NCBI GenBank assembly: GCA_016187745.1
Contig: JACPJC010000006.1
Location: 96,001-160,000, forward strand
Source of the DNA: Candidatus Iainarchaeum sp.
GTDB taxonomy: Archaea > Iainarchaeota > Iainarchaeia > Iainarchaeales > JAXPJC01
Reading direction: 5' to 3'
DNA: 64,000 nucleotides
The notes under the pieces are model-generated. The model saw only the letters and a list, made by a program, of their open reading frames with translations, had not been told where the DNA came from and made no database searches. Within the stretch, counting starts at the first letter, position 1; each line of letters opens with the position of its first letter. The position numbers were made by a program, and so were the translations under genes. This document shows, in pieces, positions 1 through 64,000 of the stretch.

Positions 1-23
1 AGCTTGAGGAGCGCGGCATAAGG

Positions 24-488
24 GTGAAGGAAATTGCGGCCGAGGCTCTGGAGAAAGGGAAATTTTCCAGCGAAAGGAAAACCTCTGAGAGAAAGGCGCC
101 GGAATGGGTCGAATACAAGCCAAGGCAGATTGAGCAGCTTATTGTGCAGATGGCTAATTCCGGGCACACGGGCTCTGAAATAGGGATGCTTCTTAGGGAT
201 CAGTACGGAATCCCGAATGTTGAAACTGTAACAAAGAAAAGCATGCTTAAGATGCTGCAGGAAAACAATATTGCCCCGAAGATGCCTGAGGATCTGATGA
301 ATCTTATAAAGAAATCACTCAAGCTGCACAAGCACATGCAGCTTAACAGGAAGGACATGTCAGCAAAGCACGGGTATGTGCTTACGGTTTCAAAGATAAG
401 AAAGCTTTCAAATTACTACCAGAGGATGGGAAGGCTTGCGAAGGACTGGCGCTACAGCACAGAGGAAGCTGAGCTGCTGATGAAGTGA
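24..488 (+). CDS. rps15: 30S ribosomal protein uS15 (S15P/S13e); reading frame is open to the window edge, so the true start may lie upstream
   Basis: PEWV...SEIGMLLRDQYGIP...PEDLMNLIKK...H...N.KD..AK.G..L..SKIR.L..YY...L..DWRY signature; adjacent to eS1. Confidence 0.95.
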   Translation: MKEIAAEALEKGKFSSERKTSERKAPEWVEYKPRQIEQLIVQMANSGHTGSEIGMLLRDQYGIPNVETVTKKSMLKMLQENNIAPKMPEDLMNLIKKSLKLHKHMQLNRKDMSAKHGYVLTVSKIRKLSNYYQRMGRLAKDWRYSTEEAELLMK

Positions 489-500
489 TGAGGGAAAAAA

Positions 501-1145
501 ATGGCTGTTGAAACAAAGGAAAAGCAGAGCTCGCAGCAGCTGGTGCTGGAGCAGAGGAAGGCGGCAGACAAGTGGAAGAGGAAGAAATGGTTTGAGGTTC
601 TTGCCTCCGAGCAGTTTGACAACAGGCAGATAGCAAGCACGCCTGCTGAAAAGCCAGAGCTGCTTTTCGGGAGAACAGTCCTTGTTAACGCAGCAGACCT
701 CTCGGGGCAGGGGAAAAAGGCGCATATTTCGCTCAAGTTCAGCATTGCGGATGTGAAGGGGAACAAGGCATATGCGAAGGCGATGGGGCATGAGGTAAAT
801 GGCGGATATGTAAGAAGACTTATGCGCAGGCACATAAGCAAGATTGAAAGCACCCAGTACTTAACAGCGAAGGACGGGAAGAAGCTGAAGGTCAAAACGC
901 TTACAATAAGCGCTAGGAAGCTGAACAGGGGCCAGGAGACCGCGATAAGGAAGATAATGGAATCCGAAATTGCGGAGATATGCAAGGCGTATGATGCCGA
1001 CAAATTAATACATGATTTTGTGTTTGCAAACATTGCGCAGGGAATTTATTCAAAAGAGAAGAAGATTGCCAACATAAAGAAAGTTGAGATTGTGCAGTCA
1101 AGGCTTATTGAAAAATCTTCTGCGGCAAGTGAAAAAAATGTATGA
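501..1145 (+). CDS. rps3ae: 30S ribosomal protein eS1 (S3Ae)
   Basis: DKWKRKKWFEV...TPA...GRTV...DL...YVRRLMRR..SKI...T.DG motifs. Confidence 0.95.
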   Translation: MAVETKEKQSSQQLVLEQRKAADKWKRKKWFEVLASEQFDNRQIASTPAEKPELLFGRTVLVNAADLSGQGKKAHISLKFSIADVKGNKAYAKAMGHEVNGGYVRRLMRRHISKIESTQYLTAKDGKKLKVKTLTISARKLNRGQETAIRKIMESEIAEICKAYDADKLIHDFVFANIAQGIYSKEKKIANIKKVEIVQSRLIEKSSAASEKNV

Positions 1146-1806
1146 ACTTCTTCCTGCTGTAATTGCAATACTGGTTTTTTTCTCCATACTCTCATACAGG
1201 CTCAGGGCGCTTGATTTTTTCGGGGTGGTTGTGGGCTTTGCCGTCGGATTGCTCGTGTTCCTGCTTTCGGGGATTGTGCAGTTCGCTGCAATGCTGCTGT
1301 TTTTTGTTGTCGCTGAGTTCTGCACGCGCTGCGCGAACCTCTACAAGGCGAAAAGGCACTCTGTGAGGACTGCAAGCAATATCCTTGGGAATTCGCTTGC
1401 GGCAGTAATTGCGCTTGCTGTTGGAAGCAATATCGCGTATTTCGGGGCTGTTGCCGCAGCGCTCGCGGATACAATATCAAGCGAACTAGGGATTGCCCTT
1501 GGGCAGAAGCCGAGGCTTGTAACAAACCTTAGGAAGGTCGCTATCGGAACCAACGGGGCTGTTAGCTTATATGGGCTGGTTGTTAGTGCAATGGGCGCAT
1601 TGGTTATTGCGCTTGTTTATTTCCTCGCCTTTGGAAACGCGAAGGCAATAGTGTTCATTGCTGCGGCTGGATTTTTGGGCGGGGTTGCAGACAGCTTTGC
1701 AGGCGCAGTTCTTGAGAGAAAAGGGCTTATAAACAATGCAACAGTCAATTTTATCGGAAGCGCAACGGGCGCGGTAATTGCATATTTGTTGTTTGCATTT
1801 GCCTGA
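1138..1806 (+). CDS. DUF92/TMEM19 family integral membrane protein
   Basis: Multi-TM; R...NILGN, AAALADTISSELG, P.L.T.L..V..GTNGAVS, ADSFAGA..E, NNATVNF motifs; ATG overlaps eS1 stop. Confidence 0.9.
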   Translation: MYELLPAVIAILVFFSILSYRLRALDFFGVVVGFAVGLLVFLLSGIVQFAAMLLFFVVAEFCTRCANLYKAKRHSVRTASNILGNSLAAVIALAVGSNIAYFGAVAAALADTISSELGIALGQKPRLVTNLRKVAIGTNGAVSLYGLVVSAMGALVIALVYFLAFGNAKAIVFIAAAGFLGGVADSFAGAVLERKGLINNATVNFIGSATGAVIAYLLFAFA

Positions 1807-1863
1807 TTTTTTTATTATTTGCCAACCGATACAATTAAATTATTTAAATGCCAATCTAATACT

Positions 1864-1989
1864 ATGCCAAACAGGCCTGTTGTTCCCGGCAGACCACCGA
1901 AGCGAGAGAGAAAGAGGCTGAAGAAACTATACAAAGCCTTGTTTAATTCCGGGCCACCTGGAAAATTAGTGGAACTAAAACGGCAATAA
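1864..1989 (+). CDS. Small basic orphan ORF (41 aa, MPNRPVVPGRPPKRERKRLKKLYK...)
   Basis: Translated by hand; fills the gap between DUF92 and carS; TATA-like TATTTAAAT about 20 nt upstream. Confidence 0.4.
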   Translation: MPNRPVVPGRPPKRERKRLKKLYKALFNSGPPGKLVELKRQ

Positions 1990-2018
1990 GCGGCTTTGCG
2001 CGGTTAAGGTGATGCCAT

Positions 2019-2531
2019 TTGGAATTATTGATTATCAGAATTCTGCTTTATCTTTTGCCGATGTACATAGCAAACAGCAGCGCAATGCTTTTCGGGTTTG
2101 GGAGGCGCCTGGATGCGGGAAAAAACTTCACTGACGGGCGGGCGCTTCTGGGGAAGGGGAAAACTATTTCTGGAACGTGCGCGGGAATTTTCTTCGGCAC
2201 CCTTACAGCATTCACAATTTACATTATTTTTCCTGAGGTGAATTCCGCAATCAGCGCGAATTACATCGTGTTCGGGTTTTTGCTCTCGCTTGGCGCAATC
2301 TTCGGGGATATTGCGGAAAGCTTTTTGAAAAGGAGAATTGGAAGGGAGAGCGGGGCTGCGCTCCCAATCCTTGACCAGCTGGATTTTGCTATCGGGGGAA
2401 TTGTTTTTACGCTTGCTCTTTATGTGCCGGGCGCAATTGAAATTGCGGCAATTCTGGGCATTACGCTGATAATACATGTTGCGCTGAACGGCGCGGCTTA
2501 TCTGATTGGAGTCAAAAAAGTCCCTTGGTAA
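2019..2531 (+). CDS. carS: CDP-archaeol synthase
   Basis: LP.YIANS, LD.G....DGR.LLG.GKT..G, GA..GD..ESFLKRR.G...G...PILDQLDF, YL.G.KKVPW C-terminus. Confidence 0.95.
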   Translation: MELLIIRILLYLLPMYIANSSAMLFGFGRRLDAGKNFTDGRALLGKGKTISGTCAGIFFGTLTAFTIYIIFPEVNSAISANYIVFGFLLSLGAIFGDIAESFLKRRIGRESGAALPILDQLDFAIGGIVFTLALYVPGAIEIAAILGITLIIHVALNGAAYLIGVKKVPW

Positions 2532-2544
2532 ACTTGGGGTTAAT

Positions 2545-2614
2545 TAAAACATCAAGCACATAACGTTTGCAAGCCAAGCGTGCTTGATGTTTTATAAGGG
2601 CATTATGCCCTTAT
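2545..2614. terminator. Two adjacent perfect inverted repeats between convergent carS and secD
   Basis: TAAAACATCAAGCAC (2545-2559) / GTGCTTGATGTTTTA (2580-2594) with 20-nt loop; ATAAGGGCAT-T-ATGCCCTTAT (2594-2614). Terminator role is inferred. Confidence 0.55.
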
Positions 2615-4230
2615 TTTTCAGCAAGCAGGGCGCGCAGGATTTCAGCAAATGCGGGCCTTGTGATTAATACCCCTACCAAAACGCCCATTATTGTTGTGAT
2701 TGCAAACCCGACCAATTTGCTCATTCCGAAGCCGAAGAGAATCAATGGGAACATTGTTGCAATTACTGTGGAAGCGGAAGCTACAACAATGAAGAAGGCG
2801 CGCTTAACCCGCGTTGCAAGCGAGGCTGCCTGTTCTCCGGAGCCTTTTGTGGCTTCGTCCATCATTACTATCTGGTCCCCCACTCCGGTTCCAAGAACAG
2901 CCAACAATCCCGCAACAGCGGCAAGGTCGATGTTCCATCCCAGAAGCGAGGAAAACCCGAGAATTAAATACACTTCGCACAGGACGATTGCCATATTAAC
3001 CGCTGTAAGCTTTGCAATTTTGTAGCGCAGATACATTACAAAGGTAACGGCAATAAGCGCGAATATCCCTATAATCAGGGTTCCTACCAAGAACTCATTT
3101 CCAAGCAATGGGGAAATCGTTTCCTTGCTTACACTATCAACTGCGACAGGGAGCGAGCCGGATTCAAGAAGGATTGCTAAATCTGAAAGCCTGCTCTCGG
3201 CATCGGTTTTGCTTGAGGCAAAGCCCCTTATTATGAGATCGGGGAATATTCTCGCGTCATTTATATTTGCAACATATGGGTCCATGTTTGTTATGTCCTC
3301 GCTCAGTGAAATGACCTGCCTTGCGCCTGAGGCGTGCCAGGTCCAGGGAATCCCTTCCGGAGAGGAAATTTCCTTCAGGGTGTAGCCAATCTCTTCAAGG
3401 GCTGATTTGATTTTCGGATTGATTTCAGGCGGAATTATCGCATACCTGTGCGTTAAAACAAGCGATTTGAGTCCGGATTCCTGCTCTGAGCTTAAGTTCT
3501 CATCAACAGTGAAATTCGGCGCATTTATATTGAGGAGCAGCTCATCAATTTTCGTGTTTTGGGGAATGCTCTGCAGCATGTTTCCTGCGCTCAATGCTGC
3601 CTTGTCCGAATTGTAAAGCGCAATGGGCATCAAAATTACGGATTCAACAGGCCTGTCAATGAAGAAATATGTCCTGTCGCAGTCATACTGGTTGCCTGAT
3701 GTTGCATTGTAGGAGGTTATCCTGCACCTGTGGAACGCGGCATTTGAGAAGCTCCTTGCGGCCTTTTCTGTCAGCGTAAACGGCAGCACCCACGCATAGC
3801 TGTTTGCTGATTCCTCCCTGAATCCGTAGCCCTTCGCGGGATCCCTTGAAATCATTATTATGTCCGCGCCGGTGAATATCACATTGGTATCTATTGTAAC
3901 CTCGAATTTCCCCTGCCTTCTGAGAAGCCCTTCCAGCTTCTCAACAGTTGCGGGGTCGGTTTCGGCAATTTCCGCAACAACAAACTCATCGCCCCATGAG
4001 CTTACTCTCGTATCCTTCAATCCGGTCCAGTCAAGCCTGCCTTCTATTGTCGCGCGCACCCTTGCCATTTCATCCGCGCTCTGCACCTTTTCAGCAAGAT
4101 GTATCTGGAAGAGTGTGCCTCCTCTAAAATCCATGCCGAATTTTATCCCATTGAGAAGTATTACAAATGTGAAAAGTATTACCAAAACAATGGGAAGAGC
4201 AACGCGCCAGTTTTTCAGCAATTGGTTCAT
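2611..4230 (-). CDS. secD: Protein translocase subunit SecD
   Basis: G.DF.GG after TM1, L.SGSLP, ISP.LG, DLAAVAG....GTGVGDQIV..DE, GFA.TT..GV..GVLITRPAF. Confidence 0.95.
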   Translation of the reverse strand: MNQLLKNWRVALPIVLVILFTFVILLNGIKFGMDFRGGTLFQIHLAEKVQSADEMARVRATIEGRLDWTGLKDTRVSSWGDEFVVAEIAETDPATVEKLEGLLRRQGKFEVTIDTNVIFTGADIIMISRDPAKGYGFREESANSYAWVLPFTLTEKAARSFSNAAFHRCRITSYNATSGNQYDCDRTYFFIDRPVESVILMPIALYNSDKAALSAGNMLQSIPQNTKIDELLLNINAPNFTVDENLSSEQESGLKSLVLTHRYAIIPPEINPKIKSALEEIGYTLKEISSPEGIPWTWHASGARQVISLSEDITNMDPYVANINDARIFPDLIIRGFASSKTDAESRLSDLAILLESGSLPVAVDSVSKETISPLLGNEFLVGTLIIGIFALIAVTFVMYLRYKIAKLTAVNMAIVLCEVYLILGFSSLLGWNIDLAAVAGLLAVLGTGVGDQIVMMDEATKGSGEQAASLATRVKRAFFIVVASASTVIATMFPLILFGFGMSKLVGFAITTIMGVLVGVLITRPAFAEILRALLAEK

Positions 4231-4232
4231 AA

Positions 4233-5321
4233 TTATGCCTGCCTCTTTTTCTCCCGCCTTTCAGCATACCAGAGCAGCAGCGGGGCGTTAAAAAGCCATG
4301 TTGCAACAATGTCCCCAATCTGCCCGAAAAGAATTACAGAGGAAATCTCAAATATTACGGAAATCTGCATAATGTAGGAGCCTGCAAGCATTACCGCAAG
4401 GGCAGCAATTGCTGTAAGCGTCATTGTCATCCCTGTTATGAAGGAGCTCCAGGAGCGCTGTGCGGGAGTGTCCTCCCTTCTTGTAAGGACGCGCGTTGTG
4501 AGCAGTATGTCCGTTGCAATAGAATATCCTATGAGCATCATGAGCGCAGGAATTGTTGTAAGGGAGAGCGGAATTCCGAATATCGCCATTCCCGCAAGCC
4601 CTGAAAGAATGTCAAAAATGCCCGCTGCTATTACAGCAAGCGAGGGGATAATTTTCCTGAACAGCGCGAAAACCACAATGACAATCGCAATGAAGGCAAT
4701 GAACATTACAAACACCGCATTTTCCCAGAATGTTTTTCCGAGAACTGCGGAAATTTCGCGCTGCTCAACCCTCACATTTGAGCTCAGGCCGAACTCCTCC
4801 GCGATTATTTCCTTTATCTTGTCCTGGAAATACTGCTTTGATTTTGTGAGCGCGTCATTCGCAATTGAGACCATTTCCTCGGCATTTTCAGAATACAGCG
4901 GGGCGGCGTATTTTGAAAGGATTTTCACCGCGTTCCGCGCGTGCGAAATTGCCTGCTCCGGGGACTTCAACAAAAGCGAGTTGGCTGCTGTTATTTCCTT
5001 TTCCGCGGCGCTCAGCTCAAGGTTTTCCGAGAACTGTATGCTCGCGCCTATGGTGCCTGAAGAGGAAATTCCCGTAACTTGCAGGTTCTTAAGGCTGAAT
5101 TCCTGATTTAAAAGCGCTTCAAGCGACTTTGTGTCAATTTCCTTTGCCTGCGCTGTGCGGTCCGCGCGCAGTATTATGCGGGTTCCGCCCTGGAGGTCCA
5201 TTCCGAAGGTCACTCCGGGGAATGCCGCAACAATAATTATAAGTATGAAATAGAGCACTATGGGGATTATCATGTAGCGCTTGTAGTTTCCCTCGTAGAA
5301 TTTGCCTGCATTCCCAAACAT
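4233..5321 (-). CDS. secF: Protein translocase subunit SecF
   Basis: G.DLQGG, FR...PS.AV, TIPAL.M.IGYS..TDILLTTRVL, TG.TMT.T, D...TW.FNA. Confidence 0.95.
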   Translation of the reverse strand: MFGNAGKFYEGNYKRYMIIPIVLYFILIIIVAAFPGVTFGMDLQGGTRIILRADRTAQAKEIDTKSLEALLNQEFSLKNLQVTGISSSGTIGASIQFSENLELSAAEKEITAANSLLLKSPEQAISHARNAVKILSKYAAPLYSENAEEMVSIANDALTKSKQYFQDKIKEIIAEEFGLSSNVRVEQREISAVLGKTFWENAVFVMFIAFIAIVIVVFALFRKIIPSLAVIAAGIFDILSGLAGMAIFGIPLSLTTIPALMMLIGYSIATDILLTTRVLTRREDTPAQRSWSSFITGMTMTLTAIAALAVMLAGSYIMQISVIFEISSVILFGQIGDIVATWLFNAPLLLWYAERREKKRQA

Positions 5322-5482
5322 GTTTCTGCCCCGAAATAGCGATGCCGATTTATTTTATTGTTTTATTAATTGAATGAGATTAGTATTAAATAGGTTATTG
5401 TATAAGCACAATTAAAGATGAAGGCAGGAAATGAACTAATGGAGTTTGCATTGAAAACTGTTAAAGATGGAAAATTCATATT

Positions 5483-6586
5483 TTATTGGGAATAGAGCTT
5501 GTAAGCTCCGTCCTCTATTATATACAAATCATATTCTTTTTGCACATCCCCGTTCGGATCAAATTGTATTGTTCCTGATGCGCCTTCAAGGTTTATTGAA
5601 TTCAGGTAATTCTTTATCTGCGGGCCTGTTGTGTTGCCCGCTTTTATTGCATTTATGAGAATTGTTGCGGCATCATATGCTTCTGCCGCATAGGCATCTG
5701 TGTCTCTTCCATATTCTTTCTTGTATTTTTCTCTGAAATCTTGGGCTATTGAAGTGGTTGAGACATGCGGATATGTGAAGATTGTTCCATTTATTGCATG
5801 TCCTGAATTCTGTATTACATCATTGTCAGCAAATGTCTCCGGGCCGAAGAATTGCAGCTCCATGCCCAGTTCCTTTGCCTGCTTCAGAATTATCGGGGGC
5901 TCTTTTGCAAGCGAAACTATAATCAGGCTGTCTGGATTTTTTGACTGTATCTTCAAAAGCTGGGTCCTGAAATCCTTTGCATCCTGCTCAAAGGCCTCAA
6001 CCGCCAATGCCCCAATGTTTAATTCTCTAAGCCTATTCGCAATTACGTCCTTTAGTGCGGAGCCGTAATCATTGTTTATGAAGATGATTGCGGGCTTTCT
6101 GTATTTGAGATTATAGACTGCTTCAGCAAGGGTTTTTCCCTGCACCGCATCATGCGGAATTGTCCTGAAAACATATTCGCTTATTCCGGAGATTGTTGGG
6201 TTTGTTGAGCCTGCTGAAACCAGTACAACCCCCTCACTATCAACAACTGGCGCAATTGCAAGGGTTTCGCCGGAGCAAAGGCCCCCTAAAATTGCTTCAA
6301 CCCCGTCAATCTCAATCAGTTTTTTTGCGGCGGTTACGGCATCCCTTCCGCTGCATTTTCCGTCCTCAAAAACAAATTCAATATCGGCGCCGGAGTCCTT
6401 CAAAGCCAGAAGGGCGCCATTTTTCACCCCTTCAAACAAGGATGCCACATCGCCGCTAAGGGGGCCAATCACGCCGATTTTTGCCTTTTCCCTGTCTGCG
6501 GAAAACAGCGCAAATCCTGTCAAACTAATGCCGATTAGGGCAGCAGCCATAATCAAGGCAATTATCCCAAGAGCTAATTTCTTCAT
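5483..6586 (-). CDS. Branched-chain amino-acid ABC substrate-binding protein (LivJ/K-like, periplasmic binding protein type 1)
   Basis: N-terminal TM; KIG...PLSG, EDGKC, GGLCS, FRT.P.D..QG, N.DYG, DFRTQL, AYDA, G.SG.I.FD.NGD; GGGGTG RBS. Confidence 0.9.
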   Translation of the reverse strand: MKKLALGIIALIMAAALIGISLTGFALFSADREKAKIGVIGPLSGDVASLFEGVKNGALLALKDSGADIEFVFEDGKCSGRDAVTAAKKLIEIDGVEAILGGLCSGETLAIAPVVDSEGVVLVSAGSTNPTISGISEYVFRTIPHDAVQGKTLAEAVYNLKYRKPAIIFINNDYGSALKDVIANRLRELNIGALAVEAFEQDAKDFRTQLLKIQSKNPDSLIIVSLAKEPPIILKQAKELGMELQFFGPETFADNDVIQNSGHAINGTIFTYPHVSTTSIAQDFREKYKKEYGRDTDAYAAEAYDAATILINAIKAGNTTGPQIKNYLNSINLEGASGTIQFDPNGDVQKEYDLYIIEDGAYKLYSQ

Positions 6587-6634
6587 TTTCCACCCCAAAT
6601 AAACTGCTTGGGATGTGGAATAATAGGCCGGGGC

Positions 6635-6646
6635 TGACATATGTCA
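6635..6646. promoter_or_regulatory. Perfect 12-bp palindrome TGACATATGTCA; putative operator between divergent genes
   Basis: Lies in the ~90-bp divergent gap between the binding-protein gene and the HTH-10 regulator, next to a TATA-like TTTTTAAA. Confidence 0.5.
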
Positions 6647-6679
6647 TATTTTTAAAGTTTTCTAGTGAATAAGTTATTT

Positions 6680-7378
6680 ATGGTCCTGGAAAAATTTAAA
6701 GAGGTAAAACTGGGCGTTTTTCACAACGATTGCTACTGCTCCGAAACAACCGCAAAATTCCCGGAGATTTTTGCAAGGCAGACTTCCCAGGTGAATATCT
6801 ACAAGAGGGCGGGTGAAAAGATTTTCTACAAAATGGCCTATAAACTTGAGTCTCCTGACCGGCAGTATTTGGAAAGCTATCTGGATTATGTTAAAAAATT
6901 CCCAACTGTGAAAAGCGTTAAAATATTCCATAAAACAAATTCAAATGCGTATATGCTCGCGGATGCTGTTTCAAATGGCTTGACATACAATGAGATATTA
7001 AAGAAGGGCATTATTTACTCGCATCCGGTTGATTTATACAAGGGATATGAGCTGCATTCCTTCATTTCAACAAAGCCGAAGGAGACAATTAAACTGATAA
7101 ATGAATTAAAGGATACCAGGGGGGAGGTAAAAATACTGGGGATTTCAGATATTGATGAAAATGAGAGGATTTTTGATCTGACCCCGAATCAAATGAAGGT
7201 ATTGAAGGTTGCACTGAGGTCCGGCTATTATGAATGGCCCAGAAAGGCGACGCTGGAGGAGATGGCTTCTTCCATCGGCTTGAAAAGGCGAACCTTCCAG
7301 GAGCGCCTGAGAAAGGCGGAAAACAGGCTTTTCCCAAAGCTGATAAAAAACTATCTGCCCCAGACTGAGGGCTTGTAG
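6680..7378 (+). CDS. Bacterio-opsin-activator-like HTH-10 transcriptional regulator
   Basis: C-terminal LT.NQ..VL..A...GYYEWPRK.TLEE.A...G....T..E.LRKAE; N-terminal H.DC. Confidence 0.9.
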   Translation: MVLEKFKEVKLGVFHNDCYCSETTAKFPEIFARQTSQVNIYKRAGEKIFYKMAYKLESPDRQYLESYLDYVKKFPTVKSVKIFHKTNSNAYMLADAVSNGLTYNEILKKGIIYSHPVDLYKGYELHSFISTKPKETIKLINELKDTRGEVKILGISDIDENERIFDLTPNQMKVLKVALRSGYYEWPRKATLEEMASSIGLKRRTFQERLRKAENRLFPKLIKNYLPQTEGL

Positions 7379-7387
7379 AATAAACAC

Positions 7388-8362
7388 TTATTTCTGCGTC
7401 AAATAGGTGTACTTGAATTCTTCAACAATGCTCAATACTTCCAGGTTCTTTATCACATCGCCGAATTTGTTTCTCAATTCAACAATCAATCCATCAAGCT
7501 TGGATTCCTCTATTTCGAGCTCCATATTCAGATCGTATACGCCGATTGTCCTGATCCAGAAGAGAATATTCGGGTGCTGCAATGCAAAATTATGAAATGC
7601 CTTTTCCCTTTCCTTTGAGAGGTTTTTCAAATTAAGGAGAATTGTGTAATAGCCCAAGCCGAGCTTTTTGAGATTTAACAAGACCCCGTGCCCAAGAATA
7701 ACTTTTTCCTTTTCAAGTTTTTTTATCCTGTTTCTGACAGTGTCTGGCGAAACATTGAATTTCCCCGCCATCTCTATTAATGTTAATCTGCTGTTTGTTG
7801 AAAGCTGCTCTAGAATTTTTTGCTCCAGGGAATCAACCTTAATTTGGCTGAATTTTCCGTCGTATTCTATCATTTCAACCGGCTGGCCCCCATACAAGTA
7901 CGCCCTGTTGAAATCCGAGAATGTGAGGCAGCTCACTACTTCCTTTTCCTGGATAAAATCCTCAAATCCGGCTATCGTTTCTTTGAAGAGATTCATGAAA
8001 TGGTTCGGGTCCTTTACAAACATCGAGACAATCATGTCCCAGCGGCCCCTGCACGAAACAACCCAGTTTGTATATTTGCTTTCAACAAGGCGCCTGATTA
8101 GGGCGTTTTCCCTTTCTGCCGAAAGGCTCTGGAAGCGCAGAAAAATCCTGTAGCCTATCGGGAAAAGCGCCCCCCTGTTGATAACGCAGTAAATTTTTTT
8201 GATGATGCCTTCATTGATCAGGCGCTGGATCCTGTAAGCAACAACATGCTCATTTGCCCTTGCCTTTTTTGCAATCGCCTTGTTTGATTGCCTCGAATTC
8301 TCTTCCAAAGCGGCCAATATCTTCTTGTCTGTTTTGTCGAGGGCAAAAAACTCCGCAGCCAT
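7388..8362 (-). CDS. Tandem (double) Lrp/AsnC family regulator
   Basis: Two LD..D.KIL..L..NSR wHTH units, each followed by an AsnC-like ligand domain (G.WD / G.YD). Confidence 0.9.
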   Translation of the reverse strand: MAAEFFALDKTDKKILAALEENSRQSNKAIAKKARANEHVVAYRIQRLINEGIIKKIYCVINRGALFPIGYRIFLRFQSLSAERENALIRRLVESKYTNWVVSCRGRWDMIVSMFVKDPNHFMNLFKETIAGFEDFIQEKEVVSCLTFSDFNRAYLYGGQPVEMIEYDGKFSQIKVDSLEQKILEQLSTNSRLTLIEMAGKFNVSPDTVRNRIKKLEKEKVILGHGVLLNLKKLGLGYYTILLNLKNLSKEREKAFHNFALQHPNILFWIRTIGVYDLNMELEIEESKLDGLIVELRNKFGDVIKNLEVLSIVEEFKYTYLTQK

Positions 8363-8370
8363 ATGCATAA

Positions 8371-8460
8371 AAACGATAAAAATCATTAAAAATCTATTTT
8401 TTATAGCAAAATTATGAAAAAAGTGTTATTAATACTAAAAAACAAGTATTTTTATCGTTT
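8371..8460. promoter_or_regulatory. 13-bp inverted repeat bracketing a divergent promoter
   Basis: AAACGATAAAAAT (8371-8383) and ATTTTTATCGTTT (8448-8460), each just upstream of a start codon. Confidence 0.55.
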
Positions 8461-8479
8461 AACTAGGGGTGATGAAAAA

Positions 8480-9628
8480 GTGAACAGGCGCATAATTCTG
8501 ATTTCGGCTGCGGTCATTGCTGTTGGTCTGGTTGTGTTTTTTGGCTTGAATCAAATGGGCCTTGCTGGCTTAAGCGCCCCGGAGGGCGCGGGAGGCACTG
8601 TTAAAATTGGCATAATGCTCCCTTTAACAGGCGATGCTGCATTGTATGGCGAGAGCATTGGAACTTCATTGGAACTTGCAAAGGAAGAAATAAATGCGGA
8701 GGGGGGCATTCTGGGCAGGGAAGTTGAATTGGTCTTGGAGGATTCCGCGTGCAATGCGAATGAAGGGGTAAAGGCAATAAACAGCTTAGTGAATTTGAAG
8801 GGATTGAAGCTCATCATTGCTGCGGAGTGCAGCGGCCCAAGCCTTACTGCTGCGCCGGTTGCGGAAGATGCAAAGGCCCTTTATCTGGTTGCTGTTGCAA
8901 GCAACCCTGACATAAAGTACGCCGGAGACTATGTTTTCAGAATCGCCCCGAGCGATGCGCAGCAGGGAAAGGATATTGCGCAAATTGTTTACGATGGGGG
9001 ATTCAGAAATACTGCGGTTTTATTTATGGACAATGCATACGGAGAAGGGATTGCGGGGGTTTTTATGGAAGAAATTGGAAGGCTTGGCGGAAAAGTTGCA
9101 ATCAAGCAGCGCTTCAACCAGGATGATTCTGATTTCAGGACCCAGCTTTTGAAAACTAAGGAAACAGGGCCTGATTCCCTGTTCGTTGTTGGCTATCCGC
9201 AGGCATACCAGCTCATAATCAAGCAGATGTATGAGTTGGGATTGAATGCGCAGATATTTGCAGGCGACACATTCAAGGAGGCATCCATTGTGGAAGCGCT
9301 GGGGGATAAGGTAGAAGGCGCTATTTTTTCAGCGTATGCTGAAAGCAATTCGGAGGAATTCAGGCGGTTCAAGGAAGCCTACAGGAAAAAATATGGAAAA
9401 GAGTACGGCCCATACGGGGATTATGGGTATGACAGCCTTTATGTGCTGAAAGCAGGCATTGAATATGCAAAAAGCTTTGATCCGGAAGTGCTGAAGGAGA
9501 AATTATACGGGGTTGAATATCGCGGGGTTACGGGCCTAACGAAATTCGACTCATACGGGGAAGTGGACAAGCCTTTCGGAATAATGACTGTGAAGGATGG
9601 GATGTTTGTGCCTTATGAGGCGGGCTGA
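8480..9628 (+). CDS. Branched-chain amino-acid ABC substrate-binding protein (second copy)
   Basis: KIG..LPLTG, EINA.GGI.GR.VELV.ED..C, YVFR.AP.D..QG, DFRTQL, G.TG...FD..G; GGGGTGA RBS then GTG. Confidence 0.9.
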   Translation: MNRRIILISAAVIAVGLVVFFGLNQMGLAGLSAPEGAGGTVKIGIMLPLTGDAALYGESIGTSLELAKEEINAEGGILGREVELVLEDSACNANEGVKAINSLVNLKGLKLIIAAECSGPSLTAAPVAEDAKALYLVAVASNPDIKYAGDYVFRIAPSDAQQGKDIAQIVYDGGFRNTAVLFMDNAYGEGIAGVFMEEIGRLGGKVAIKQRFNQDDSDFRTQLLKTKETGPDSLFVVGYPQAYQLIIKQMYELGLNAQIFAGDTFKEASIVEALGDKVEGAIFSAYAESNSEEFRRFKEAYRKKYGKEYGPYGDYGYDSLYVLKAGIEYAKSFDPEVLKEKLYGVEYRGVTGLTKFDSYGEVDKPFGIMTVKDGMFVPYEAG

Positions 9629-9717
9629 AAAGGCAATTGGCGCAAGTAACATTCCGGAAATCAGCCTCCATCAATTAGTTAATTTAATTAACTCTTTTTT
9701 CCTTTATATTTGGTTTT

Positions 9718-10593
9718 ATGGTTCTGGAGCAATTGGCGGTAAATGGCATAATTGCGGGTTCTGAGTACGCGCTGCTCGCGATCGGGCTGACCCTGATTTA
9801 TGGAATTCTGAGGCTCATTCATTTTGCCCATGGGGAAGTGGCAATGGTGGGGGCTTACAGCGCTTTTGTTGTTAGCGTGGTTTTTGGCCTGCCACTGATT
9901 GCAGGGTTTTTTGTCGCAATTGCCGCAGGGGCATTGCTTGGAATCGCAGTCAACAGGATTGCGTTCAGGCCGGTAAGAAAACAGCACATACTTATCGGGC
10001 TCATTACAGCAATTGCGGTTTCAATTCTGCTGCAGAATGCCATTGCATTGTTTTTCGGGAATGACATAAAAACATACAATCTGGGGGCTGTTGAGAAAGG
10101 GATTGAAGTATTTGGATTCATCATAACAAAAACGCAGATAGTGATTGTTTTTACAGCAGTTGCCTTAATGCTGCTGACCTGGGCATTCATTAAGAAAACA
10201 AAAATAGGGCAGCAGGTGAGGGCGGTTGCGGACAACAGGGAACTGGCTGAAAGCATCGGAATTGATTCTGAGAAAGTAATCGCATGCACCTTTGCATTTG
10301 GCTCTGCCCTGGCTGCAGCAGGGGGAGTATTAATTGCGGCCGAAACAAATTTAGCGCCAATGATGGGCCTGATGCCGAACATCAAGGCATTTGCTGCAAT
10401 TATTGTTGGAGGCATTGGAAGCATTCCGGGGGCGATTTTTGGCTCATACTTCATTGGCCTGGCCGAGAATATTGGGATATGGTTTTTGCCTTCAGGCTAC
10501 AAGGATGCGATTGCATTCTTTATTCTCGTAATTTTCCTTTTGTTCATGCCAACCGGAATTTTCGGTAAGAAGAAGGAGGGAATTGAGCAATGA
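9718..10593 (+). CDS. livH: Branched-chain amino-acid ABC permease LivH
   Basis: NG...GS.YAL.A.GLTL.YG...L.HFAHG, T..G...RAVA.N..LA...GI, AF.A...GG.GS..GA. Confidence 0.93.
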   Translation: MVLEQLAVNGIIAGSEYALLAIGLTLIYGILRLIHFAHGEVAMVGAYSAFVVSVVFGLPLIAGFFVAIAAGALLGIAVNRIAFRPVRKQHILIGLITAIAVSILLQNAIALFFGNDIKTYNLGAVEKGIEVFGFIITKTQIVIVFTAVALMLLTWAFIKKTKIGQQVRAVADNRELAESIGIDSEKVIACTFAFGSALAAAGGVLIAAETNLAPMMGLMPNIKAFAAIIVGGIGSIPGAIFGSYFIGLAENIGIWFLPSGYKDAIAFFILVIFLLFMPTGIFGKKKEGIEQ

Positions 10594-11483
10594 TTGAGGC
10601 ATATATACTGCATCTGCTGATCTTCATCTGCATTTATGCAATTCTTTCAATGAGCCTGAATCTCATTACGGGATATGCGGGCATGCTTAACTTGGGCCAT
10701 GCTGCATTCTTTGGAATCGGGGCATATGCCTCTGTTTTGATTGTCATGGCAGGATTTCCATTCTGGCTTGGCTTTATTGCTGCAGGCGCAATTGCCGCAT
10801 TTTTCGGGCTGCTCCTGAGCGTTCCGGCACTGAGGTTGAGGGGGGACTTCCTTGCAATTGCAACTCTTGCTTTTGGGGAAATAATCCGGAGCATCTTGGT
10901 GAACTGGACCGAATTTACAAGGGGGCCGCTTGGAATCCCCGGCATACCAAAGCCTGAAATTTTTGGAATTGCTTTTGATTCGCTCTGGATGTATTTTATT
11001 CTGGCTTTTATAATTGCCGCAGTTGCATACTTTGTTTTGAGGCATTTGCTGAATTCAAATTTTGGAATTGCCCTGAAGGCAATAAGGGAAAATGAATCTG
11101 TTGCTGCGAGCCTGGGAAAAAATGTGAATCTGCTCAAAATGCAGGCATTTGTTGTTGGCGCATTTTTTGCGGGCCTTGCGGGGAGCCTCTTCGCCCACTA
11201 CATTACTTTTATTGACCCGGGAACTTTTGTCCTCGGGGAAACAATACTGATGCTGCTTATGGTTGCGCTCGGGGGGATGGGAAGCCTTGAGGGAAGCATA
11301 CTTGGCGCAATAATCCTGATTCTGCTGCCTGAGCCCCTGCGCTTTATAGGGCTGCCTTCCGCGGTTGTTGGGCCGCTAAGGCAAATTATTTATGCAGCAA
11401 TACTCATAGTATTAGTAATAAAAAAGCCCAGGGGGCTGCTTGGAACGCAATGGTTTGGGGGGATTGTAAGTGATAGCAATTGA
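10590..11483 (+). CDS. livM: Branched-chain amino-acid ABC permease LivM
   Basis: SLNL..GY.G.L.LGHAAFFG.GAY, LRLRGD.LAIATL.FGE, T.G..G, AIRENE..A..LG. Confidence 0.93.
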   Translation: MIEAYILHLLIFICIYAILSMSLNLITGYAGMLNLGHAAFFGIGAYASVLIVMAGFPFWLGFIAAGAIAAFFGLLLSVPALRLRGDFLAIATLAFGEIIRSILVNWTEFTRGPLGIPGIPKPEIFGIAFDSLWMYFILAFIIAAVAYFVLRHLLNSNFGIALKAIRENESVAASLGKNVNLLKMQAFVVGAFFAGLAGSLFAHYITFIDPGTFVLGETILMLLMVALGGMGSLEGSILGAIILILLPEPLRFIGLPSAVVGPLRQIIYAAILIVLVIKKPRGLLGTQWFGGIVSDSN

Positions 11484-12108
11484 ATTGAAGGGAATTTCAA
11501 AAAAATTTGGCGGGGTTACTGCACTTGATAATGTTTCCTTCAAGTTGGAGAAGGGAAAAACCCTTGGGCTTGTTGGGGGCAATGGCTCCGGAAAAACAAC
11601 CCTGCTGAATTCAATTACAAAAATGGTTGCTCCGGACAGGGGGGAGGTTTATTTCAAGGGAAAGCGCATTGACAAACTTCCGGCATACAGGATTGCAAGG
11701 CTTGGCATCGGGAGAATATTCCAAACCGGGGGAGTTTTCAAGAACATGACTGTGCTTGAGAATTTGCTTGTTGCATCCGACGGGAAGAGGGAGAATGAGG
11801 CAGAGAGAATTCTGAAGGAAGTGGCATTGCTGGAAAAGAAGGGTAAAAAGGCCGCAACCCTGAGCGGGGGCCAGCAGAGGCTGCTTGAATTCGGAAGGGT
11901 AATGGTCAGGAATGATGAATTGATCCTGCTTGATGAGCCGTTTGCAGGGGTAAGCGCGGAAAACAGCAGGAAGATTGAAAGCGTAATAAAAAAACTTCAG
12001 GAAGAGGGCAAGACAATTATCCTGATTGAGCACGACAGCGCAAGAATCAAAAGATTGTGCAACCAGATAATCGAGCTTGAGAAGGGAAGCATAATTAGAA
12101 GAGAATGA
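11470..12108 (+). CDS. livG: ABC transporter ATP-binding protein (LivG-like)
   Basis: Walker A GGNGSGKTT, signature LSGGQQR, Walker B LLDEP, IEHD. Confidence 0.85.
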   Translation: MIAIELKGISKKFGGVTALDNVSFKLEKGKTLGLVGGNGSGKTTLLNSITKMVAPDRGEVYFKGKRIDKLPAYRIARLGIGRIFQTGGVFKNMTVLENLLVASDGKRENEAERILKEVALLEKKGKKAATLSGGQQRLLEFGRVMVRNDELILLDEPFAGVSAENSRKIESVIKKLQEEGKTIILIEHDSARIKRLCNQIIELEKGSIIRRE

Positions 12109-12240
12109 ATGTGCCGTTCACCTGTCAGCCCTAACGGTCAGGCAGCTCGCAGGCATTCAGGAATTACTTCAATCTGATCTGGAAGATTGCGACAAATTAG
12201 ACTGCATTATATTATATCCTTTTCTTTGCTATTTTTTATA

Positions 12241-13239
12241 ATGCAGAATAAAATCCAGGAGCTGCTTGACCACGCATTCGGGCAGGCGAGGAAACGCGCG
12301 GAAAAACTGCCTAAAATGAAGAACAAGTTCAAGCGCGTGAGGATTGAGGAAACCACAAAAATAAAGGCCGTGGCGGATGCGCTTGCAGCGGGGCTTGATA
12401 AGGTTGTTGAGGAATTCCCGGACTTTTCAAAATTGCATCCGTTTTACGCGGAGCTGTTTGATGCGATTGTGAGCGTTGCAGAACTGAAAAAGGCGCTTGC
12501 GCACATAAGCGATGCCGCGGAAATAATAAAGAGGCTTAAGCACAGGAAGATTTACGAAATTGGCAGCATTTACAGGAAAACAGAAACCGAGCGCATGTCG
12601 GCAATAAGGAATGAATTTTACGGGCGCGCGGCATCGGTTGTGAATGACCTGCAGGGGAGCTTCGGGGTAATCGAGAATGCGCGGAGCAAATTGAAGGAGA
12701 AGCCGGAAATAAAATTTGACCTGCCGACTGTTATAATTGCCGGCTTTCCGAATGTCGGGAAAACAACAATACTGAAGCGCCTTACGGGGAGCGAGCCGGA
12801 GATTGCGCCATACCCCTTCACAACAAAATCAATAAAACTGGGCTATTTCAAATTGAAGTATGAGAAAATCCAGGTTATTGATACGCCCGGGCTGCTTGAC
12901 AGGCCCATGGAAAAGCGCAACGCGATTGAAAGGAAGGCTGTAATCGCAATAAGGCACCTTGCGAATGCGGTTGTTTTTGCGCTTGACGCAACAACATATT
13001 CGGGATACAGGCTCGGGGAGCAGATGCACCTGCTGAAGGAAATAATGGGCGCATTTGGGAAAATCCCATTGATTGTTGCAATAAACAAGGCGGACCTTGC
13101 TAGCGGGGAAGAAATTGAAAATGCGAAAAAGTCCGTGAAGGAAATCGGCATAAATGAAACCGTCCTGTGCGGGGAAGGCATAGGGGATGAGGCGCTTAAG
13201 GAGAAAATAATGAGGATGATTCAGCGGAAATCCGCTTAG
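12241..13239 (+). CDS. Nog1/GTPBP4 family GTPase
   Basis: LHPFY helical N-domain, GFPNVGKT, YPFTT, DTPG.LDRP...RN.IE, NKAD. Confidence 0.93.
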   Translation: MQNKIQELLDHAFGQARKRAEKLPKMKNKFKRVRIEETTKIKAVADALAAGLDKVVEEFPDFSKLHPFYAELFDAIVSVAELKKALAHISDAAEIIKRLKHRKIYEIGSIYRKTETERMSAIRNEFYGRAASVVNDLQGSFGVIENARSKLKEKPEIKFDLPTVIIAGFPNVGKTTILKRLTGSEPEIAPYPFTTKSIKLGYFKLKYEKIQVIDTPGLLDRPMEKRNAIERKAVIAIRHLANAVVFALDATTYSGYRLGEQMHLLKEIMGAFGKIPLIVAINKADLASGEEIENAKKSVKEIGINETVLCGEGIGDEALKEKIMRMIQRKSA

Positions 13240-13328
13240 GAAAGGCATTTAAACATTTTATTGCTGGATTATATTATTCTTGATTGCCTTGCTGAACTGC
13301 TTGGCGACTTGTTTTAGGGAGTGGAAAA

Positions 13329-13610
13329 ATGCTGGCTGAAACGCAGGAACAGGCTTCCCATATAGCGGAACTGATGGAAAACATAGTTGCGGACAATTCG
13401 GTTCCAAGGAACATAAGGAAAATTGTGGAGGAGGCGAAAAACAAAATCCTCTCGCAGGAGGAATTTGACACGAAGATAACCTCTGCAATCTATCTCCTTG
13501 ATGACATAAGCAATGACATAAACATGCCAAGCCACACGCGCACTGAACTCTGGACGCTCATATCCAAGCTCGAGGCAATTAGGGGAAACAAAAAAGAAGT
13601 AGTGCCTTGA
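13329..13610 (+). CDS. UPF0147 family protein
   Basis: D.SVPRNIR...AI..LDDISND.NMP.HTRT..W...S.LE. Confidence 0.9.
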   Translation: MLAETQEQASHIAELMENIVADNSVPRNIRKIVEEAKNKILSQEEFDTKITSAIYLLDDISNDINMPSHTRTELWTLISKLEAIRGNKKEVVP

Positions 13611-15151
13611 TGCAGGAAATGCAGAAAAAGCCAAGTGCTGAAGAGATTGTCAGTTATGCCAGCGAAAAGGCTGCTTTTGTAAATGCCGATGCGCTGGGGC
13701 CGCTTGCGGAATTTGGGGATTATAAAAAAATAATCGATGAGCTGCTTGCGGAAGGCATTTTTGAAATAGGGAAGGACAGGGTTTCTGAAAAAATTGCGAA
13801 ATCAAGGGCAAAAATAAATGTTCTTGAAACCCCGATAATTGAGATAAGGCATGAGAGGTTCAGGCCGGAGGCAAGGGAATCCTCTGGAAAGGTGAAAATC
13901 CTTGAGGAGTATGATGTTACGGGGCAGAGCTTTTCCTCAGGAAGCGTGAAGGACTTCCTGAATTACTTCAGGGCGAAATTCGATGCGCTTTCGGAAATAC
14001 TGATGCAGCATCCGGGAATGAGCCCAAAATCAATAAGCTCATTGCACAACATCAGGATAGGCCCGGAGGGAAGGAAGGAATTTGATGTAATCGGCATGGT
14101 AAAGGACAAGTGGATAAGCAAGAAGGGGCATTTGATCCTCCAGCTTGAAGACCTTGAGGCCGAATGCGTTGCGGTAATTCCCAAGGATGATTTGGAGCTT
14201 ACAAGGATTGGATTGAATGTATTGCCTGACAATGTGATATGCGTAAGGGCTGTGAAGGGGAGCCAGGGGATGGTAATCGCAAAGGGCATTGTGTTTCCTG
14301 AAGTTCCGCAGAGGGAACTCCCGAAAATCGAGAATGATGCGAGCATTGCAATTACTGCTGATGTGCACATCGGAAGCAAATTGTTCCTTGAGGAGAGCTT
14401 CAGGAGATTCTTGGCATGGATAAACGGCTCAATAGGGAATGAGAAGGAGGCTGAAAGGGCGGGAAAAATAAAATACCTTGTGTTTGCCGGGGACAATGTT
14501 GACGGCGTTGGAATCTACCCTGAACAGTTTGATGAGCTGGGAATAAAGGACATTTATGAGCAGTATGCTGAATTTGAGAAATTGGTAATGCAGATTCCGG
14601 AATATGTGGAAATAATAATATGCCCGGGGCAGCATGATGCTGTTAGAAGGGCAGACCCACAGCCGGCAATTCCCAAGGAATTTGCCCCGAATCTCAGCAA
14701 AATGAGCAATGTGCATTTTGTCGGCTCCCCCGGCTGGTTTGAAGTGGAGGGTCTTAAATGCCTCGTATACCACGGGGCGTCGCTCCATGACCTGATTTCA
14801 AGCGTTACAACGCTGAGCTCAGCAAAGCCAGAGAAGGTAATGGTTGAAATCCTCAGGCGCAGGGATCTGATGCCAACCTATGGATTAAGGCAGCCCTATG
14901 TTCCTGAGAAAAAGGATTTCATGGTAATGAAGGAAGTGCCTGACCTTTATTTCGGGGGGGACATGCACCATGTGGGTTATGAGAGATACAGGGGAACGAC
15001 GGTTGTGAATGCGGGAACGTGGCAGTCGCAAACCCCCTATCAGCTGAACTTAGGGCACATTCCAACCCCGGGAATTGTCCCGACAATAGACCTGAAGAAA
15101 AACAGCATAAGGGAAGTGCATTTCCTTGAGCAGGAATTGCGGGGCGCATAA
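13610..15151 (+). CDS. polB: DNA polymerase D small (proofreading) subunit DP1
   Basis: OB fold plus metallophosphoesterase motifs DVHIGS, GD.VDG.GIYP, PG.HD, YHG, G..H, TPG. Confidence 0.95.
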   Translation: MQEMQKKPSAEEIVSYASEKAAFVNADALGPLAEFGDYKKIIDELLAEGIFEIGKDRVSEKIAKSRAKINVLETPIIEIRHERFRPEARESSGKVKILEEYDVTGQSFSSGSVKDFLNYFRAKFDALSEILMQHPGMSPKSISSLHNIRIGPEGRKEFDVIGMVKDKWISKKGHLILQLEDLEAECVAVIPKDDLELTRIGLNVLPDNVICVRAVKGSQGMVIAKGIVFPEVPQRELPKIENDASIAITADVHIGSKLFLEESFRRFLAWINGSIGNEKEAERAGKIKYLVFAGDNVDGVGIYPEQFDELGIKDIYEQYAEFEKLVMQIPEYVEIIICPGQHDAVRRADPQPAIPKEFAPNLSKMSNVHFVGSPGWFEVEGLKCLVYHGASLHDLISSVTTLSSAKPEKVMVEILRRRDLMPTYGLRQPYVPEKKDFMVMKEVPDLYFGGDMHHVGYERYRGTTVVNAGTWQSQTPYQLNLGHIPTPGIVPTIDLKKNSIREVHFLEQELRGA

Positions 15152-15152
15152 A

Positions 15153-18100
15153 ATGCAGAGCATGAATATTCTTGCGGGCGAGGGGATAAGGAATTATTAC
15201 CAAAAAATTGCCGAGCGCGTGGATGCGCAGTTCTCTCTTGCAAAAAGCGCAAGGGCAAAAAACTATGATGTGTGCGCTTCTGTTGAGTCACTTCCTGCCG
15301 TTGACCTTGCGGACCGCGCGGAAACTATTATCGGCCCAAAAGGAGTTGCGGCGCGCTACAGGGAACTGTATGCAAAGCACAACAACAGGGAGCTTGCAAT
15401 ATTTGATATTTTCAGGGACATAATCTCCGGAAAATTGGGGAACATTCAGGGGAATGAGAAAAGGGTTGAGCAGGCAATCAAGACTTCCCTTTGCTTAATT
15501 ACCGAGGGGGTAGTTGTTGCGCCGATTGATGGATTGCCATATGTGAGGATAAGCAAAAATCCCGATGGGAGCGAATACGTGGATGTTTATTATGCGGGCC
15601 CAATCCGCGCAGCCGGGGGAACTGCGCAAGTGCTGCCATTGATTCTCGGGGATTATGCCCGCGCACTTCTCTCTTTGGACAGATACAAGCCGACGGAAGC
15701 GGAAGTTGAGAGATATGTTGAGGAAGTCAAATTATATTCAACGCTCTACACAAGGCAGTATCCGATAAGCGAGGAGGAAATCCGCACAATAGTAAGGGGC
15801 TGCCCTGTGTGCATTAACGGGGAGCCGACGGAAAAGCTGGAAGTTTCAGTGTTTCGGGATCTTCAAAGAATTCCGAGCAACCGCATAAGGGGCGGGGCAT
15901 GCCTTGTAATAAGCGACGGGATTGCGCTAAAGGCAATGGCAATCCTGAATTATGCGAAAATGCTGCAGCTTGACTGGAGCTGGCTTGAGAAAATAATAAA
16001 AGTTAAAAAATCCGGGGAGAAGGAGTCAGGGCTCCAGCCGAGCAAAAAATACCTTGAGGGAATTGCTGCGGGAAGGCCCATACTTGCGTATCCCCTGCGT
16101 TCCGGGGGCTTCAGGCTGCGCTATGGGAAAAGCAGGAACAATGGCATAATGGGAAAGTGCATACATCCCGCAACAATGGCGGTGCTGGACGAGTTTATTG
16201 CCGTTGGAACGCAGATGAAAATTGAGAGGCCGGGAAAGTCAGCGGGAATATTCCCCTGCGATTCAATTGAGGGGCCGATAGTGAAGCTCAAGGATGGAAG
16301 CGTGGTGCAGCTGCACACATATGGGAAAGCAAAAGAAATTGCAAATGATGTTGAGAAAATACTTTTTTTGGGGGATATGCTCGTAACTTACGGGGACTTC
16401 AAAAAATCCGCGCATCCTCTTGTTCCTGCAGGATATTGCGGGGAATGGTGGCTTCAGGAAGTGAAGAAGGCGCTTGGGGAAAATAAAAATGCGGATGCGG
16501 CTGAATTCGCAAAAATAATGAAGAGCCCATTTGATGCGGATTATGAAACCGCAACTAAAGTTTCAGAAAAATTGAATGTTCCGCTGCATCCGCATTACAT
16601 ACATTACTACTCCGCGCTGCAGAAACCCGAAATGCTTGAATTGATTGACGCAATAAGGGCTGCTGAAATTTCCGAACCGGATGGAAGAATTTCAGGGATA
16701 AAAATTGAAAACAGCCCGAAAACAAAAGAATATCTTGAGAGGATCGGGCTGCCGCACAGATTGGGCGAAGGAAAAATTATTATTGAAAGGGAATTCGCGC
16801 CCGCGCTGCTTGGAACATTCGGCTTTTACAGCAAAAAGGTTCCTGAGGGGGAGAATGCGCTTGAAGTTCTCAACAGCATTTCAGATTTTGCAATAAGGGA
16901 CAAGGGCGGAACTTTCATAGGGGCGAGGATGGGCAGGCCGGAATCCGCAAAGCCAAGGGTGATGGTGGGAAATCCGCATGTGCTTTTCCCTGTCGGATTG
17001 TATGGGGGCGCAACAAGAAGCCTGAACAAGGCGATGGATTCAGAAGAGGATTCCGCGGAGCACAAGTACAGGAGCAGGGAGGCAAAGATGCTGGGCGAGA
17101 TCGAGGTTGAAATTGCATACCATAAGTGCCCGAACTGCGGGAAGATTCTCCCCTCCTCAATATGCTCGCAGTGCAGGTGCGGAACAAAAAAAATAACGCT
17201 TTGCGAGAAGTGCGGGACAGAATGCTTTGACGCATTGTGCAGGAACTGCAGGGGGGCTGCGAACTCCAGGGGCATGAAAAAAATAAACATTGATGAGCTG
17301 ATGCGCTCTGCGGCGCTTAACTTAGGAACGGGAATTCCTGAAACTGTAAAAGGCGTGAAGGGGGTCATAAATGACGACAAATTTGTGGAGCCGCTTGAGA
17401 AGGGGATTCTGAGGGCGCGCCATGAGCTGCATGTGTTTCGCGACGCTACAATAAGGTTTGATTTGCTGAACGCGCCATTGACGCACTTCAAGCCGGGCGA
17501 AATTGAATTGGGGGTTGAGGAAGCGAAAAGGCTTGGATACGCAAAGGATGTTGATGGGAATGAGCTTGTCAGCCCTGAACAGATGCTTGAGCTGTTCCCG
17601 CAGGACATAATAATAAATGAGAGCGCTGCGGAATTTTTCATAAGGGCTTCAAAGTTCATTGATGATTTGCTGGAGGATTTTTACGGCCTTGAGAGGTATT
17701 ACAGGGCAAATTCAAAGCAGGATCTGATTGGGGAGCTGGTTCTCGGGCTTGCGCCGCACACATCTGCCGCAATTGTAGGCAGGATAATAGGGTATACAAA
17801 GGCAAGGGTGTGCTTTGCGCATCCATTTTTCCATCTTACAAAGCGCAGGAACATCGATGGGGACCAGGATTCAATTTTATTGCTGATGGACGCGCTCCTG
17901 AATTTCTCGCAGAAGTATCTTCCTTCCACGCGGGGAGCGAGGATGGATGCGCCGCTTGTTTTTACAATCGCGCTGAAGCCCAGTGAGATAGACAATGAGG
18001 CATTTGACATGGAAGTCTGTGGGGAATATCCATTGGAGCTTTATGAGAGGGCGCAGAGGCTCGAGCCCGCAAATCTTGAGGGCATTGAAAGGGTTATGCA

Positions 18101-18605
18101 CCGTTTAAATACTCCCAACCAATATTCGGGATTGAAATACACGCATGAAACAGGCTGCTTTGATGAGGGGCCGAAAATTTCAAGGTATGTGCAGCTTGAA
18201 ACAATGGCTGAAAAGCTGAATTCGCAGGCTGAACTGCAGCAGAAAATTTGCGCAATAGAGCACAAGGACGCGCTGGAAAGGGTAATGGCGTCGCACTTCC
18301 TTCCGGATTTAATTGGAAACACGCGCGCGTTCTCGAGGCAGAATTTCAGATGCACAAAATGCAATACGCGCTACCGCAGGATTCCCTTAGTGGGGCACTG
18401 CACAAAGTGCGGGGGGAATATAATACTTACAATTGCAGAAGGATCGGCGCGCAAATATCTGGAGATAGCAAAGGCATTCATTGTGAAGTATGCGCTTTCC
18501 CCCTACATAAAGCAGAGGGTTGACCTCATAGAGAGGGAGATGAATTCTGTGTTCCAGAGCGAGGGCGCAGTGGCAAAGCAGAAAAGCTTGGCAGAGTTTG
18601 TTTAA
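15153..18605 (+). CDS. polC: DNA polymerase D large subunit DP2
   Basis: TEGVVVAP, YAGPIR.AGGTAQ, GGFRLRYG, IG.RMGRPE, FRD.TIR.D, KRRN.DGD.D, RG..MDAPL, C-terminal Zn finger, PIP-like QKSLAEF. Confidence 0.97.
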   Translation: MQSMNILAGEGIRNYYQKIAERVDAQFSLAKSARAKNYDVCASVESLPAVDLADRAETIIGPKGVAARYRELYAKHNNRELAIFDIFRDIISGKLGNIQGNEKRVEQAIKTSLCLITEGVVVAPIDGLPYVRISKNPDGSEYVDVYYAGPIRAAGGTAQVLPLILGDYARALLSLDRYKPTEAEVERYVEEVKLYSTLYTRQYPISEEEIRTIVRGCPVCINGEPTEKLEVSVFRDLQRIPSNRIRGGACLVISDGIALKAMAILNYAKMLQLDWSWLEKIIKVKKSGEKESGLQPSKKYLEGIAAGRPILAYPLRSGGFRLRYGKSRNNGIMGKCIHPATMAVLDEFIAVGTQMKIERPGKSAGIFPCDSIEGPIVKLKDGSVVQLHTYGKAKEIANDVEKILFLGDMLVTYGDFKKSAHPLVPAGYCGEWWLQEVKKALGENKNADAAEFAKIMKSPFDADYETATKVSEKLNVPLHPHYIHYYSALQKPEMLELIDAIRAAEISEPDGRISGIKIENSPKTKEYLERIGLPHRLGEGKIIIEREFAPALLGTFGFYSKKVPEGENALEVLNSISDFAIRDKGGTFIGARMGRPESAKPRVMVGNPHVLFPVGLYGGATRSLNKAMDSEEDSAEHKYRSREAKMLGEIEVEIAYHKCPNCGKILPSSICSQCRCGTKKITLCEKCGTECFDALCRNCRGAANSRGMKKINIDELMRSAALNLGTGIPETVKGVKGVINDDKFVEPLEKGILRARHELHVFRDATIRFDLLNAPLTHFKPGEIELGVEEAKRLGYAKDVDGNELVSPEQMLELFPQDIIINESAAEFFIRASKFIDDLLEDFYGLERYYRANSKQDLIGELVLGLAPHTSAAIVGRIIGYTKARVCFAHPFFHLTKRRNIDGDQDSILLLMDALLNFSQKYLPSTRGARMDAPLVFTIALKPSEIDNEAFDMEVCGEYPLELYERAQRLEPANLEGIERVMHRLNTPNQYSGLKYTHETGCFDEGPKISRYVQLETMAEKLNSQAELQQKICAIEHKDALERVMASHFLPDLIGNTRAFSRQNFRCTKCNTRYRRIPLVGHCTKCGGNIILTIAEGSARKYLEIAKAFIVKYALSPYIKQRVDLIEREMNSVFQSEGAVAKQKSLAEFV

Positions 18606-18611
18606 TCCTAA

Positions 18612-19004
18612 TTATTTTCCGAAAATAATCCAGAGCATTGCAACCAGAACAAGAACCAGAAATAAAATCAGCACTTTGGGCCTTTTCAGGAGCAGTCTGA
18701 AAAACCATTTTATTATTCCTGAAATCAGAAGCAGAATTGAGAGAATTATCCCGAAAAAATATTTTATCCAATTTATGGGATTTTTCAGCTCGTTGAAAAG
18801 CTCAGAGGATGCGCCCTTCCATGTCGGCTTTTGCGCTTTTCCGGCGGAAGGCTGAATTCCCTGCTCCGTTTCCTGAATTTCAGCGCCTTCGGATTCCCCG
18901 GTTTCTTCCTCAGAAATTTCCTCCGGCTCTTCCGATGGCTCTTCTATTTCCTCAACTTCTTTATCGGCAGAATTAGGGGAGGCTTGAAGCGCTTCTTTAG
19001 GCAT
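18612..19004 (-). CDS. Hypothetical membrane protein, acidic disordered N-terminus and two C-terminal hydrophobic helices
   Basis: Glu-rich first ~50 aa; hydrophobic C-terminal half. Confidence 0.7.
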   Translation of the reverse strand: MPKEALQASPNSADKEVEEIEEPSEEPEEISEEETGESEGAEIQETEQGIQPSAGKAQKPTWKGASSELFNELKNPINWIKYFFGIILSILLLISGIIKWFFRLLLKRPKVLILFLVLVLVAMLWIIFGK

Positions 19005-19034
19005 TTTCCCTTTTTCTTTTGGGATAACTTAACA

Positions 19035-19059
19035 CTTTTCTTTTTTATAAAAAGAAAAG
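19035..19059 (-). terminator. AT-rich inverted repeat just downstream of sepF
   Basis: CTTTTCTTTTT-TAT-AAAAAGAAAAG; gives an oligo-U tract on either strand and overlaps a TATA-like TTTATAAA. Confidence 0.4.
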
Positions 19060-19061
19060 GG

Positions 19062-19421
19062 TTAGGCTTCCTTTCTTTTTACAATCTTTACCCTTGAGGG
19101 CGTTACTAACACGCGATCGCTTGAGACCCTTGCCATGTCGCCGTCTATGCCCTGAACCTCATTGCGGATTGTGCTTATCAGTTCGCGCAATTTCATCGCG
19201 TTTCTCTTGCTCAAATCAGCGATATTCAGCAGCACTATGTTGCCCTTCTTCACTTCTTCAACAACAGTCTGCGCATCTGTATCGCGCTGAAGCGAATAAG
19301 GCTTCACATATGCGTCCGCGTCCTCATACATGCTCTCTTCTTCAACATCAAGGTTGTTGAGGAATTCCTCTATGTCAACAGCCTCTGACTTTCTGCCTAT
19401 CTTATCCAAAAAACCCATCAT
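19062..19421 (-). CDS. sepF: Cell division protein SepF
   Basis: E...GNIV..N...L......L......I.GD.A......V.VTP..VKI; GGGGTGA RBS. Confidence 0.9.
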   Translation of the reverse strand: MMGFLDKIGRKSEAVDIEEFLNNLDVEEESMYEDADAYVKPYSLQRDTDAQTVVEEVKKGNIVLLNIADLSKRNAMKLRELISTIRNEVQGIDGDMARVSSDRVLVTPSRVKIVKRKEA

Positions 19422-19503
19422 ATCACCCCTTAGTGAAAAGATAATTTCTGCTAATATATTACGCAAGCATATATTTTAATGCTATTGTTTGGGTTAGTTT
19501 AGT

Positions 19504-20079
19504 ATGATGAAGGGCTTTTTTAATAGAATTTGGGCAAGGAAATTTCTTAGGCCCGGCAGGCAGAGCGGAAATATTGAATTTATAAAGCAGCGCGCCTCGC
19601 AATTCAGCGGCAGCAATATTGAAACCGTCGGGCAGATTCTTGGTTTTGTTAAGAAGATGGGGGAAGGGCAGCCCGGAGCAAGAAACGAAATGTCTGTTGA
19701 TGCAAGGAGACGGGCTAATGTAGAGCATATATTGAGGAAAAATGAAATAGGTGGCTGTGGTGATGCTGCTGTTATTTTTGCTCAATTGGCAAGGGCAAAA
19801 GGCATTCCTGTAAGGCTTGTTGATGCTGTAATGAAAGGTTATGATGGTAGAGGCGATTTTAGGGGGCATGTTTTTGCTGATGTTTTTATAAATGATAAAT
19901 GGATAACTGTTGAGCCAGTTGCAGGGCGCGTTATTGGAAAAGGATACAACAGAATAGGTAAAGACAGGACAATAATTAGTTACATCCCTTATGCAAAAGG
20001 GCTTGATTTTTCATCAATGGGCACGACAACATTAAAGGCAATAAGGAGAAAATCTTCAAAATTTCTGCAGCCAGGGTAG
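19504..20079 (+). CDS. Transglutaminase-like (Cys-His-acid) protein with basic N-terminal leader
   Basis: GGCGD.A..F..LARA.GIP.RLV, GHVF.DV, W..VEP. Confidence 0.8.
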   Translation: MMKGFFNRIWARKFLRPGRQSGNIEFIKQRASQFSGSNIETVGQILGFVKKMGEGQPGARNEMSVDARRRANVEHILRKNEIGGCGDAAVIFAQLARAKGIPVRLVDAVMKGYDGRGDFRGHVFADVFINDKWITVEPVAGRVIGKGYNRIGKDRTIISYIPYAKGLDFSSMGTTTLKAIRRKSSKFLQPG

Positions 20080-20146
20080 TTCGGAATCCTAACTCTAAAC
20101 CCTTTTATAGTTTGTGCTATGGAATTATATGGGAGTTCTGATTTTC

Positions 20147-21358
20147 TTGGGCGAGAATGTTTTTGAAAAGGAATTTGCAAGGGAGAGCATATTCATTGAC
20201 AGGGATGCGATTTCCCCGCACTATCTGCCGGAAAAACTTCCCTTCAGGGAAAAGCAGATTGAGGAGATAAGCAAGCTTCTGGGTGTGGCATTGCACGGGA
20301 AAAGGCCGGATAATCTGTTTGTTTACGGGCCCACAGGGGTTGGGAAAACCGCAACCGTAAAGCACGTTATGCAGCAGCTGCAGGATTTTGCAAAGGAGAA
20401 AAATTCAAAAATTATTTCCACTTACATAAACTGCAGGAACCATAATTCCAAGTACCGCGCGATGATAAAGTGCGTGAATGATTTTTATCCCAATAATTAT
20501 TTTGTGGGCTATTCCGCATCATTTGTTCATGATAAAGTTCTGGATTTTGTGAGGGGAAATGAAGGCACATTGGTTGTAGTGCTGGATGAAATTGATAAGG
20601 TTAAGGACCTTGATGATTTGGTTTATGCGCTTACGCGCGCGAATGATGAATTGCAGAAGGGCGCAATCTCAATAATAGGGATTTCAAACAATTTGATGTT
20701 CAAGGAGCGTTTGGATCCAAGAACAAAAAGCTCCCTTTGCGAGCAGGAGCTTGTTTTTGCTCCATACAATGCCTCTGAGCTGAAGGCAATCCTTGAGCAG
20801 AGGATTGCAATTGCATTCAAGCCGAATTCTGTGGAGAATTCCGCAATAAATATTGCTGCGGCATTTGCGGCAAAGGAATCCGGGGATGCGCGGACTGCGG
20901 TAATGCTTCTTCAGAGGGCGGGGGAGCTTGCGGAAAAAAACGGGCTGCAGAAAATAACAGATGAGGAAGTGAAAAAGGCAAAATCAAAAGTGGAGGAGGA
21001 AGTAATCCTCAATATGGTTTCAGCGCTTCCCGAGCAGGAGCAGCTGGTGCTTTATGCGATTTCCGCGCTTACGCTTAGGAAAAAGGGGATAAGGAAAATT
21101 ACCGGAAGCGCGGATGAGGGCGCATTGTATTCGGGGGATGTGTATGAGGAATATGCAACGCTTGCGAAACACTTCAAGGCTGAAGCCGTAACGGCGCGCT
21201 GGTATAGGGAATACATAAACGAGCTGGAAATGTACGGATTGATTTTAACAACAGCATCGGGCGCGGGAATAAGGGGCAATACAACCCTAATAAAGCTTGG
21301 ATTCGACGCGGAAAAAATTAAGCAGGTATTGGAAAAGGAACTGATGCAGGGAAGCTGA
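20147..21358 (+). CDS. cdc6: Orc1/Cdc6 replication initiator
   Basis: P..LP.RE, GPTGVGKT, YINC, LDEID, LD.R..SSL, F.PY...L..IL..R, GDAR, C-terminal wHTH; start could also be ATG 20129. Confidence 0.95.
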   Translation: MGENVFEKEFARESIFIDRDAISPHYLPEKLPFREKQIEEISKLLGVALHGKRPDNLFVYGPTGVGKTATVKHVMQQLQDFAKEKNSKIISTYINCRNHNSKYRAMIKCVNDFYPNNYFVGYSASFVHDKVLDFVRGNEGTLVVVLDEIDKVKDLDDLVYALTRANDELQKGAISIIGISNNLMFKERLDPRTKSSLCEQELVFAPYNASELKAILEQRIAIAFKPNSVENSAINIAAAFAAKESGDARTAVMLLQRAGELAEKNGLQKITDEEVKKAKSKVEEEVILNMVSALPEQEQLVLYAISALTLRKKGIRKITGSADEGALYSGDVYEEYATLAKHFKAEAVTARWYREYINELEMYGLILTTASGAGIRGNTTLIKLGFDAEKIKQVLEKELMQGS

Positions 21359-21362
21359 TTAA

Positions 21363-21710
21363 ATGGGAATAAAAACAGAATATAATCCTGATTTGGCATT
21401 AATAAACATTTCAGAATTTAAGAACGGGAATAGAAAAAGAGAGGAATGCATCCCCGAAAACCTCAAAGCCGGGCAAATCTGTGAGTTTCTTAAAAAGGGC
21501 CAGAGGAATTATTGGATTGAAGGTGAAATTCCTCTTTTAGAAACAAAAGGGAATCAACTACTTTCAAAACCATTAGCGAGCGTCATAATTCTTGAAGCGA
21601 CACATTTTATGTTAAATGGCGAACCTTGGACAAAGGGAAAATATAAAATTGTTGAGGCCTTTGACCCTAAAGAGCCCAAGATTCATTTCAACGGATTTGC
21701 CAGAGCATAG
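21363..21710 (+). CDS. Hypothetical protein (possibly DUF2584-like small beta-barrel)
   Basis: Complete ORF; K.GQR.YW...IPL..T.G pattern; family assignment is tentative. Confidence 0.6.
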   Translation: MGIKTEYNPDLALINISEFKNGNRKREECIPENLKAGQICEFLKKGQRNYWIEGEIPLLETKGNQLLSKPLASVIILEATHFMLNGEPWTKGKYKIVEAFDPKEPKIHFNGFARA

Positions 21711-21738
21711 ATTAAGGCTTTTGCAAAATTTTTCAAAA

Positions 21739-23934
21739 TTAAAATTCTTTTAGTGCCTTCTGCTCCATTGATGTTTCTTTTTCATCCCTGTGTTTTTTGA
21801 ATTCTTCCGGGATCTGCGCTTCCTGGCCCAGCTGCTCCTTTACTTTTGCCGCAACCGCGCTCCCGAGGATGCGCGCAATGCTCTCAAATGGCGCGCCCTT
21901 CAAATCCCCAATTCCCTTTATGTTGTTTGAGAACAATCTGCGCGCCCTTACTCTCCCAATATGGCGCACTTCGCACAACGCAATCAGCTCTTCCTTAATT
22001 CCGGCTTCCATGCGCTTTCTTAGTTTCTGCAGATTTGGGAAATGCTGCTCAGTTTGCAATAATTTTGCGAGCTCCAATGCGCTGTAGAGCAGCCAGTCCG
22101 CAATGCGCAGCTTTGAGTGCAGTATCCCTGGTTGAATGTTGTAGGATTTCGTAAGGCTCTGCTCGGAAATTTCATCAATCCAGTCCTGCAGGAGAAGGGA
22201 AGTGGAGAATTTTTTTAGGATATCAGGGTCCTGGTATTGTTCCTTATCAAAATCCACTGGCAAATGTGCTTTTTGCTCTTCTGCAAGCTCGTATAATTCA
22301 GCCTGCTTTTCCTTCTGTGCGGAAATCAGCGGAGCGAACTCGGAAGTGTTTGCAAGCGCGTAAAGATAGAACAATTCTCCGTATTTTTTCCTTTGCTGCT
22401 GCAGCGCAAGAATGATTTTATATGCGGAGATTGGGTCCAAGTACAGTTCGCTTACGCGCCTTCCCAGTTTTGTTGGTTTTATGCTTTTTGCATCGCTTTC
22501 AACGAATCCAATTTCCTGCAGCTCTGAAATTATTTCCTGGATTTTTACGAACAGTTCTGAAAGGTTTTTGTACTGGTGCGCATAAAAGGTTCTTGAGAAG
22601 AATTTTTCCATTGAATCAAGGTCAAAAATGAAATTGTCTGAAATTGCTGAGAGGACATGCATTCTCAGAAGGGGCGCAATGCCCAGTTTTGAAGTAATAT
22701 CCTCAATTTTGCCATTAACATAATTTTCAAACAGCTCATCAACCTCATCCTCGCTCCGCGCAATAAGTATGGATTCCCCGGAAGTGTCGAATTTCGGCCT
22801 TCCGGCGCGGCCCGACATTTGCTTGTAATCCCTTACGGGAATGCGCTGCTGGCCGTAGGTTTCTTCATAGCGGTAAAGGCTTGGAATAATTACGCGGAAT
22901 GCAGGCATGTTGATTCCTGCGGAAAGTGTTGGCGTGGCAGAAATAATCTTCACACAATTTGCTTTAAACAACTCCTCAATAATCTCGCGCTGTTTCTGCA
23001 ATAATCCCGCGTGGTGGAATGCAATTCCCTTCTCAATAAGCGAGGCAAGAAGATTGCACTGCTCAGTGGGCATTTCAAGCACATTAAGCGCTTCGTTTGC
23101 CTTTCTCCTCAAATGGGCTTTTTCCCTTTCAATCAGCATCTTCTCGGTAAGCGGGGCAAGGCTTTTTGCAATTGATTCCGCGCGCTTGCGCGTGTTTGCG
23201 AAAATAAGCGCCTGCTTGTTTTTCAGCTCAAGCGTATTTTTCACAATTGAATGCAGCGGCTCCTTGTAGCTGTCAATTGTTTCCTTCTGCTTTTTCTTTT
23301 CGTCAAAAATAATTTCCTCATTGAAGTAAATGCCCTCGCGCAGCTTAACAGGCCGGAAATCGCTTTCTACAAGCTTTGCATTGAGCCATTTGGAAATTTC
23401 CTTTGCATTTGGGATTGTGGCGGAAAGCGCAAGCAATTGCAGTTTCGGATTCAGGGAAAGCATTTTTGTTATCAGCACTTCCAATGTTGCGCCCCTGTTG
23501 GAATCAAGCTCGTGGATTTCATCAATCATCAGCAGGCCGACAGCGGAGAGCCATTCAGCCCTGTGGCGGATTAATGAATCCAATTTTTCGTAAGTTGTGA
23601 AAATCAAATCATAATCCTGAAGGTATGAGGCGCTTGAATCAAGGTCGCCCGTAGAAATAGTAATGCGAATGCCCTGCTCTTTTGCATACTTGCGCCTGAA
23701 GTCATTGTAGTGTTCGGAGGCAAGCGCACGCAAAGGGCAGGTGTAAATGACCTTGCGCCTGCTGTTCATTATTGAGTGCAGGGCGCAGAGTTCCGCAATT
23801 ATTGTTTTTCCGCTTGCGGTTGGCGAGGAAATTATCAAATTGCCTTCAAATGGGTTTGCCTTCAGCGCGGCAAGCTGCATGGGATTGAATTCCGGAAAGG
23901 AATTTGCTTGCAGAACTGCTTGAGAAATGTCCAT
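21739..23934 (-). CDS. hel308: Ski2-like helicase Hel308/Hjm
   Basis: PTASGKT, PLRALASE, DEIH, LSAT, FHHAGL, QM.GRAGRP, C-terminal HhH GRVRARRL. Confidence 0.95.
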   Translation of the reverse strand: MDISQAVLQANSFPEFNPMQLAALKANPFEGNLIISSPTASGKTIIAELCALHSIMNSRRKVIYTCPLRALASEHYNDFRRKYAKEQGIRITISTGDLDSSASYLQDYDLIFTTYEKLDSLIRHRAEWLSAVGLLMIDEIHELDSNRGATLEVLITKMLSLNPKLQLLALSATIPNAKEISKWLNAKLVESDFRPVKLREGIYFNEEIIFDEKKKQKETIDSYKEPLHSIVKNTLELKNKQALIFANTRKRAESIAKSLAPLTEKMLIEREKAHLRRKANEALNVLEMPTEQCNLLASLIEKGIAFHHAGLLQKQREIIEELFKANCVKIISATPTLSAGINMPAFRVIIPSLYRYEETYGQQRIPVRDYKQMSGRAGRPKFDTSGESILIARSEDEVDELFENYVNGKIEDITSKLGIAPLLRMHVLSAISDNFIFDLDSMEKFFSRTFYAHQYKNLSELFVKIQEIISELQEIGFVESDAKSIKPTKLGRRVSELYLDPISAYKIILALQQQRKKYGELFYLYALANTSEFAPLISAQKEKQAELYELAEEQKAHLPVDFDKEQYQDPDILKKFSTSLLLQDWIDEISEQSLTKSYNIQPGILHSKLRIADWLLYSALELAKLLQTEQHFPNLQKLRKRMEAGIKEELIALCEVRHIGRVRARRLFSNNIKGIGDLKGAPFESIARILGSAVAAKVKEQLGQEAQIPEEFKKHRDEKETSMEQKALKEF

Positions 23935-24000
23935 TAAAGACTTTGGCTGAAGAGCCTTTTAAATGATTTCGGGGGCGGATTGCCGCTGAAATTACGGGTT

Positions 24001-24657
24001 TTACCTTATGCTCAGGCCCTGGAGGGTTTTGAACATTCTTATGTCCGCGTCAATTTCTGAGAGCTTTTCCTTCAGGCTGCCTAATTTCTTCTTTGAAACC
24101 TCAATCCTGAAATTCTGCAAATCATCGGAGTATTTTGCGAGCTTCCTGTGCTTTTTGTAAACTACCGAGTGCTGCACTGTTTCCGTAAGCTGCTTGCGGT
24201 AATCAATGTTATTCACAAACATATTCACCATGGGCTTCCAGCGCTTGTCGCTTACAAGGTGCGCAGGGAGCTTTACCGCTTCCGCATCGTTCTTGTAGTC
24301 CTTGCTTGTTGCTGCCTTCAGAAGATGCTTCCAGTAAAGCGGCTCTGAAAGCTTTTTGAAGTGCTGTGTAATTTCATAGGATTTTGCTGAATTCTGCTTT
24401 TTCTTCCAGGAGCCGTGCTGCTTCTGCAGGCTTGATCTCATTTCCTCGAGCTCCTTTATCTGGGAATTTATCCTGCTCCTGCTTGGATATGATAATTTAG
24501 GCCAGTCGTTTTCCCTTTTTTCCGCGATTGAAATTACCCCTCCTTTGGAGAAATAGCGCCTGAAGGCTTCAGCAATCCCGCCCTTGCCGTGCCTTTTCAC
24601 CATTTCCGGGAAATTGCTCTCAAAGCTTTCAAATGATGAAATTATCTCATTGGCCAT
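24001..24657 (-). CDS. Hypothetical basic helical protein
   Basis: 218-aa ORF with GGGGTTGAG RBS; no recognised motif. Confidence 0.75.
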   Translation of the reverse strand: MANEIISSFESFESNFPEMVKRHGKGGIAEAFRRYFSKGGVISIAEKRENDWPKLSYPSRSRINSQIKELEEMRSSLQKQHGSWKKKQNSAKSYEITQHFKKLSEPLYWKHLLKAATSKDYKNDAEAVKLPAHLVSDKRWKPMVNMFVNNIDYRKQLTETVQHSVVYKKHRKLAKYSDDLQNFRIEVSKKKLGSLKEKLSEIDADIRMFKTLQGLSIR

Positions 24658-24686
24658 CTCAACCCCGAATCCTATAAATTAGATTA

Positions 24687-24810
24687 TGTTGGAGGGAGTT
24701 TATAAGATTTTTGAAGGAGAGGAAGGTATCGGAAACCTAAGGTTTCTGATTAAGGGAGGTATCGGAACCGCAGGTTCTGATTGTTGGAGGGAGTTTATAA
24801 GATTTTTGAA
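24687..24810. repeat. Perfect 29-bp direct repeat flanking two tandem REP-like hairpins
   Basis: TGTTGGAGGGAGTTTATAAGATTTTTGAA at 24687-24715 and 24782-24810; ATCGGAAACC-TAA-GGTTTCTGAT (24728-24750) and ATCGGAACC-GCA-GGTTCTGAT (24761-24781). Confidence 0.9.
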
Positions 24811-24817
24811 TTTATAT

Positions 24818-25519
24818 ATGAGCGGAATGTGCGCGATAAAGGCAATCATATTTGACATGACCGACACAATCCTTGAGTTTGATTTTCGGAGGATGCGGGA
24901 GGAATTCGGGAAAATAATAAAGGGGCATGAGTGCACTAGGCATCTGGCAATTGGGCAGTTCATGGACGCCTATAAAGAGGCATATGACTCATACCAGAGG
25001 GGGGAAATTCAGAACGATAATGCTTTCTGGGAAAAGATGTTTGGACTGCTTAAAGTTAATCCGAAAAAAGGGGAATTCAGGGGCATAATGAGAAGGCATC
25101 TGGCTTCGAGAAGAAAATTCGTAAAATTGCACAGGCACGCGGGGCATATTTTCGGAAGGCTGAAGAAAAAATACAGGCTTGCAATCCTATCGAATGCAGT
25201 GAGGAATTGGGCGGATTATGACTGGAAGTTCCTGAAATTCAATCCGAAAAAATATTTTGATGTGCAGCTCTACTCTCAGGACACACGCCTGCTTAAGCCG
25301 GAGAGAAAGGCTTTTGAACTTGCTCTGCGCAAATTAAATGTAAGCGCAAAGGAGGCGCTTATGGTCGGGGACAACGAAAGCCAGGATATTCTGGGAGGCA
25401 ATAGCGCGGGACTTGTTACAGTGTTTCTTGCAAACAAGTACAGGCTTTCCGGGGCGGTAAAGCCGAGGTTTGTGGTCAATTCATTGGAAGAAATTGAAAA
25501 AATTGCGGGGGAAATGTAA
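24818..25519 (+). CDS. HAD-superfamily hydrolase (subfamily IA)
   Basis: IIFDMTDT, LSN, KP....F, MVGD....DI.G....G. Confidence 0.9.
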   Translation: MSGMCAIKAIIFDMTDTILEFDFRRMREEFGKIIKGHECTRHLAIGQFMDAYKEAYDSYQRGEIQNDNAFWEKMFGLLKVNPKKGEFRGIMRRHLASRRKFVKLHRHAGHIFGRLKKKYRLAILSNAVRNWADYDWKFLKFNPKKYFDVQLYSQDTRLLKPERKAFELALRKLNVSAKEALMVGDNESQDILGGNSAGLVTVFLANKYRLSGAVKPRFVVNSLEEIEKIAGEM

Positions 25520-25893
25520 TGGGCGCGAGGAAATATGTAATTCCAGAACAAATAACTGGCGCTGCACGCAAAAACATAGCTGTCGGCTTGAAGTATGCCA
25601 GGCCGGGGGATTACATTGATAGGCTGGCAATGGCAAAACTGCAGCAGCTTGCAAGGGGCGAGCTTGCAGGAAGGGTTATTGAAAGGCTTGAATCTTATAA
25701 AAAGGAGAATTTAAGCCCAATCAAAAAGCTTGCTGTGCTATTGCGGGTTTTGAAAAAGCTTAAGCGGAAACCGACAGGAATCCAGCAGAAAATGGCGGAT
25801 GGGATTATTGATGAATTTATGATGGACGCATTGCAGAATGCTGAATTGTCAAATGAGGAATTAAGCAGGCTTCTGAGCCAGTGGAGAAGATGA
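25519..25893 (+). CDS. Hypothetical basic helical orphan
   Basis: Coupled to flanking genes (TAATG overlap); no motif recognised. Confidence 0.6.
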   Translation: MGARKYVIPEQITGAARKNIAVGLKYARPGDYIDRLAMAKLQQLARGELAGRVIERLESYKKENLSPIKKLAVLLRVLKKLKRKPTGIQQKMADGIIDEFMMDALQNAELSNEELSRLLSQWRR

Positions 25894-25894
25894 G

Positions 25895-26443
25895 ATGAAA
25901 GATAATTTTTTGTTGGGGATAATCGGGCCGAGCGATAGCGGGAAAAACGCACAAATTCTTGGACACTCTTTGGAGGGAAGCGCTGCGCAGATTAGGGAAA
26001 TAGCGCGCTCCGCTGCTGAAATTGGAATTAAAAGAATTGCAATAGTCCCGCATAAGGGGAGCGCAAGCGAAATGTTTGCAAAGGAATTCGGAAAAAGGGA
26101 AAAGGTAATTGGCGTTGTGCCGCTGCGGGACAGGGAGTTCGGGATTTCATATCTGAATAAGGGGGTTTGCGATGAGATTGTGGATTGCGGAACATGGAGA
26201 AATTCCGCAATTAAAATGAATGAAATATGCGATGCGTTCCTGTGCCTTGGGTTTACCTGCGGCGCGCTGAATGAGGTTGCATTCTCAAAATGGTTCAACA
26301 AAAGCAAAAAGCGCAAGAAGAAAATCCTGGTTTGCGCGTGGCGCATTTCTTCAAAGCTCCCGAAGGAGATTGAAAAGGACGTGGATTTGGTTTATGCGGG
26401 GAGCCTTGCGCAATTGAGGCAAAGGTTAAAAGGACTTGTGTGA
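25895..26443 (+). CDS. SLOG/LOG-like Rossmann-fold nucleotide-binding protein
   Basis: GIIG, VIGVVP, DAF..LG...G.L.EV pattern typical of the SLOG superfamily. Confidence 0.6.
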   Translation: MKDNFLLGIIGPSDSGKNAQILGHSLEGSAAQIREIARSAAEIGIKRIAIVPHKGSASEMFAKEFGKREKVIGVVPLRDREFGISYLNKGVCDEIVDCGTWRNSAIKMNEICDAFLCLGFTCGALNEVAFSKWFNKSKKRKKKILVCAWRISSKLPKEIEKDVDLVYAGSLAQLRQRLKGLV

Positions 26444-26462
26444 ATTAATTTGGTGTGGAAAC

Positions 26463-26807
26463 ATGATTCCGGGAATTCCAGCAGGGATAAATCCAAAGCA
26501 AGTGGAAATGCTCATGCGCCAGTTCGGCATAAAGACCGAGCAGATAAATGCGAAAAGGGTAATTTTTGAGCTTGAGGATAAAAGGCTTGTCATTGAGAAT
26601 CCGCAGGTCAATTCAATCATCGCGCAGGGGCAGAAGATGTACCAAGTTGTAGGGGAAGCGAAGGAAGAGGGAAAAGAGGGGATAAATGAGGGAGATTTGA
26701 ATCTGGTTATGGAGCAGAGCGGCGCAGCAAAGGCAAAGGCGGAAAAGGCGCTGAAGGAAGCAAACGGCAACATCGCTGAAGCGATAGTTAAATTGAAGAA
26801 GCCATAA
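26463..26807 (+). CDS. nac: Nascent polypeptide-associated complex protein (aNAC)
   Basis: NP.Q...MRQ.GI, I.A..V.F, I.NPQV, YQV.G, C-terminal UBA D..LV.EQ.......A..AL....G.IA.AI..L. Confidence 0.93.
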   Translation: MIPGIPAGINPKQVEMLMRQFGIKTEQINAKRVIFELEDKRLVIENPQVNSIIAQGQKMYQVVGEAKEEGKEGINEGDLNLVMEQSGAAKAKAEKALKEANGNIAEAIVKLKKP

Positions 26808-26833
26808 ACAACCTGAATTTTAATATACTACTT

Positions 26834-26848
26834 GTTCTATAATAGAAC
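26834..26848. promoter_or_regulatory. 7-1-7 palindrome GTTCTAT-A-ATAGAAC directly before the adhesin start codon
   Basis: Between TATA-like TTTTAATATA (~26818) and ATG 26850. Confidence 0.4.
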
Positions 26849-26849
26849 T

Positions 26850-29800
26850 ATGCCCAGGACTGAAAAAGGACAGGCCGCGCTTGAGTATCTGATGACCTAT
26901 TCCTGGGCGCTTGTTGCAATTGCAATAGTCATTGGAGTGCTTATTTTCATGGGAATTTTGAAGGCGCCTTCTGCTGGAACTTGCACAGGGCTTGAGAAGC
27001 TTGCATATGAGGACCATACCATAGATTCCAACGGGAATTTCATTCTCTACTTAAAAAACGGGGCAGGAATGCAGATTGCCATCAACAGCATATCGCCGGG
27101 TGAAGATTTCAGCGGAAATTGCAGCGCAAGTTCCGCAATAATAAATGCAACAAAGGATTTCAATATTGTGTGTATCAATACAGGAATAAGCGCAGGCCAA
27201 ACTTATAATGGAAAAATAACAATTGAGTATATGCGCAGGAATGCAAAGCATACCGAAAGCGCGGCATGCTCAGGAACAGCGCCCTTGAGCGGGATATTTT
27301 TGGTTGCCCCTGCCCCGCAAATCATTGAGGGCTTTTTCAACGGTTCAGGGAACAATGTTGACCTGAACAACCCTGACGAGATGACGCTTGGGGGCGGAGG
27401 GGGTAGTTATGCATTTTTTGGCAGTTATACTTCGGATGTTTTTGATGCAAACTCAACAATGGACTGGACCGCAAGCATCTCATGGGATGAGAACGCTCCG
27501 GCAGGAACTGACATTAATTTACAAACAAGAACTTCTGACAATAATGTTGCATTTAGCGCATGGAGCGGCTATTACACAAATCCTTCAGGAGAAGCAATTA
27601 CCTCCCCTAATGGGCGCTTCATACAATATAAAGCGAATTTGAGCACTACAAACCCGGCGCTTACGCCGAGATTATTGGAAGTGAGAATGCATGGGAACCC
27701 TCTTGCGCAGAGCTGCGGCAATCTGAAAAGGGAGGGAAGCGAACAATGCGATACAAATGACCTGGCAGGATCAAATTGTGTTTTATTGGGCTATTCTTCA
27801 GGCGCCCTTGCGTGCAAGGCAGACTGCACATTTGATACGAATGGATGCGTTGGCGCAACTACTACAATGCTTTGCCCTGGCAGCAAAACCTGGACTTCCC
27901 AATCAGATTGGCAGTCCGGGGCGCTTGCAAATATTGATGCTACTTCAAGCCCTGGCAGCATAAAGCTTTCGCAGCCATCAACCTCAGGAACATGGAACAT
28001 TGTTGTTGATTCAAATGCCGCGCCAACAGACTGGAATGCGATAAGCTGGAGCGAGGACTTGAATTATGGGGGAGAGCTTGCAGGAGATGCTAACACAAAA
28101 TTGCTTTTGCATTTGAATGAGGTCTCGGGTTTAACTGCTGCAGATGCAAGCGGGAATGGGAACAATGGAACACTAACAAACGGAGCAACATGGACTTCTT
28201 CAGGGAAGTTTGGGAATGCATTGGGCTTTGATGGAATAAATGACTACATTGATGTTTCCAATGAGTCTCTTTTTGATTTTGAAAGAACTTCTCCATTTAC
28301 ACTAAGTGCATGGGTTAAGTGGGCTTCAGGCACTACACAAACCTTATTATCCAAACAAACAAGTGCTGGCAACGCACCAGGATGGTTATTGATTGTTAAT
28401 GCAAATGGAACTCTGGCAATGTGGCTCGTAAATGATGCAGGTGCGGGTTGGAATCTAATACATGTCGATTCGGTGAGTTCTATAGGGCTGGGGACATGGA
28501 ATCATGTAGTAATGACTTATGATGGTTCGAGTACTGCGGCCGGAGTAAAGTTGTTTATAAATGGCAATCAAAGCGGGACAACAATAGTAACAAATACGCT
28601 TTCAGCTTCTATTCTCAACAATGTTGATGTGTGGATAGGAAATAGGCAATTTGCTGACATACCATTCAATGGTACAATTGATGAAGCTGCTATATGGAAT
28701 AGAGCACTGGGTGCAGGTGAAATCCTTGAGCACTACAAGCGCGGCGCGCTGAATCTTCGATTTAGGACAAGAAGCGCACCAACGCAAGGCACCTTGAGTT
28801 CTGCTTCATGGGGTGGCTATTACACAGAATCCCCTTCAGCAATAGCTTCGCCGAACAACAAGTGGATTGAGGTTCAAGCATTGCTTGAAAATTCAGATGC
28901 AAACTATACAAATTACACGCCAGTGCTGAATGATGTAAGCATCAGTTGTGCTGGCGCTCAAGGCAATCAGGCTCCTTTTGCAGGGCTTGGCGCTTCAGCA
29001 TATTCGGCAAATGCTGGAAGCTATATTGCTTTTTATGGGAATACCTCCTATGACCCTGACGGGAATATTGTGAATTATGCGTGGAATTTCGGGGACGGGA
29101 ATGCAGTTGCAAGCCCGGCAAACTATCCGCTGGGCGCAAAGACATTATTGCGTTTTGATGAGGGAATTGATTCGGCAGCAGGTGATGCGAGCGGAAACAA
29201 CAATGGTGGAACAATAAGCGGGGCTGCTTGGACCTCTTCAGGAAAGTTCGGGAATGCGCTCGCTTTTGACGGGGTTGATGATTATGTTAATTTGCCGCAA
29301 AAAATTACAGATGCCGAAGGAACCATATCGGCATGGATTAAAACCGGCGGCGATGTTAGCAGCGCGCAAAGGATATATTCCCAATCCACAGGGGGCGCAA
29401 GCAGCAACAGGGTAGCAGTTACGATTTTGTCTGGGGCTTTCCGTTTTGACGCAGGATTTGCGCCAGGAGGAGTTCAGTTGGATATTGGCAATGTCCAGCC
29501 AAATACCTGGTATCATATAGTGTGGACAAGTGATGGCTCCACGATTAAAGGATATGTAAATGGGGCAAACCAGGCTTTAACTGTTACGGGGGGGAGCAAC
29601 AGCGGCCAATGGTTCAGCGGCATAACCTCAAATTATGCCAGGATCGGCAATATGCGCTATGATGATATCTCAGGAAACATCCAATATTTCAACGGCACAA
29701 TCGATGAAGTTGCAATTTATAATCGCGCATTGGGCGCAGGCGAAATACTTGCCTTATACCAGGGCGGCCCTGCAGTAGTGTATCATAAGTACAATCTCGC

Positions 29801-32297
29801 AGGAGATTATAATGTTGTACTTACAGTAACTGATAATAATGGCGCAACTGATGCAAACACCGTGAGCGTAAGCATCACTTCAGGCCCGATAAGCTTCTGC
29901 CCGGGGACAAAAAGCTGGACAACGCAGGCTGATTTCAATTCAGGAAGCGATGTAAATGCTGACACTTATTCAGATCCCGGAAGCATAATTTTAACAAAAA
30001 GCGGGGAAATAGCGCCTGATGCAAACACAAAGCTGCTTATGCATTTTAATGCAAATCCGCAAACGCATTTGGGAACGGAAATGGATTCTTCAGGAAACGG
30101 AAATAATGGAACGGTTTATACAAATGAGGGCGCAACAAACAAGGCAGTTGCAGGAAAATTCGGAAGCGCTTTGGGCTTTGATGGCATTGATGACCGCGTA
30201 TCCGTCCCGGACAGCGATTACTGGAATCTGGGTTTATATTTCACTATTGGCATGTGGGTTAAATTCCAGAGCGGAACAATAGACAATGAGCATTATTTGC
30301 TGGGCTATAATTACGGGAGCAATAACAGGAATTTCTGGGTGGCATACCAGGGGCAGCTTTCGCCGGATCAGCTGCATTTTAATTTTGCCACTGACGGCTC
30401 AGGCGGCCACTTCGGGGGCATGAGCGTTGCATGGACGCCTAATGCAGGGCAGTGGTATAATATTGCAATTGTGAGAAATAGTGCTGATTTGAAGATGTTT
30501 ATAGATGGCATGCAGATCGGCTCCACTTACAATATCGGCGCAACGAGCATGTGGGCCGGCTCAACAGCAGGCATAGAAATCGGTTCGGGGCACAATTCCC
30601 GCCATAGCGGCGAAATGGATGAAGTTGCAGTCTGGAACCGCGCGCTTTCTCCAAGCGAAGTCCTTGCGCTTTATCAGAGCGGCTCGGCATACCGCCCTTC
30701 AGGCACATGGAACGGAGTATTTGATTCAAATTCAATTGCAAGCGGCTGGAACACAATAAATTGGGGCGAGGATTTGAATTACGGCGCTGAACTTGCAGGG
30801 GATTCCAATACAAAACTGCTTTTGCATCTGAATGAGGGTTCTGGAACAACTGCAAATGATTCAAGCGGCAATGGGAACAATGGGGCATTGTTTAACGGCC
30901 CTATCTGGACTTCTTCAGGAAAGTTCAGGAATGCGCTGCAGTTTGATGGAACTGATGATTATGTGAAATTCTCGGCAGCAAATATGCCTACAGGGGAAAG
31001 AACAGTTGAATTGTGGTTCTATAACACAGACACAACAGCGGTGGGGGCAAGGCAGATATTCGGATATGGGGGGAACAGCAACAGCCCCGCATATTCTTCA
31101 TTTTTGATTTACTCCTCCGCAGATAAGAAGGGAATTACTGCCCATATGCATTATCCCGGGGGCGGGATCCTGAATTATGCAGGAACTTCGCCGATGACCA
31201 ATGCCTGGTATTACTTGGTGCTCACAACTGACGTGAGCGGAAGCAGGCTTTACATAAATGGAAGGCTGGTTGATTACAATGCAGTAACCCCTTCAACATA
31301 TGTTTCGGGCAAAGATGGATTTGTGGGTGCAATGCCTTCAGGCAGCGGCACTGGAACCTATGTTGACCCGAATTATCCCTATTGGAAGGGGAATATAGAT
31401 GAAGTTGCAGTTTACAACGCAGCGCTGGACGCAAATAAGATACTTGAGCATTACAGGAAGGGCGCCGCAAATATAAGATTGAGGACAAGAACTGCCGCAT
31501 CGCAGCTGGCATTGAGCAGCGCGGAATGGAGCAATGAGAATGAGATTGATGCGAATTCTGACATCAATGGATTGTGGCACTTCAATGAAGGAAGCGGCAG
31601 CATTGCAAGCGACTCAAGCGGAAATGGGAATAACGGAACATTGATGAATGGAGTGGCATGGGCTTCTTCTGGAAAGTTTAAGAATGCGCTGCAGTTTGAT
31701 GGGGTTAATGATTATGTTAACATAATTAAATCTGATGAGTTTCATTTAGGAGCGGGTAGTTTTGCTGTTACAGCATGGGTTAACTTTGCGGGGTTAGCCG
31801 GAAATCAGAATATTCTTGCGTTTTATACCATTGCCAATCAGGCTTTGCAATTTGCTTGGAGTACAAACGTTTTAACTGTTTGGGGCGAAACAAGCACTGT
31901 TTTAAGCACATCAGGATTTTCCCCAACTCTTAACAGATGGTATCACGTTGCATTTGTAAGAAACGGGAATGCCTGGAATATTTATGTTGATGGCACGTCA
32001 TATGCCAGTGCAACTGATGCGAGAACTTTAAATTATCCGAAGGATAATATTGGGATAGGCGTTCTGCCTACGTCCTTGCAATATTTCAACGGCAAGATAG
32101 ATGAACTTGCAATTTGGAACAGGGGATTAAGCGCAGGCGAAGTGCTCGGGCTTTACAAGAGAGGCAAATATTACACGGCAGGCCCGAGCGCAATAACAAG
32201 CGATGCCAACAGGTTCATTGAGGTGCAGGCGCTCCTGGAAACTGAAAATTCCTCTTACACGCCGGTGCTGCAGGATTTGAACATAAGCTGCTCTTAG
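26850..32297 (+). CDS. Giant class III signal-peptide (type IV pilin-like) adhesin with five LamG/concanavalin-like domains, a PKD domain and a Cys-rich repeat
   Basis: KGQAALEYL plus hydrophobic helix; five GKF..AL.FDG..D / G.IDE.A..N.AL units; DPDG.I..Y.WNFGDG ... H.Y...G.Y.V.LTVTD; CGN...EG.EQCD. Confidence 0.92.
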   Translation: MPRTEKGQAALEYLMTYSWALVAIAIVIGVLIFMGILKAPSAGTCTGLEKLAYEDHTIDSNGNFILYLKNGAGMQIAINSISPGEDFSGNCSASSAIINATKDFNIVCINTGISAGQTYNGKITIEYMRRNAKHTESAACSGTAPLSGIFLVAPAPQIIEGFFNGSGNNVDLNNPDEMTLGGGGGSYAFFGSYTSDVFDANSTMDWTASISWDENAPAGTDINLQTRTSDNNVAFSAWSGYYTNPSGEAITSPNGRFIQYKANLSTTNPALTPRLLEVRMHGNPLAQSCGNLKREGSEQCDTNDLAGSNCVLLGYSSGALACKADCTFDTNGCVGATTTMLCPGSKTWTSQSDWQSGALANIDATSSPGSIKLSQPSTSGTWNIVVDSNAAPTDWNAISWSEDLNYGGELAGDANTKLLLHLNEVSGLTAADASGNGNNGTLTNGATWTSSGKFGNALGFDGINDYIDVSNESLFDFERTSPFTLSAWVKWASGTTQTLLSKQTSAGNAPGWLLIVNANGTLAMWLVNDAGAGWNLIHVDSVSSIGLGTWNHVVMTYDGSSTAAGVKLFINGNQSGTTIVTNTLSASILNNVDVWIGNRQFADIPFNGTIDEAAIWNRALGAGEILEHYKRGALNLRFRTRSAPTQGTLSSASWGGYYTESPSAIASPNNKWIEVQALLENSDANYTNYTPVLNDVSISCAGAQGNQAPFAGLGASAYSANAGSYIAFYGNTSYDPDGNIVNYAWNFGDGNAVASPANYPLGAKTLLRFDEGIDSAAGDASGNNNGGTISGAAWTSSGKFGNALAFDGVDDYVNLPQKITDAEGTISAWIKTGGDVSSAQRIYSQSTGGASSNRVAVTILSGAFRFDAGFAPGGVQLDIGNVQPNTWYHIVWTSDGSTIKGYVNGANQALTVTGGSNSGQWFSGITSNYARIGNMRYDDISGNIQYFNGTIDEVAIYNRALGAGEILALYQGGPAVVYHKYNLAGDYNVVLTVTDNNGATDANTVSVSITSGPISFCPGTKSWTTQADFNSGSDVNADTYSDPGSIILTKSGEIAPDANTKLLMHFNANPQTHLGTEMDSSGNGNNGTVYTNEGATNKAVAGKFGSALGFDGIDDRVSVPDSDYWNLGLYFTIGMWVKFQSGTIDNEHYLLGYNYGSNNRNFWVAYQGQLSPDQLHFNFATDGSGGHFGGMSVAWTPNAGQWYNIAIVRNSADLKMFIDGMQIGSTYNIGATSMWAGSTAGIEIGSGHNSRHSGEMDEVAVWNRALSPSEVLALYQSGSAYRPSGTWNGVFDSNSIASGWNTINWGEDLNYGAELAGDSNTKLLLHLNEGSGTTANDSSGNGNNGALFNGPIWTSSGKFRNALQFDGTDDYVKFSAANMPTGERTVELWFYNTDTTAVGARQIFGYGGNSNSPAYSSFLIYSSADKKGITAHMHYPGGGILNYAGTSPMTNAWYYLVLTTDVSGSRLYINGRLVDYNAVTPSTYVSGKDGFVGAMPSGSGTGTYVDPNYPYWKGNIDEVAVYNAALDANKILEHYRKGAANIRLRTRTAASQLALSSAEWSNENEIDANSDINGLWHFNEGSGSIASDSSGNGNNGTLMNGVAWASSGKFKNALQFDGVNDYVNIIKSDEFHLGAGSFAVTAWVNFAGLAGNQNILAFYTIANQALQFAWSTNVLTVWGETSTVLSTSGFSPTLNRWYHVAFVRNGNAWNIYVDGTSYASATDARTLNYPKDNIGIGVLPTSLQYFNGKIDELAIWNRGLSAGEVLGLYKRGKYYTAGPSAITSDANRFIEVQALLETENSSYTPVLQDLNISCS

Positions 32298-33655
32298 GTT
32301 TTTTCTACGGCGCGTATTGCAATGGCCTTATTGCGCTTCCCATAGAAGTCAATATTCAAGTAGATTTCCTCCCCGGTTGAATGCCCCGGAACTGCAAACA
32401 GGGGCAAATAATTCGCATCAATTGTGTAGGAAGCGTTTGTGTCTGGCATTGTAAGAGTGTTGATGTTTGATTTTCCCGTTTGGTAAGTGTTTGAAGAAAT
32501 GTGCTTTTGCCCAAATAATGTTTTAAGCGAAGTGTTAATTGCAGAGGTTTGCCCAGTGCCTGTGTTCAGGTCAATATTAAGGCTTGCGGAAGGCTCCTTC
32601 AATTCAATGCCGCTTATGCTTATTCCAAGCGCCGAGATTTCATTTATTATTTCCGCCTTGAGGCTTGCGAATGGCTGCGCCTCATTGAAATCTATTGCCG
32701 CATATAAGTGATTTTCATCAACAGGCACGAAGAAGAAGTTTGTAATTCCTGCAATTGAGGAAAACGCAGAATTCAAATCGCCCTGCTTTGAGGCCGCGTT
32801 CGCATCGGATATGTTGAGGCTTATTCTCTTCATGCCTGGGAAAATCTCAACATCCGCATTTTCAATCCCATCAATTGCAAGAAGTTCGGCCTCAAGGCCG
32901 TTTCCATCCGGGAGATATGAATAATTCACATCGCCGTAAATTACAATCCTTTTGTCAAGTTCAGAAAGCGCATAAATTCCTTCCAGGGAAAGCGGAACAG
33001 CCTCCGCTGTGAGATTCTTTGATTCAAATGCCAGTATGTCAATAAGCGCTTCCCCCGAGAGCGTGACGTTAAGAACTGCCTTCAGCGCATCGCCCTTTCT
33101 GCCTTCTACAGATAAATAGGCATTTGAAAACTGCCTTTCAAGACTGTGGGTTTTTGTTATATTGAGGTCCGCATTGCTCAATTCAATTTCATTCGGAAGC
33201 GCCACAAGGCCAAGGGCCGCTGCCTCAATCGCATGGAGAGTTCCTTCAGCGGATTCTGAAATATTTTCTGCAATCTCCCCTGCGGAGTATTTGGAATTGT
33301 CATATGTTGCTTCCGCAGAATAGGCAAGGGAGAATCCGCTTCCCTGCTCAGGATTGCCGTATTTTGACCAGTTTATCCCGGTTATGCCGTTCGCATCCCG
33401 CACTTTTGCATCAATCTTGTCAATGTCCACTTCATTTGTTTTTCCTGAGAATGCGATTGTGGGGAAGATTTCAACAATGTTCGCGTCAATTTCACCTGCT
33501 GATTTGTACTGCAGGGGGCTTGGGGGAGTTACTGGCGGAGGCTCATTCCCATTCTGCTGCCCCTGCACATAGAACTCCCACACAAATGCGATGGTGCTCG
33601 CAATCATTATGAAAATTATGAAATAAGCGAAAAGCCTTGTTGCGTTCATTTTCAT
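32294..33655 (-). CDS. Hypothetical membrane-anchored extracellular protein
   Basis: N-terminal TM, Pro linker, acidic Asn-rich body with N-glycosylation sequons. Confidence 0.75.
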   Translation of the reverse strand: MKMNATRLFAYFIIFIMIASTIAFVWEFYVQGQQNGNEPPPVTPPSPLQYKSAGEIDANIVEIFPTIAFSGKTNEVDIDKIDAKVRDANGITGINWSKYGNPEQGSGFSLAYSAEATYDNSKYSAGEIAENISESAEGTLHAIEAAALGLVALPNEIELSNADLNITKTHSLERQFSNAYLSVEGRKGDALKAVLNVTLSGEALIDILAFESKNLTAEAVPLSLEGIYALSELDKRIVIYGDVNYSYLPDGNGLEAELLAIDGIENADVEIFPGMKRISLNISDANAASKQGDLNSAFSSIAGITNFFFVPVDENHLYAAIDFNEAQPFASLKAEIINEISALGISISGIELKEPSASLNIDLNTGTGQTSAINTSLKTLFGQKHISSNTYQTGKSNINTLTMPDTNASYTIDANYLPLFAVPGHSTGEEIYLNIDFYGKRNKAIAIRAVEKT

Positions 33656-33724
33656 CAATAGGAACTAATAATAATAAATTTTAAAATACCTCACAATTGG
33701 CAAATCCTGCATTTTTTGTTTTGC

Positions 33725-34549
33725 TCATTTCTGAATTGCCTTGTTTGCTATAATAAGCAGGGCATTTGAAAGCTTGCTGAATTCTTCCTTTAATATCAGG
33801 TTCGTGCTGTCAAGCTTGCCTGAAACATTATCCATCTTATTTGAGAGATCTTCCTTTAATATTCTGTTTGTGTCATCCAGTTTGCCTGAAACGCTGTCCA
33901 TCTTATTTGAGAGATCTTCCTTTAATATTCTGTTTGTGTCATCCAGTTTGCCTGAAACATCATCCATCTTATTTGACAAATCTTCCCTTAATATGCGGTT
34001 TGTGCTGTCGAGCTTGCCTGAAACGCTGTCCATTTTCTTCGACAGGTCTTCCCTTAATATCTGGTTTGTGCCATCCAGCTTGCTTGAGACATTGTCCATC
34101 TTCTTTGCAAGCTTTCCTGAAAAACCGTCCATCTTATTTGACAGGCTGCCATATTTTACATCCAGCTTGCCGAAGTTCCCGTTTGTTTCTTTTCTGAAGC
34201 TATGCATCTCATCATACATTTTGTGCATATACAATGCCGCCTCATCAGCCCTCTCAGCCATTTCCCGGGTTGGCTTCCCCCTATTAATTGTAAATCTTTT
34301 AAATGTGATTTTTGTTGCAATGCTCCTCTGTTTGATATTTTCTACATTAATTGGCCAGTTTCTGATTTTGATTTTATCAATAAATTTCTTGATTCTTGCT
34401 TTATCCCCCTGGACAACTATTTTTACGCTTTCATCAGGAAGATTCTCCGCATAGCCTTTTATGCCCAGCTCAAAGGCAGCCTGGCTCACAATGTTCCTAT
34501 AGCCGACTCTCTGGACATTGCCTGTTACAATCAATTCTAGAGCGCCCAT
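33725..34549 (-). CDS. Acylphosphatase domain fused to a 22-aa-repeat coiled coil
   Basis: G.VQRVGYR, GY.EN..D.SV; C-terminal five repeats of NKMDxVSGKLDxTNRILKEDLS. Confidence 0.88.
   Translation of the reverse strand: MGALELIVTGNVQRVGYRNIVSQAAFELGIKGYAENLPDESVKIVVQGDKARIKKFIDKIKIRNWPINVENIKQRSIATKITFKRFTINRGKPTREMAERADEAALYMHKMYDEMHSFRKETNGNFGKLDVKYGSLSNKMDGFSGKLAKKMDNVSSKLDGTNQILREDLSKKMDSVSGKLDSTNRILREDLSNKMDDVSGKLDDTNRILKEDLSNKMDSVSGKLDDTNRILKEDLSNKMDNVSGKLDSTNLILKEEFSKLSNALLIIANKAIQK
33775..34104 (-). repeat. Five tandem 66-bp coding repeats
   Basis: Units 33841-33906 and 33907-33972 are nearly identical; outer units are more diverged. Confidence 0.92.
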
Positions 34550-34735
34550 GGCATTATTTAATAGCCCAAATCATTATTTAAACCTATCTGTTTTTTACGA
34601 CATAAGACGAATATAGCAGGTGTGGTCCTGCATCCCCCGCTTCAACGGGACTGTTTTTAAATTCTTGTTATTTAAATTAATTAGTGGGAATCACTAATTA
34701 GCTTTTCCTGATTTTGATGAATTGATGGTGTTTCA

Positions 34736-35482
34736 ATGAAAAAAGGTTCAGTGGCAATAATAAGCTTTACGGGGAAGGATCTGGCTTCCGGAAAGGTATT
34801 TGACACAACAAGCGCAGAGGAGGCGAAGGCTTCCGGCGCATTTGATGCCAATGGAATTTACAGGCCGATTCCCATAATTGTAGGCGCGGGGGACGTAATA
34901 AAGGGGATTGATGATGCGCTTCTTGGAATGAATCCGGGAGAGCAGAAAACAATTACGCTACAGCCGAAGGACGCTTTCGGGGAGAGGAATCCCGAGCTTG
35001 TTGCGCTTGTTCCATTGCAGGAATTCAGGAACCGCAATATGAATCCCTATCCGGGCATGGTTGTGGAAGTGGATGGAAGGCAGGGAAGGGTGCAGAGCGC
35101 CTCCGGGGGAAGGGTAAGGGTTGATTTCAATCCCGAGCTTGCAGGGAGGGCGATAGAGTATAAGCTGAATGTGGAAAAGGAAATTGCGGAGAAGAAGGAG
35201 CAATTGCAGGCGCTTTTCGGGAAGTATTTCGCGTTCCTTGATGCGAAAAGCGTGAAGATAGAGCTTAATGGCGCGAGCGCGCAGATAACAATCCCGGGAG
35301 CGCAGGTAAATGAAAGCACTATTGGAAAAATAGCAATAAACAAGATCCTCTTCACAAAGGCGGTCCTCGGGAGCCTTGAGGGCTTTTCGGAAATAAACTT
35401 CGTGGAACAATTCAACAATAAAAAAACTGCTGATGAACAAAAGCCGGCCAAGAGAGAGAAAACTGCTAAAACCCCTTCTTGA
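34736..35482 (+). CDS. Long-type archaeal FKBP peptidyl-prolyl isomerase (SlyD-like)
   Basis: G.VFDTT, VG.G.VI.G.D.AL, P..AFGER, GRVRVDFN.ELAG. Confidence 0.92.
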   Translation: MKKGSVAIISFTGKDLASGKVFDTTSAEEAKASGAFDANGIYRPIPIIVGAGDVIKGIDDALLGMNPGEQKTITLQPKDAFGERNPELVALVPLQEFRNRNMNPYPGMVVEVDGRQGRVQSASGGRVRVDFNPELAGRAIEYKLNVEKEIAEKKEQLQALFGKYFAFLDAKSVKIELNGASAQITIPGAQVNESTIGKIAINKILFTKAVLGSLEGFSEINFVEQFNNKKTADEQKPAKREKTAKTPS

Positions 35483-35495
35483 GTGGCATGCCCAA

Positions 35496-36218
35496 TCAGC
35501 CCATTACTTTCATATCATAGAAATAGAATTTATTCCCTTCATACCTTACAAATCTTATCTCGGCACGCCCGATATAGCCGAGTTTAAGTCTGTTCAGGAG
35601 ATATTCAATCATTTTGTATGCCTTACGATTGCTAATTTTACTGTTGATAAATTGTGCATCTTTCCGGCTAAATTTGCCTTTTTCCAGAATGATTCTGTTT
35701 TTTATTTTTGTATTTGCTAGAAAAATATCAAAAACATCTGTATCGCTTGGCATTGTTGTTTTATAAGCCTCTTCACGATAAACTACCTCGCCTGCACCCT
35801 GGCCCAATCTTGTTAAAATTATTCCCCCATGGCCTTTTATCGCCTTTCTCAGCCCGACCTTTTGCACTATAAAAGGGCCTGGGGGCTTTGAAATAAAACC
35901 CTGTATTGATTCTGCAATATTAGCCATGTGTGCTTTGGTGAGGGGCTTCATGATGAATTCCTTTCGGTAACCTGAAGTTCTTACAATTATTCTCCTGGCG
36001 TCCGCAAACTCCCCAACATTAATTATGCTACTGGCCTTGTACAGTTTAGCCTGCTCAAAGGGAATCCCAAACGCATTGCATATCTTCTGGAGCTCCAATG
36101 TTCCGGGGATTTTTGAGAAGGCTGGAAATTTACCCGCAGGCAGGCCTGGCGGTTTTTCCTTCACTGCCGCCTGCTTCCTTCTGCGCCATAACATTTCTGT
36201 TGCCTTTCTAAACGGCAT
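35496..36218 (-). CDS. Basic orphan protein with Arg-rich leader
   Basis: MPFRKATEMLWRRRKQ...; fills the intergenic space; no family recognised. Confidence 0.6.
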   Translation of the reverse strand: MPFRKATEMLWRRRKQAAVKEKPPGLPAGKFPAFSKIPGTLELQKICNAFGIPFEQAKLYKASSIINVGEFADARRIIVRTSGYRKEFIMKPLTKAHMANIAESIQGFISKPPGPFIVQKVGLRKAIKGHGGIILTRLGQGAGEVVYREEAYKTTMPSDTDVFDIFLANTKIKNRIILEKGKFSRKDAQFINSKISNRKAYKMIEYLLNRLKLGYIGRAEIRFVRYEGNKFYFYDMKVMG

Positions 36219-36376
36219 GAACAATATGCTGCTCATGTGGTTAAAATATCTGCCGAATTTGTGCTTGCAAACTATATGCGCAAAATGCCCAAAAAACAAG
36301 CTTTATAAATATTTGTTATAAGGATTATTTCAGAAGATAGGCTTCTGGTTTTGATTTGTTTTATCGGGTGTATTGG

Positions 36377-37000
36377 ATGGACCAAGAGAAACTGAAAACA
36401 GGCACTACCACTGTAGGCGTTAAGGCAACTGATGCGACAGTGCTTGCGGCAGACATGAAGGCGACAATGGGGAATATTGCCGCGGAGCTTACCGCAACAA
36501 AACTGTTCAGGATAAATGACAATATAGCGCTTGCAATTGCCGGCTCGCAGGGGGACTGCCAGACAATCATAAGGTTCCTTAAAAGCCAGGCAAAGTTGTA
36601 TGAGATGGAAAGGGAAACGCCGCTTTCAACAAAGGCCGCAATAACTTTCCTCGCGAACATCCTGAATGCAAACCGCTATTATCCATATCTTTCATACTTC
36701 ATAATGGGCGGCTTCAACAAGGAGGCTGAGCTCTACACTACAGACATGGTCGGGGGATTCAGCGAGGTTGAGAAATTCACTTCCGTAGGCTCGGGATTTG
36801 AGCTTGCTTATGGGGTATTGGAGCAGAACTACAGGGACAACATGGACCAGGATGCGGCAATAAGGCTTGCGGTAAGTGCGGTGAAGGTTGCAAAGAAGCG
36901 CGACATTTACACAGGCGGGGAAGGAATAAAGGTATTTGTCATTGATGCGAAGGGCGCAAGGGAACTGAGCGAAAAGGAAGTGGAGAAGTATTCCCAGTAG
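36377..37000 (+). CDS. psmB: Proteasome beta subunit
   Basis: Short propeptide KTG/TTTVG, GSG...AYGVLE, RD..TG. Confidence 0.96.
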   Translation: MDQEKLKTGTTTVGVKATDATVLAADMKATMGNIAAELTATKLFRINDNIALAIAGSQGDCQTIIRFLKSQAKLYEMERETPLSTKAAITFLANILNANRYYPYLSYFIMGGFNKEAELYTTDMVGGFSEVEKFTSVGSGFELAYGVLEQNYRDNMDQDAAIRLAVSAVKVAKKRDIYTGGEGIKVFVIDAKGARELSEKEVEKYSQ

Positions 37001-37084
37001 TTTTTCCATTTAATTCTAGGATTTATATAATTTGACGGCTCATAGTTTGCCTTTTGTTATGGACTTTGGTTTGGAGTTATTCAT

Positions 37085-38989
37085 ATGGACAATGCGGTAA
37101 AGCAGATAAAGGAAATAATTGAGAAGAACCTCCCTTCGGAGGTGGAAATCACATCCATCGAGCTTGAGGGGCCGGAAGTGGCAATATACACGAAAAACCC
37201 CAGATCTTTTTTTGAGAATGAGAATTACGTTGCAAAGCTTGCGTACGAGCTGAAGAAACGCGTTAATGTGAGGAGCGACAAATCGCTTTTAATAAATCAG
37301 GAAGAGGCGAAAAAGATTGTTGAGGGGATTGTGCCACAGGACGCGGGAATAAGGGAAATTTATTTTGATGAGGCGTTCTCCGAGGTTGTAATAGAGGCAA
37401 TGAAGCCCGGACTTGTGATAGGGAAATCCGGAAGCACCTCAAAGGAAATCATACTCAAAACCGGCTGGGTGCCGAATATTCTGAGGGCGCCGACTTCGGA
37501 CAGCAATACCCTGCGCGGAATAAGGCACCATCTGCACAAGTATTCTGCAGAGAGGAGAAAAATACTGCAGGCAACCGCAAAGCACATTTATAGGGAGCTT
37601 CCTGAGCAGCTGAACAACAGGGGATGGATAAAGCTTGATGCATTGGGGGGCTTCAGGGAAGTCGGAAGGAGCTGCGTTCTTATTGCAACTGCAAACACAA
37701 AAGTAATGCTTGACTGCGGGATAAATGTAGCTTCAAACGATGACCCCTATCCTTACCTTGATTCGCTGAATTTTCCCTTAAGCGAACTGGACGCTGTAAT
37801 AATAAGCCATGCACATCTTGACCACTCGGGCTTTTTGCCATATCTTTTCAAATTAGGATACAGGGGCCCTGTGTACTGCACTGCCCCAACGCGCGATTTG
37901 ATGACGCTGCTGCAGTTTGATTCCATTGATGTGCTTGTGAAGGAAGGGAGGACCCCCCCTTATTCCGAAGCAGATGTGAAGGAAATGGTAAAATACTGCA
38001 TTCCCCGCGATTATAGGGAAGTAACGGACATTGCGCCGGATATGCGCCTGACTTTGCACAATGCGGCGCACATTCTCGGAAGCGCCTCAGTACATTTGCA
38101 TATAGGGGAGGGGGCGCACAACTTTGTTTATAGCGCTGACATGAAATACGGCTTCACAAGGCTGTTTGACAATCTGGACATGCATTACCCGAGGCTTGAG
38201 ACCCTGCTTATTGAAAGCACATACGGGGGAAGAAACGACATTCATCCCCTGAGGCAGGAATCCGAGGAAAGGATTGTGAAAATCATAAGGGAAACTGTCC
38301 TCAATAAGGGAAATGTCCTCATTCCAGTATTTGCAGTTGGGCGCGGGCAGGAAATAATGCTTGTGCTTGAGGACGCATACAGGAGAGGAATGCTCGAGGC
38401 GAAGGTCTATATTGATGGCATGACAAAGGAGGCAAGCGCAATCCATACAGCGTATCCGGAGTATTTGCGCAATACTGTGCAGAGAAGAGTGCTGCAGAAT
38501 GATTCGCCGTTTACCTCGCAGCTTTTCCAAGTGGCTCCGGAAGCAAGCGAGAGGGCGGCCCTTCTTGCGGAGGGCGGCGCGATAATTGTCGCTTCAAGCG
38601 GAATGCTTACAGGAGGGCCTTCGCTGAGATATTTCTACCAGATGGCCGAGGACCCGAAAAACTGCATGATTTTCGTTGGATACCAGGGGGAGGGCGCCTT
38701 GGGAAGGAAACTGCAGGGGGGGATAAAAATGCTGCCTGTTCCCGCGGGAAACGGAAGGGTAAAGGCACTCAATGTAAATATGCGCGTTGAGACTGTTGAG
38801 GGGTTTTCAGGGCATTCGGACAGGCTGCAGCTGATGAATTACATCCGCATGCTCAAGCCGATGCCCAAGCGCATACTTGTTGACCACGGGGAAAAGGAAA
38901 CCACGATTGATTTTTCAAGGAGCGTTGCAATGAAATTCAGGATCAACACAACCGCTCCGCGCAATCTGGACAGCGTTAGGCTGAGATGA
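37085..38989 (+). CDS. fttA: aCPSF1 / transcription termination factor FttA (KH-KH plus beta-CASP)
   Basis: EGPE...YT, KPGLVIG, LGGFREVGRS, SHAHLDH, GFSGHSD, HGE, LDS.RL; downstream of psmB as is usual in archaea. Confidence 0.96.
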   Translation: MDNAVKQIKEIIEKNLPSEVEITSIELEGPEVAIYTKNPRSFFENENYVAKLAYELKKRVNVRSDKSLLINQEEAKKIVEGIVPQDAGIREIYFDEAFSEVVIEAMKPGLVIGKSGSTSKEIILKTGWVPNILRAPTSDSNTLRGIRHHLHKYSAERRKILQATAKHIYRELPEQLNNRGWIKLDALGGFREVGRSCVLIATANTKVMLDCGINVASNDDPYPYLDSLNFPLSELDAVIISHAHLDHSGFLPYLFKLGYRGPVYCTAPTRDLMTLLQFDSIDVLVKEGRTPPYSEADVKEMVKYCIPRDYREVTDIAPDMRLTLHNAAHILGSASVHLHIGEGAHNFVYSADMKYGFTRLFDNLDMHYPRLETLLIESTYGGRNDIHPLRQESEERIVKIIRETVLNKGNVLIPVFAVGRGQEIMLVLEDAYRRGMLEAKVYIDGMTKEASAIHTAYPEYLRNTVQRRVLQNDSPFTSQLFQVAPEASERAALLAEGGAIIVASSGMLTGGPSLRYFYQMAEDPKNCMIFVGYQGEGALGRKLQGGIKMLPVPAGNGRVKALNVNMRVETVEGFSGHSDRLQLMNYIRMLKPMPKRILVDHGEKETTIDFSRSVAMKFRINTTAPRNLDSVRLR

Positions 38990-39049
38990 TTAGTTATTTC
39001 CCTAACAAAAAGGAAAGTTAATTAATGAGGTTGCGCTAATTAATCCTGT

Positions 39050-41002
39050 ATGAAAAGGCGCGGATTTGCCCTTGGGGAAATTGCATTTGTCGTACTGATA
39101 GTCCTGGGGGTGCTGTTTGTGGCTTTTTTGGTCGCGCCGGAGCCGGAGGAAGGGCCATCGGTTCCAATTGCCAAATTTGAATCCTGCGGCGCAATAACCG
39201 CGGCATTCAAGGAAAATGCGCAGAACTTCAGGGGCGGCATAATTTATGAAATGGGCGGAGTAATGCCCGTGATGAGTTCCGCAACAGGGGGCGCAAAGGA
39301 CCAGGGCGCTGCGAGCTACTCAACAACAAATGTGCAGGTGGCAGGCGTTGATGAGGCGGACATTGTGAAAAATGACGGGAAATATATCTATGTGGTTTCG
39401 GGAAACAAACTGATTATTGCAGATGCATATCCTGCTGAAAGCGCGGAAATTCTTTCCTCAACAGAACTGGGGGAAAACATAACCCCGCAGGAGATGTTCA
39501 TTGGAGAGGATAGCGTGCTGGTTTTTGCAAATAATTATGTGCAGCAATACACCAGGCAGATGGAAATTGGGGGGGATGTTATAATGCCCGGCTTCAGCAC
39601 AACAATCGCGCAGCTGTGGGACGTTTCAGACAGGGAAAACCCGATATTGGAGAAGAGCGCGGAATTCGAGGGAAGCTACTTGACTTCAAGGAAAATAGGC
39701 AGCAATGCTTACTTTGTAATAAACAGCAATCCATATTATTACTGGCTTTATGAGGAAACTGTCAATGATGAAATTACCATCCCTAAGTACAGGGAACTGG
39801 GCGCGGAAGAGCTGGATTCCGGGAAGGAAATTGAATTTGAGCCGGTTGCAAAATGCGGGGAAATTGCGTATTTCGAGCCAATACAGGCAAGCGCATTCAT
39901 AACAATCGCATCAATGAACATTGATGATTTTGATGCCGAAGTGAAAAAGCAGACAATTGTGGGATCGGGGCAGAATGTTTATGCCTCGCTTGATGCGCTT
40001 TACCTTGCAGAAGTGAATTACAATTATGGCTTTGCAATCCCCTTCATAGGGGATGTTATGCCCCCTGAGAACCCTGAGGAGACAATTATACATAAGTTTG
40101 CATTGAAGGACGGCGATGCGTCATATTCCGGCTTTATGGAAGCCCCAGGGCATATTCTGAACCAGTTCTCGATGGACGAATTCAATGGGTATTTCAGGAT
40201 TGCAACAACAAAGGGCGAAGTGTGGAGCGGAAACTCAACAAACAATATTTATGTGTTTAACAGCGACTTGAACATGGCGGGAAAGCTTGAAGAGCTTGCG
40301 CCGGGGGAGAAAATCTATTCGGCGCGCTTCATGGGGGAAAAGGCATATCTGGTAACTTTCAAGAAGGTTGACCCGTTATTTGTAATAGATTTGAGCAATC
40401 CGGAGAAGCCTGAAGTTCTGGGCAAGCTGAAGATTCCGGGGTATTCGGATTATTTGCATCCGATTGATGAAACGCACATAATAGGATTGGGGAAGGAGGC
40501 TCTTGAGGCGGATGAGGGGGATTTCGCATGGTACCAGGGGATTAAGATTGCGATATTTGATGTTTCAGATGTGGAAAACCCTAAGGAAATGTATAAAACA
40601 GCCATTGGGGACCGGGGAACAGATTCCTATGCGCTTCATGACCATAAGGCATTCCTCTATGATAGGGGAAAGAATCTGCTTGTAATTCCAATTCTCCTTG
40701 CTGAAATAAACGAGGCGCAGTATCCTGAGGGGGTGGAAAAAAACACATATGGGGATTACACGTTCCAGGGCGCTTATGTGTATAACCTGACGCTTGAGAA
40801 CGGCTTTGAGCTTAAGGGAAGGATAACGCACCTGGATGCGGATGATGAAAGCCTGCAAAAGTCTGGCTACTATTATGACAGCACAAACTCGATAAAAAGG
40901 GCGCTTTACATTGATGATGCGCTCTACACAATCTCAGATGCGAAGATACTTGCAAATTCATTGAATGACCTTTCACAGATAAGCGAGCTGAAGATTGCAT
41001 AA
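39050..41002 (+). CDS. Membrane-anchored beta-propeller protein (Beta_propel family)
   Basis: YS.TNVQV.GVDEADIVK.DG, NQFSMDE..G.FRIATT, LAPGE.IYS.RF, VTF..VDPLF, LKIPG.S.YLHP. Confidence 0.92.
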   Translation: MKRRGFALGEIAFVVLIVLGVLFVAFLVAPEPEEGPSVPIAKFESCGAITAAFKENAQNFRGGIIYEMGGVMPVMSSATGGAKDQGAASYSTTNVQVAGVDEADIVKNDGKYIYVVSGNKLIIADAYPAESAEILSSTELGENITPQEMFIGEDSVLVFANNYVQQYTRQMEIGGDVIMPGFSTTIAQLWDVSDRENPILEKSAEFEGSYLTSRKIGSNAYFVINSNPYYYWLYEETVNDEITIPKYRELGAEELDSGKEIEFEPVAKCGEIAYFEPIQASAFITIASMNIDDFDAEVKKQTIVGSGQNVYASLDALYLAEVNYNYGFAIPFIGDVMPPENPEETIIHKFALKDGDASYSGFMEAPGHILNQFSMDEFNGYFRIATTKGEVWSGNSTNNIYVFNSDLNMAGKLEELAPGEKIYSARFMGEKAYLVTFKKVDPLFVIDLSNPEKPEVLGKLKIPGYSDYLHPIDETHIIGLGKEALEADEGDFAWYQGIKIAIFDVSDVENPKEMYKTAIGDRGTDSYALHDHKAFLYDRGKNLLVIPILLAEINEAQYPEGVEKNTYGDYTFQGAYVYNLTLENGFELKGRITHLDADDESLQKSGYYYDSTNSIKRALYIDDALYTISDAKILANSLNDLSQISELKIA

Positions 41003-41237
41003 TCTTTTATTATGCCTCCCCTGTTTTATTTTCATGGCCAAGGTATGCCCTGTTTGCGGCTCCAGGAAATTGACCGTTGACAAGTCAAATATTTTCCTGA
41101 ATTCCATCGGCGCTAATGTGAATTATGCGTGCGAAAGATGCGGCAGCACATTTCCCTTCCCGATTGAAATTGAAGAGAAGGCAACTGAAGCGAAGCTTCA
41201 TTCCAAAAAGGGCAAATAAATTGCATAATCTTTTATT
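40994..41237 (+). repeat. 18-bp direct repeat flanking the small zinc-ribbon gene
   Basis: ATTGCATAATCTTTTATT at 40994-41011 and 41220-41237 (extends to 24 bp with 2 mismatches). Confidence 0.8.
41034..41219 (+). CDS. Small zinc-ribbon protein
   Basis: CPVCGS...Y.CERCG. Confidence 0.8.
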   Translation: MAKVCPVCGSRKLTVDKSNIFLNSIGANVNYACERCGSTFPFPIEIEEKATEAKLHSKKGK

Positions 41238-41260
41238 CTGCTTATGGCAATATAATTCAT

Positions 41261-41986
41261 ATGAAGGGCTTTCCGCGCAGAAAAAGAACTGAAGAGGGAC
41301 ATGTTCCCAGAAGCATAAGAAGGACTTTGAATCCTGAAACAAGGCAGGGGAAGCGCAGGGCAAGGCGCATTTCACTTAATAGATTTGCATCTATATTTGG
41401 CTTTTATGAGAGGGGCAGGGGTCTGTCTTATTATAGCCAATTGGAGCGGCATTTTAATTTTAACATTGTTGGATTCCTTAGAAGAAAGGCCTCAATAGGG
41501 AAAGCGGTTGTTACAGAAATTGGTGGCAGTGGAAAAACCCTTTTGAAATTAAGGCGCAAAATGGGAAAAAACAAAGCCAATCTCAAAGCATTCAATATTG
41601 ATTTAGTCGGATGGCAGTTTGCCCAGGCCCTGAGGGGGATAAAACTTTTGAAGGGCGATGTGTTAAAGACTCAAGTTCCCAAATCAGACCTCATTCTTTC
41701 ACTCTGGGGCCTTGGATATTTTGGGCATCCTGATTATATGACAAGAAAAATTGCCGGCGCTTTAGTGCCGGGCGGGGTTGCGCTGCTGCATTTTAACAGC
41801 TACAATGTTCTTTCAGTAGGATTTATCGGCCTTAAGAATTGGTCATCTTTTTTAGATAGCTTGGGAAGCGGAAGGGAAAAAATAAGTGGTTGCGAAGCAA
41901 AGATCCACAAAGTTAGCAAAGATGGAATAAACTTCCCTGCGGGCGACTACTTTGTAATGCTGCACAAGCACCCTATGGCACAATAG
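41261..41986 (+). CDS. Divergent class I SAM-methyltransferase-like protein with Arg-rich leader
   Basis: V.EIGGSG, IDL, GDV, DLILS, L.PGG.A. Confidence 0.65.
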   Translation: MKGFPRRKRTEEGHVPRSIRRTLNPETRQGKRRARRISLNRFASIFGFYERGRGLSYYSQLERHFNFNIVGFLRRKASIGKAVVTEIGGSGKTLLKLRRKMGKNKANLKAFNIDLVGWQFAQALRGIKLLKGDVLKTQVPKSDLILSLWGLGYFGHPDYMTRKIAGALVPGGVALLHFNSYNVLSVGFIGLKNWSSFLDSLGSGREKISGCEAKIHKVSKDGINFPAGDYFVMLHKHPMAQ

Positions 41987-42551
41987 GCATTATGTTAAGC
42001 CTGCCAAATGCGCTCCGGAATTGCCGCGCTCCTGCTGCGGGTTGTTGTCCGGGCGCGGCTTCGGCGCCAAAATGCAAGGAGGCGGATTCTTCCTTCCCTG
42101 CGCAAAAGAAGGCAGAAAACATATAATCTACATAACGCGATTTTTTTCATTTTTTTGAAATTTTAAAAAACCGCATTTTTTTCCACATATACATAAGAAA
42201 AGGGGGTTAATTCAGCCTCCATTCGTTGAAAGACGTGTGCTGCTTTCTATTGGGGAAAAAAGGGGCAAAAATCAACCGAAATGATTAAAAAGGAGTTAGT
42301 TTATAGTATAAACCGATGCGATATGCATATGCAGCAGGAACTTTCTAAAGGAAACTGCCTCCTGGAAAGCAGGGTTGCAGTACTTTGCTCTGCGCTTGAA
42401 AAAGGCGGGCGCAAGGTCGGCAATGACTGTGCTGCATTCAGAAAAGCTAATCGCATTACCTTGGGCAAATCACAGTAATACTTTTTCACTCACCCCGACT
42501 GTGTTTTGCCTTTTCTTTTTATTTTTAATCTTAATGCTACAGCTATTTCCT

Positions 42552-43040
42552 ATGCGCATTATCATTACCGGAAGCCCGGGAACCGGGAAAACGGCAGTTG
42601 CGAAACTGCTCGGGAAGAGGCTGAAATGCGCTGTCCTTAATGAGCATGATTTCTGCATGCGCAAAGGGATAGGGAAATTTGAGGGAAGCGAACTTATTGT
42701 CCCTTTGGGAAAATTGCGGAAAGCGCTGAATGCTGAGCTGAAAAGGCGCAGGAACATAATTGCTGAGGGGCATCTGCTATGCGAAATTAAGCTTGGGGCT
42801 GATGCTGCAGTCCTATTGAGGCTGCATCCTGAATTGCTTGAGGCGCGGCTTGAAAAGCGCGGGTACAATGCGGAAAAGATACAGGACAATGTGTTCTGCG
42901 AGGGAATTGATTACTGCAAAAAGCATTTGCACAGGAATTTCGGGAAAGGAAAAATAATTGAGGTTTCTGCCCATGGAACTGCAAAGGAAACCGCAAACAT
43001 TATCCTTAATAAATTAAAGGAGAAAAGTGATATTGGGTGA
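42552..43040 (+). CDS. AK6/Fap7-type adenylate kinase
   Basis: IITGSPGTGKT, EGHL, LR..P..L..RL..RGY...KI.DNV..E. Confidence 0.92.
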   Translation: MRIIITGSPGTGKTAVAKLLGKRLKCAVLNEHDFCMRKGIGKFEGSELIVPLGKLRKALNAELKRRRNIIAEGHLLCEIKLGADAAVLLRLHPELLEARLEKRGYNAEKIQDNVFCEGIDYCKKHLHRNFGKGKIIEVSAHGTAKETANIILNKLKEKSDIG

Positions 43041-43046
43041 GTTGCT

Positions 43047-44255
43047 ATGGGCGCAAGGGTTTACGCATTTTACGCATTATTGCTGTTTGCCATTATCGGC
43101 CTTTCTTTTGCATATTCAGCAACGGTTGAGGAGAAAACCTTCGCGCAGATGGTTTATGATGATTTTGTTGTTTCGGGCGCGAACAGGGAGAAATGCGAGG
43201 AAATCGCCTTCGTGAGGGCAAACGATGAGAACTACACAATACTCAGCGTGCACGCTGATTTCATGCCGAATGCAACAGGCAGGATTGCAGGAATAAGCGT
43301 TTATGTGAATGACGCGAATTCCGCGCTTACAACGCTGCTTGCGGGAAACTTCCTGGAGGACTGGGCAAGGGTAATTCTCCCCAAATGGGAGCTGAAGGAA
43401 AAAAACAAGATCAAGCTCTGCGCAAAAACCTCGGATGTTGTAACCGAAATAAAAATACTGAACGATTCTAAGATTGGGACTTATAGAATTGCAGATTTTT
43501 CAAAGGAAGGGGCATTCACAAAAACTGCAAGCAATGCTTCCCCCGAAGTCGGGGAGGAAGTGAAAGTTACAGTAACACTGCACAATTACGGGAATGAGGA
43601 AACATTCGTAACGATTAAGCACATTGCGGAGAATGTGGAGATGCCTGAAATTGAGATAACGCGCGGGGAAACGGAAAAGAACGGATGGGTTGCCCCGGGG
43701 AATGAGATTGCAATGGAATATTACATGAGGCCCAAGGTTGCGATAAGGATGTCGCTCCCATATGCAATTGCGGAATACACAAACACTTTCGGGGAAACGG
43801 TAAAGCTGGCATCAGCAATGCCGGATTTGGACGTAAAGGCAATTGAGCAGAGGCTTTTTGCAATAGTGCTTCCAGAAAGCAATGTGAAAAAGACAGGGGA
43901 AAGGGCGAAAATCGCAATAGCGGTAAAGAACCAGAGCACGGAAACAATAAAGGATGTGTTTGTTTCAATTTCACTGCCTGAGGGAATTGAACTCGAGGGC
44001 TCAAGCTCAAGTAACATTCCGTTAATAGAGGCAGGGGAAACTGTGAGCCTTGCGTTTTATGTTTCCGCGCAAGAGCCGGGAACTTACAGGGTGGGGTGCA
44101 ACGTAACCTATGATTCTGTGCCTTTGGCGTGCGACAGGGTAGCGATTGCCTATGAGGCGCAGGGGATAAACTATGCAATAGTCGCAGGCGCGGTTCTGCT
44201 CGCAATAGGGCTTGCAATCTACATGTATCTCTATTTCTCCTCGGAGAAGAAGTAG
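43047..44255 (+). CDS. Surface protein with Ig-like (CARDB/DUF11-like) domains and C-terminal TM anchor
   Basis: Signal peptide; two GE...V...N.G/S...GE..... Ig-like units; C-terminal TM plus KK. Confidence 0.8.
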   Translation: MGARVYAFYALLLFAIIGLSFAYSATVEEKTFAQMVYDDFVVSGANREKCEEIAFVRANDENYTILSVHADFMPNATGRIAGISVYVNDANSALTTLLAGNFLEDWARVILPKWELKEKNKIKLCAKTSDVVTEIKILNDSKIGTYRIADFSKEGAFTKTASNASPEVGEEVKVTVTLHNYGNEETFVTIKHIAENVEMPEIEITRGETEKNGWVAPGNEIAMEYYMRPKVAIRMSLPYAIAEYTNTFGETVKLASAMPDLDVKAIEQRLFAIVLPESNVKKTGERAKIAIAVKNQSTETIKDVFVSISLPEGIELEGSSSSNIPLIEAGETVSLAFYVSAQEPGTYRVGCNVTYDSVPLACDRVAIAYEAQGINYAIVAGAVLLAIGLAIYMYLYFSSEKK

Positions 44256-44344
44256 AATTTTTTCTGCCGGTTTTGCATTGCCATACTTTATTATACATAA
44301 CATTTCTTAGGAAATAATCTTTTTCCTTTAGAAATATATTATTT

Positions 44345-47300
44345 TTAATCGTTTTTCAGCACTTTTTGGAACCTTATCTGCTGCTTGGCGCCCCTTCCCC
44401 TGTGGCGCATGTAGAAAATGAATCCTATGAGCGCAAACAGGGGGAGCGCGGCAAGGGGAAGAAGCGGAATTTGCTGCTGACCGTCCTGGAGGGAAAGGAG
44501 CAGCATTGCGCTGCCTGAAAGCGCTATCGATTTCAGGTAATTGGATTTTGCAATTTCCGATTTGGAGCTTTTCATGAGCTCAGGGATGCGCGAGTCCGCA
44601 AGCATTGCGCTGTTGAGCTTGGAGTTTGTTTTTGTATAGTTTGCAATTGCATCCTCCCTCAAGCGCCGCTCAGCATTCTCAAGCTCTGCGGAAATTGCTT
44701 CCGCCTCCTGCAGGCGGGTTTCAAATTCCGGGGAAATTCCCTCATAGCCTGAAAGCGCTTCTTCAAAGCCCTGGGATGTGCTCTTCTTGATGAATTCATT
44801 GAGGCTCGCGCCCAATTTAAGGGAATCCAGGCGCGTTATCTCAAGCAGGATTTTTTCAATCCTCTCCCTTGTTATCGGGGGGATATAATCAAGCCTGTTT
44901 ATTATTCCTTGGGTGATTTCATTGAAATTCTCCGCAAGCCTTGAGGCGCGCGCCTTCAATCCGGTTTCGGAGAGCAGGGAGGAAAACCTGCTGATTTTTT
45001 CCGATATTGATTCTGTTTTCTGCATCAGCTGGCTTTTTATGGCATTTTCATACTCGTCTGTTTTTTCGGCAAGCGCATCCAATGCGGATTTCGCATCGGC
45101 ATAATTCCCGCCCATTATTGAGCTTTCAATTCTTGAGCTTAAATCAAGCGCGGCTTCCTTTAGCTGCAGGGAGTTGTAATCCCGGATCTTGAAGCGGAGC
45201 ATGCGCTCAATCGCGCTGTTCGCCTTCTGCATAAGCGCGCTCTTGTCGTTTGAAAGGAGCATTGCAAGGTTCTTGCTGCTGCGCTCGTTCAGGAGCGCTT
45301 TTGCCCTGAACAATGCGCCCAATGCTGAATCGTAATCCGGAATGGATTTGCTTGTTTGCGCATCTTCCGCATACTGCCGGGCCTTCTGCACATTTGAATT
45401 TAGCGCGCCTGCCTGCTCCGCATATCCGAATGAAGTGAGCTTTGCAATTTCCCCTTCTGCCTCATTTACCTCATCGGAAACCTGCGAGCTCAGCTGCGCG
45501 TACTGCGAAGATTGCTGCAGGAGCGTTTGTTCCCTTTCAAGCAGCTTTTCTGCTTCCTTCGCAATTGCACTTATTGAATTTATGTGCCTGCTTTCAGTGA
45601 AATCCGAAGTGCTGCCAATTTCTGAAAGCTCTTCCGCAAGCGATGCCGAGTAACCAGCTATTTCCCCGCTTTCGGAACTTGCAAGCGATGAAAGCCTGCT
45701 TTGCAGCCCATCAATGACTCTTTGCCAATAATCCAGATAATTCCGCACTTCATAGGAAAAATAAAACTGCATTGATTGCTGCGGGTAAAGCTCTGGAACA
45801 ACAAATGAAATTTTGCCCGCATCAATTATCTCAAATCCGATTTCCTTCCCGGAGGAATCAAAGAGCTCCCCGTTCCTTATTTCCCCTGCGGAAATTGCAA
45901 TTGGGACTGCGACCCTTGTTTTGAGGATGGGAATTTCAAGGTTGTTTTTCATTGAAATCAGGAAATCATAGGCCGTTGCGTTCTCATCAATTTTCTCTGA
46001 ATTCAGCAGCCCAACATTCGCATCAACCGGATTTGCAATGGAAAAATAAATTTCAATCTGCTGCCTATCGCGCGCGTTCTGCAGGATGAATTCTATTGAA
46101 TTGCCGTTTACCGCGCTTTCAATTTGCCTGCTGTCGGAATAGACAAAAGCGTCGCTTATGGGGTAATTCCCCGCGGGCGAGGAAATTTTAAGCACCGGAA
46201 GGTCAGCATTAGCCTTTATCGTGATGGTGCGCCTCACTGCGGCCTTGCCAACATCAACAAACAGCAGCTTGTCTTCCTGTTCCGAACTTGCGGCAACCGC
46301 ATTCACATCAAAAAGCGCAAGGGTTTTTCCCGGGGGAAGGGAAGAAAGCGCAAAAGAAATTTTTCCCTGCGAATATTCTGCCGAGATTATATTGGGGGCT
46401 GCGTATGCAAGCCTCAGGCCTGAAAGGCCCTCAAGGGGGATTTCAAACTTGATTTCATCGTAAAGCGCCTCATTGAGGGGATTTTCAAATGAAATTCGCA
46501 ATTGCGAGGCGTACAGGGAATCAAGTAGCGGAACTTCCCCTGCAATGAGCTCCTTTGCGTAGGAGTTCCGGAGGTATTTTGAAATTGCATCCTTGAGAAG
46601 GGAGCGCAGTTCCGCCGAAAATTCTTCAAGGTTTGCATTCAGCTCGGGCGCGAGCGGCATTACCGCTGGCAGGTCAATCTCATTCTCAGGGAAGAATTTC
46701 CGGAATGAGGAGAACTTTGAATTTATTTTGCCCATTTCCGAATCTGAAACAAATCCTGCGTAATTTGAATTGGCGCCTTTTATGGCCTCAATTATCCTGC
46801 CTGTTTCTGAGAATTTCCCTGAAATTTCCTGAATTTCCGGATTGTTGGAGAGATAGGCATAGGCATCCTGCTTCAATTGGGTGCAGGCCTGCAGAAGCTG
46901 CTCAGGATTCTCGCTTTCCGGGAGAAGGGCCTGCAGCTTGAAGAACCTTGGCTGGAAGTCCTTCAGTTCTTCCGCGCCTTCAGAGAATAATCTTTGCAGA
47001 TAGCCCGCGCAATTGCGCAGCCCATTCTCATTTGCCTCCTCGAACTCCGCAAAATCGGTTTTTGCGCCAGCATAGGAATTGTACATTTCAATAACCGGCT
47101 TGCATGCAATGAGCTTCTGCCTTTGGGAGTTTGAGTCAAGGTAGCCTGCAATATTGTATGCGAGCCTTGCCCTGAGGTCTGAAAGCTTACTGCTCTCAAT
47201 ATCAATATTCAGGCCCTCCCTTATTGCATTTATGCGCGAATCGCAAAGCACTTCCAAACCCTGCAGCACCTCGCTGCTGAAATAATCAAGCCCTGAATTC

Positions 47301-48589
47301 AGGTGCTTAATTCCGCCGAGAATTCCCTTGAGCCCTGAAACGCTTTCCCCTGAAGAGGCTTTTCCAAGAGCCTCCAGCTCCAAAAGGGAATTGAATTTCT
47401 GCGATAATTCATACAGCTTTCCTGAGCTTGCCTCCTTGAAAAGCGCGATGTCGCTGATGCTCTGGGTCTGCGTTGCAATCTCGCTCTTCTGGCCAAGGAG
47501 CGCATACAATCCCGAAAGGAAATTGGAATCAAACGGGGAATATGCCTCGGAATCAATATCCGCAATCCTTGAGTTTGAGGATGCAAGGAGCTTCTGTATT
47601 TCCTGCTTCAGCGATGCGCTTCTTTGCGAGAGGGAATCCCTTGCCCAGTAATCCTTGCGCATCAGCTCCGCAAATTCCTTCGCGACTGAATTTTCAGCCC
47701 CGGAAAAGTCATTGAAGAAATTCAGCACCTCAAATGCCGGAAACTTCAAAAGCGCATTGAGGGAGGGGTCGACCTTGCTCCGCATCGTAATGTAATTTAT
47801 AATTCCCGAAATCGCATCCGTTATGAGCGGAATATAAAATTTGTTCTTTTCATTTTTTGCTGCTTCCTTGAGGAGCGGCCCGTCATAGTAGGAGATGAAA
47901 TCCCATATGTTTGATTCTTTTGTTGTTATTTTGCTGAATCCGTATGCATCCGCAAGCCTGTTGAAGGCATTTAGGCGTGAAAAATAGAATTTCACATAGC
48001 TTTCCGGGAATTTTTCATTTGCGCTTGACTGTATTGCCTCTGGGTTTTTCAGCTCATTGAGGTTGTTGTTAAGCAGTATGTAGAACGTGTAGAGCTCCTC
48101 CTCCTTTATTTTCCTGATCTCCTGCCTTTCCAAATCTGCCGCTTCCAGAAGAAGGATTTCAAAGCTTGCAGTGTTTGCAAATTCAGCGCTCCTGAATTCC
48201 TCATTCAAGTTGCTGTTCAGTTCGTTCACATTCCTCGGAAGGAGCGCAAGATCCGAATCCGAGGCGCAGAGCTGGTAAATCCTTTTTATGTTCGCAATCG
48301 CGCGGTTGTGGAAAAGCCACGCCCTTGCAAGGTAATTTTTGTAGAGGTTCAGTTTTTGGGAAGTGGATGCTGAGAACTGCGCATCGGGGAAATTGAAGAG
48401 GCCTGCATTGACCTGCTGGAAGCAGGCTTCCTGCGTTTCGCATTTCGGGATTGAGGTTTTTGAGTGCGAGGCTAGCTGCAGGCACTGCTCCCTTTGTTCC
48501 GGGGCAAGCTTCTGCTGCAGGCAGCCCGAAGTGAGAATAAGAAATGCGAGCAGAAGCGCGAGAATTGCGAAAATTTTTTTGTTCGGCAA
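44345..48589 (-). CDS. Very large (1414 aa) putative lipoprotein with helical and beta regions and a C-terminal TM
   Basis: Signal peptide ending LTSGC; several Cys pairs; C-terminal hydrophobic helix followed by RHRGR. Confidence 0.8.
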   Translation of the reverse strand: MPNKKIFAILALLLAFLILTSGCLQQKLAPEQREQCLQLASHSKTSIPKCETQEACFQQVNAGLFNFPDAQFSASTSQKLNLYKNYLARAWLFHNRAIANIKRIYQLCASDSDLALLPRNVNELNSNLNEEFRSAEFANTASFEILLLEAADLERQEIRKIKEEELYTFYILLNNNLNELKNPEAIQSSANEKFPESYVKFYFSRLNAFNRLADAYGFSKITTKESNIWDFISYYDGPLLKEAAKNEKNKFYIPLITDAISGIINYITMRSKVDPSLNALLKFPAFEVLNFFNDFSGAENSVAKEFAELMRKDYWARDSLSQRSASLKQEIQKLLASSNSRIADIDSEAYSPFDSNFLSGLYALLGQKSEIATQTQSISDIALFKEASSGKLYELSQKFNSLLELEALGKASSGESVSGLKGILGGIKHLNSGLDYFSSEVLQGLEVLCDSRINAIREGLNIDIESSKLSDLRARLAYNIAGYLDSNSQRQKLIACKPVIEMYNSYAGAKTDFAEFEEANENGLRNCAGYLQRLFSEGAEELKDFQPRFFKLQALLPESENPEQLLQACTQLKQDAYAYLSNNPEIQEISGKFSETGRIIEAIKGANSNYAGFVSDSEMGKINSKFSSFRKFFPENEIDLPAVMPLAPELNANLEEFSAELRSLLKDAISKYLRNSYAKELIAGEVPLLDSLYASQLRISFENPLNEALYDEIKFEIPLEGLSGLRLAYAAPNIISAEYSQGKISFALSSLPPGKTLALFDVNAVAASSEQEDKLLFVDVGKAAVRRTITIKANADLPVLKISSPAGNYPISDAFVYSDSRQIESAVNGNSIEFILQNARDRQQIEIYFSIANPVDANVGLLNSEKIDENATAYDFLISMKNNLEIPILKTRVAVPIAISAGEIRNGELFDSSGKEIGFEIIDAGKISFVVPELYPQQSMQFYFSYEVRNYLDYWQRVIDGLQSRLSSLASSESGEIAGYSASLAEELSEIGSTSDFTESRHINSISAIAKEAEKLLEREQTLLQQSSQYAQLSSQVSDEVNEAEGEIAKLTSFGYAEQAGALNSNVQKARQYAEDAQTSKSIPDYDSALGALFRAKALLNERSSKNLAMLLSNDKSALMQKANSAIERMLRFKIRDYNSLQLKEAALDLSSRIESSIMGGNYADAKSALDALAEKTDEYENAIKSQLMQKTESISEKISRFSSLLSETGLKARASRLAENFNEITQGIINRLDYIPPITRERIEKILLEITRLDSLKLGASLNEFIKKSTSQGFEEALSGYEGISPEFETRLQEAEAISAELENAERRLREDAIANYTKTNSKLNSAMLADSRIPELMKSSKSEIAKSNYLKSIALSGSAMLLLSLQDGQQQIPLLPLAALPLFALIGFIFYMRHRGRGAKQQIRFQKVLKND

Positions 48590-48666
48590 GCTTGTCCCAC
48601 AAATTCCTGCACCGAAGGATTTATAATTATTTCGTTGATTGTCGTATAGATATAAGGTGTGTTTTT

Positions 48667-48927
48667 GTGGGAATTTATTTCATTGAGCACGCGGAAAGGC
48701 GCTTTATCGAGCGCAATATCCCGGTCAATAAAATCAGGAAGATGCTGGATGAAGGAATTACAATTGATGATATTGGAGAAAAAGCCGGCAGAAAGATATG
48801 TATTTATAAGGAAGGGAACAGTTATTTTACCGTAGTTTTCCAGCCGTGCGGGGAGCATAAGTTCATAATTACCGGCTATCCATCAAAGGAATGGGAAAAG
48901 AAAATATGCAGGGAGATTAAAAGATGA
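48667..48927 (+). CDS. DUF4258 family putative RelE-like toxin
   Basis: HA.RR..ERNI...VV......IIT.YP; overlaps the next gene (ATGA). Confidence 0.8.
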   Translation: MGIYFIEHAERRFIERNIPVNKIRKMLDEGITIDDIGEKAGRKICIYKEGNSYFTVVFQPCGEHKFIITGYPSKEWEKKICREIKR

Positions 48928-49139
48928 AATGCATCAAGTGCAACGGCAGCACAAAAATTGTTGAGACGGGAAGGGTTTTTTTTGGCAAGGTTGTGGTTAG
49001 CCCGGTCAGGGCTGAAAAATGCCTGAAGTGCGGGGAAGAATACTTGGATGAAAAAGAATATGAGAGTGTAAGGAAAAAATTGGAAAAAATTAAAGTCTGC
49101 ACGCCGGAATTCCAAAAAATCCAATTGCTAGTTGTTTAA
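48924..49139 (+). CDS. YgiT/MqsA-type zinc-finger putative antitoxin
   Basis: MKC..C.G...V.A..C..CGEEY. Confidence 0.82.
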   Translation: MKCIKCNGSTKIVETGRVFFGKVVVSPVRAEKCLKCGEEYLDEKEYESVRKKLEKIKVCTPEFQKIQLLVV

Positions 49140-49140
49140 T

Positions 49141-49764
49141 ATGCGCAGAACTTTGTCTGTTGTTGTTTTGCTTGCGTTCTTTATTGTATTCTTATCAACA
49201 GGCGCTTTTGCGCAGAACAAGGCAGTTGCAAAATATGCCATTGATGTTGCGCAGTTTTCCGATACCCTGAGGATAACGCTTGATGCGCTTGTGGGGGAGA
49301 ACGATTCAATAATAATACTGGGCGCGGAAAACAGGTCCTCATATGCAATTTACGACACTGGAATAATCGAGGAATTCCCTAAAGAGATTGTTTCAAGTGC
49401 GGGCGGGATTTCCAGCGCTCACAAATTCGCTGTGCTGCAGGAGGAGCCCGCAATAATTGAATGGGTTATTCCTTCCCTTATGCCAGGGGAGAAGGTTGAA
49501 TTCGCATATGAACTTAAAATTAGGGTTGATGAGAACGCGCTCAAAAGCATTTCAACCTACCCGAAAATGGGCAGAATCACCAAAAGCGCAGTTCCCAATA
49601 TTTTTTCCCCGCTGAGGAGCAATTTCACGACAGCATTTGCTGCGCTTAAGGAAACGGACCCGCAGGCGGCAGCTGCGGTAATTGCGGTATTTGCCATATT
49701 GTTCGCACTGGCACACATGCATAATCCGAAAGGGAAGGGAAGGCGCAAACAGAAATTCTTTTAA
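49141..49764 (+). CDS. Hypothetical surface protein (signal peptide, Ig-like domain, C-terminal TM)
   Basis: AFA cleavage site, I.E..P / W.I..L.PGE....Y pattern, basic tail. Confidence 0.7.
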   Translation: MRRTLSVVVLLAFFIVFLSTGAFAQNKAVAKYAIDVAQFSDTLRITLDALVGENDSIIILGAENRSSYAIYDTGIIEEFPKEIVSSAGGISSAHKFAVLQEEPAIIEWVIPSLMPGEKVEFAYELKIRVDENALKSISTYPKMGRITKSAVPNIFSPLRSNFTTAFAALKETDPQAAAAVIAVFAILFALAHMHNPKGKGRRKQKFF

Positions 49765-49808
49765 ATGCGTTAGGATGTAATTAATCAGGAATTTGGAGTT
49801 GGAAAATA

Positions 49809-52688
49809 TTGCACAACAAAGATAGCAGATTCCCATTATTTTGCTTGCTGGTTGCGCTGTTTGCAATTGTTCTATTCCAGGGCGTTTCCGCTGTTTATTC
49901 CTGGAACCTGCAGTCAAGCACTGGAACTGCAACGGCATGGAGCAACCACAAATACTTGGCAAGGGCCGATGAGAATACGCTCTATGCAATATTTGTAAGC
50001 GACAACAATGTTTATTTCACCCGCTCAACAAATGACGGGATTGACTGGAATGCGCCTGTACTGATCAGTACACTAAAGAAGGGGGTTAGGGAGCCTTCTG
50101 TTAATCCCTCAATTTTGCTGGATTCAAGCAATGTGCTGCATGTTGTGTGGCAGGACTGGTATTACAGTGACCAAAGTAAAAATTGGGAGATTTTCTACAG
50201 GAGCTGCGACACAGCGCTTGCTGATTGCACCAATGCAGGCAACTGGAGCGCAATAACAGACATAAGCAATGATGCTGCTGAAAATAATTATCCGCTGATG
50301 GCAATTGATTCAGGCAATGCCAAGCATGTGATATGGCAGCAGAATAGGGAAATTTATTACACAAAGTGCTCATCAAACTGCAATGTTGCGGGCAATTGGA
50401 GCGCTGCGGTAAATGTGAGCAATACGGCAACAGAATCATACAATCCCTCAATAGTTGTAACATCCGACAGGAACGTTGGGATTGTCTGGGAAGAAGTGAC
50501 AACTCCTGAAGAGATTTATTACAAGACCTGCGCCTCTGCAACAGCAGATTGCTCAAGCTTCTCTAACTGGAGCGCTGCGGTAAATGTGAGCAATGATGCA
50601 AACGAATCCTTCTACGCAAGGGCCGTTGTTGATTCCGCGGACAGGACGCATATTGTATGGAGCGAAACCGGCGATGATTTCTCTAGCTCTTATACGCTTT
50701 ACAAATCCTGCGCGGGCGCCTGCGGAAACGCAGCAAAATGGAAAAACAAGGCGCTGGTGAGCGACTGGAACTCCGGGAAATTGAATGAGGATGCGTTTAT
50801 CATTACGGATTCCAGCAACAGGGCGCACATATTCTGGCTTGAGACTGCAAATGGCATTGGGAACATAAGATACAGGACAAGAACTTCTGCAGGCACTTGG
50901 GGCGCAATAACAGAGCTTACAAATGATTTGAGCATTGGCTATTTGGGAATCACATGCAATTACGCTGATTTCAATCCTGCTGCGAATTACGAGAAGCTTG
51001 ATTGCGTGTGGACAAACAAATCAAACAGCAAGCTAGTGTATTTTGCAATAACAAAGGAGCCTGTTCCGATAAGCGTTCCGGGCGACCAGGGAAAGCTGCT
51101 GCCAACGCATACATATCTGACAGTAAATCCCACAAACCTTTCAAGCGCAACCCCGGCAGGCGCAAACACCATAACCGTAACTGAATTCAGCATTTACTCC
51201 CCCTATACATTCGGTGCCGGAACCCTGCTCCCGTGGTATTACGTAATCAACAGCACCCTTAACAACTACACATTCACAATACGGCTTGTTGTTTCATATT
51301 TGGACAGGGACAATGACGGCTATGAGGACATAACAGGAAGGGATGAGAATACGCTTGCGGTTGCGTATTGGGACAATGGCCAATGGACAACAGTAAGCGG
51401 CTCTGTGAACCAAACAAACAACTATATCCTTATAACAACAGACCATTTCTCAACATTTTCGCTGGTTTCGCTTGACAATCCTGAGCCGCAGCTGGCTGTT
51501 GCAACCCTGAGTGTCACTCCAAAGAAGAAAAATATCAGGGAGGACAGTAAATTTGATTTTGTTGTGCATGTTACGGGCGCCGGGGATTTGAGTGCATTTG
51601 CAAACGCAACAAGCGCAACATTCAGCAATGGCGCTTATGCGCTTACTGGAATAAATTATGATGCTGCAAATAACCAGCTTGACATGAAGATTGATGCGGG
51701 AGTACTGGAAGAAAACATTTATGAATTTGAGCTGCTCTCAATAGATGGCACAAAGTTCAGCACAAATCTGGATTCTGCAACAGTCTTCAGGCCAGGGCCT
51801 GGCCTTTCCTCTGCAAAAAAAAAACTAATTTCCCCGGGGATAACCCCTGATATGCTGTTCTACCCCTTCAAAAGGCTCTTTGAGAACTTGGACCTTCTTT
51901 TCACATTTGAAAAGGCGCAAAGGATAGAGAAGCATGCGCACTATGCGGAACTCAGGCTGAGCGAGGCTGTTGCCATGGTCGAGGCGGATAAGCCCGAATA
52001 TGTCGATGCCCTGCTTGAGCAGTACGTATATAACATGTCCGCATCAAACAAGGAGTTCAAGGAGGTTGAGGATCTCGCAGACATGTATCCGGATCTGAGC
52101 GAGCTGCTTGCTGAAGCAACTGCAATACATTTGCGTGTCATTGGGGAAGTTTCAGGAAATGTTTCCAAAGCAGCACAGGACACATTGGATAGGGTTGAGG
52201 ACATCTCATCAATCGGGCATGAGCAGGCGGTAAAAACCCTTGCAAAAGAAAATCCTGCAAAGGCCGCGGATATTGTAATAGGCGCCGGCATTGATGCCCT
52301 TGACAAGGCAGTTTCTGCCACCGGAGAGATGAAAGAGGGCGAGGCCAAAAAGAACATTGAATCATTTGAGAGGCATCTGCAAACAGCGGGTGAAATAATC
52401 CAGGCCGCAGGAGAATCCGGGAAGGAAACAACAAGTGCAGAGAGGGCAATTGCTGTTGTGGCAGCAGAGAGCATTGAAAAGCTGCTTCAGATACATGATG
52501 AAAGTTCCTCTGGCACAACAAGGGAAGCGGCGGAAAACGCAATAATAAACGCGCTTGAAGAGCACAGCAGGGCTGTTACTGCACTTGAGGACAAGAGCGA
52601 AGAGGCAAAGGAGAAATCAGCAATCCCAAGCGAGATTAGGGAAAAAATTGAAAGGATAAAAGAAGAAGTGGGAAATAGGGCAAAATAG
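49809..52688 (+). CDS. Secreted BNR/beta-propeller protein fused to a C-terminal DUF5667-like helical region
   Basis: RSTNDGIDW Asp-box, repeated DS....H.VW / NWSA..NVSN blades; PGITPD..FYPFKR..E..L.FTF.....A..RL.E. Confidence 0.8.
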   Translation: MHNKDSRFPLFCLLVALFAIVLFQGVSAVYSWNLQSSTGTATAWSNHKYLARADENTLYAIFVSDNNVYFTRSTNDGIDWNAPVLISTLKKGVREPSVNPSILLDSSNVLHVVWQDWYYSDQSKNWEIFYRSCDTALADCTNAGNWSAITDISNDAAENNYPLMAIDSGNAKHVIWQQNREIYYTKCSSNCNVAGNWSAAVNVSNTATESYNPSIVVTSDRNVGIVWEEVTTPEEIYYKTCASATADCSSFSNWSAAVNVSNDANESFYARAVVDSADRTHIVWSETGDDFSSSYTLYKSCAGACGNAAKWKNKALVSDWNSGKLNEDAFIITDSSNRAHIFWLETANGIGNIRYRTRTSAGTWGAITELTNDLSIGYLGITCNYADFNPAANYEKLDCVWTNKSNSKLVYFAITKEPVPISVPGDQGKLLPTHTYLTVNPTNLSSATPAGANTITVTEFSIYSPYTFGAGTLLPWYYVINSTLNNYTFTIRLVVSYLDRDNDGYEDITGRDENTLAVAYWDNGQWTTVSGSVNQTNNYILITTDHFSTFSLVSLDNPEPQLAVATLSVTPKKKNIREDSKFDFVVHVTGAGDLSAFANATSATFSNGAYALTGINYDAANNQLDMKIDAGVLEENIYEFELLSIDGTKFSTNLDSATVFRPGPGLSSAKKKLISPGITPDMLFYPFKRLFENLDLLFTFEKAQRIEKHAHYAELRLSEAVAMVEADKPEYVDALLEQYVYNMSASNKEFKEVEDLADMYPDLSELLAEATAIHLRVIGEVSGNVSKAAQDTLDRVEDISSIGHEQAVKTLAKENPAKAADIVIGAGIDALDKAVSATGEMKEGEAKKNIESFERHLQTAGEIIQAAGESGKETTSAERAIAVVAAESIEKLLQIHDESSSGTTREAAENAIINALEEHSRAVTALEDKSEEAKEKSAIPSEIREKIERIKEEVGNRAK

Positions 52689-52723
52689 GAAAGAAATTAA
52701 GATTATCCTGTAATAGTGTAAAT

Positions 52724-53314
52724 ATGCTTTCTGCTGCAGACGGCAAGGAATTTGTGAGAGTTGCGCGGAAGAGCGTTGCATATTATCTGCATACTGGCGC
52801 ACTGCTTAAAGAGGCAAGCCCTGATGCACGCTATAATGAGAAGCGCGGTGTTTTTGTAACGCTGCATTCCTTTCCTGAAAGGGAATTGCGCGGGTGCATT
52901 GGATACCCTGAACCCGTTGCTCCTCTTTGGCGCGCAATAATCGAGAATGCGGTGAATGCTGCATTTTCTGACCCGAGGTTTGCGCCATTGCAGGCGAATG
53001 AGCTTGAGAAAATCATAATTGAGGTTTCAGTGCTTACAAAGCCAGTTGCAATGCGCTGTGAGAGGAATGTGCTCCCAAAAAAAATAAAAATCGGGAAGGA
53101 CGGGCTGATTATAAGGAAGGGCTTTAATTCCGGATTGCTGCTTCCCCAAGTGGCAAGCGAATTGAAATGGAATTCAGAGCAGTTCCTGTGCGCGCTCTGC
53201 GGAAAGGCAGGATTGAATGAAAGCGCGTGGAAGGATGAGAAGGCGGAAATATGCACATTCCAATCGCAGATATTTGCAGAGGAAAGGCCTAATGGGAGGA
53301 TTATAAAATATTAA
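52724..53314 (+). CDS. amrA: AMMECR1 domain protein (AmmeMemoRadiSam protein A)
   Basis: GVFVTL, LRGCIG, AAF.DPRF.P, EVSVL, GLLLPQV, KAGL. Confidence 0.93.
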   Translation: MLSAADGKEFVRVARKSVAYYLHTGALLKEASPDARYNEKRGVFVTLHSFPERELRGCIGYPEPVAPLWRAIIENAVNAAFSDPRFAPLQANELEKIIIEVSVLTKPVAMRCERNVLPKKIKIGKDGLIIRKGFNSGLLLPQVASELKWNSEQFLCALCGKAGLNESAWKDEKAEICTFQSQIFAEERPNGRIIKY

Positions 53315-53324
53315 TGATTTTATT

Positions 53325-54449
53325 TCAGCCAAGCATTGACTGCCCCTTCGACCATCTCTCGGATATTTCGCTTGCGGACAAGGCCCTGTTGTGCACTGCA
53401 AGCTCATCAACCTTGCCGTCGAAATTTGTTGAGGTTCCGCCTCCGCCGGAGCCGATGTAAAGGTTCTTGGTCAGCGCGGGGTTTATTGGGCCTGTGTAAG
53501 CCTGTGCCGTTCCTTCAGCGCCATCAACATAAATTCTGATATAGTTGCCATCATAAGTGCCAACAATATAGCTCCACTTTCCAATATAAGTGGAAGAGGG
53601 GAACTGCTTGTACGCGCTGCTCAGGTTGTTTTCAACGCTGAATCTTATTTTCTCAGGCCCGAACCACACCCCATAGCCCTCAAACAGCCCGCCGAGGAAT
53701 TTGCCAACGGGGGACCTATCTTGGACTATGGCATCAGGATTTATCCATGCCTCAACCGTGATTTTATCCGTAATGTTAAGGCTTGCGCCATTGCCGCAAT
53801 CGGCCTGGCTATATAGATTGCCACCAGGATCAGAAATGAATTCCAGACCGCCGCCAAATGCCCCGCTGACCCAGAATACATTAGCAGGATTCCATAGCAG
53901 GCAGTCATTGTGATTTGAAGTTGCATCAAACAGATTATCCCCCGAGCCCTCATTGAAGTGCCATAATGCAACCGTATTCGCATCAGGCTGCATTAGTTCA
54001 GTTCCTGCAGCCCTCTGGCTTGCCTTCCCCACACATGTGATTTTCTCATAATGCCTTCCATACCTGCCCCGCTTATAGCTTACTGTTATTTCCCCCTTGT
54101 ACGTGTCTCCTGCCTTTTTTGTTGTCTGGCCTGAAACCTTGAAGAAATTCCCTTCCAGGACTGTGTTTGCGCTTATTGCCCCCTGCCCTGAGAAATCCCC
54201 GCTGAAGCTTGCTTCAAGCTCTGTTATCCTATAGCCTGTGCCATTTGCGAGATATAGCGAGAAATAGCCGTTGTGGTCCATTGTATGGTCATTATATGCG
54301 AGAAACTGCGAGCCCGTGCAATATTCTGCGCTTGGCGCATTCAATATGCCCATAAAAACAAGCACTCCAACCACTATCGCTATTATGACCAATGCAAAGC
54401 CATAGGTTGTTAAGTATTCCAGGGCCGCCTGCCCTTTGTTTTTGCGCAT
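53325..54449 (-). CDS. Class III signal-peptide pilin-like protein with one LamG domain; paralog of the giant adhesin
   Basis: KGQAALEYLTTY...GILNAPSA..CTG...LAY.DHT; LWHFNEGSG; FDGKVDELA..NRALS..EI. Confidence 0.88.
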   Translation of the reverse strand: MRKNKGQAALEYLTTYGFALVIIAIVVGVLVFMGILNAPSAEYCTGSQFLAYNDHTMDHNGYFSLYLANGTGYRITELEASFSGDFSGQGAISANTVLEGNFFKVSGQTTKKAGDTYKGEITVSYKRGRYGRHYEKITCVGKASQRAAGTELMQPDANTVALWHFNEGSGDNLFDATSNHNDCLLWNPANVFWVSGAFGGGLEFISDPGGNLYSQADCGNGASLNITDKITVEAWINPDAIVQDRSPVGKFLGGLFEGYGVWFGPEKIRFSVENNLSSAYKQFPSSTYIGKWSYIVGTYDGNYIRIYVDGAEGTAQAYTGPINPALTKNLYIGSGGGGTSTNFDGKVDELAVHNRALSASEISERWSKGQSMLG

Positions 54450-54541
54450 TTGCGGAATATATGGAAATTGGGCTATATTAAGATATTGATGCTGCCGGCA
54501 GGGGAAAATAATTTAATGCCCGTAGCTTTAATGTGATGCAG

Positions 54542-55123
54542 CTATTCGCCTGATACGCATTTTCCTGAAACGCATTTGGGATTTGGACCCGGGGCGCATA
54601 AATCTATTATTGTTGAGCACTGCCGGGTGTATGTGTCCATCTTATTATAGAACGGCTCTTTATCAATGGCTTTATTTATGAAATGGTAGCAGCCGAATTC
54701 AATGTAGCTGCCGCCCAGAATAAGGACATCGCAGTCAGCATCTTCAGAGCAATAGTTTGATTCATCAATATCATTCTCTATCTCATCATGCATGCTCTGG
54801 CATGAGCTTTCAACATTCAAATCAATTCCTTCCCTGCAGGCATTCAAATCTATTAAGAGCTTGTCATTCTGCTCATTGAGGAGTTTTGTGAGTGTTTGAA
54901 GGGAATCGTTTTCCGCAATGAACTGCTTGTTGAGAAGCGGCTCAACATACTGGTGCTGGACGAAGCTGCCGATTACAATCCCGATAATGAGAAGGAACAG
55001 CATGAAGATTCTTGTTGCGCTGAAAAGTCCAGGGGAGGATTTGCGCCTGAACCTGCGCGCATCCCCTTCAGAATCGTCATCCTCATATTTGCTTGAAACA
55101 TCGCGCAGGTCCATTTTGCTCAT
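54542..55123 (-). CDS. Single-pass membrane protein with short coiled coil and Cys-rich C-terminal domain
   Basis: TM at aa ~38-55; YC..D.DC...GC...C....C......CV.GKC. Confidence 0.75.
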   Translation of the reverse strand: MSKMDLRDVSSKYEDDDSEGDARRFRRKSSPGLFSATRIFMLFLLIIGIVIGSFVQHQYVEPLLNKQFIAENDSLQTLTKLLNEQNDKLLIDLNACREGIDLNVESSCQSMHDEIENDIDESNYCSEDADCDVLILGGSYIEFGCYHFINKAIDKEPFYNKMDTYTRQCSTIIDLCAPGPNPKCVSGKCVSGE

Positions 55124-56052
55124 TCCTCAAATTTTATTTTCCTTTTGGTTTTGCCGTTCCAGAGCAGCGCTACCCTGCTCTTTTCATCGGCATCTGCAAA
55201 TTTATAGCCAAGGTGCTTATTAAGTTTTTCTGAGAACTCCTTCACTTCGGCGAATGTTGGCATGTTCTCCCGCTGCAGGCGCAGCCTTGAGAAGCCCACA
55301 TGCATATAGCTCTTCAGCTCAACAAAATCCGGATTCGCTTTTTCAATCAGCGCGGCGTATTCCTTTTCCGAATGCATGTTCATCCCCTTAATGAGGGTTA
55401 TGCGCACTGCCTTGCGGGTTTTCAGCTCCGGGAAAAGCTCAAGGGTCTCATTGAATCTTTTCCAGGAATCCCTTATTATGGGCTGGTTTATTTTTTTGTG
55501 CAGCGCCTCATCCGGGGCGGAAAGCGAAACATACAACTGAGTGGGCAGCTTCATTTTTTCAAGCACTTGCGGATTTGCGCCGTTTGTAACAAGGAATGTG
55601 GAAAGGCCTGATTTTTTGCATTCTGAAACCAGTTCCGAGATTTTTGGATAGGCTGTTGGCTCTCCTGCAAGGGAAATTGCAACGTGCCTGGGGTTCTGCG
55701 CCTCCAATAATTTTTTCTTTCCAATGCTTTCAATCAGGCTGCCGAAGCCCGAGAGGAGAATGCGCTGCTGCTTTATGGTTTCCTGTACAATTTCCTTCGG
55801 GGAATCGAATCCATCCATTGCGCTCCCTGTTGTATTGAGCGGGCGCCAGCAGTAAAGGCATTTCTGCGTGCAGAAGGCGACCGCAGGGCTGAACTGAATG
55901 CAGCGATGGCTTTCAATTCCGTAGAATTTGTTCTTGTAGCAGTACTGGTTTTTTGTCAGCGCTGCCTTAGTCCAGTGGCAGAGCTTCACAGCGGAGTGCC
56001 CGAAGAGCGCATAATGCTGCTTCCGCAGGGTTGAAATCAAATCATCCGGCAT
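55120..56052 (-). CDS. taw1: 4-demethylwyosine synthase Taw1/TYW1 (radical SAM)
   Basis: HSAVKLCHW, CYK..FYGI.SHRC, CTQKCLYCWRP, P.H.AISL.GEPT, PTQLYVS, ELKSYM.VG.SR.RL. Confidence 0.95.
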   Translation of the reverse strand: MPDDLISTLRKQHYALFGHSAVKLCHWTKAALTKNQYCYKNKFYGIESHRCIQFSPAVAFCTQKCLYCWRPLNTTGSAMDGFDSPKEIVQETIKQQRILLSGFGSLIESIGKKKLLEAQNPRHVAISLAGEPTAYPKISELVSECKKSGLSTFLVTNGANPQVLEKMKLPTQLYVSLSAPDEALHKKINQPIIRDSWKRFNETLELFPELKTRKAVRITLIKGMNMHSEKEYAALIEKANPDFVELKSYMHVGFSRLRLQRENMPTFAEVKEFSEKLNKHLGYKFADADEKSRVALLWNGKTKRKIKFEE

Positions 56053-56219
56053 ATAATGCGAAGGGGCTTTCATAATGAATTTGGGCAGGGAAACATTAAA
56101 ACCCTTATGTATAATCGTGAATTTGCGCATTTTTCGGAGCAATTTCCTGAAAAGAGAGAAAACTTTATAAATATGTTATTAGATTATAGGTATGAATTAT
56201 AAATTCGGGGTGAAATTCA

Positions 56220-56483
56220 ATGTACAAATACACAATTGCAAGGCAGCTTGCAACAAAGCGCGTCATTACCAACAGGGGAGATGAGGTTGGAAAACTGGTG
56301 GATCTTCTCGTGAATGAGACAACAGGTGAAATTGAATACCTGCTTGTTGAGATAGACAGGGAGAGCAAGGTAATAAAGCGCATAGGCGCGCACGAGAGGC
56401 AGCTGCAAATCCCATACTCTGCGGTAACAGCAGTAAGCGACGTTTTCATAGTGGATGAGCGCGAGCTTGCAAAAGCAGAATGA
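56220..56483 (+). CDS. PRC-barrel protein (CdpB-like)
   Basis: L..K.V....G..VG...D...N..TG.I..L.V...IPY.AV.AV.D..IV; GGGGTGA RBS. Confidence 0.88.
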   Translation: MYKYTIARQLATKRVITNRGDEVGKLVDLLVNETTGEIEYLLVEIDRESKVIKRIGAHERQLQIPYSAVTAVSDVFIVDERELAKAE

Positions 56484-56570
56484 ACTGGAATGCAAAAAGC
56501 GTTATATTTATAAGTCCTACCCTTTATCTACTTACTAATTATTATTTTGCTTGCGTGCGGAGGAATATCC

Positions 56571-56867
56571 ATGGCGAAGAAAAAGAAGGCCAAACCTGCA
56601 AAGCCCAGGAAAACAAAGAAGAAGGGCAAGGTTGCAAGGAAAACCAGGAAAGCGGTTAAGAAGAGGGCTAAGCCCGGGAAGGCAAAAAATGCCTCTAAGA
56701 AGGCCGGGAAGAGGGCAAGGAAGATTGCTGTTGTTGAGGTGCCTGCCGAAGGAAAGGCCCAGGAAGAGGAGGATTATGCCGGAGCCCCCGAAGAGGAGCT
56801 TCCAGGGGGGGCAACAGGGGAAAGCTACGAGCAGCCGGATTATGAGGAATGGGAAGAAGAGGAATAG
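56571..56867 (+). CDS. Low-complexity protein with Lys/Ala-rich N-half and Glu-rich C-half
   Basis: MAKKKKAKPAK...EEWEEEE; GGAGG RBS; followed by an oligo-T tract. Confidence 0.75.
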   Translation: MAKKKKAKPAKPRKTKKKGKVARKTRKAVKKRAKPGKAKNASKKAGKRARKIAVVEVPAEGKAQEEEDYAGAPEEELPGGATGESYEQPDYEEWEEEE

Positions 56868-56877
56868 GCGCCTTCTG

Positions 56878-56908
56878 CCCTTTTTTGTTTTTCCTGTTTT
56901 ATTTTTTT
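56878..56908 (+). terminator. Oligo-T tract terminator between convergent genes
   Basis: CCCTTTTTTGTTTTTCCTGTTTTATTTTTT after the stop at 56867. Confidence 0.55.
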
Positions 56909-56915
56909 AATATTA

Positions 56916-58061
56916 TTATTCCAGTTCCACAACAAGCCTTTTGTCCTTGAGATTCAGCTTTGGGGAGAGTTTTGCTATCTTAGGATTGGATTTTGCCAGA
57001 TTATACATAACATCTTCCGGATTCCTTTTTTCAGAAATCGCGCGCTTAATTTCCTCAGCAATGCTGTTAAGGAGCGCATAATTCCTGTAAATCAGCTCTG
57101 CCGCCATCCTGCTGGATTCAATCTCAGCCTCATAAGACTTTTGCGCAGCCCCCTGCCGCCCTATGCTGAATTCAATCTGGGCAAGCGCCTTTCCTGTTCT
57201 CTCATTCTGCTGCCTTTCCGCAGCAGCAACAGGGATTTTGTTGAAGCGCTCGTCAAAGAACTTATTAAGCGAGGGAACTCCTGCGGAATTGGAAGGGGGA
57301 ACTGATTTTAGGGGAAAGGGAACTATTAGGGAATGCTCTGCGGTTTTTATTGCAGCCGGGGCAAGTTTTTTTGCATCTATTGCGTGGAGGGAACGAATCT
57401 CCGCATACAGCGCGGTTATTTCTTTAGCGCTTAGCGAGCCTCCCGTTCTGTCCACTGAAAGCCCCGCCCTGAAGCAGGCTTCTCCGGCGATGATTGGGGA
57501 AATGTTCATTTTCGGAACAAGGGTTTTTATAATCCCTGAAGCGCTTCCCTTAAGCAGCGCGGCAAGCCCGGATTCTGAAATTGCCTCGGCCCCCAACCCC
57601 TTTGCCTTGGGAAATTCATAGGGGGCATTCCTTTCAGTTCTCCTGTCCTTCAGCAATTCCCTCCTGTAGGGCAGGAGGATTTTGTTGCTTTTGTCTGTAA
57701 GGATCATATTTCCCTTTGCAAAAAGCTCAAGTATCAGATTGCAGCCCGCGAATTCCATTATGCATAGCCTGTCCAGATTGTGCTGCCTGAAGGAAATGAT
57801 GCGCCTGTTCAGCAGATGCTTCTTCAGGAACTGCGCATAGGGGCTTTCCTTCTGGGGGGCATTGAACTTATAGGAGGTAAGGTAGAAAATTTCCGGCCTT
57901 ATTATGAGATCGGCGCTGCCCTTTTCCTTAATGTGCAGGCGGAAGCGGAACACTCCCCTGTCAATCTCCTGGATTTTATTTATGAAGGCGCCGCTTATTG
58001 AGGCGCCTATCTCAAGGAGCAAGTATGCGATTGTCAAGTTTGGAATCTGGATTTCCGGCAT
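56916..58061 (-). CDS. NFACT/Rqc2 (RqcH/FbpA) N-terminal part only
   Basis: L.K.L...I..F.Q...DR, ELF..GN.IL.D, Y..P, HhH E.C.RAG, coiled coil, AELIY.NY; ends before NFACT-R. Confidence 0.85.
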   Translation of the reverse strand: MPEIQIPNLTIAYLLLEIGASISGAFINKIQEIDRGVFRFRLHIKEKGSADLIIRPEIFYLTSYKFNAPQKESPYAQFLKKHLLNRRIISFRQHNLDRLCIMEFAGCNLILELFAKGNMILTDKSNKILLPYRRELLKDRRTERNAPYEFPKAKGLGAEAISESGLAALLKGSASGIIKTLVPKMNISPIIAGEACFRAGLSVDRTGGSLSAKEITALYAEIRSLHAIDAKKLAPAAIKTAEHSLIVPFPLKSVPPSNSAGVPSLNKFFDERFNKIPVAAAERQQNERTGKALAQIEFSIGRQGAAQKSYEAEIESSRMAAELIYRNYALLNSIAEEIKRAISEKRNPEDVMYNLAKSNPKIAKLSPKLNLKDKRLVVELE

Positions 58062-58083
58062 AGAATAAGTATGCACAACGCAG

Positions 58084-58938
58084 TTAATATATTTTGTTTA
58101 TTTGGTGCAGTACCGCGACTTTAATCAGTTTTGCAAGGGTTTTGTTTAGTGTTTTAAAATTGGCATTTGTGTTTTTGTTTAATGTGGATAGCGCATTTGA
58201 TGTTTTTGCCTGCGAGGACTTTGAATTTGTGGTTATGCTTCTGCCTATTTGTTTCATTTCTGCAGAGATTTTCCCATAAGTCCTATCCAATCTGTTGAAA
58301 TTGGTTTTTGTGTCATCTTTGAGCTCTTCAATATTGCGGTCAATCCGGTCAAGCTTGTCAAGCTTGCTGTTTGTTGAATCTGCCTTGCAAATCAGGCCGT
58401 CCAGTTTTGAGTTTGTCATATCTGCTTTTGAAATCAGTCCGCCTAACTTGTCCAGTTTTGAGTTTGTTGCATCTGCTTTTGCAGCCAATTCATCAAGCAT
58501 ATTCAGCTTTTCAAGCTTTTGGTTTGTCAGCTCAGTTTTTGCATCAACCCCCTTCAGGGTTTTATTCATGCTGTTCAGGATGCGTGATGCAATTTCAGTC
58601 CTTTCCAGCATTTCCCCGGAAAAGTTTTTTTCTGCCCCATAATCCACTTCAAAAAAATCAGGCCAGAATTCCGGCTCTGAATAGCCTTTCTGGTTTTCAA
58701 AAAATACAGCGGTCTTTTCAACATGCAGGCTCAGCGGGTCTTCCCTGCCTTCCTTTACATCAATCTTTTCCGCAAATTTTTCTATTGCTGGTTTGCGCGC
58801 TTTGCAGTATATTTCAACATTCCCGCCAGGCAGATTCCTTACAAGCCCGGAAATTTGCATGTTCCTTGCTGTCTGCCTTGCATAGGCGCGGAACCCAACT
58901 CCCTGCACATTCCCATAAACAAGGATTCTTGCTTTCAT
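58084..58938 (-). CDS. Acylphosphatase domain fused to a coiled coil with KADxTNSKLD repeats
   Basis: G.VQGVGFR, G.VRNL..G.VE; repeats at about 58345-58545. Confidence 0.88.
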   Translation of the reverse strand: MKARILVYGNVQGVGFRAYARQTARNMQISGLVRNLPGGNVEIYCKARKPAIEKFAEKIDVKEGREDPLSLHVEKTAVFFENQKGYSEPEFWPDFFEVDYGAEKNFSGEMLERTEIASRILNSMNKTLKGVDAKTELTNQKLEKLNMLDELAAKADATNSKLDKLGGLISKADMTNSKLDGLICKADSTNSKLDKLDRIDRNIEELKDDTKTNFNRLDRTYGKISAEMKQIGRSITTNSKSSQAKTSNALSTLNKNTNANFKTLNKTLAKLIKVAVLHQINKIY

Positions 58939-59007
58939 TGCAAATAATAAGAAGTGAAGCTTATTTAAATACTTGCTTATTTTACGATTATTGACGATTT
59001 ATATAAA

Positions 59008-60201
59008 TCAGAGGTATTTCATCATTATCTTAACAAGGCCCGGCCTTTTCACAAGCTTCTTTGCGAACAATATGAATTTTGCCTTCTTGTCCAAATCCCC
59101 CGAGGCAATTTTCAAAACATCGTCTGCAGTAATGGAATCTGCAAGATATTCAAAATCCGCATCAGAAAGCTTCTCAAGGAGATGCCTGCCCTTAAGGCGC
59201 TTTTTCAATTGATTTCCGCGCAATGCATACCATTTTTGGGTGTATTTCCCGAGGAATTTTTCTGAAAAATCGTTTTTTGCAACTGCTTCCGAGGCGACTT
59301 CCGCTGCAAGCGCGCCTGCCTCCATTGAAATCCCTATTCCTCCCCCGTGGATCGGGTCAACCTGGTGCGCGGCATCCCCTGCGATTAGCAAATTATCAGA
59401 ATGCATTTTTTCAAGGAATCCCCCTACTGGAATCCCGCCTGAATTGACTTCAATAATGCTGCCCTTCGAAAGATTGGGATGGGAGGCAATGAATTTATCC
59501 AAATAGTATTTTGCTGTTTTTTCAGCATAGCCGGCAATCCCTATTCCGACGTTTGCTGTGCCCCTGCGCTTCGGGAAGATCCAGCAGTATCCCCTGGGTG
59601 AGATTTCATTCCCGAAATAAAGGTGCAGCAATTTCTCATCATAGCCGTCAATTCCTGTAAGCTCATACTGGAAGCCCGAATCAACATCCGGCAATTTGTT
59701 TGTAGTATCAAGGCCCAGCATGCGCGCAATGCGCGAATCAATCCCGTCGCATGCAATTATGAGCGGAGCGGAATACTGCTTAATTTCGCCCAATTCATTC
59801 ACATCAATGACAACATTCCCGTTTTCCCTGCGCGCGCTTTTCACATTGCTCTTCAGCCTTATTTTTGCGCCCTTTTTTACAGCATCAATTGCGAGCGCCT
59901 TCTCAAACATCTTTCTTTCAAGCACATAGCCCGCTACTTTCTTTGCCTTCAGCACAACACTCTTTCCCAAAGGGGAATAAAGCGCGGCGCCGTAAATCGG
60001 CATAACTGCCCATTCCTTGCTTGGCTTCAAACCAAGGCGCCTGAACCATCCTAGCCCAAGGCCTTCGGCGCAGCGCTTCGGGCAGCCAATCTCCTGCTTC
60101 CTGTCAAGGACAAGGGCATTGATTTTCCGCTCGGCAAGCTTTGCTGCTGCGCTCAGCCCCGCGGGACCCGCGCCAATAATTATCACACCGTATTCTTCCA
60201 T
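59008..60201 (-). CDS. Digeranylgeranylglycerophospholipid reductase (geranylgeranyl reductase family)
   Basis: GAGPAG, EIG.P.RCAEG, P.GY.WIFPK, NVGIG, GDAA..V.P..GGGI. Confidence 0.92.
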   Translation of the reverse strand: MEEYGVIIIGAGPAGLSAAAKLAERKINALVLDRKQEIGCPKRCAEGLGLGWFRRLGLKPSKEWAVMPIYGAALYSPLGKSVVLKAKKVAGYVLERKMFEKALAIDAVKKGAKIRLKSNVKSARRENGNVVIDVNELGEIKQYSAPLIIACDGIDSRIARMLGLDTTNKLPDVDSGFQYELTGIDGYDEKLLHLYFGNEISPRGYCWIFPKRRGTANVGIGIAGYAEKTAKYYLDKFIASHPNLSKGSIIEVNSGGIPVGGFLEKMHSDNLLIAGDAAHQVDPIHGGGIGISMEAGALAAEVASEAVAKNDFSEKFLGKYTQKWYALRGNQLKKRLKGRHLLEKLSDADFEYLADSITADDVLKIASGDLDKKAKFILFAKKLVKRPGLVKIMMKYL

Positions 60202-60205
60202 TCTC

Positions 60206-60388
60206 TCACTTCTTCTCAATTTTGCCCAACGCGCCCACAGGGCACATGCGGATGCACGCAAGGCAGTCAATGCACTTGCTGTTGTCAATCTCAATGCGCA
60301 CTTCGTCCAGCCCTATGCAGTTTTTCGGGCAGACCGCTACGCATGCGCCGCAGTAGCAGCATTTCTCCCTGTTCACTTTAACCCCCAT
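60206..60388 (-). CDS. 2x[4Fe-4S] ferredoxin
   Basis: CCYCGACVAVCP and CIDCLACIRMCP; directly upstream of the reductase. Confidence 0.95.
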   Translation of the reverse strand: MGVKVNREKCCYCGACVAVCPKNCIGLDEVRIEIDNSKCIDCLACIRMCPVGALGKIEKK

Positions 60389-60440
60389 ATCACATCACAA
60401 AAGCATAAAAATAGGGGAAACAAAGCAATAAAAACATAAT

Positions 60441-60848
60441 TCAATGCTGTCTGCCTGAAATTAATTCCTCAGGAGTTTTTGTTTCAACATATTTGGCTGC
60501 TTCTTTGCGCAATCTTCTGTCCTCAGTTATAAGAATGCAATTAAGCTTCATTGCGGAGCATACAATCGGCTTGTCTGCCTTGTCGGTAAGTTCTACTCTG
60601 GAAGTTTCTTCTCTTGATGGGTCTGCGACAATTAGGCACGCTTCTTTGATTATATCAACAGAATAATTGATTGCTGTTTCATCTGCATGAGATTTTTCTT
60701 TCAATATTTTTCTAAGCTCTTTGATTGCAAATTCATTTGTATATTTTTGTGTGCGATGCTCAAGGAGAATTTTATGGCTTATGCCATACTGAAATGAAAG
60801 CCCTGAGAATAAAACAGTGGTGTCTAGGAACAGCGGCTTATTCGCCAT
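60441..60848 (-). CDS. vapC: PIN-domain (VapC-like) toxin
   Basis: FLDT.VL, E, D..D, LIT.D..L. Confidence 0.85.
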   Translation of the reverse strand: MANKPLFLDTTVLFSGLSFQYGISHKILLEHRTQKYTNEFAIKELRKILKEKSHADETAINYSVDIIKEACLIVADPSREETSRVELTDKADKPIVCSAMKLNCILITEDRRLRKEAAKYVETKTPEELISGRQH

Positions 60849-61101
60849 ATTGCTCAGCATAAACCTTTCTTCCAATCTCTCTGCATATCTTCACAACATC
60901 TTTTTGCGTTATGTGCCTTTGCTTTGCAAGCGCCTCTAGTTCTTTCAGAACATCTTCTTTGACGAATGCTGCCTTTCTTAGAATTATCTCGCTATCCCTC
61001 TCGGCGACCTCCAAAACCGTGCTTGTGCCTATTCTGTGCTTCTTTCTTATGAAAGCAGGCAGTGTTATTTGCCCATGGATATTCACATTTACGTGGGTCA
61101 T
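60838..61101 (-). CDS. AbrB/MazE/SpoVT-type antitoxin
   Basis: GQITLP..IR....I.....LE.......I.LR; overlaps the PIN gene; GGAGG RBS. Confidence 0.88.
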   Translation of the reverse strand: MTHVNVNIHGQITLPAFIRKKHRIGTSTVLEVAERDSEIILRKAAFVKEDVLKELEALAKQRHITQKDVVKICREIGRKVYAEQYGE

Positions 61102-61162
61102 ATTCTTGCCTCCTGTATTAATTTATTAAAGTATTAATTTATTAAATCTATTGATTGCAGCG

Positions 61163-61753
61163 CTATACGAACTGCTCATAATTCTGCGCGTTGAACTTGT
61201 AGAGGAAGCGCCTGATTTTCGCGCCATTGAATGAATAATTTGCAAGAACTTTCTCCCTTTCCCCCGAGAATTCCATAAATGGCTTTTTCTGCGCAGCATC
61301 CAGCAGAATGAACTTTCCCCCGAACTCCGTAATTGCAAATGCATGCGTATCTGCATTCTCAAGCTCCGCCACAACGACTTCCGCCTTCTCATCCCCGAGC
61401 GCATAAAGCACGCTGCACATAAGGACTGCAAGGTCAGAATCGTCCGCAACTTTTGCTGAAAGTATTTCCTTCGGGGCAAGCCAGATGTCAAGGCCCAATT
61501 CGCTCGGGATATAGGAGATTTCGGCGCAAATGAAATTGTATGCGCCTTCCGCTGCCTGCAGGTAATGCGCGCCGAATTCATAATTTTCAGGCATTTGCGC
61601 GGAAGCAATCCCCTGGATTGTAAGGTCCTCGGAATTGACAAGCGCCTTTATTTCCCCCACTGTCTTTGTTTCCTTCTCGTTTATCAAAGAGGAATATTTA
61701 TCCAGAAGCAGGCGGTAAAGCCTAAGGCGCAGCCCGGTTTCAGTTTCAGCCAT
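61163..61753 (-). CDS. Transglutaminase-like fold protein lacking the catalytic Cys
   Basis: I.Y....W..P.E.L....ADDSD.A.L..S.L, THAF, LLD; Asp where Cys is expected. Confidence 0.7.
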   Translation of the reverse strand: MAETETGLRLRLYRLLLDKYSSLINEKETKTVGEIKALVNSEDLTIQGIASAQMPENYEFGAHYLQAAEGAYNFICAEISYIPSELGLDIWLAPKEILSAKVADDSDLAVLMCSVLYALGDEKAEVVVAELENADTHAFAITEFGGKFILLDAAQKKPFMEFSGEREKVLANYSFNGAKIRRFLYKFNAQNYEQFV

Positions 61754-61833
61754 CAGATGAAATATATGGGAAAGAAAGGGGTATAAATGATATAGTATTT
61801 ATAATAGAAGCGCATTCTTATATTGGAAATAAC

Positions 61834-63255
61834 ATGCGGCAGAAAGGGCAGGAAGCGGTTGAATACCTTGCGGTAATAATAGTGATGCTGCTTATTGTCG
61901 GGATTATTTTTGTGTATTCGCTTGACCTTTCCCAGCGCACCGTAATAACGGAGCAGGCAAGGAATGCCGTAAAAACCCTCGCGAATTCCGCGGACCTTGT
62001 TTATGCCTCCGGCCCGGGAAGCAAGATATATGCGGAAATAGAGCTGCCTGCAAACCTTGAGGGGGAAATCCTCGGGGACAATGAAATAGGCTATAAGGTC
62101 AGAATAGGGGATGCACTTACCGACATATATGAGGTGACAAAGGCGCAGGTTACCGGGGAGCTTCCAATAGAGGCGGGAAAGCATTCAGTTGCGCTTGAGA
62201 TGCTTGACAGCGGGTTTGTTAGGATAGGCGCAGGATTGATATTGAGCCCGAACAAGATTGCAAAAACAATTCTTCCGGGAAACAGCTCAAGCGAAACCCT
62301 TACCGCATGGAATTCAACTTCCGCTTCCCTTTCCGGAATAACAAACTCGAAATCCGGGGGCATTGATGCGTTTACAAGCTTGGGGGCAATATCCTCAACG
62401 CTTGATGCAAATGCCTCGGACAGCTTTGACGCGCTATTTAACATTCCCTCGGGAACCTCCTCATCCACTTACTCCGGATATGTTGCTGTCGATTCAAATT
62501 CCGGGCAGGGGGACAGGGCCCTGGTGCAGATATTCGTGCCGCAGGTCCTTACAAACATCAATGTGAAGGCCTATTCCGACTCAAATTATTCCTCGCATTC
62601 AGTCAATTTCGGAATCGGCTCAACTGTTTATTTTGAGGTTCTTGCCTATGACCAGGGCGCTTCGCCTGTTTCGCTTTCAGACCTTAATGTTTTTGTGAAA
62701 AACCCTTCCGGAAGCGATGTGAATGTGTTCAGGAACTTAAGCGCGCCGAACGGGAGATACCTGGGGACTTTCAAGGTTCCGTGCGATGGCGCTTCCGGAA
62801 GCTGGACAATACTCGCAAACGGAAAGGCGTATTCCGCAGTGAGCGACTCAAATAATTTCAATGTAACAACAGTGGAGCAGCAGAGCTTCTTCGAGTTTGA
62901 CTGGCTTACCGCGAGCTTTGCCTCCGCAGGGAAACATCTCAATGATTGGACTATCCGCAATATTGGCTGCGGAAGCATAACAATAACAGACATGAATGTC
63001 GCGTGGTTCAATGATGCGGACAATGCAAAGCTGAAGAAAATAAGATTCAGCAATTCGGAAGTGTGGAGCGGCACATCTTCAGGAAACAGCTTCCTGAACA
63101 TAGATGATTATTCCATAGGCGCCGGCATAGAGATAAGCACAAACAACAAGCTTGAATTTGATGATGAAGTGAATGACAATTCAGAGCAGTTCATCCTTAC
63201 ATTCAAATTCGGGGACGGAAGCACATACAAGACCCCAACATACTCTGCAGGCTGA
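61834..63255 (+). CDS. Class III signal-peptide (pilin-like) protein with beta-rich extracellular domains
   Basis: KGQEAVEYL plus hydrophobic helix; A..L...AD.VY..GPGS......LP. Confidence 0.85.
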   Translation: MRQKGQEAVEYLAVIIVMLLIVGIIFVYSLDLSQRTVITEQARNAVKTLANSADLVYASGPGSKIYAEIELPANLEGEILGDNEIGYKVRIGDALTDIYEVTKAQVTGELPIEAGKHSVALEMLDSGFVRIGAGLILSPNKIAKTILPGNSSSETLTAWNSTSASLSGITNSKSGGIDAFTSLGAISSTLDANASDSFDALFNIPSGTSSSTYSGYVAVDSNSGQGDRALVQIFVPQVLTNINVKAYSDSNYSSHSVNFGIGSTVYFEVLAYDQGASPVSLSDLNVFVKNPSGSDVNVFRNLSAPNGRYLGTFKVPCDGASGSWTILANGKAYSAVSDSNNFNVTTVEQQSFFEFDWLTASFASAGKHLNDWTIRNIGCGSITITDMNVAWFNDADNAKLKKIRFSNSEVWSGTSSGNSFLNIDDYSIGAGIEISTNNKLEFDDEVNDNSEQFILTFKFGDGSTYKTPTYSAG

Positions 63256-63265
63256 TGGGAATTTT

Positions 63266-63658
63266 ATGAAGGGCAGCATAGGGATTGAAACTATTGCGGT
63301 TGTAATGCTCCTGCTTGCGATGTTCGTAATCATAAATCTTTCAATAATAAACAACACGGATTTGGTAAATGCGCTGTCCGAGCAGTTCAGGCTGCAGGCA
63401 GAATGCAAGAAGGTTGCGGGCATAATAAGCGGAATTTACAGCGCGGGGGACGGCGCAAAATGGCAGGGGGAAATTGACAGGAATGCCGCAGTTTATTCCG
63501 ATTACATTGACTTGTGGGATGGGAATTCCGGGTTCCCTGAACTTAAAAGCGTTTACTGCGCATTTTATGCGGATCTTAATGAAAGCGATTTCAATCTGGC
63601 AAGCGGGGGCATAATTGTTGAAAACAGCAGCGGGAAGGTTGTGATAAAAAATGCCTGA
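63266..63658 (+). CDS. Minor pilin-like protein
   Basis: MKGSIGIE plus hydrophobic helix; C..VA..I..IY..GDG. Confidence 0.75.
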   Translation: MKGSIGIETIAVVMLLLAMFVIINLSIINNTDLVNALSEQFRLQAECKKVAGIISGIYSAGDGAKWQGEIDRNAAVYSDYIDLWDGNSGFPELKSVYCAFYADLNESDFNLASGGIIVENSSGKVVIKNA

Positions 63659-64000
63659 ATTCGGGAATTCCAGAGGGCAGGTGGTTTCATATGACCTGAT
63701 GATTGCAATATTCATATTCCTGCTTGTTTTTGCATTTGCGCTGAGCGTTTGGCAGAATTCCATTGGCGCAATTGCAGGGGAGAAAATCCTTTATGAAATG
63801 AAGAATTCCGCAGTGCAGATTTCAAACCAGCTTGTAATGACCCCGGGAGTTCCGAGCAACTGGCATCTTAGCGGGGATGCGAACCTTTATGGCTTCGCAT
63901 TGTCAAGGCGCGCGCTTTCGCTGCAGAAGCTAAATGCATTCAAGGCGCTGGATTACAATTCAGCAAAGGGCAGAATGGGAATTGCCGATTATGACTTCTA
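63651..64000 (+). CDS. Minor pilin-like protein, runs off the window end
   Basis: Hand translation: MPEFGNSRGQVVSYDLMIAIFIF...LV.TPG.P.NW; no stop before the edge. Confidence 0.78.
   Translation, partial: MPEFGNSRGQVVSYDLMIAIFIFLLVFAFALSVWQNSIGAIAGEKILYEMKNSAVQISNQLVMTPGVPSNWHLSGDANLYGFALSRRALSLQKLNAFKALDYNSAKGRMGIADYDF

Follow-up and report, generated by a model that had tools for sequence, protein, structure and literature searches.

A single gene in the 64,000-nt stretch of archaeal DNA that we analysed (the window) encodes an 1815-residue protein composed of a class III signal peptide and pilin module, three copies of a jelly-roll scaffold domain, one PKD domain and five LamG domains. 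The LamG domains do not simply follow the other modules: they lie within loops of the scaffold and of the PKD domain. This nested arrangement had been proposed in a preliminary description made from the letters of the window, and profile coordinates, docking, in-script excision and an alignment to an intact PKD domain all agree on it. In our reading the encoded protein is a modular type IV pilin, belonging to an archaeon with a small genome, and its nested cargo would serve as a multivalent adhesin; we give this reading a probability of roughly 60%.

The protein is encoded by one open reading frame on the forward strand, starting at 26832 (TTG) or 26850 (ATG) and ending at 32297. The ATG start, which gives a gene of 26850..32297 with the stop codon included, is that of an identical database copy (P0003, 1815 aa). 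Residue numbers of all parts run from the TTG at 26832, and all parts lie on the forward strand. Self-BLAST of the whole protein returned the identity match alone; internal repeats were instead traced by segment searches and by free-gap alignments, the latter including some spurious short blocks. The source genome is archaeal and 0.96 Mb in size, and the named homologues come from Woesearchaeota, which makes the DPANN label given to the organism in the preliminary description plausible. Two homologues from other assemblies (P0004 and P0005) have the same PKD and copy-3 architecture. A search of genome contigs for related loci found 17, all encoding distant bacterial LamG proteins, and no further orthologue; among the genomes of 41 relatives, 27 gave matches that covered no more than the pilin module or single LamG domains, and no full-length orthologue was found in the 41.

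The N terminus (aa 7-158, 26850..27305) carries the class III signal peptide (MPRTEKG, followed by QAALEYLMTYSWALVAIAIVIGVLIF) and the pilin module. The leader fits the class III pattern (a short charged stretch, Gly or Ala at position -1, about 20 hydrophobic residues and Glu at +5), and it is conserved in 10 aligned homologues. The N-terminal 150 residues align end to end with stand-alone ORFs of 142-157 aa from the same genome and from relatives, which carry the same leader, KGQ(A/S)ALEYL. The module shares 67% identity with a 156-aa paralogue, a candidate major pilin, that adjoins a T2SSE ATPase gene and two T2SSF genes. The pilin stalk suggested earlier is thus borne out by homology of both leader and module. 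Five further proteins of the genome have the pilin module (48-67% identical). A paralogous modular pilin of 374 aa, recognized by homology, combines the same pilin module with one LamG domain and is encoded within the window on the reverse strand (53325..54449); two others in the same genome, one of 552 aa and one of 681 aa, have no scaffold, LamG domain or significant Pfam family. Machinery genes are present, with matches above cut-off to T2SSE (PF00437, three), T2SSF (PF00482, five) and Peptidase_A24 (PF01478, two), and one ATPase gene and two platform genes adjoin two of the pilin paralogues.

The signal peptide could instead serve for export and anchoring, or for non-filament assembly alone, which would make the protein a surface-anchored adhesin outside any pilus. 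We consider this unlikely, though it has several observations on its side. The gene lies about 35 kb away from the pilus gene cluster and outside it. Residues 7-163 match 0 Pfam families at E≤0.1, and the NCBIfam scan found no pilin family either. Six pilin-module proteins with different cargo in a 0.96-Mb genome also exceed the obvious need of a single tip complex, and class III signal peptides in archaea serve non-pilus surface proteins too. Archaeal pilins are poorly covered by family models, so the absent match weighs little. The close identity of the module to the paralogue beside the ATPase and platform genes suggests compatibility with a filament, and the modular pilins studied in bacteria are reported to be incorporated into the filament through the pilin module (PMC8179133).

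The scaffold is a widespread domain: a search of 1.84 billion proteins gave 2449 representative matches at E≤1e-3. A Pfam search with two scaffold proteins (P0002 and P0271) returned 0 families. A profile, SCAF, was built on 321 scaffold domains that other proteins carry without interruption, and the three copies were placed against it. Copy 1 (aa 173-290, 27348..27701) matches SCAF positions 22-136 with an E-value of 3.5e-39 and is modelled by AlphaFold2 as a jelly-roll with a core pLDDT of 92-98. It is uninterrupted, as had been proposed, and larger than proposed, the profile match beginning at nt 27348 and not at 27420. A Cys-rich linker with no Pfam match follows it (aa 293-346, 27708..27869). 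Fold searches with copy 1 gave generic jelly-roll matches. Foldseek returned nothing at E≤1e-3 (top match 3ggl, 8e-3), and the top VIA match was a phage tail protein at Z 9.2, with CBM61 and a PNGase C-domain at Z 7.1. These matches (VIA Z 7-9) lean weakly towards carbohydrate-binding modules, mixed with phage tail proteins. A search of the ESM Atlas with the scaffold returned unnamed clusters alone. Two candidate relatives were set aside: the PA-I lectin, whose best E-value in a PDB sequence search was 0.11 and was taken as chance, and the GH16 beta-glucanases of a PDB profile search, which matched the domain preceding the scaffold in bacterial rows.

Laminin_G_3 (PF13385) matches five stretches of the protein, with an E-value of 1.5e-102 and 340.5 bits against a gathering score of 27.6, and the five LamG domains are 29-41% identical to one another. 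Scaffold copy 2 holds one of them, L1 (aa 417-640, 28080..28751; LamG profile at aa 413-640), and the PKD domain holds another (aa 759-977, 29106..29762), placed by Pfam, the LamG profile and the PKD alignment. Copy 3 holds three, each placed by Pfam and the LamG profile: L3a at site a (aa 1057-1286, 30000..30689), L3b at site b (aa 1322-1545, 30795..31466) and L3c at site c (aa 1569-1778, 31536..32165). L1 also occupies site b, which on the AlphaFold2 model of copy 1 corresponds to the hairpin loop joining strand 45-62 to strand 67-76; site c corresponds to the irregular stretch 77-101. The LamG coordinates first given for this gene match the Pfam and profile positions to within about 15 nt.

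Comparison with the two homologues separates conserved from variable parts. The hosts and the b- and c-site LamG domains are 71-91% identical among the three proteins, whereas the LamG domain inside the PKD is the most variable, at 36-46% identity against 75-87% for the PKD halves around it. L3a is 81% identical to its counterpart in P0004 and 37% identical to that in P0005; judged from these alignments, one homologue has either a replacement or a strongly diverged version of the a-site LamG. Because of this pattern, the inserts appear to serve as recognition cassettes that vary while their holders stay conserved. P0005 has an extra insert of about 180 aa that may be a further domain within its a-site LamG, giving three levels of nesting; the only match for this insert was a sub-threshold one to DUF1583_C (E 0.0011). 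A tree of 35 LamG domains from 11 proteins, from which matches covering fewer than 150 profile positions had been dropped, left 18 of its 32 inner branches unresolved; the order of the insertion events is not readable from it, nor does it bear out the repeated insertion, as opposed to duplication, put forward in the preliminary description. Site b required 10 changes on this tree against a shuffled mean of 11.6, hence it marks no site-specific clade across proteins. One protein considered as a possible second PKD-LamG nest (L012) turned out to be a pilin with one LamG domain and no PKD.

A stronger version of the cassette idea, which we hold only tentatively, is that the host domains are loop "sockets" that show exchangeable LamG cassettes, with the cassettes at the PKD site and site a being swapped or diversifying fast and the sockets and two cassettes conserved. 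An ultrasmall archaeal symbiont would then possess a compact, branched and re-programmable recognition organ at the tip of its pilus.

That the LamG domains bind glycans is itself a prediction, and the same architecture could carry LamG domains that are not lectins and that bind proteins, or that add structural or shielding bulk, for example as variable decoys. The ligands of LamG and ConA-like domains are diverse, and LamG domains bind proteins and lipids as well. The lectin role here is putative, and the variability of two of the cassettes would suit any surface under diversifying pressure. We nevertheless think a non-lectin role improbable, given that the scaffold's own fold matches lean, if weakly, towards carbohydrate-binding modules and that the closest studied analogue is a glycan binder (PMC9934059).

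The nesting itself is seen most directly in profile coordinates. Copy 1 matches SCAF whole, copy 2 as two matches and copy 3 as three, and the matches of each split copy meet in profile coordinates. The N-terminal half of copy 2 (aa 347-416, 27870..28079) matches SCAF 31-72 at aa 375-416, and its C-terminal half (aa 641-709, 28752..28958) matches SCAF 71-137 (i-E 1.1e-10), a junction of 72/71. Copy 3 is divided into four fragments. Fragment 1 (aa 1022-1056, 29895..29999), containing the N-terminal strands, parallels aa 348-381 of copy 2 and lies outside the informative part of the SCAF profile. Fragment 2 (aa 1287-1321, 30690..30794) matches SCAF 35-72 (at aa 1284-1321) and is also recovered on excision. 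Fragment 3 (aa 1546-1568, 31467..31535) matches SCAF 70-90, weakly when taken alone (i-E 0.54), and fragment 4 (aa 1779-1821, 32166..32294), with the C-terminal strands, matches SCAF 97-134 at aa 1783-1820 (i-E 1.5e-8). The junctions of copy 3 are therefore 72/70 and 90/97.

When the LamG domains were removed in a script, the rejoined pieces of copy 2 gave one continuous SCAF match of 50.7 bits and those of copy 3 one of 56.8 bits, the latter requiring fragment 3. Joining the copy-3 fragments in permuted order lowered the score to 26.7-42 bits in 22 of 23 orders; the remaining order scored 56.1 bits, and in it fragments 2, 3 and 4 still follow one another. Controls made from LamG pieces scored at most 0.2 bits (28 of 30) or gave no match (the other two). 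Docking predicts that the two halves of copy 2 form one domain. The median ipSAE of three runs is 0.72, and the best control reaches 0.04; there are about 195 contacts, which agree between runs by at least 89%, and the partner pLDDT is no lower than 81. Of 157 solved complexes 116 attain this ipSAE mark, and of 215 mismatched pairs 2 do; these counts apply only roughly here, where a custom alignment of nine rows was used. The copy-2 residues equivalent to fragment 1 of copy 3 are in contact with the C-terminal half in the docking model. The single insertion claimed for copy 2 is thus supported by the profile coordinates, the excised match and the docking, the last of these being a model and not a structure. 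For copy 3, the three insertions claimed are supported by the profile pieces and the excised match, while the AlphaFold2 model of the whole copy (807 aa, with an alignment of only 10 rows) is too poor to judge the fold: the mean pLDDT is 55.6, the pTM 0.37 and the pLDDT of the scaffold fragments below 50.

The PKD domain is split in the same manner. Two PKD families match complementary parts, PF18911 at 51 bits (cut-off 27) and PF00801 at 42 bits (cut-off 23.5). The N-terminal half (aa 712-758, 28965..29105) ends in WNFGDGNA and covers PKD_4 positions 1-48 at aa 712-760; the C-terminal half (aa 978-1016, 29763..29879) includes most of the match to Pfam PKD positions 36-76 at aa 967-1010. An intact PKD domain of a paralogue in this genome aligns without a break over the two halves, its aa 1082-1128 pairing with 712-758 and its aa 1129-1167 with 978-1016. 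The alignment score is 234, against 51 ± 8 in 200 shuffles (z = 23). The break after WNFGDG noted in the first description is confirmed by both the two-part match and this alignment.

A reading without nesting would take the short conserved pieces for linkers that join tandem LamG domains, as the low confidence of the copy-3 fragments in the AlphaFold model and the weak match of fragment 3, just 23 aa long, might suggest. This is very improbable: the pieces fit successive stretches of the SCAF profile, itself made from uninterrupted domains, and lose score on permutation, the halves of copy 2 dock far above the best control, and an intact PKD domain aligns with both PKD halves.

The scaffold is also split by a LamG domain at the same loop in at least eight other proteins. 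Such composites (P0034 and P0015, both Woesearchaeota records, P0247, P0072, P0110, P0091, P0253, a paralogue from the same genome, L028, and L023 of a relative), found in large, uncharacterised surface proteins of the databases, resemble this gene in having the scaffold divided at about profile position 65-72 by an insert of 214-296 aa, and every insert covered by the LamG profile is LamG. Some have an additional LamG directly before the core (site a), and in P0253 the scaffold is interrupted twice, at 68/71 and at 94/95. In contrast to this gene, no composite examined fills all three sites of one scaffold or joins such a scaffold to a split PKD. The recurrence of the split at one loop indicates that the scaffold-LamG nest is an inherited unit and not peculiar to this gene.

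A repetitive multi-domain gene of metagenome origin could be a misassembly of LamG repeats. The DNA repeats within the gene are short, four of seven families being 60-77% identical and the other three being matches of 18-22 nt of up to 91%. In each of two runs a single contig (9107 and 13776 nt) covers 26500-32600 with 0 differences and no joints, both runs being from the same study and possibly the source sample. Together with LamG paralogues that are just 29-41% identical in protein and the shared architecture of P0004 and P0005 in other assemblies, this leaves misassembly scarcely credible.

If the protein is a modular pilin, its signal peptide and pilin module of about 150 aa would lead to processing by the prepilin peptidase and assembly by the ATPase and platform proteins into a filament, most likely at the tip because of the protein's bulk. 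The cargo of about 1660 aa C-terminal of the pilin module comprises, in order, the intact scaffold, the Cys-rich linker, the scaffold with a LamG at profile position ~71, the PKD with its LamG and the scaffold with three. Each LamG exits and re-enters its host at a single point, so the five would project sideways from small rigid hubs instead of forming a beads-on-a-string array. Multivalent adhesion is the likely function, with glycans of a partner cell or of a matrix as the probable target.

How DPANN-type archaea and other ultrasmall symbionts recognize and hold their hosts is largely unknown, and this pilin, with five lectin-like domains of which two differ strongly among close relatives, is a concrete candidate for host recognition. 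A beta-sandwich of about 140 aa here tolerates three inserts of about 220 aa and a PKD of about 85 aa tolerates one, and the scaffold takes ConA-like inserts in other lineages as well. The scaffold thus appears to be a natural, reusable display scaffold that tolerates insertion, which is of interest to domain-insertion engineering.

The nearest studied systems are the modular pilins of Streptococcus sanguinis, among them PilC, which joins a pilin module to an Ig-like and a ConA-like lectin module (Raynaud 2021, PMC8179133; Shahin 2023, PMC9934059). Shared with these pilins are the class III signal peptide, the small pilin module and the C-terminal adhesive modules, and PilC and the protein described here both have a module of the ConA/LamG superfamily. 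A tip location is proposed for PilB and PilC as well. The S. sanguinis pilins are bacterial and string their modules in series, whereas this protein is archaeal and nests its modules, five LamG domains among them, in one another. The survey of PMC8179133 used the bacterial signature IPR012902, and the word "archaea" is absent from its main text. TafC, a minor subunit of the haloarchaeal Tat-fimbriae (NCBIfam NF052521; PMC11821415), is an archaeal filament subunit whose model matches the LamG part of this protein; the match scores 139.9 bits against a cut-off of 410 over profile positions 182-362 alone, and we do not assign the protein to that family. The Tat-fimbriae subunits are described as using the Tat pathway, in contrast to the class III signal peptide here. 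Domain insertion of the form A1-B-A2 is surveyed in PMC13114784 (Protein Sci 2026), which reports that one host can take several inserts and that nesting reaches six levels in a cyanobacterial RNA polymerase; "concanavalin", "laminin" and "jelly" are absent from its main text. The novelty first suggested for this gene accordingly stands for the degree of nesting, which is unusual, and not for modular lectin pilins (PMC8179133, PMC9934059) or multi-level insertion (PMC13114784), both already published. Inserts are described in the same survey as consistently smaller than their hosts, and here they exceed them, at 210-230 aa each against about 85-140 aa, with one host of about 140 aa bearing about 670 aa of inserts; were the hosts indeed sockets for exchangeable cassettes, this protein would be a natural counter-example to that rule.

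The scaffold, an unnamed jelly-roll domain, occurs three times in the window protein, with zero, one and three LamG domains inserted, as the preliminary description had proposed. The protein is encoded by a single ORF on the + strand, from window position 26832 (TTG) or 26850 (ATG) to 32297; residues are numbered from the TTG, and the ATG, at which the identical database protein (P0003, 1815 aa) begins, is residue 7. Pfam found five Laminin_G_3 stretches in it (E 1.5e-102), mutually 29-41% identical, and no family for the scaffold in either the copy-1 segment (P0002) or a 121-aa match (P0271). A phmmer search of 1.84 billion representatives with copy 1 returned 2449 scaffold-containing proteins at E<=1e-3, 359 at <=1e-10 and 16 at <=1e-30; the scaffold is a real, very widespread domain.

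We built a scaffold profile of 148 positions from 321 distinct, nearly full-length, uninterrupted copies in the best 150 proteins. Copy 1 (aa 173-290) matches it whole (positions 22-136, E 3.5e-39), copy 2 as two pieces whose profile coordinates adjoin (aa 375-416, positions 31-72; aa 641-709, positions 71-137), and copy 3 as three matched pieces (aa 1284-1321, positions 35-72; aa 1546-1568, positions 70-90, weak alone at i-E 0.54; aa 1783-1820, positions 97-134). Two close homologues from other assemblies, P0004 and P0005, give the same match pattern. With the LamGs removed in a script and the host pieces rejoined, copy 2 matches the profile continuously at 50.7 bits (positions 29-136) and copy 3 at 56.8 bits (positions 32-134). 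Permuted orders of the four copy-3 fragments gave a best single match of 26.7-42 bits in 22 of 23 cases; the remaining order, in which fragments 2-3-4 stayed together and fragment 1 alone was moved, still scored 56.1 bits, and the scaffold profile is therefore uninformative on fragment 1. Control pieces of equal length, taken from inside the LamGs and joined, scored at most 0.2 bits in 28 of 30 trials and had no match in the other two.

In an AlphaFold2 model of copy 1 (44-row alignment; pTM 0.74), the core, residues 31-130 of P0002, has pLDDT 92-98, and confidence is low over the N-terminal 30 residues. The three LamG insertion positions lie ahead of the first core strand (site a), in the hairpin loop between strands 45-62 and 67-76 (site b) and in the irregular stretch 77-101 (site c). 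It is modelled as a generic jelly-roll. No PDB entry matched it at E<=1e-3 in Foldseek, where the leading matches were an F5/8-type-C domain (8e-3), CBM32 and the PNGase C-domain. In VIA-align the top Z scores, 9.2 and 8.9, went to phage tail proteins, and CBM61 and PNGase reached 7.1; matches at this level are not enough to assign the scaffold to a named family.

As a split-host test, the copy-2 halves (residues 5-75 and 300-371 of a nine-row alignment, A2) were given to a complex predictor as separate chains. Three runs gave ipSAE 0.74, 0.67 and 0.72 (median 0.72; best control 0.04). The contacts between the chains number about 195 and agree to at least 89% from run to run, and partner pLDDT does not fall below 81. 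In the predictor's calibration, 116 of 157 solved complexes and 2 of 215 mismatched pairs reached this level, counts that are only approximate here because our own alignment was used. The tightest inter-half pairs join residues 47-53 to 340-346 as antiparallel strands, and the docking supports the halves binding each other as one host domain. The docked model also brings N-terminal residues 9-16 into contact with the C-terminal strand, which supports the view that fragment 1 of copy 3, the corresponding piece, belongs to the scaffold domain. Since the AlphaFold2 model of whole copy 3 (807 aa, 10 rows) is poor (mean pLDDT 55.6, pTM 0.37, scaffold fragments below 50), its proposed triple split is argued from sequence. 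Copies 2 and 3 each start C-P-G and end I-S-C, so a disulfide staple joining their first and last strands is possible. The linker between copies 1 and 2 (aa 293-346; window 27708-27869, + strand) is cysteine-rich, 74-76% conserved in the homologues and without a family match.

The PKD domain is likewise split by a LamG, inserted directly after WNFGDGNA. Its first part (aa 712-760) covers positions 1-48 of 85 of Pfam PKD_4, and its second (aa 967-1010) the complementary positions 36-76 of 80 of Pfam PKD. An intact PKD of a same-genome paralogue (aa 1082-1167 of the ORF at locus L028) aligns with residues 712-758 and 978-1016 of the window protein, two blocks that are exactly contiguous in the intact domain (1128/1129), with a score of 234 against 51 +/- 8 for 200 shuffles.

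The gene is unlikely to be a misassembly of repeats. The DNA repeats within it are short (four of seven families 60-77% identical, the other three 18-22-nt matches of up to 91%). Among four runs, all from one study and possibly the source sample, two have single contigs (9107 and 13776 nt) spanning window 26500-32600 with 0 differences, a third has a contig covering 27442-32600, and in the fourth the region is tiled by contigs; no joints are reported across the gene region in the run contigs. P0004 and P0005, on other contigs, share the PKD and copy-3 architecture.

These homologues (1440 and 1620 aa) both lack copy 2 and its LamG; copy 1, the PKD with its insert and copy 3 with its triple split are retained. 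Identity to P0004 and P0005 is 82 and 83% in the pilin module, 82% to each in copy 1, 75-87% in the PKD halves and 64-91% in the copy-3 fragments. Across the three homologue pairs, the LamGs are 75-78% identical at site b, 79-89% at site c and 36-46% at the PKD site; at site a, identity is 81% between the window protein and P0004 and 37-39% to P0005. Judged by these identities, the hosts are conserved holders and the PKD-site and a-site LamGs behave as variable cassettes. In P0005 a 180-aa segment (aa 708-887) follows the first strand of the a-site LamG and interrupts that domain, making three nesting levels; the segment's one match is sub-threshold, to DUF1583_C (E 0.0011). A maximum-likelihood tree of 35 LamGs from 11 proteins has no site-specific clades across proteins and leaves 18 of its 32 inner branches unresolved, and the order of insertion events is not recoverable from it.

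The proposed pilin stalk is supported. The protein starts MPRTEKG/QAALEYLMTYSWALVAIAIVIGVLIF: a short charged leader and a glycine precede a hydrophobic stretch with Glu at +5; no curated pilin model in the Pfam and NCBIfam scans matches this N-terminus. Stand-alone ORFs of 142-157 aa, one in the same genome and seven in relatives of the same order, align end to end with residues 7-158 and share the leader and two conserved cysteines. Across 41 genomes searched, the module recurs in five further proteins of the same genome at 48-67% identity (ORFs of 156, 374, 552, 594 and 681 aa), differing in cargo, the part C-terminal of the module. Genome matches above cut-off number three for T2SSE, five for T2SSF and two for Peptidase_A24. 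About 35 kb downstream of the window gene are one ATPase and two platform genes, in a cluster about 3-12 kb past the window's right end (L035, contig 5 of the same genome): the T2SSE ATPase (3246-4820, +), two T2SSF platform genes (4823-5710, + and 5717-6697, +) and, directly beside them, the 594-aa paralogue with two uninterrupted scaffolds (7347-9131, -) and the 156-aa short pilin (9248-9718, -), a candidate for the major pilin. Homology and context support the window protein as a modular type IV pilin, with putative cleavage and filament incorporation.

The 374-aa paralogue (window 53325-54449, -), with the same class III leader, the pilin module and one LamG (Laminin_G_3 E 2.5e-26), is a simple, un-nested member of this family. 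The 681-aa and 552-aa proteins (L053:867-2909, -, contig 7; L054:1506-3161, -, contig 1) have leaders RKA/QAALEYL and KKA/QAALEYL, and their cargo has no scaffold, LamG or significant Pfam family.

Split scaffolds also occur elsewhere. We surveyed 270 proteins (database homologues, phmmer matches and the window protein) for split junctions; 167 match the scaffold profile. They hold 364 full-length copies, and nine proteins between them have 14 split junctions. The split falls at profile position ~65-72, by 214-296 aa, in database proteins P0034 (three), P0247, P0072 and P0015 (two each), P0110 and P0091; in P0253 a single scaffold takes two inserts, at 68/71 and 94/95. Wherever the LamG profile covers these inserts, they are LamG. 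Several modules have a LamG directly ahead of the core too, equivalent to site a. In alignment A1 (43 proteins of 121-994 aa, mostly bacterial, taken from the phmmer matches of copy 1), about 250 aa separate N-terminal 'T..DF..G...G..L' strands from each scaffold core in the bacterial two-copy proteins; the A1 profile matches GH16 beta-glucanases in that stretch (E 1.7e-4), so ConA-like domains seem widespread at site a. The A1 architecture, N-terminal strands, GH16-like/ConA-like domain of ~250 aa and scaffold core, recurs and is repeated twice, which suggests that the scaffold commonly hosts a jelly-roll at this site.

Scaffold and LamG modules also occur in a relative's protein (L023) and in the 2155-aa same-genome paralogue (L028:776-7240, -, contig 6). 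The latter's module runs LamG, scaffold piece, LamG, scaffold piece; the rest of the ORF holds two uninterrupted scaffolds, two intact PKD domains, four CARDB domains and a TSP3 repeat. The nest is thus not unique to the window gene; what sets its protein apart is one scaffold with inserts at all three sites, in combination with a split PKD and a pilin base.

The adjoining genes have archaeal housekeeping functions (PolD small and large subunits, Cdc6/Orc1, NAC, a proteasome subunit and FttA), the genome has 10 contigs and 963,943 bases at 91% completeness, and the named archaeal homologues of the large protein are Woesearchaeota records only. Its neighbours, size and these homologues make a DPANN-type archaeon plausible as the source. 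Four further window ORFs encode large, probable surface proteins: a 1414-aa ORF without a Pfam family (44345-48589, -), a 959-aa ORF with DUF5667 (49809-52688, +), a 402-aa ORF with weak DUF11/NPCBM_assoc/CARDB matches (43047-44255, +) and a 650-aa Beta_propel (PF09826) protein (39050-41002, +).

Of the earlier reading as a branched lectin on a pilus, the nested architecture and pilin stalk stand, by profile, docking and homology. We infer lectin function, pilus display and a role in symbiosis.

Literature searches on LamG domain insertion or nesting and on LamG with DPANN pili turned up no paper on such a nested architecture. The NCBIfam model TafC matches through the LamG part alone, far below cut-off. 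More than 1200 bacterial modular pilins in 264 architectures are reported (PMC8179133, whose main text does not contain the word 'archaea'), and Streptococcus sanguinis PilC carries a glycan-binding ConA-like lectin module modelled at the pilus tip (PMC9934059). Domain insertion is common, being reported in ~20% of multidomain proteins, with several inserts in single hosts and up to six nesting levels (PMC13114784). Inserts are stated there to be consistently smaller than their hosts, whereas those of the window protein (210-230 aa) exceed theirs (~85-140 aa). Modular pilins and domain insertion are both already known.
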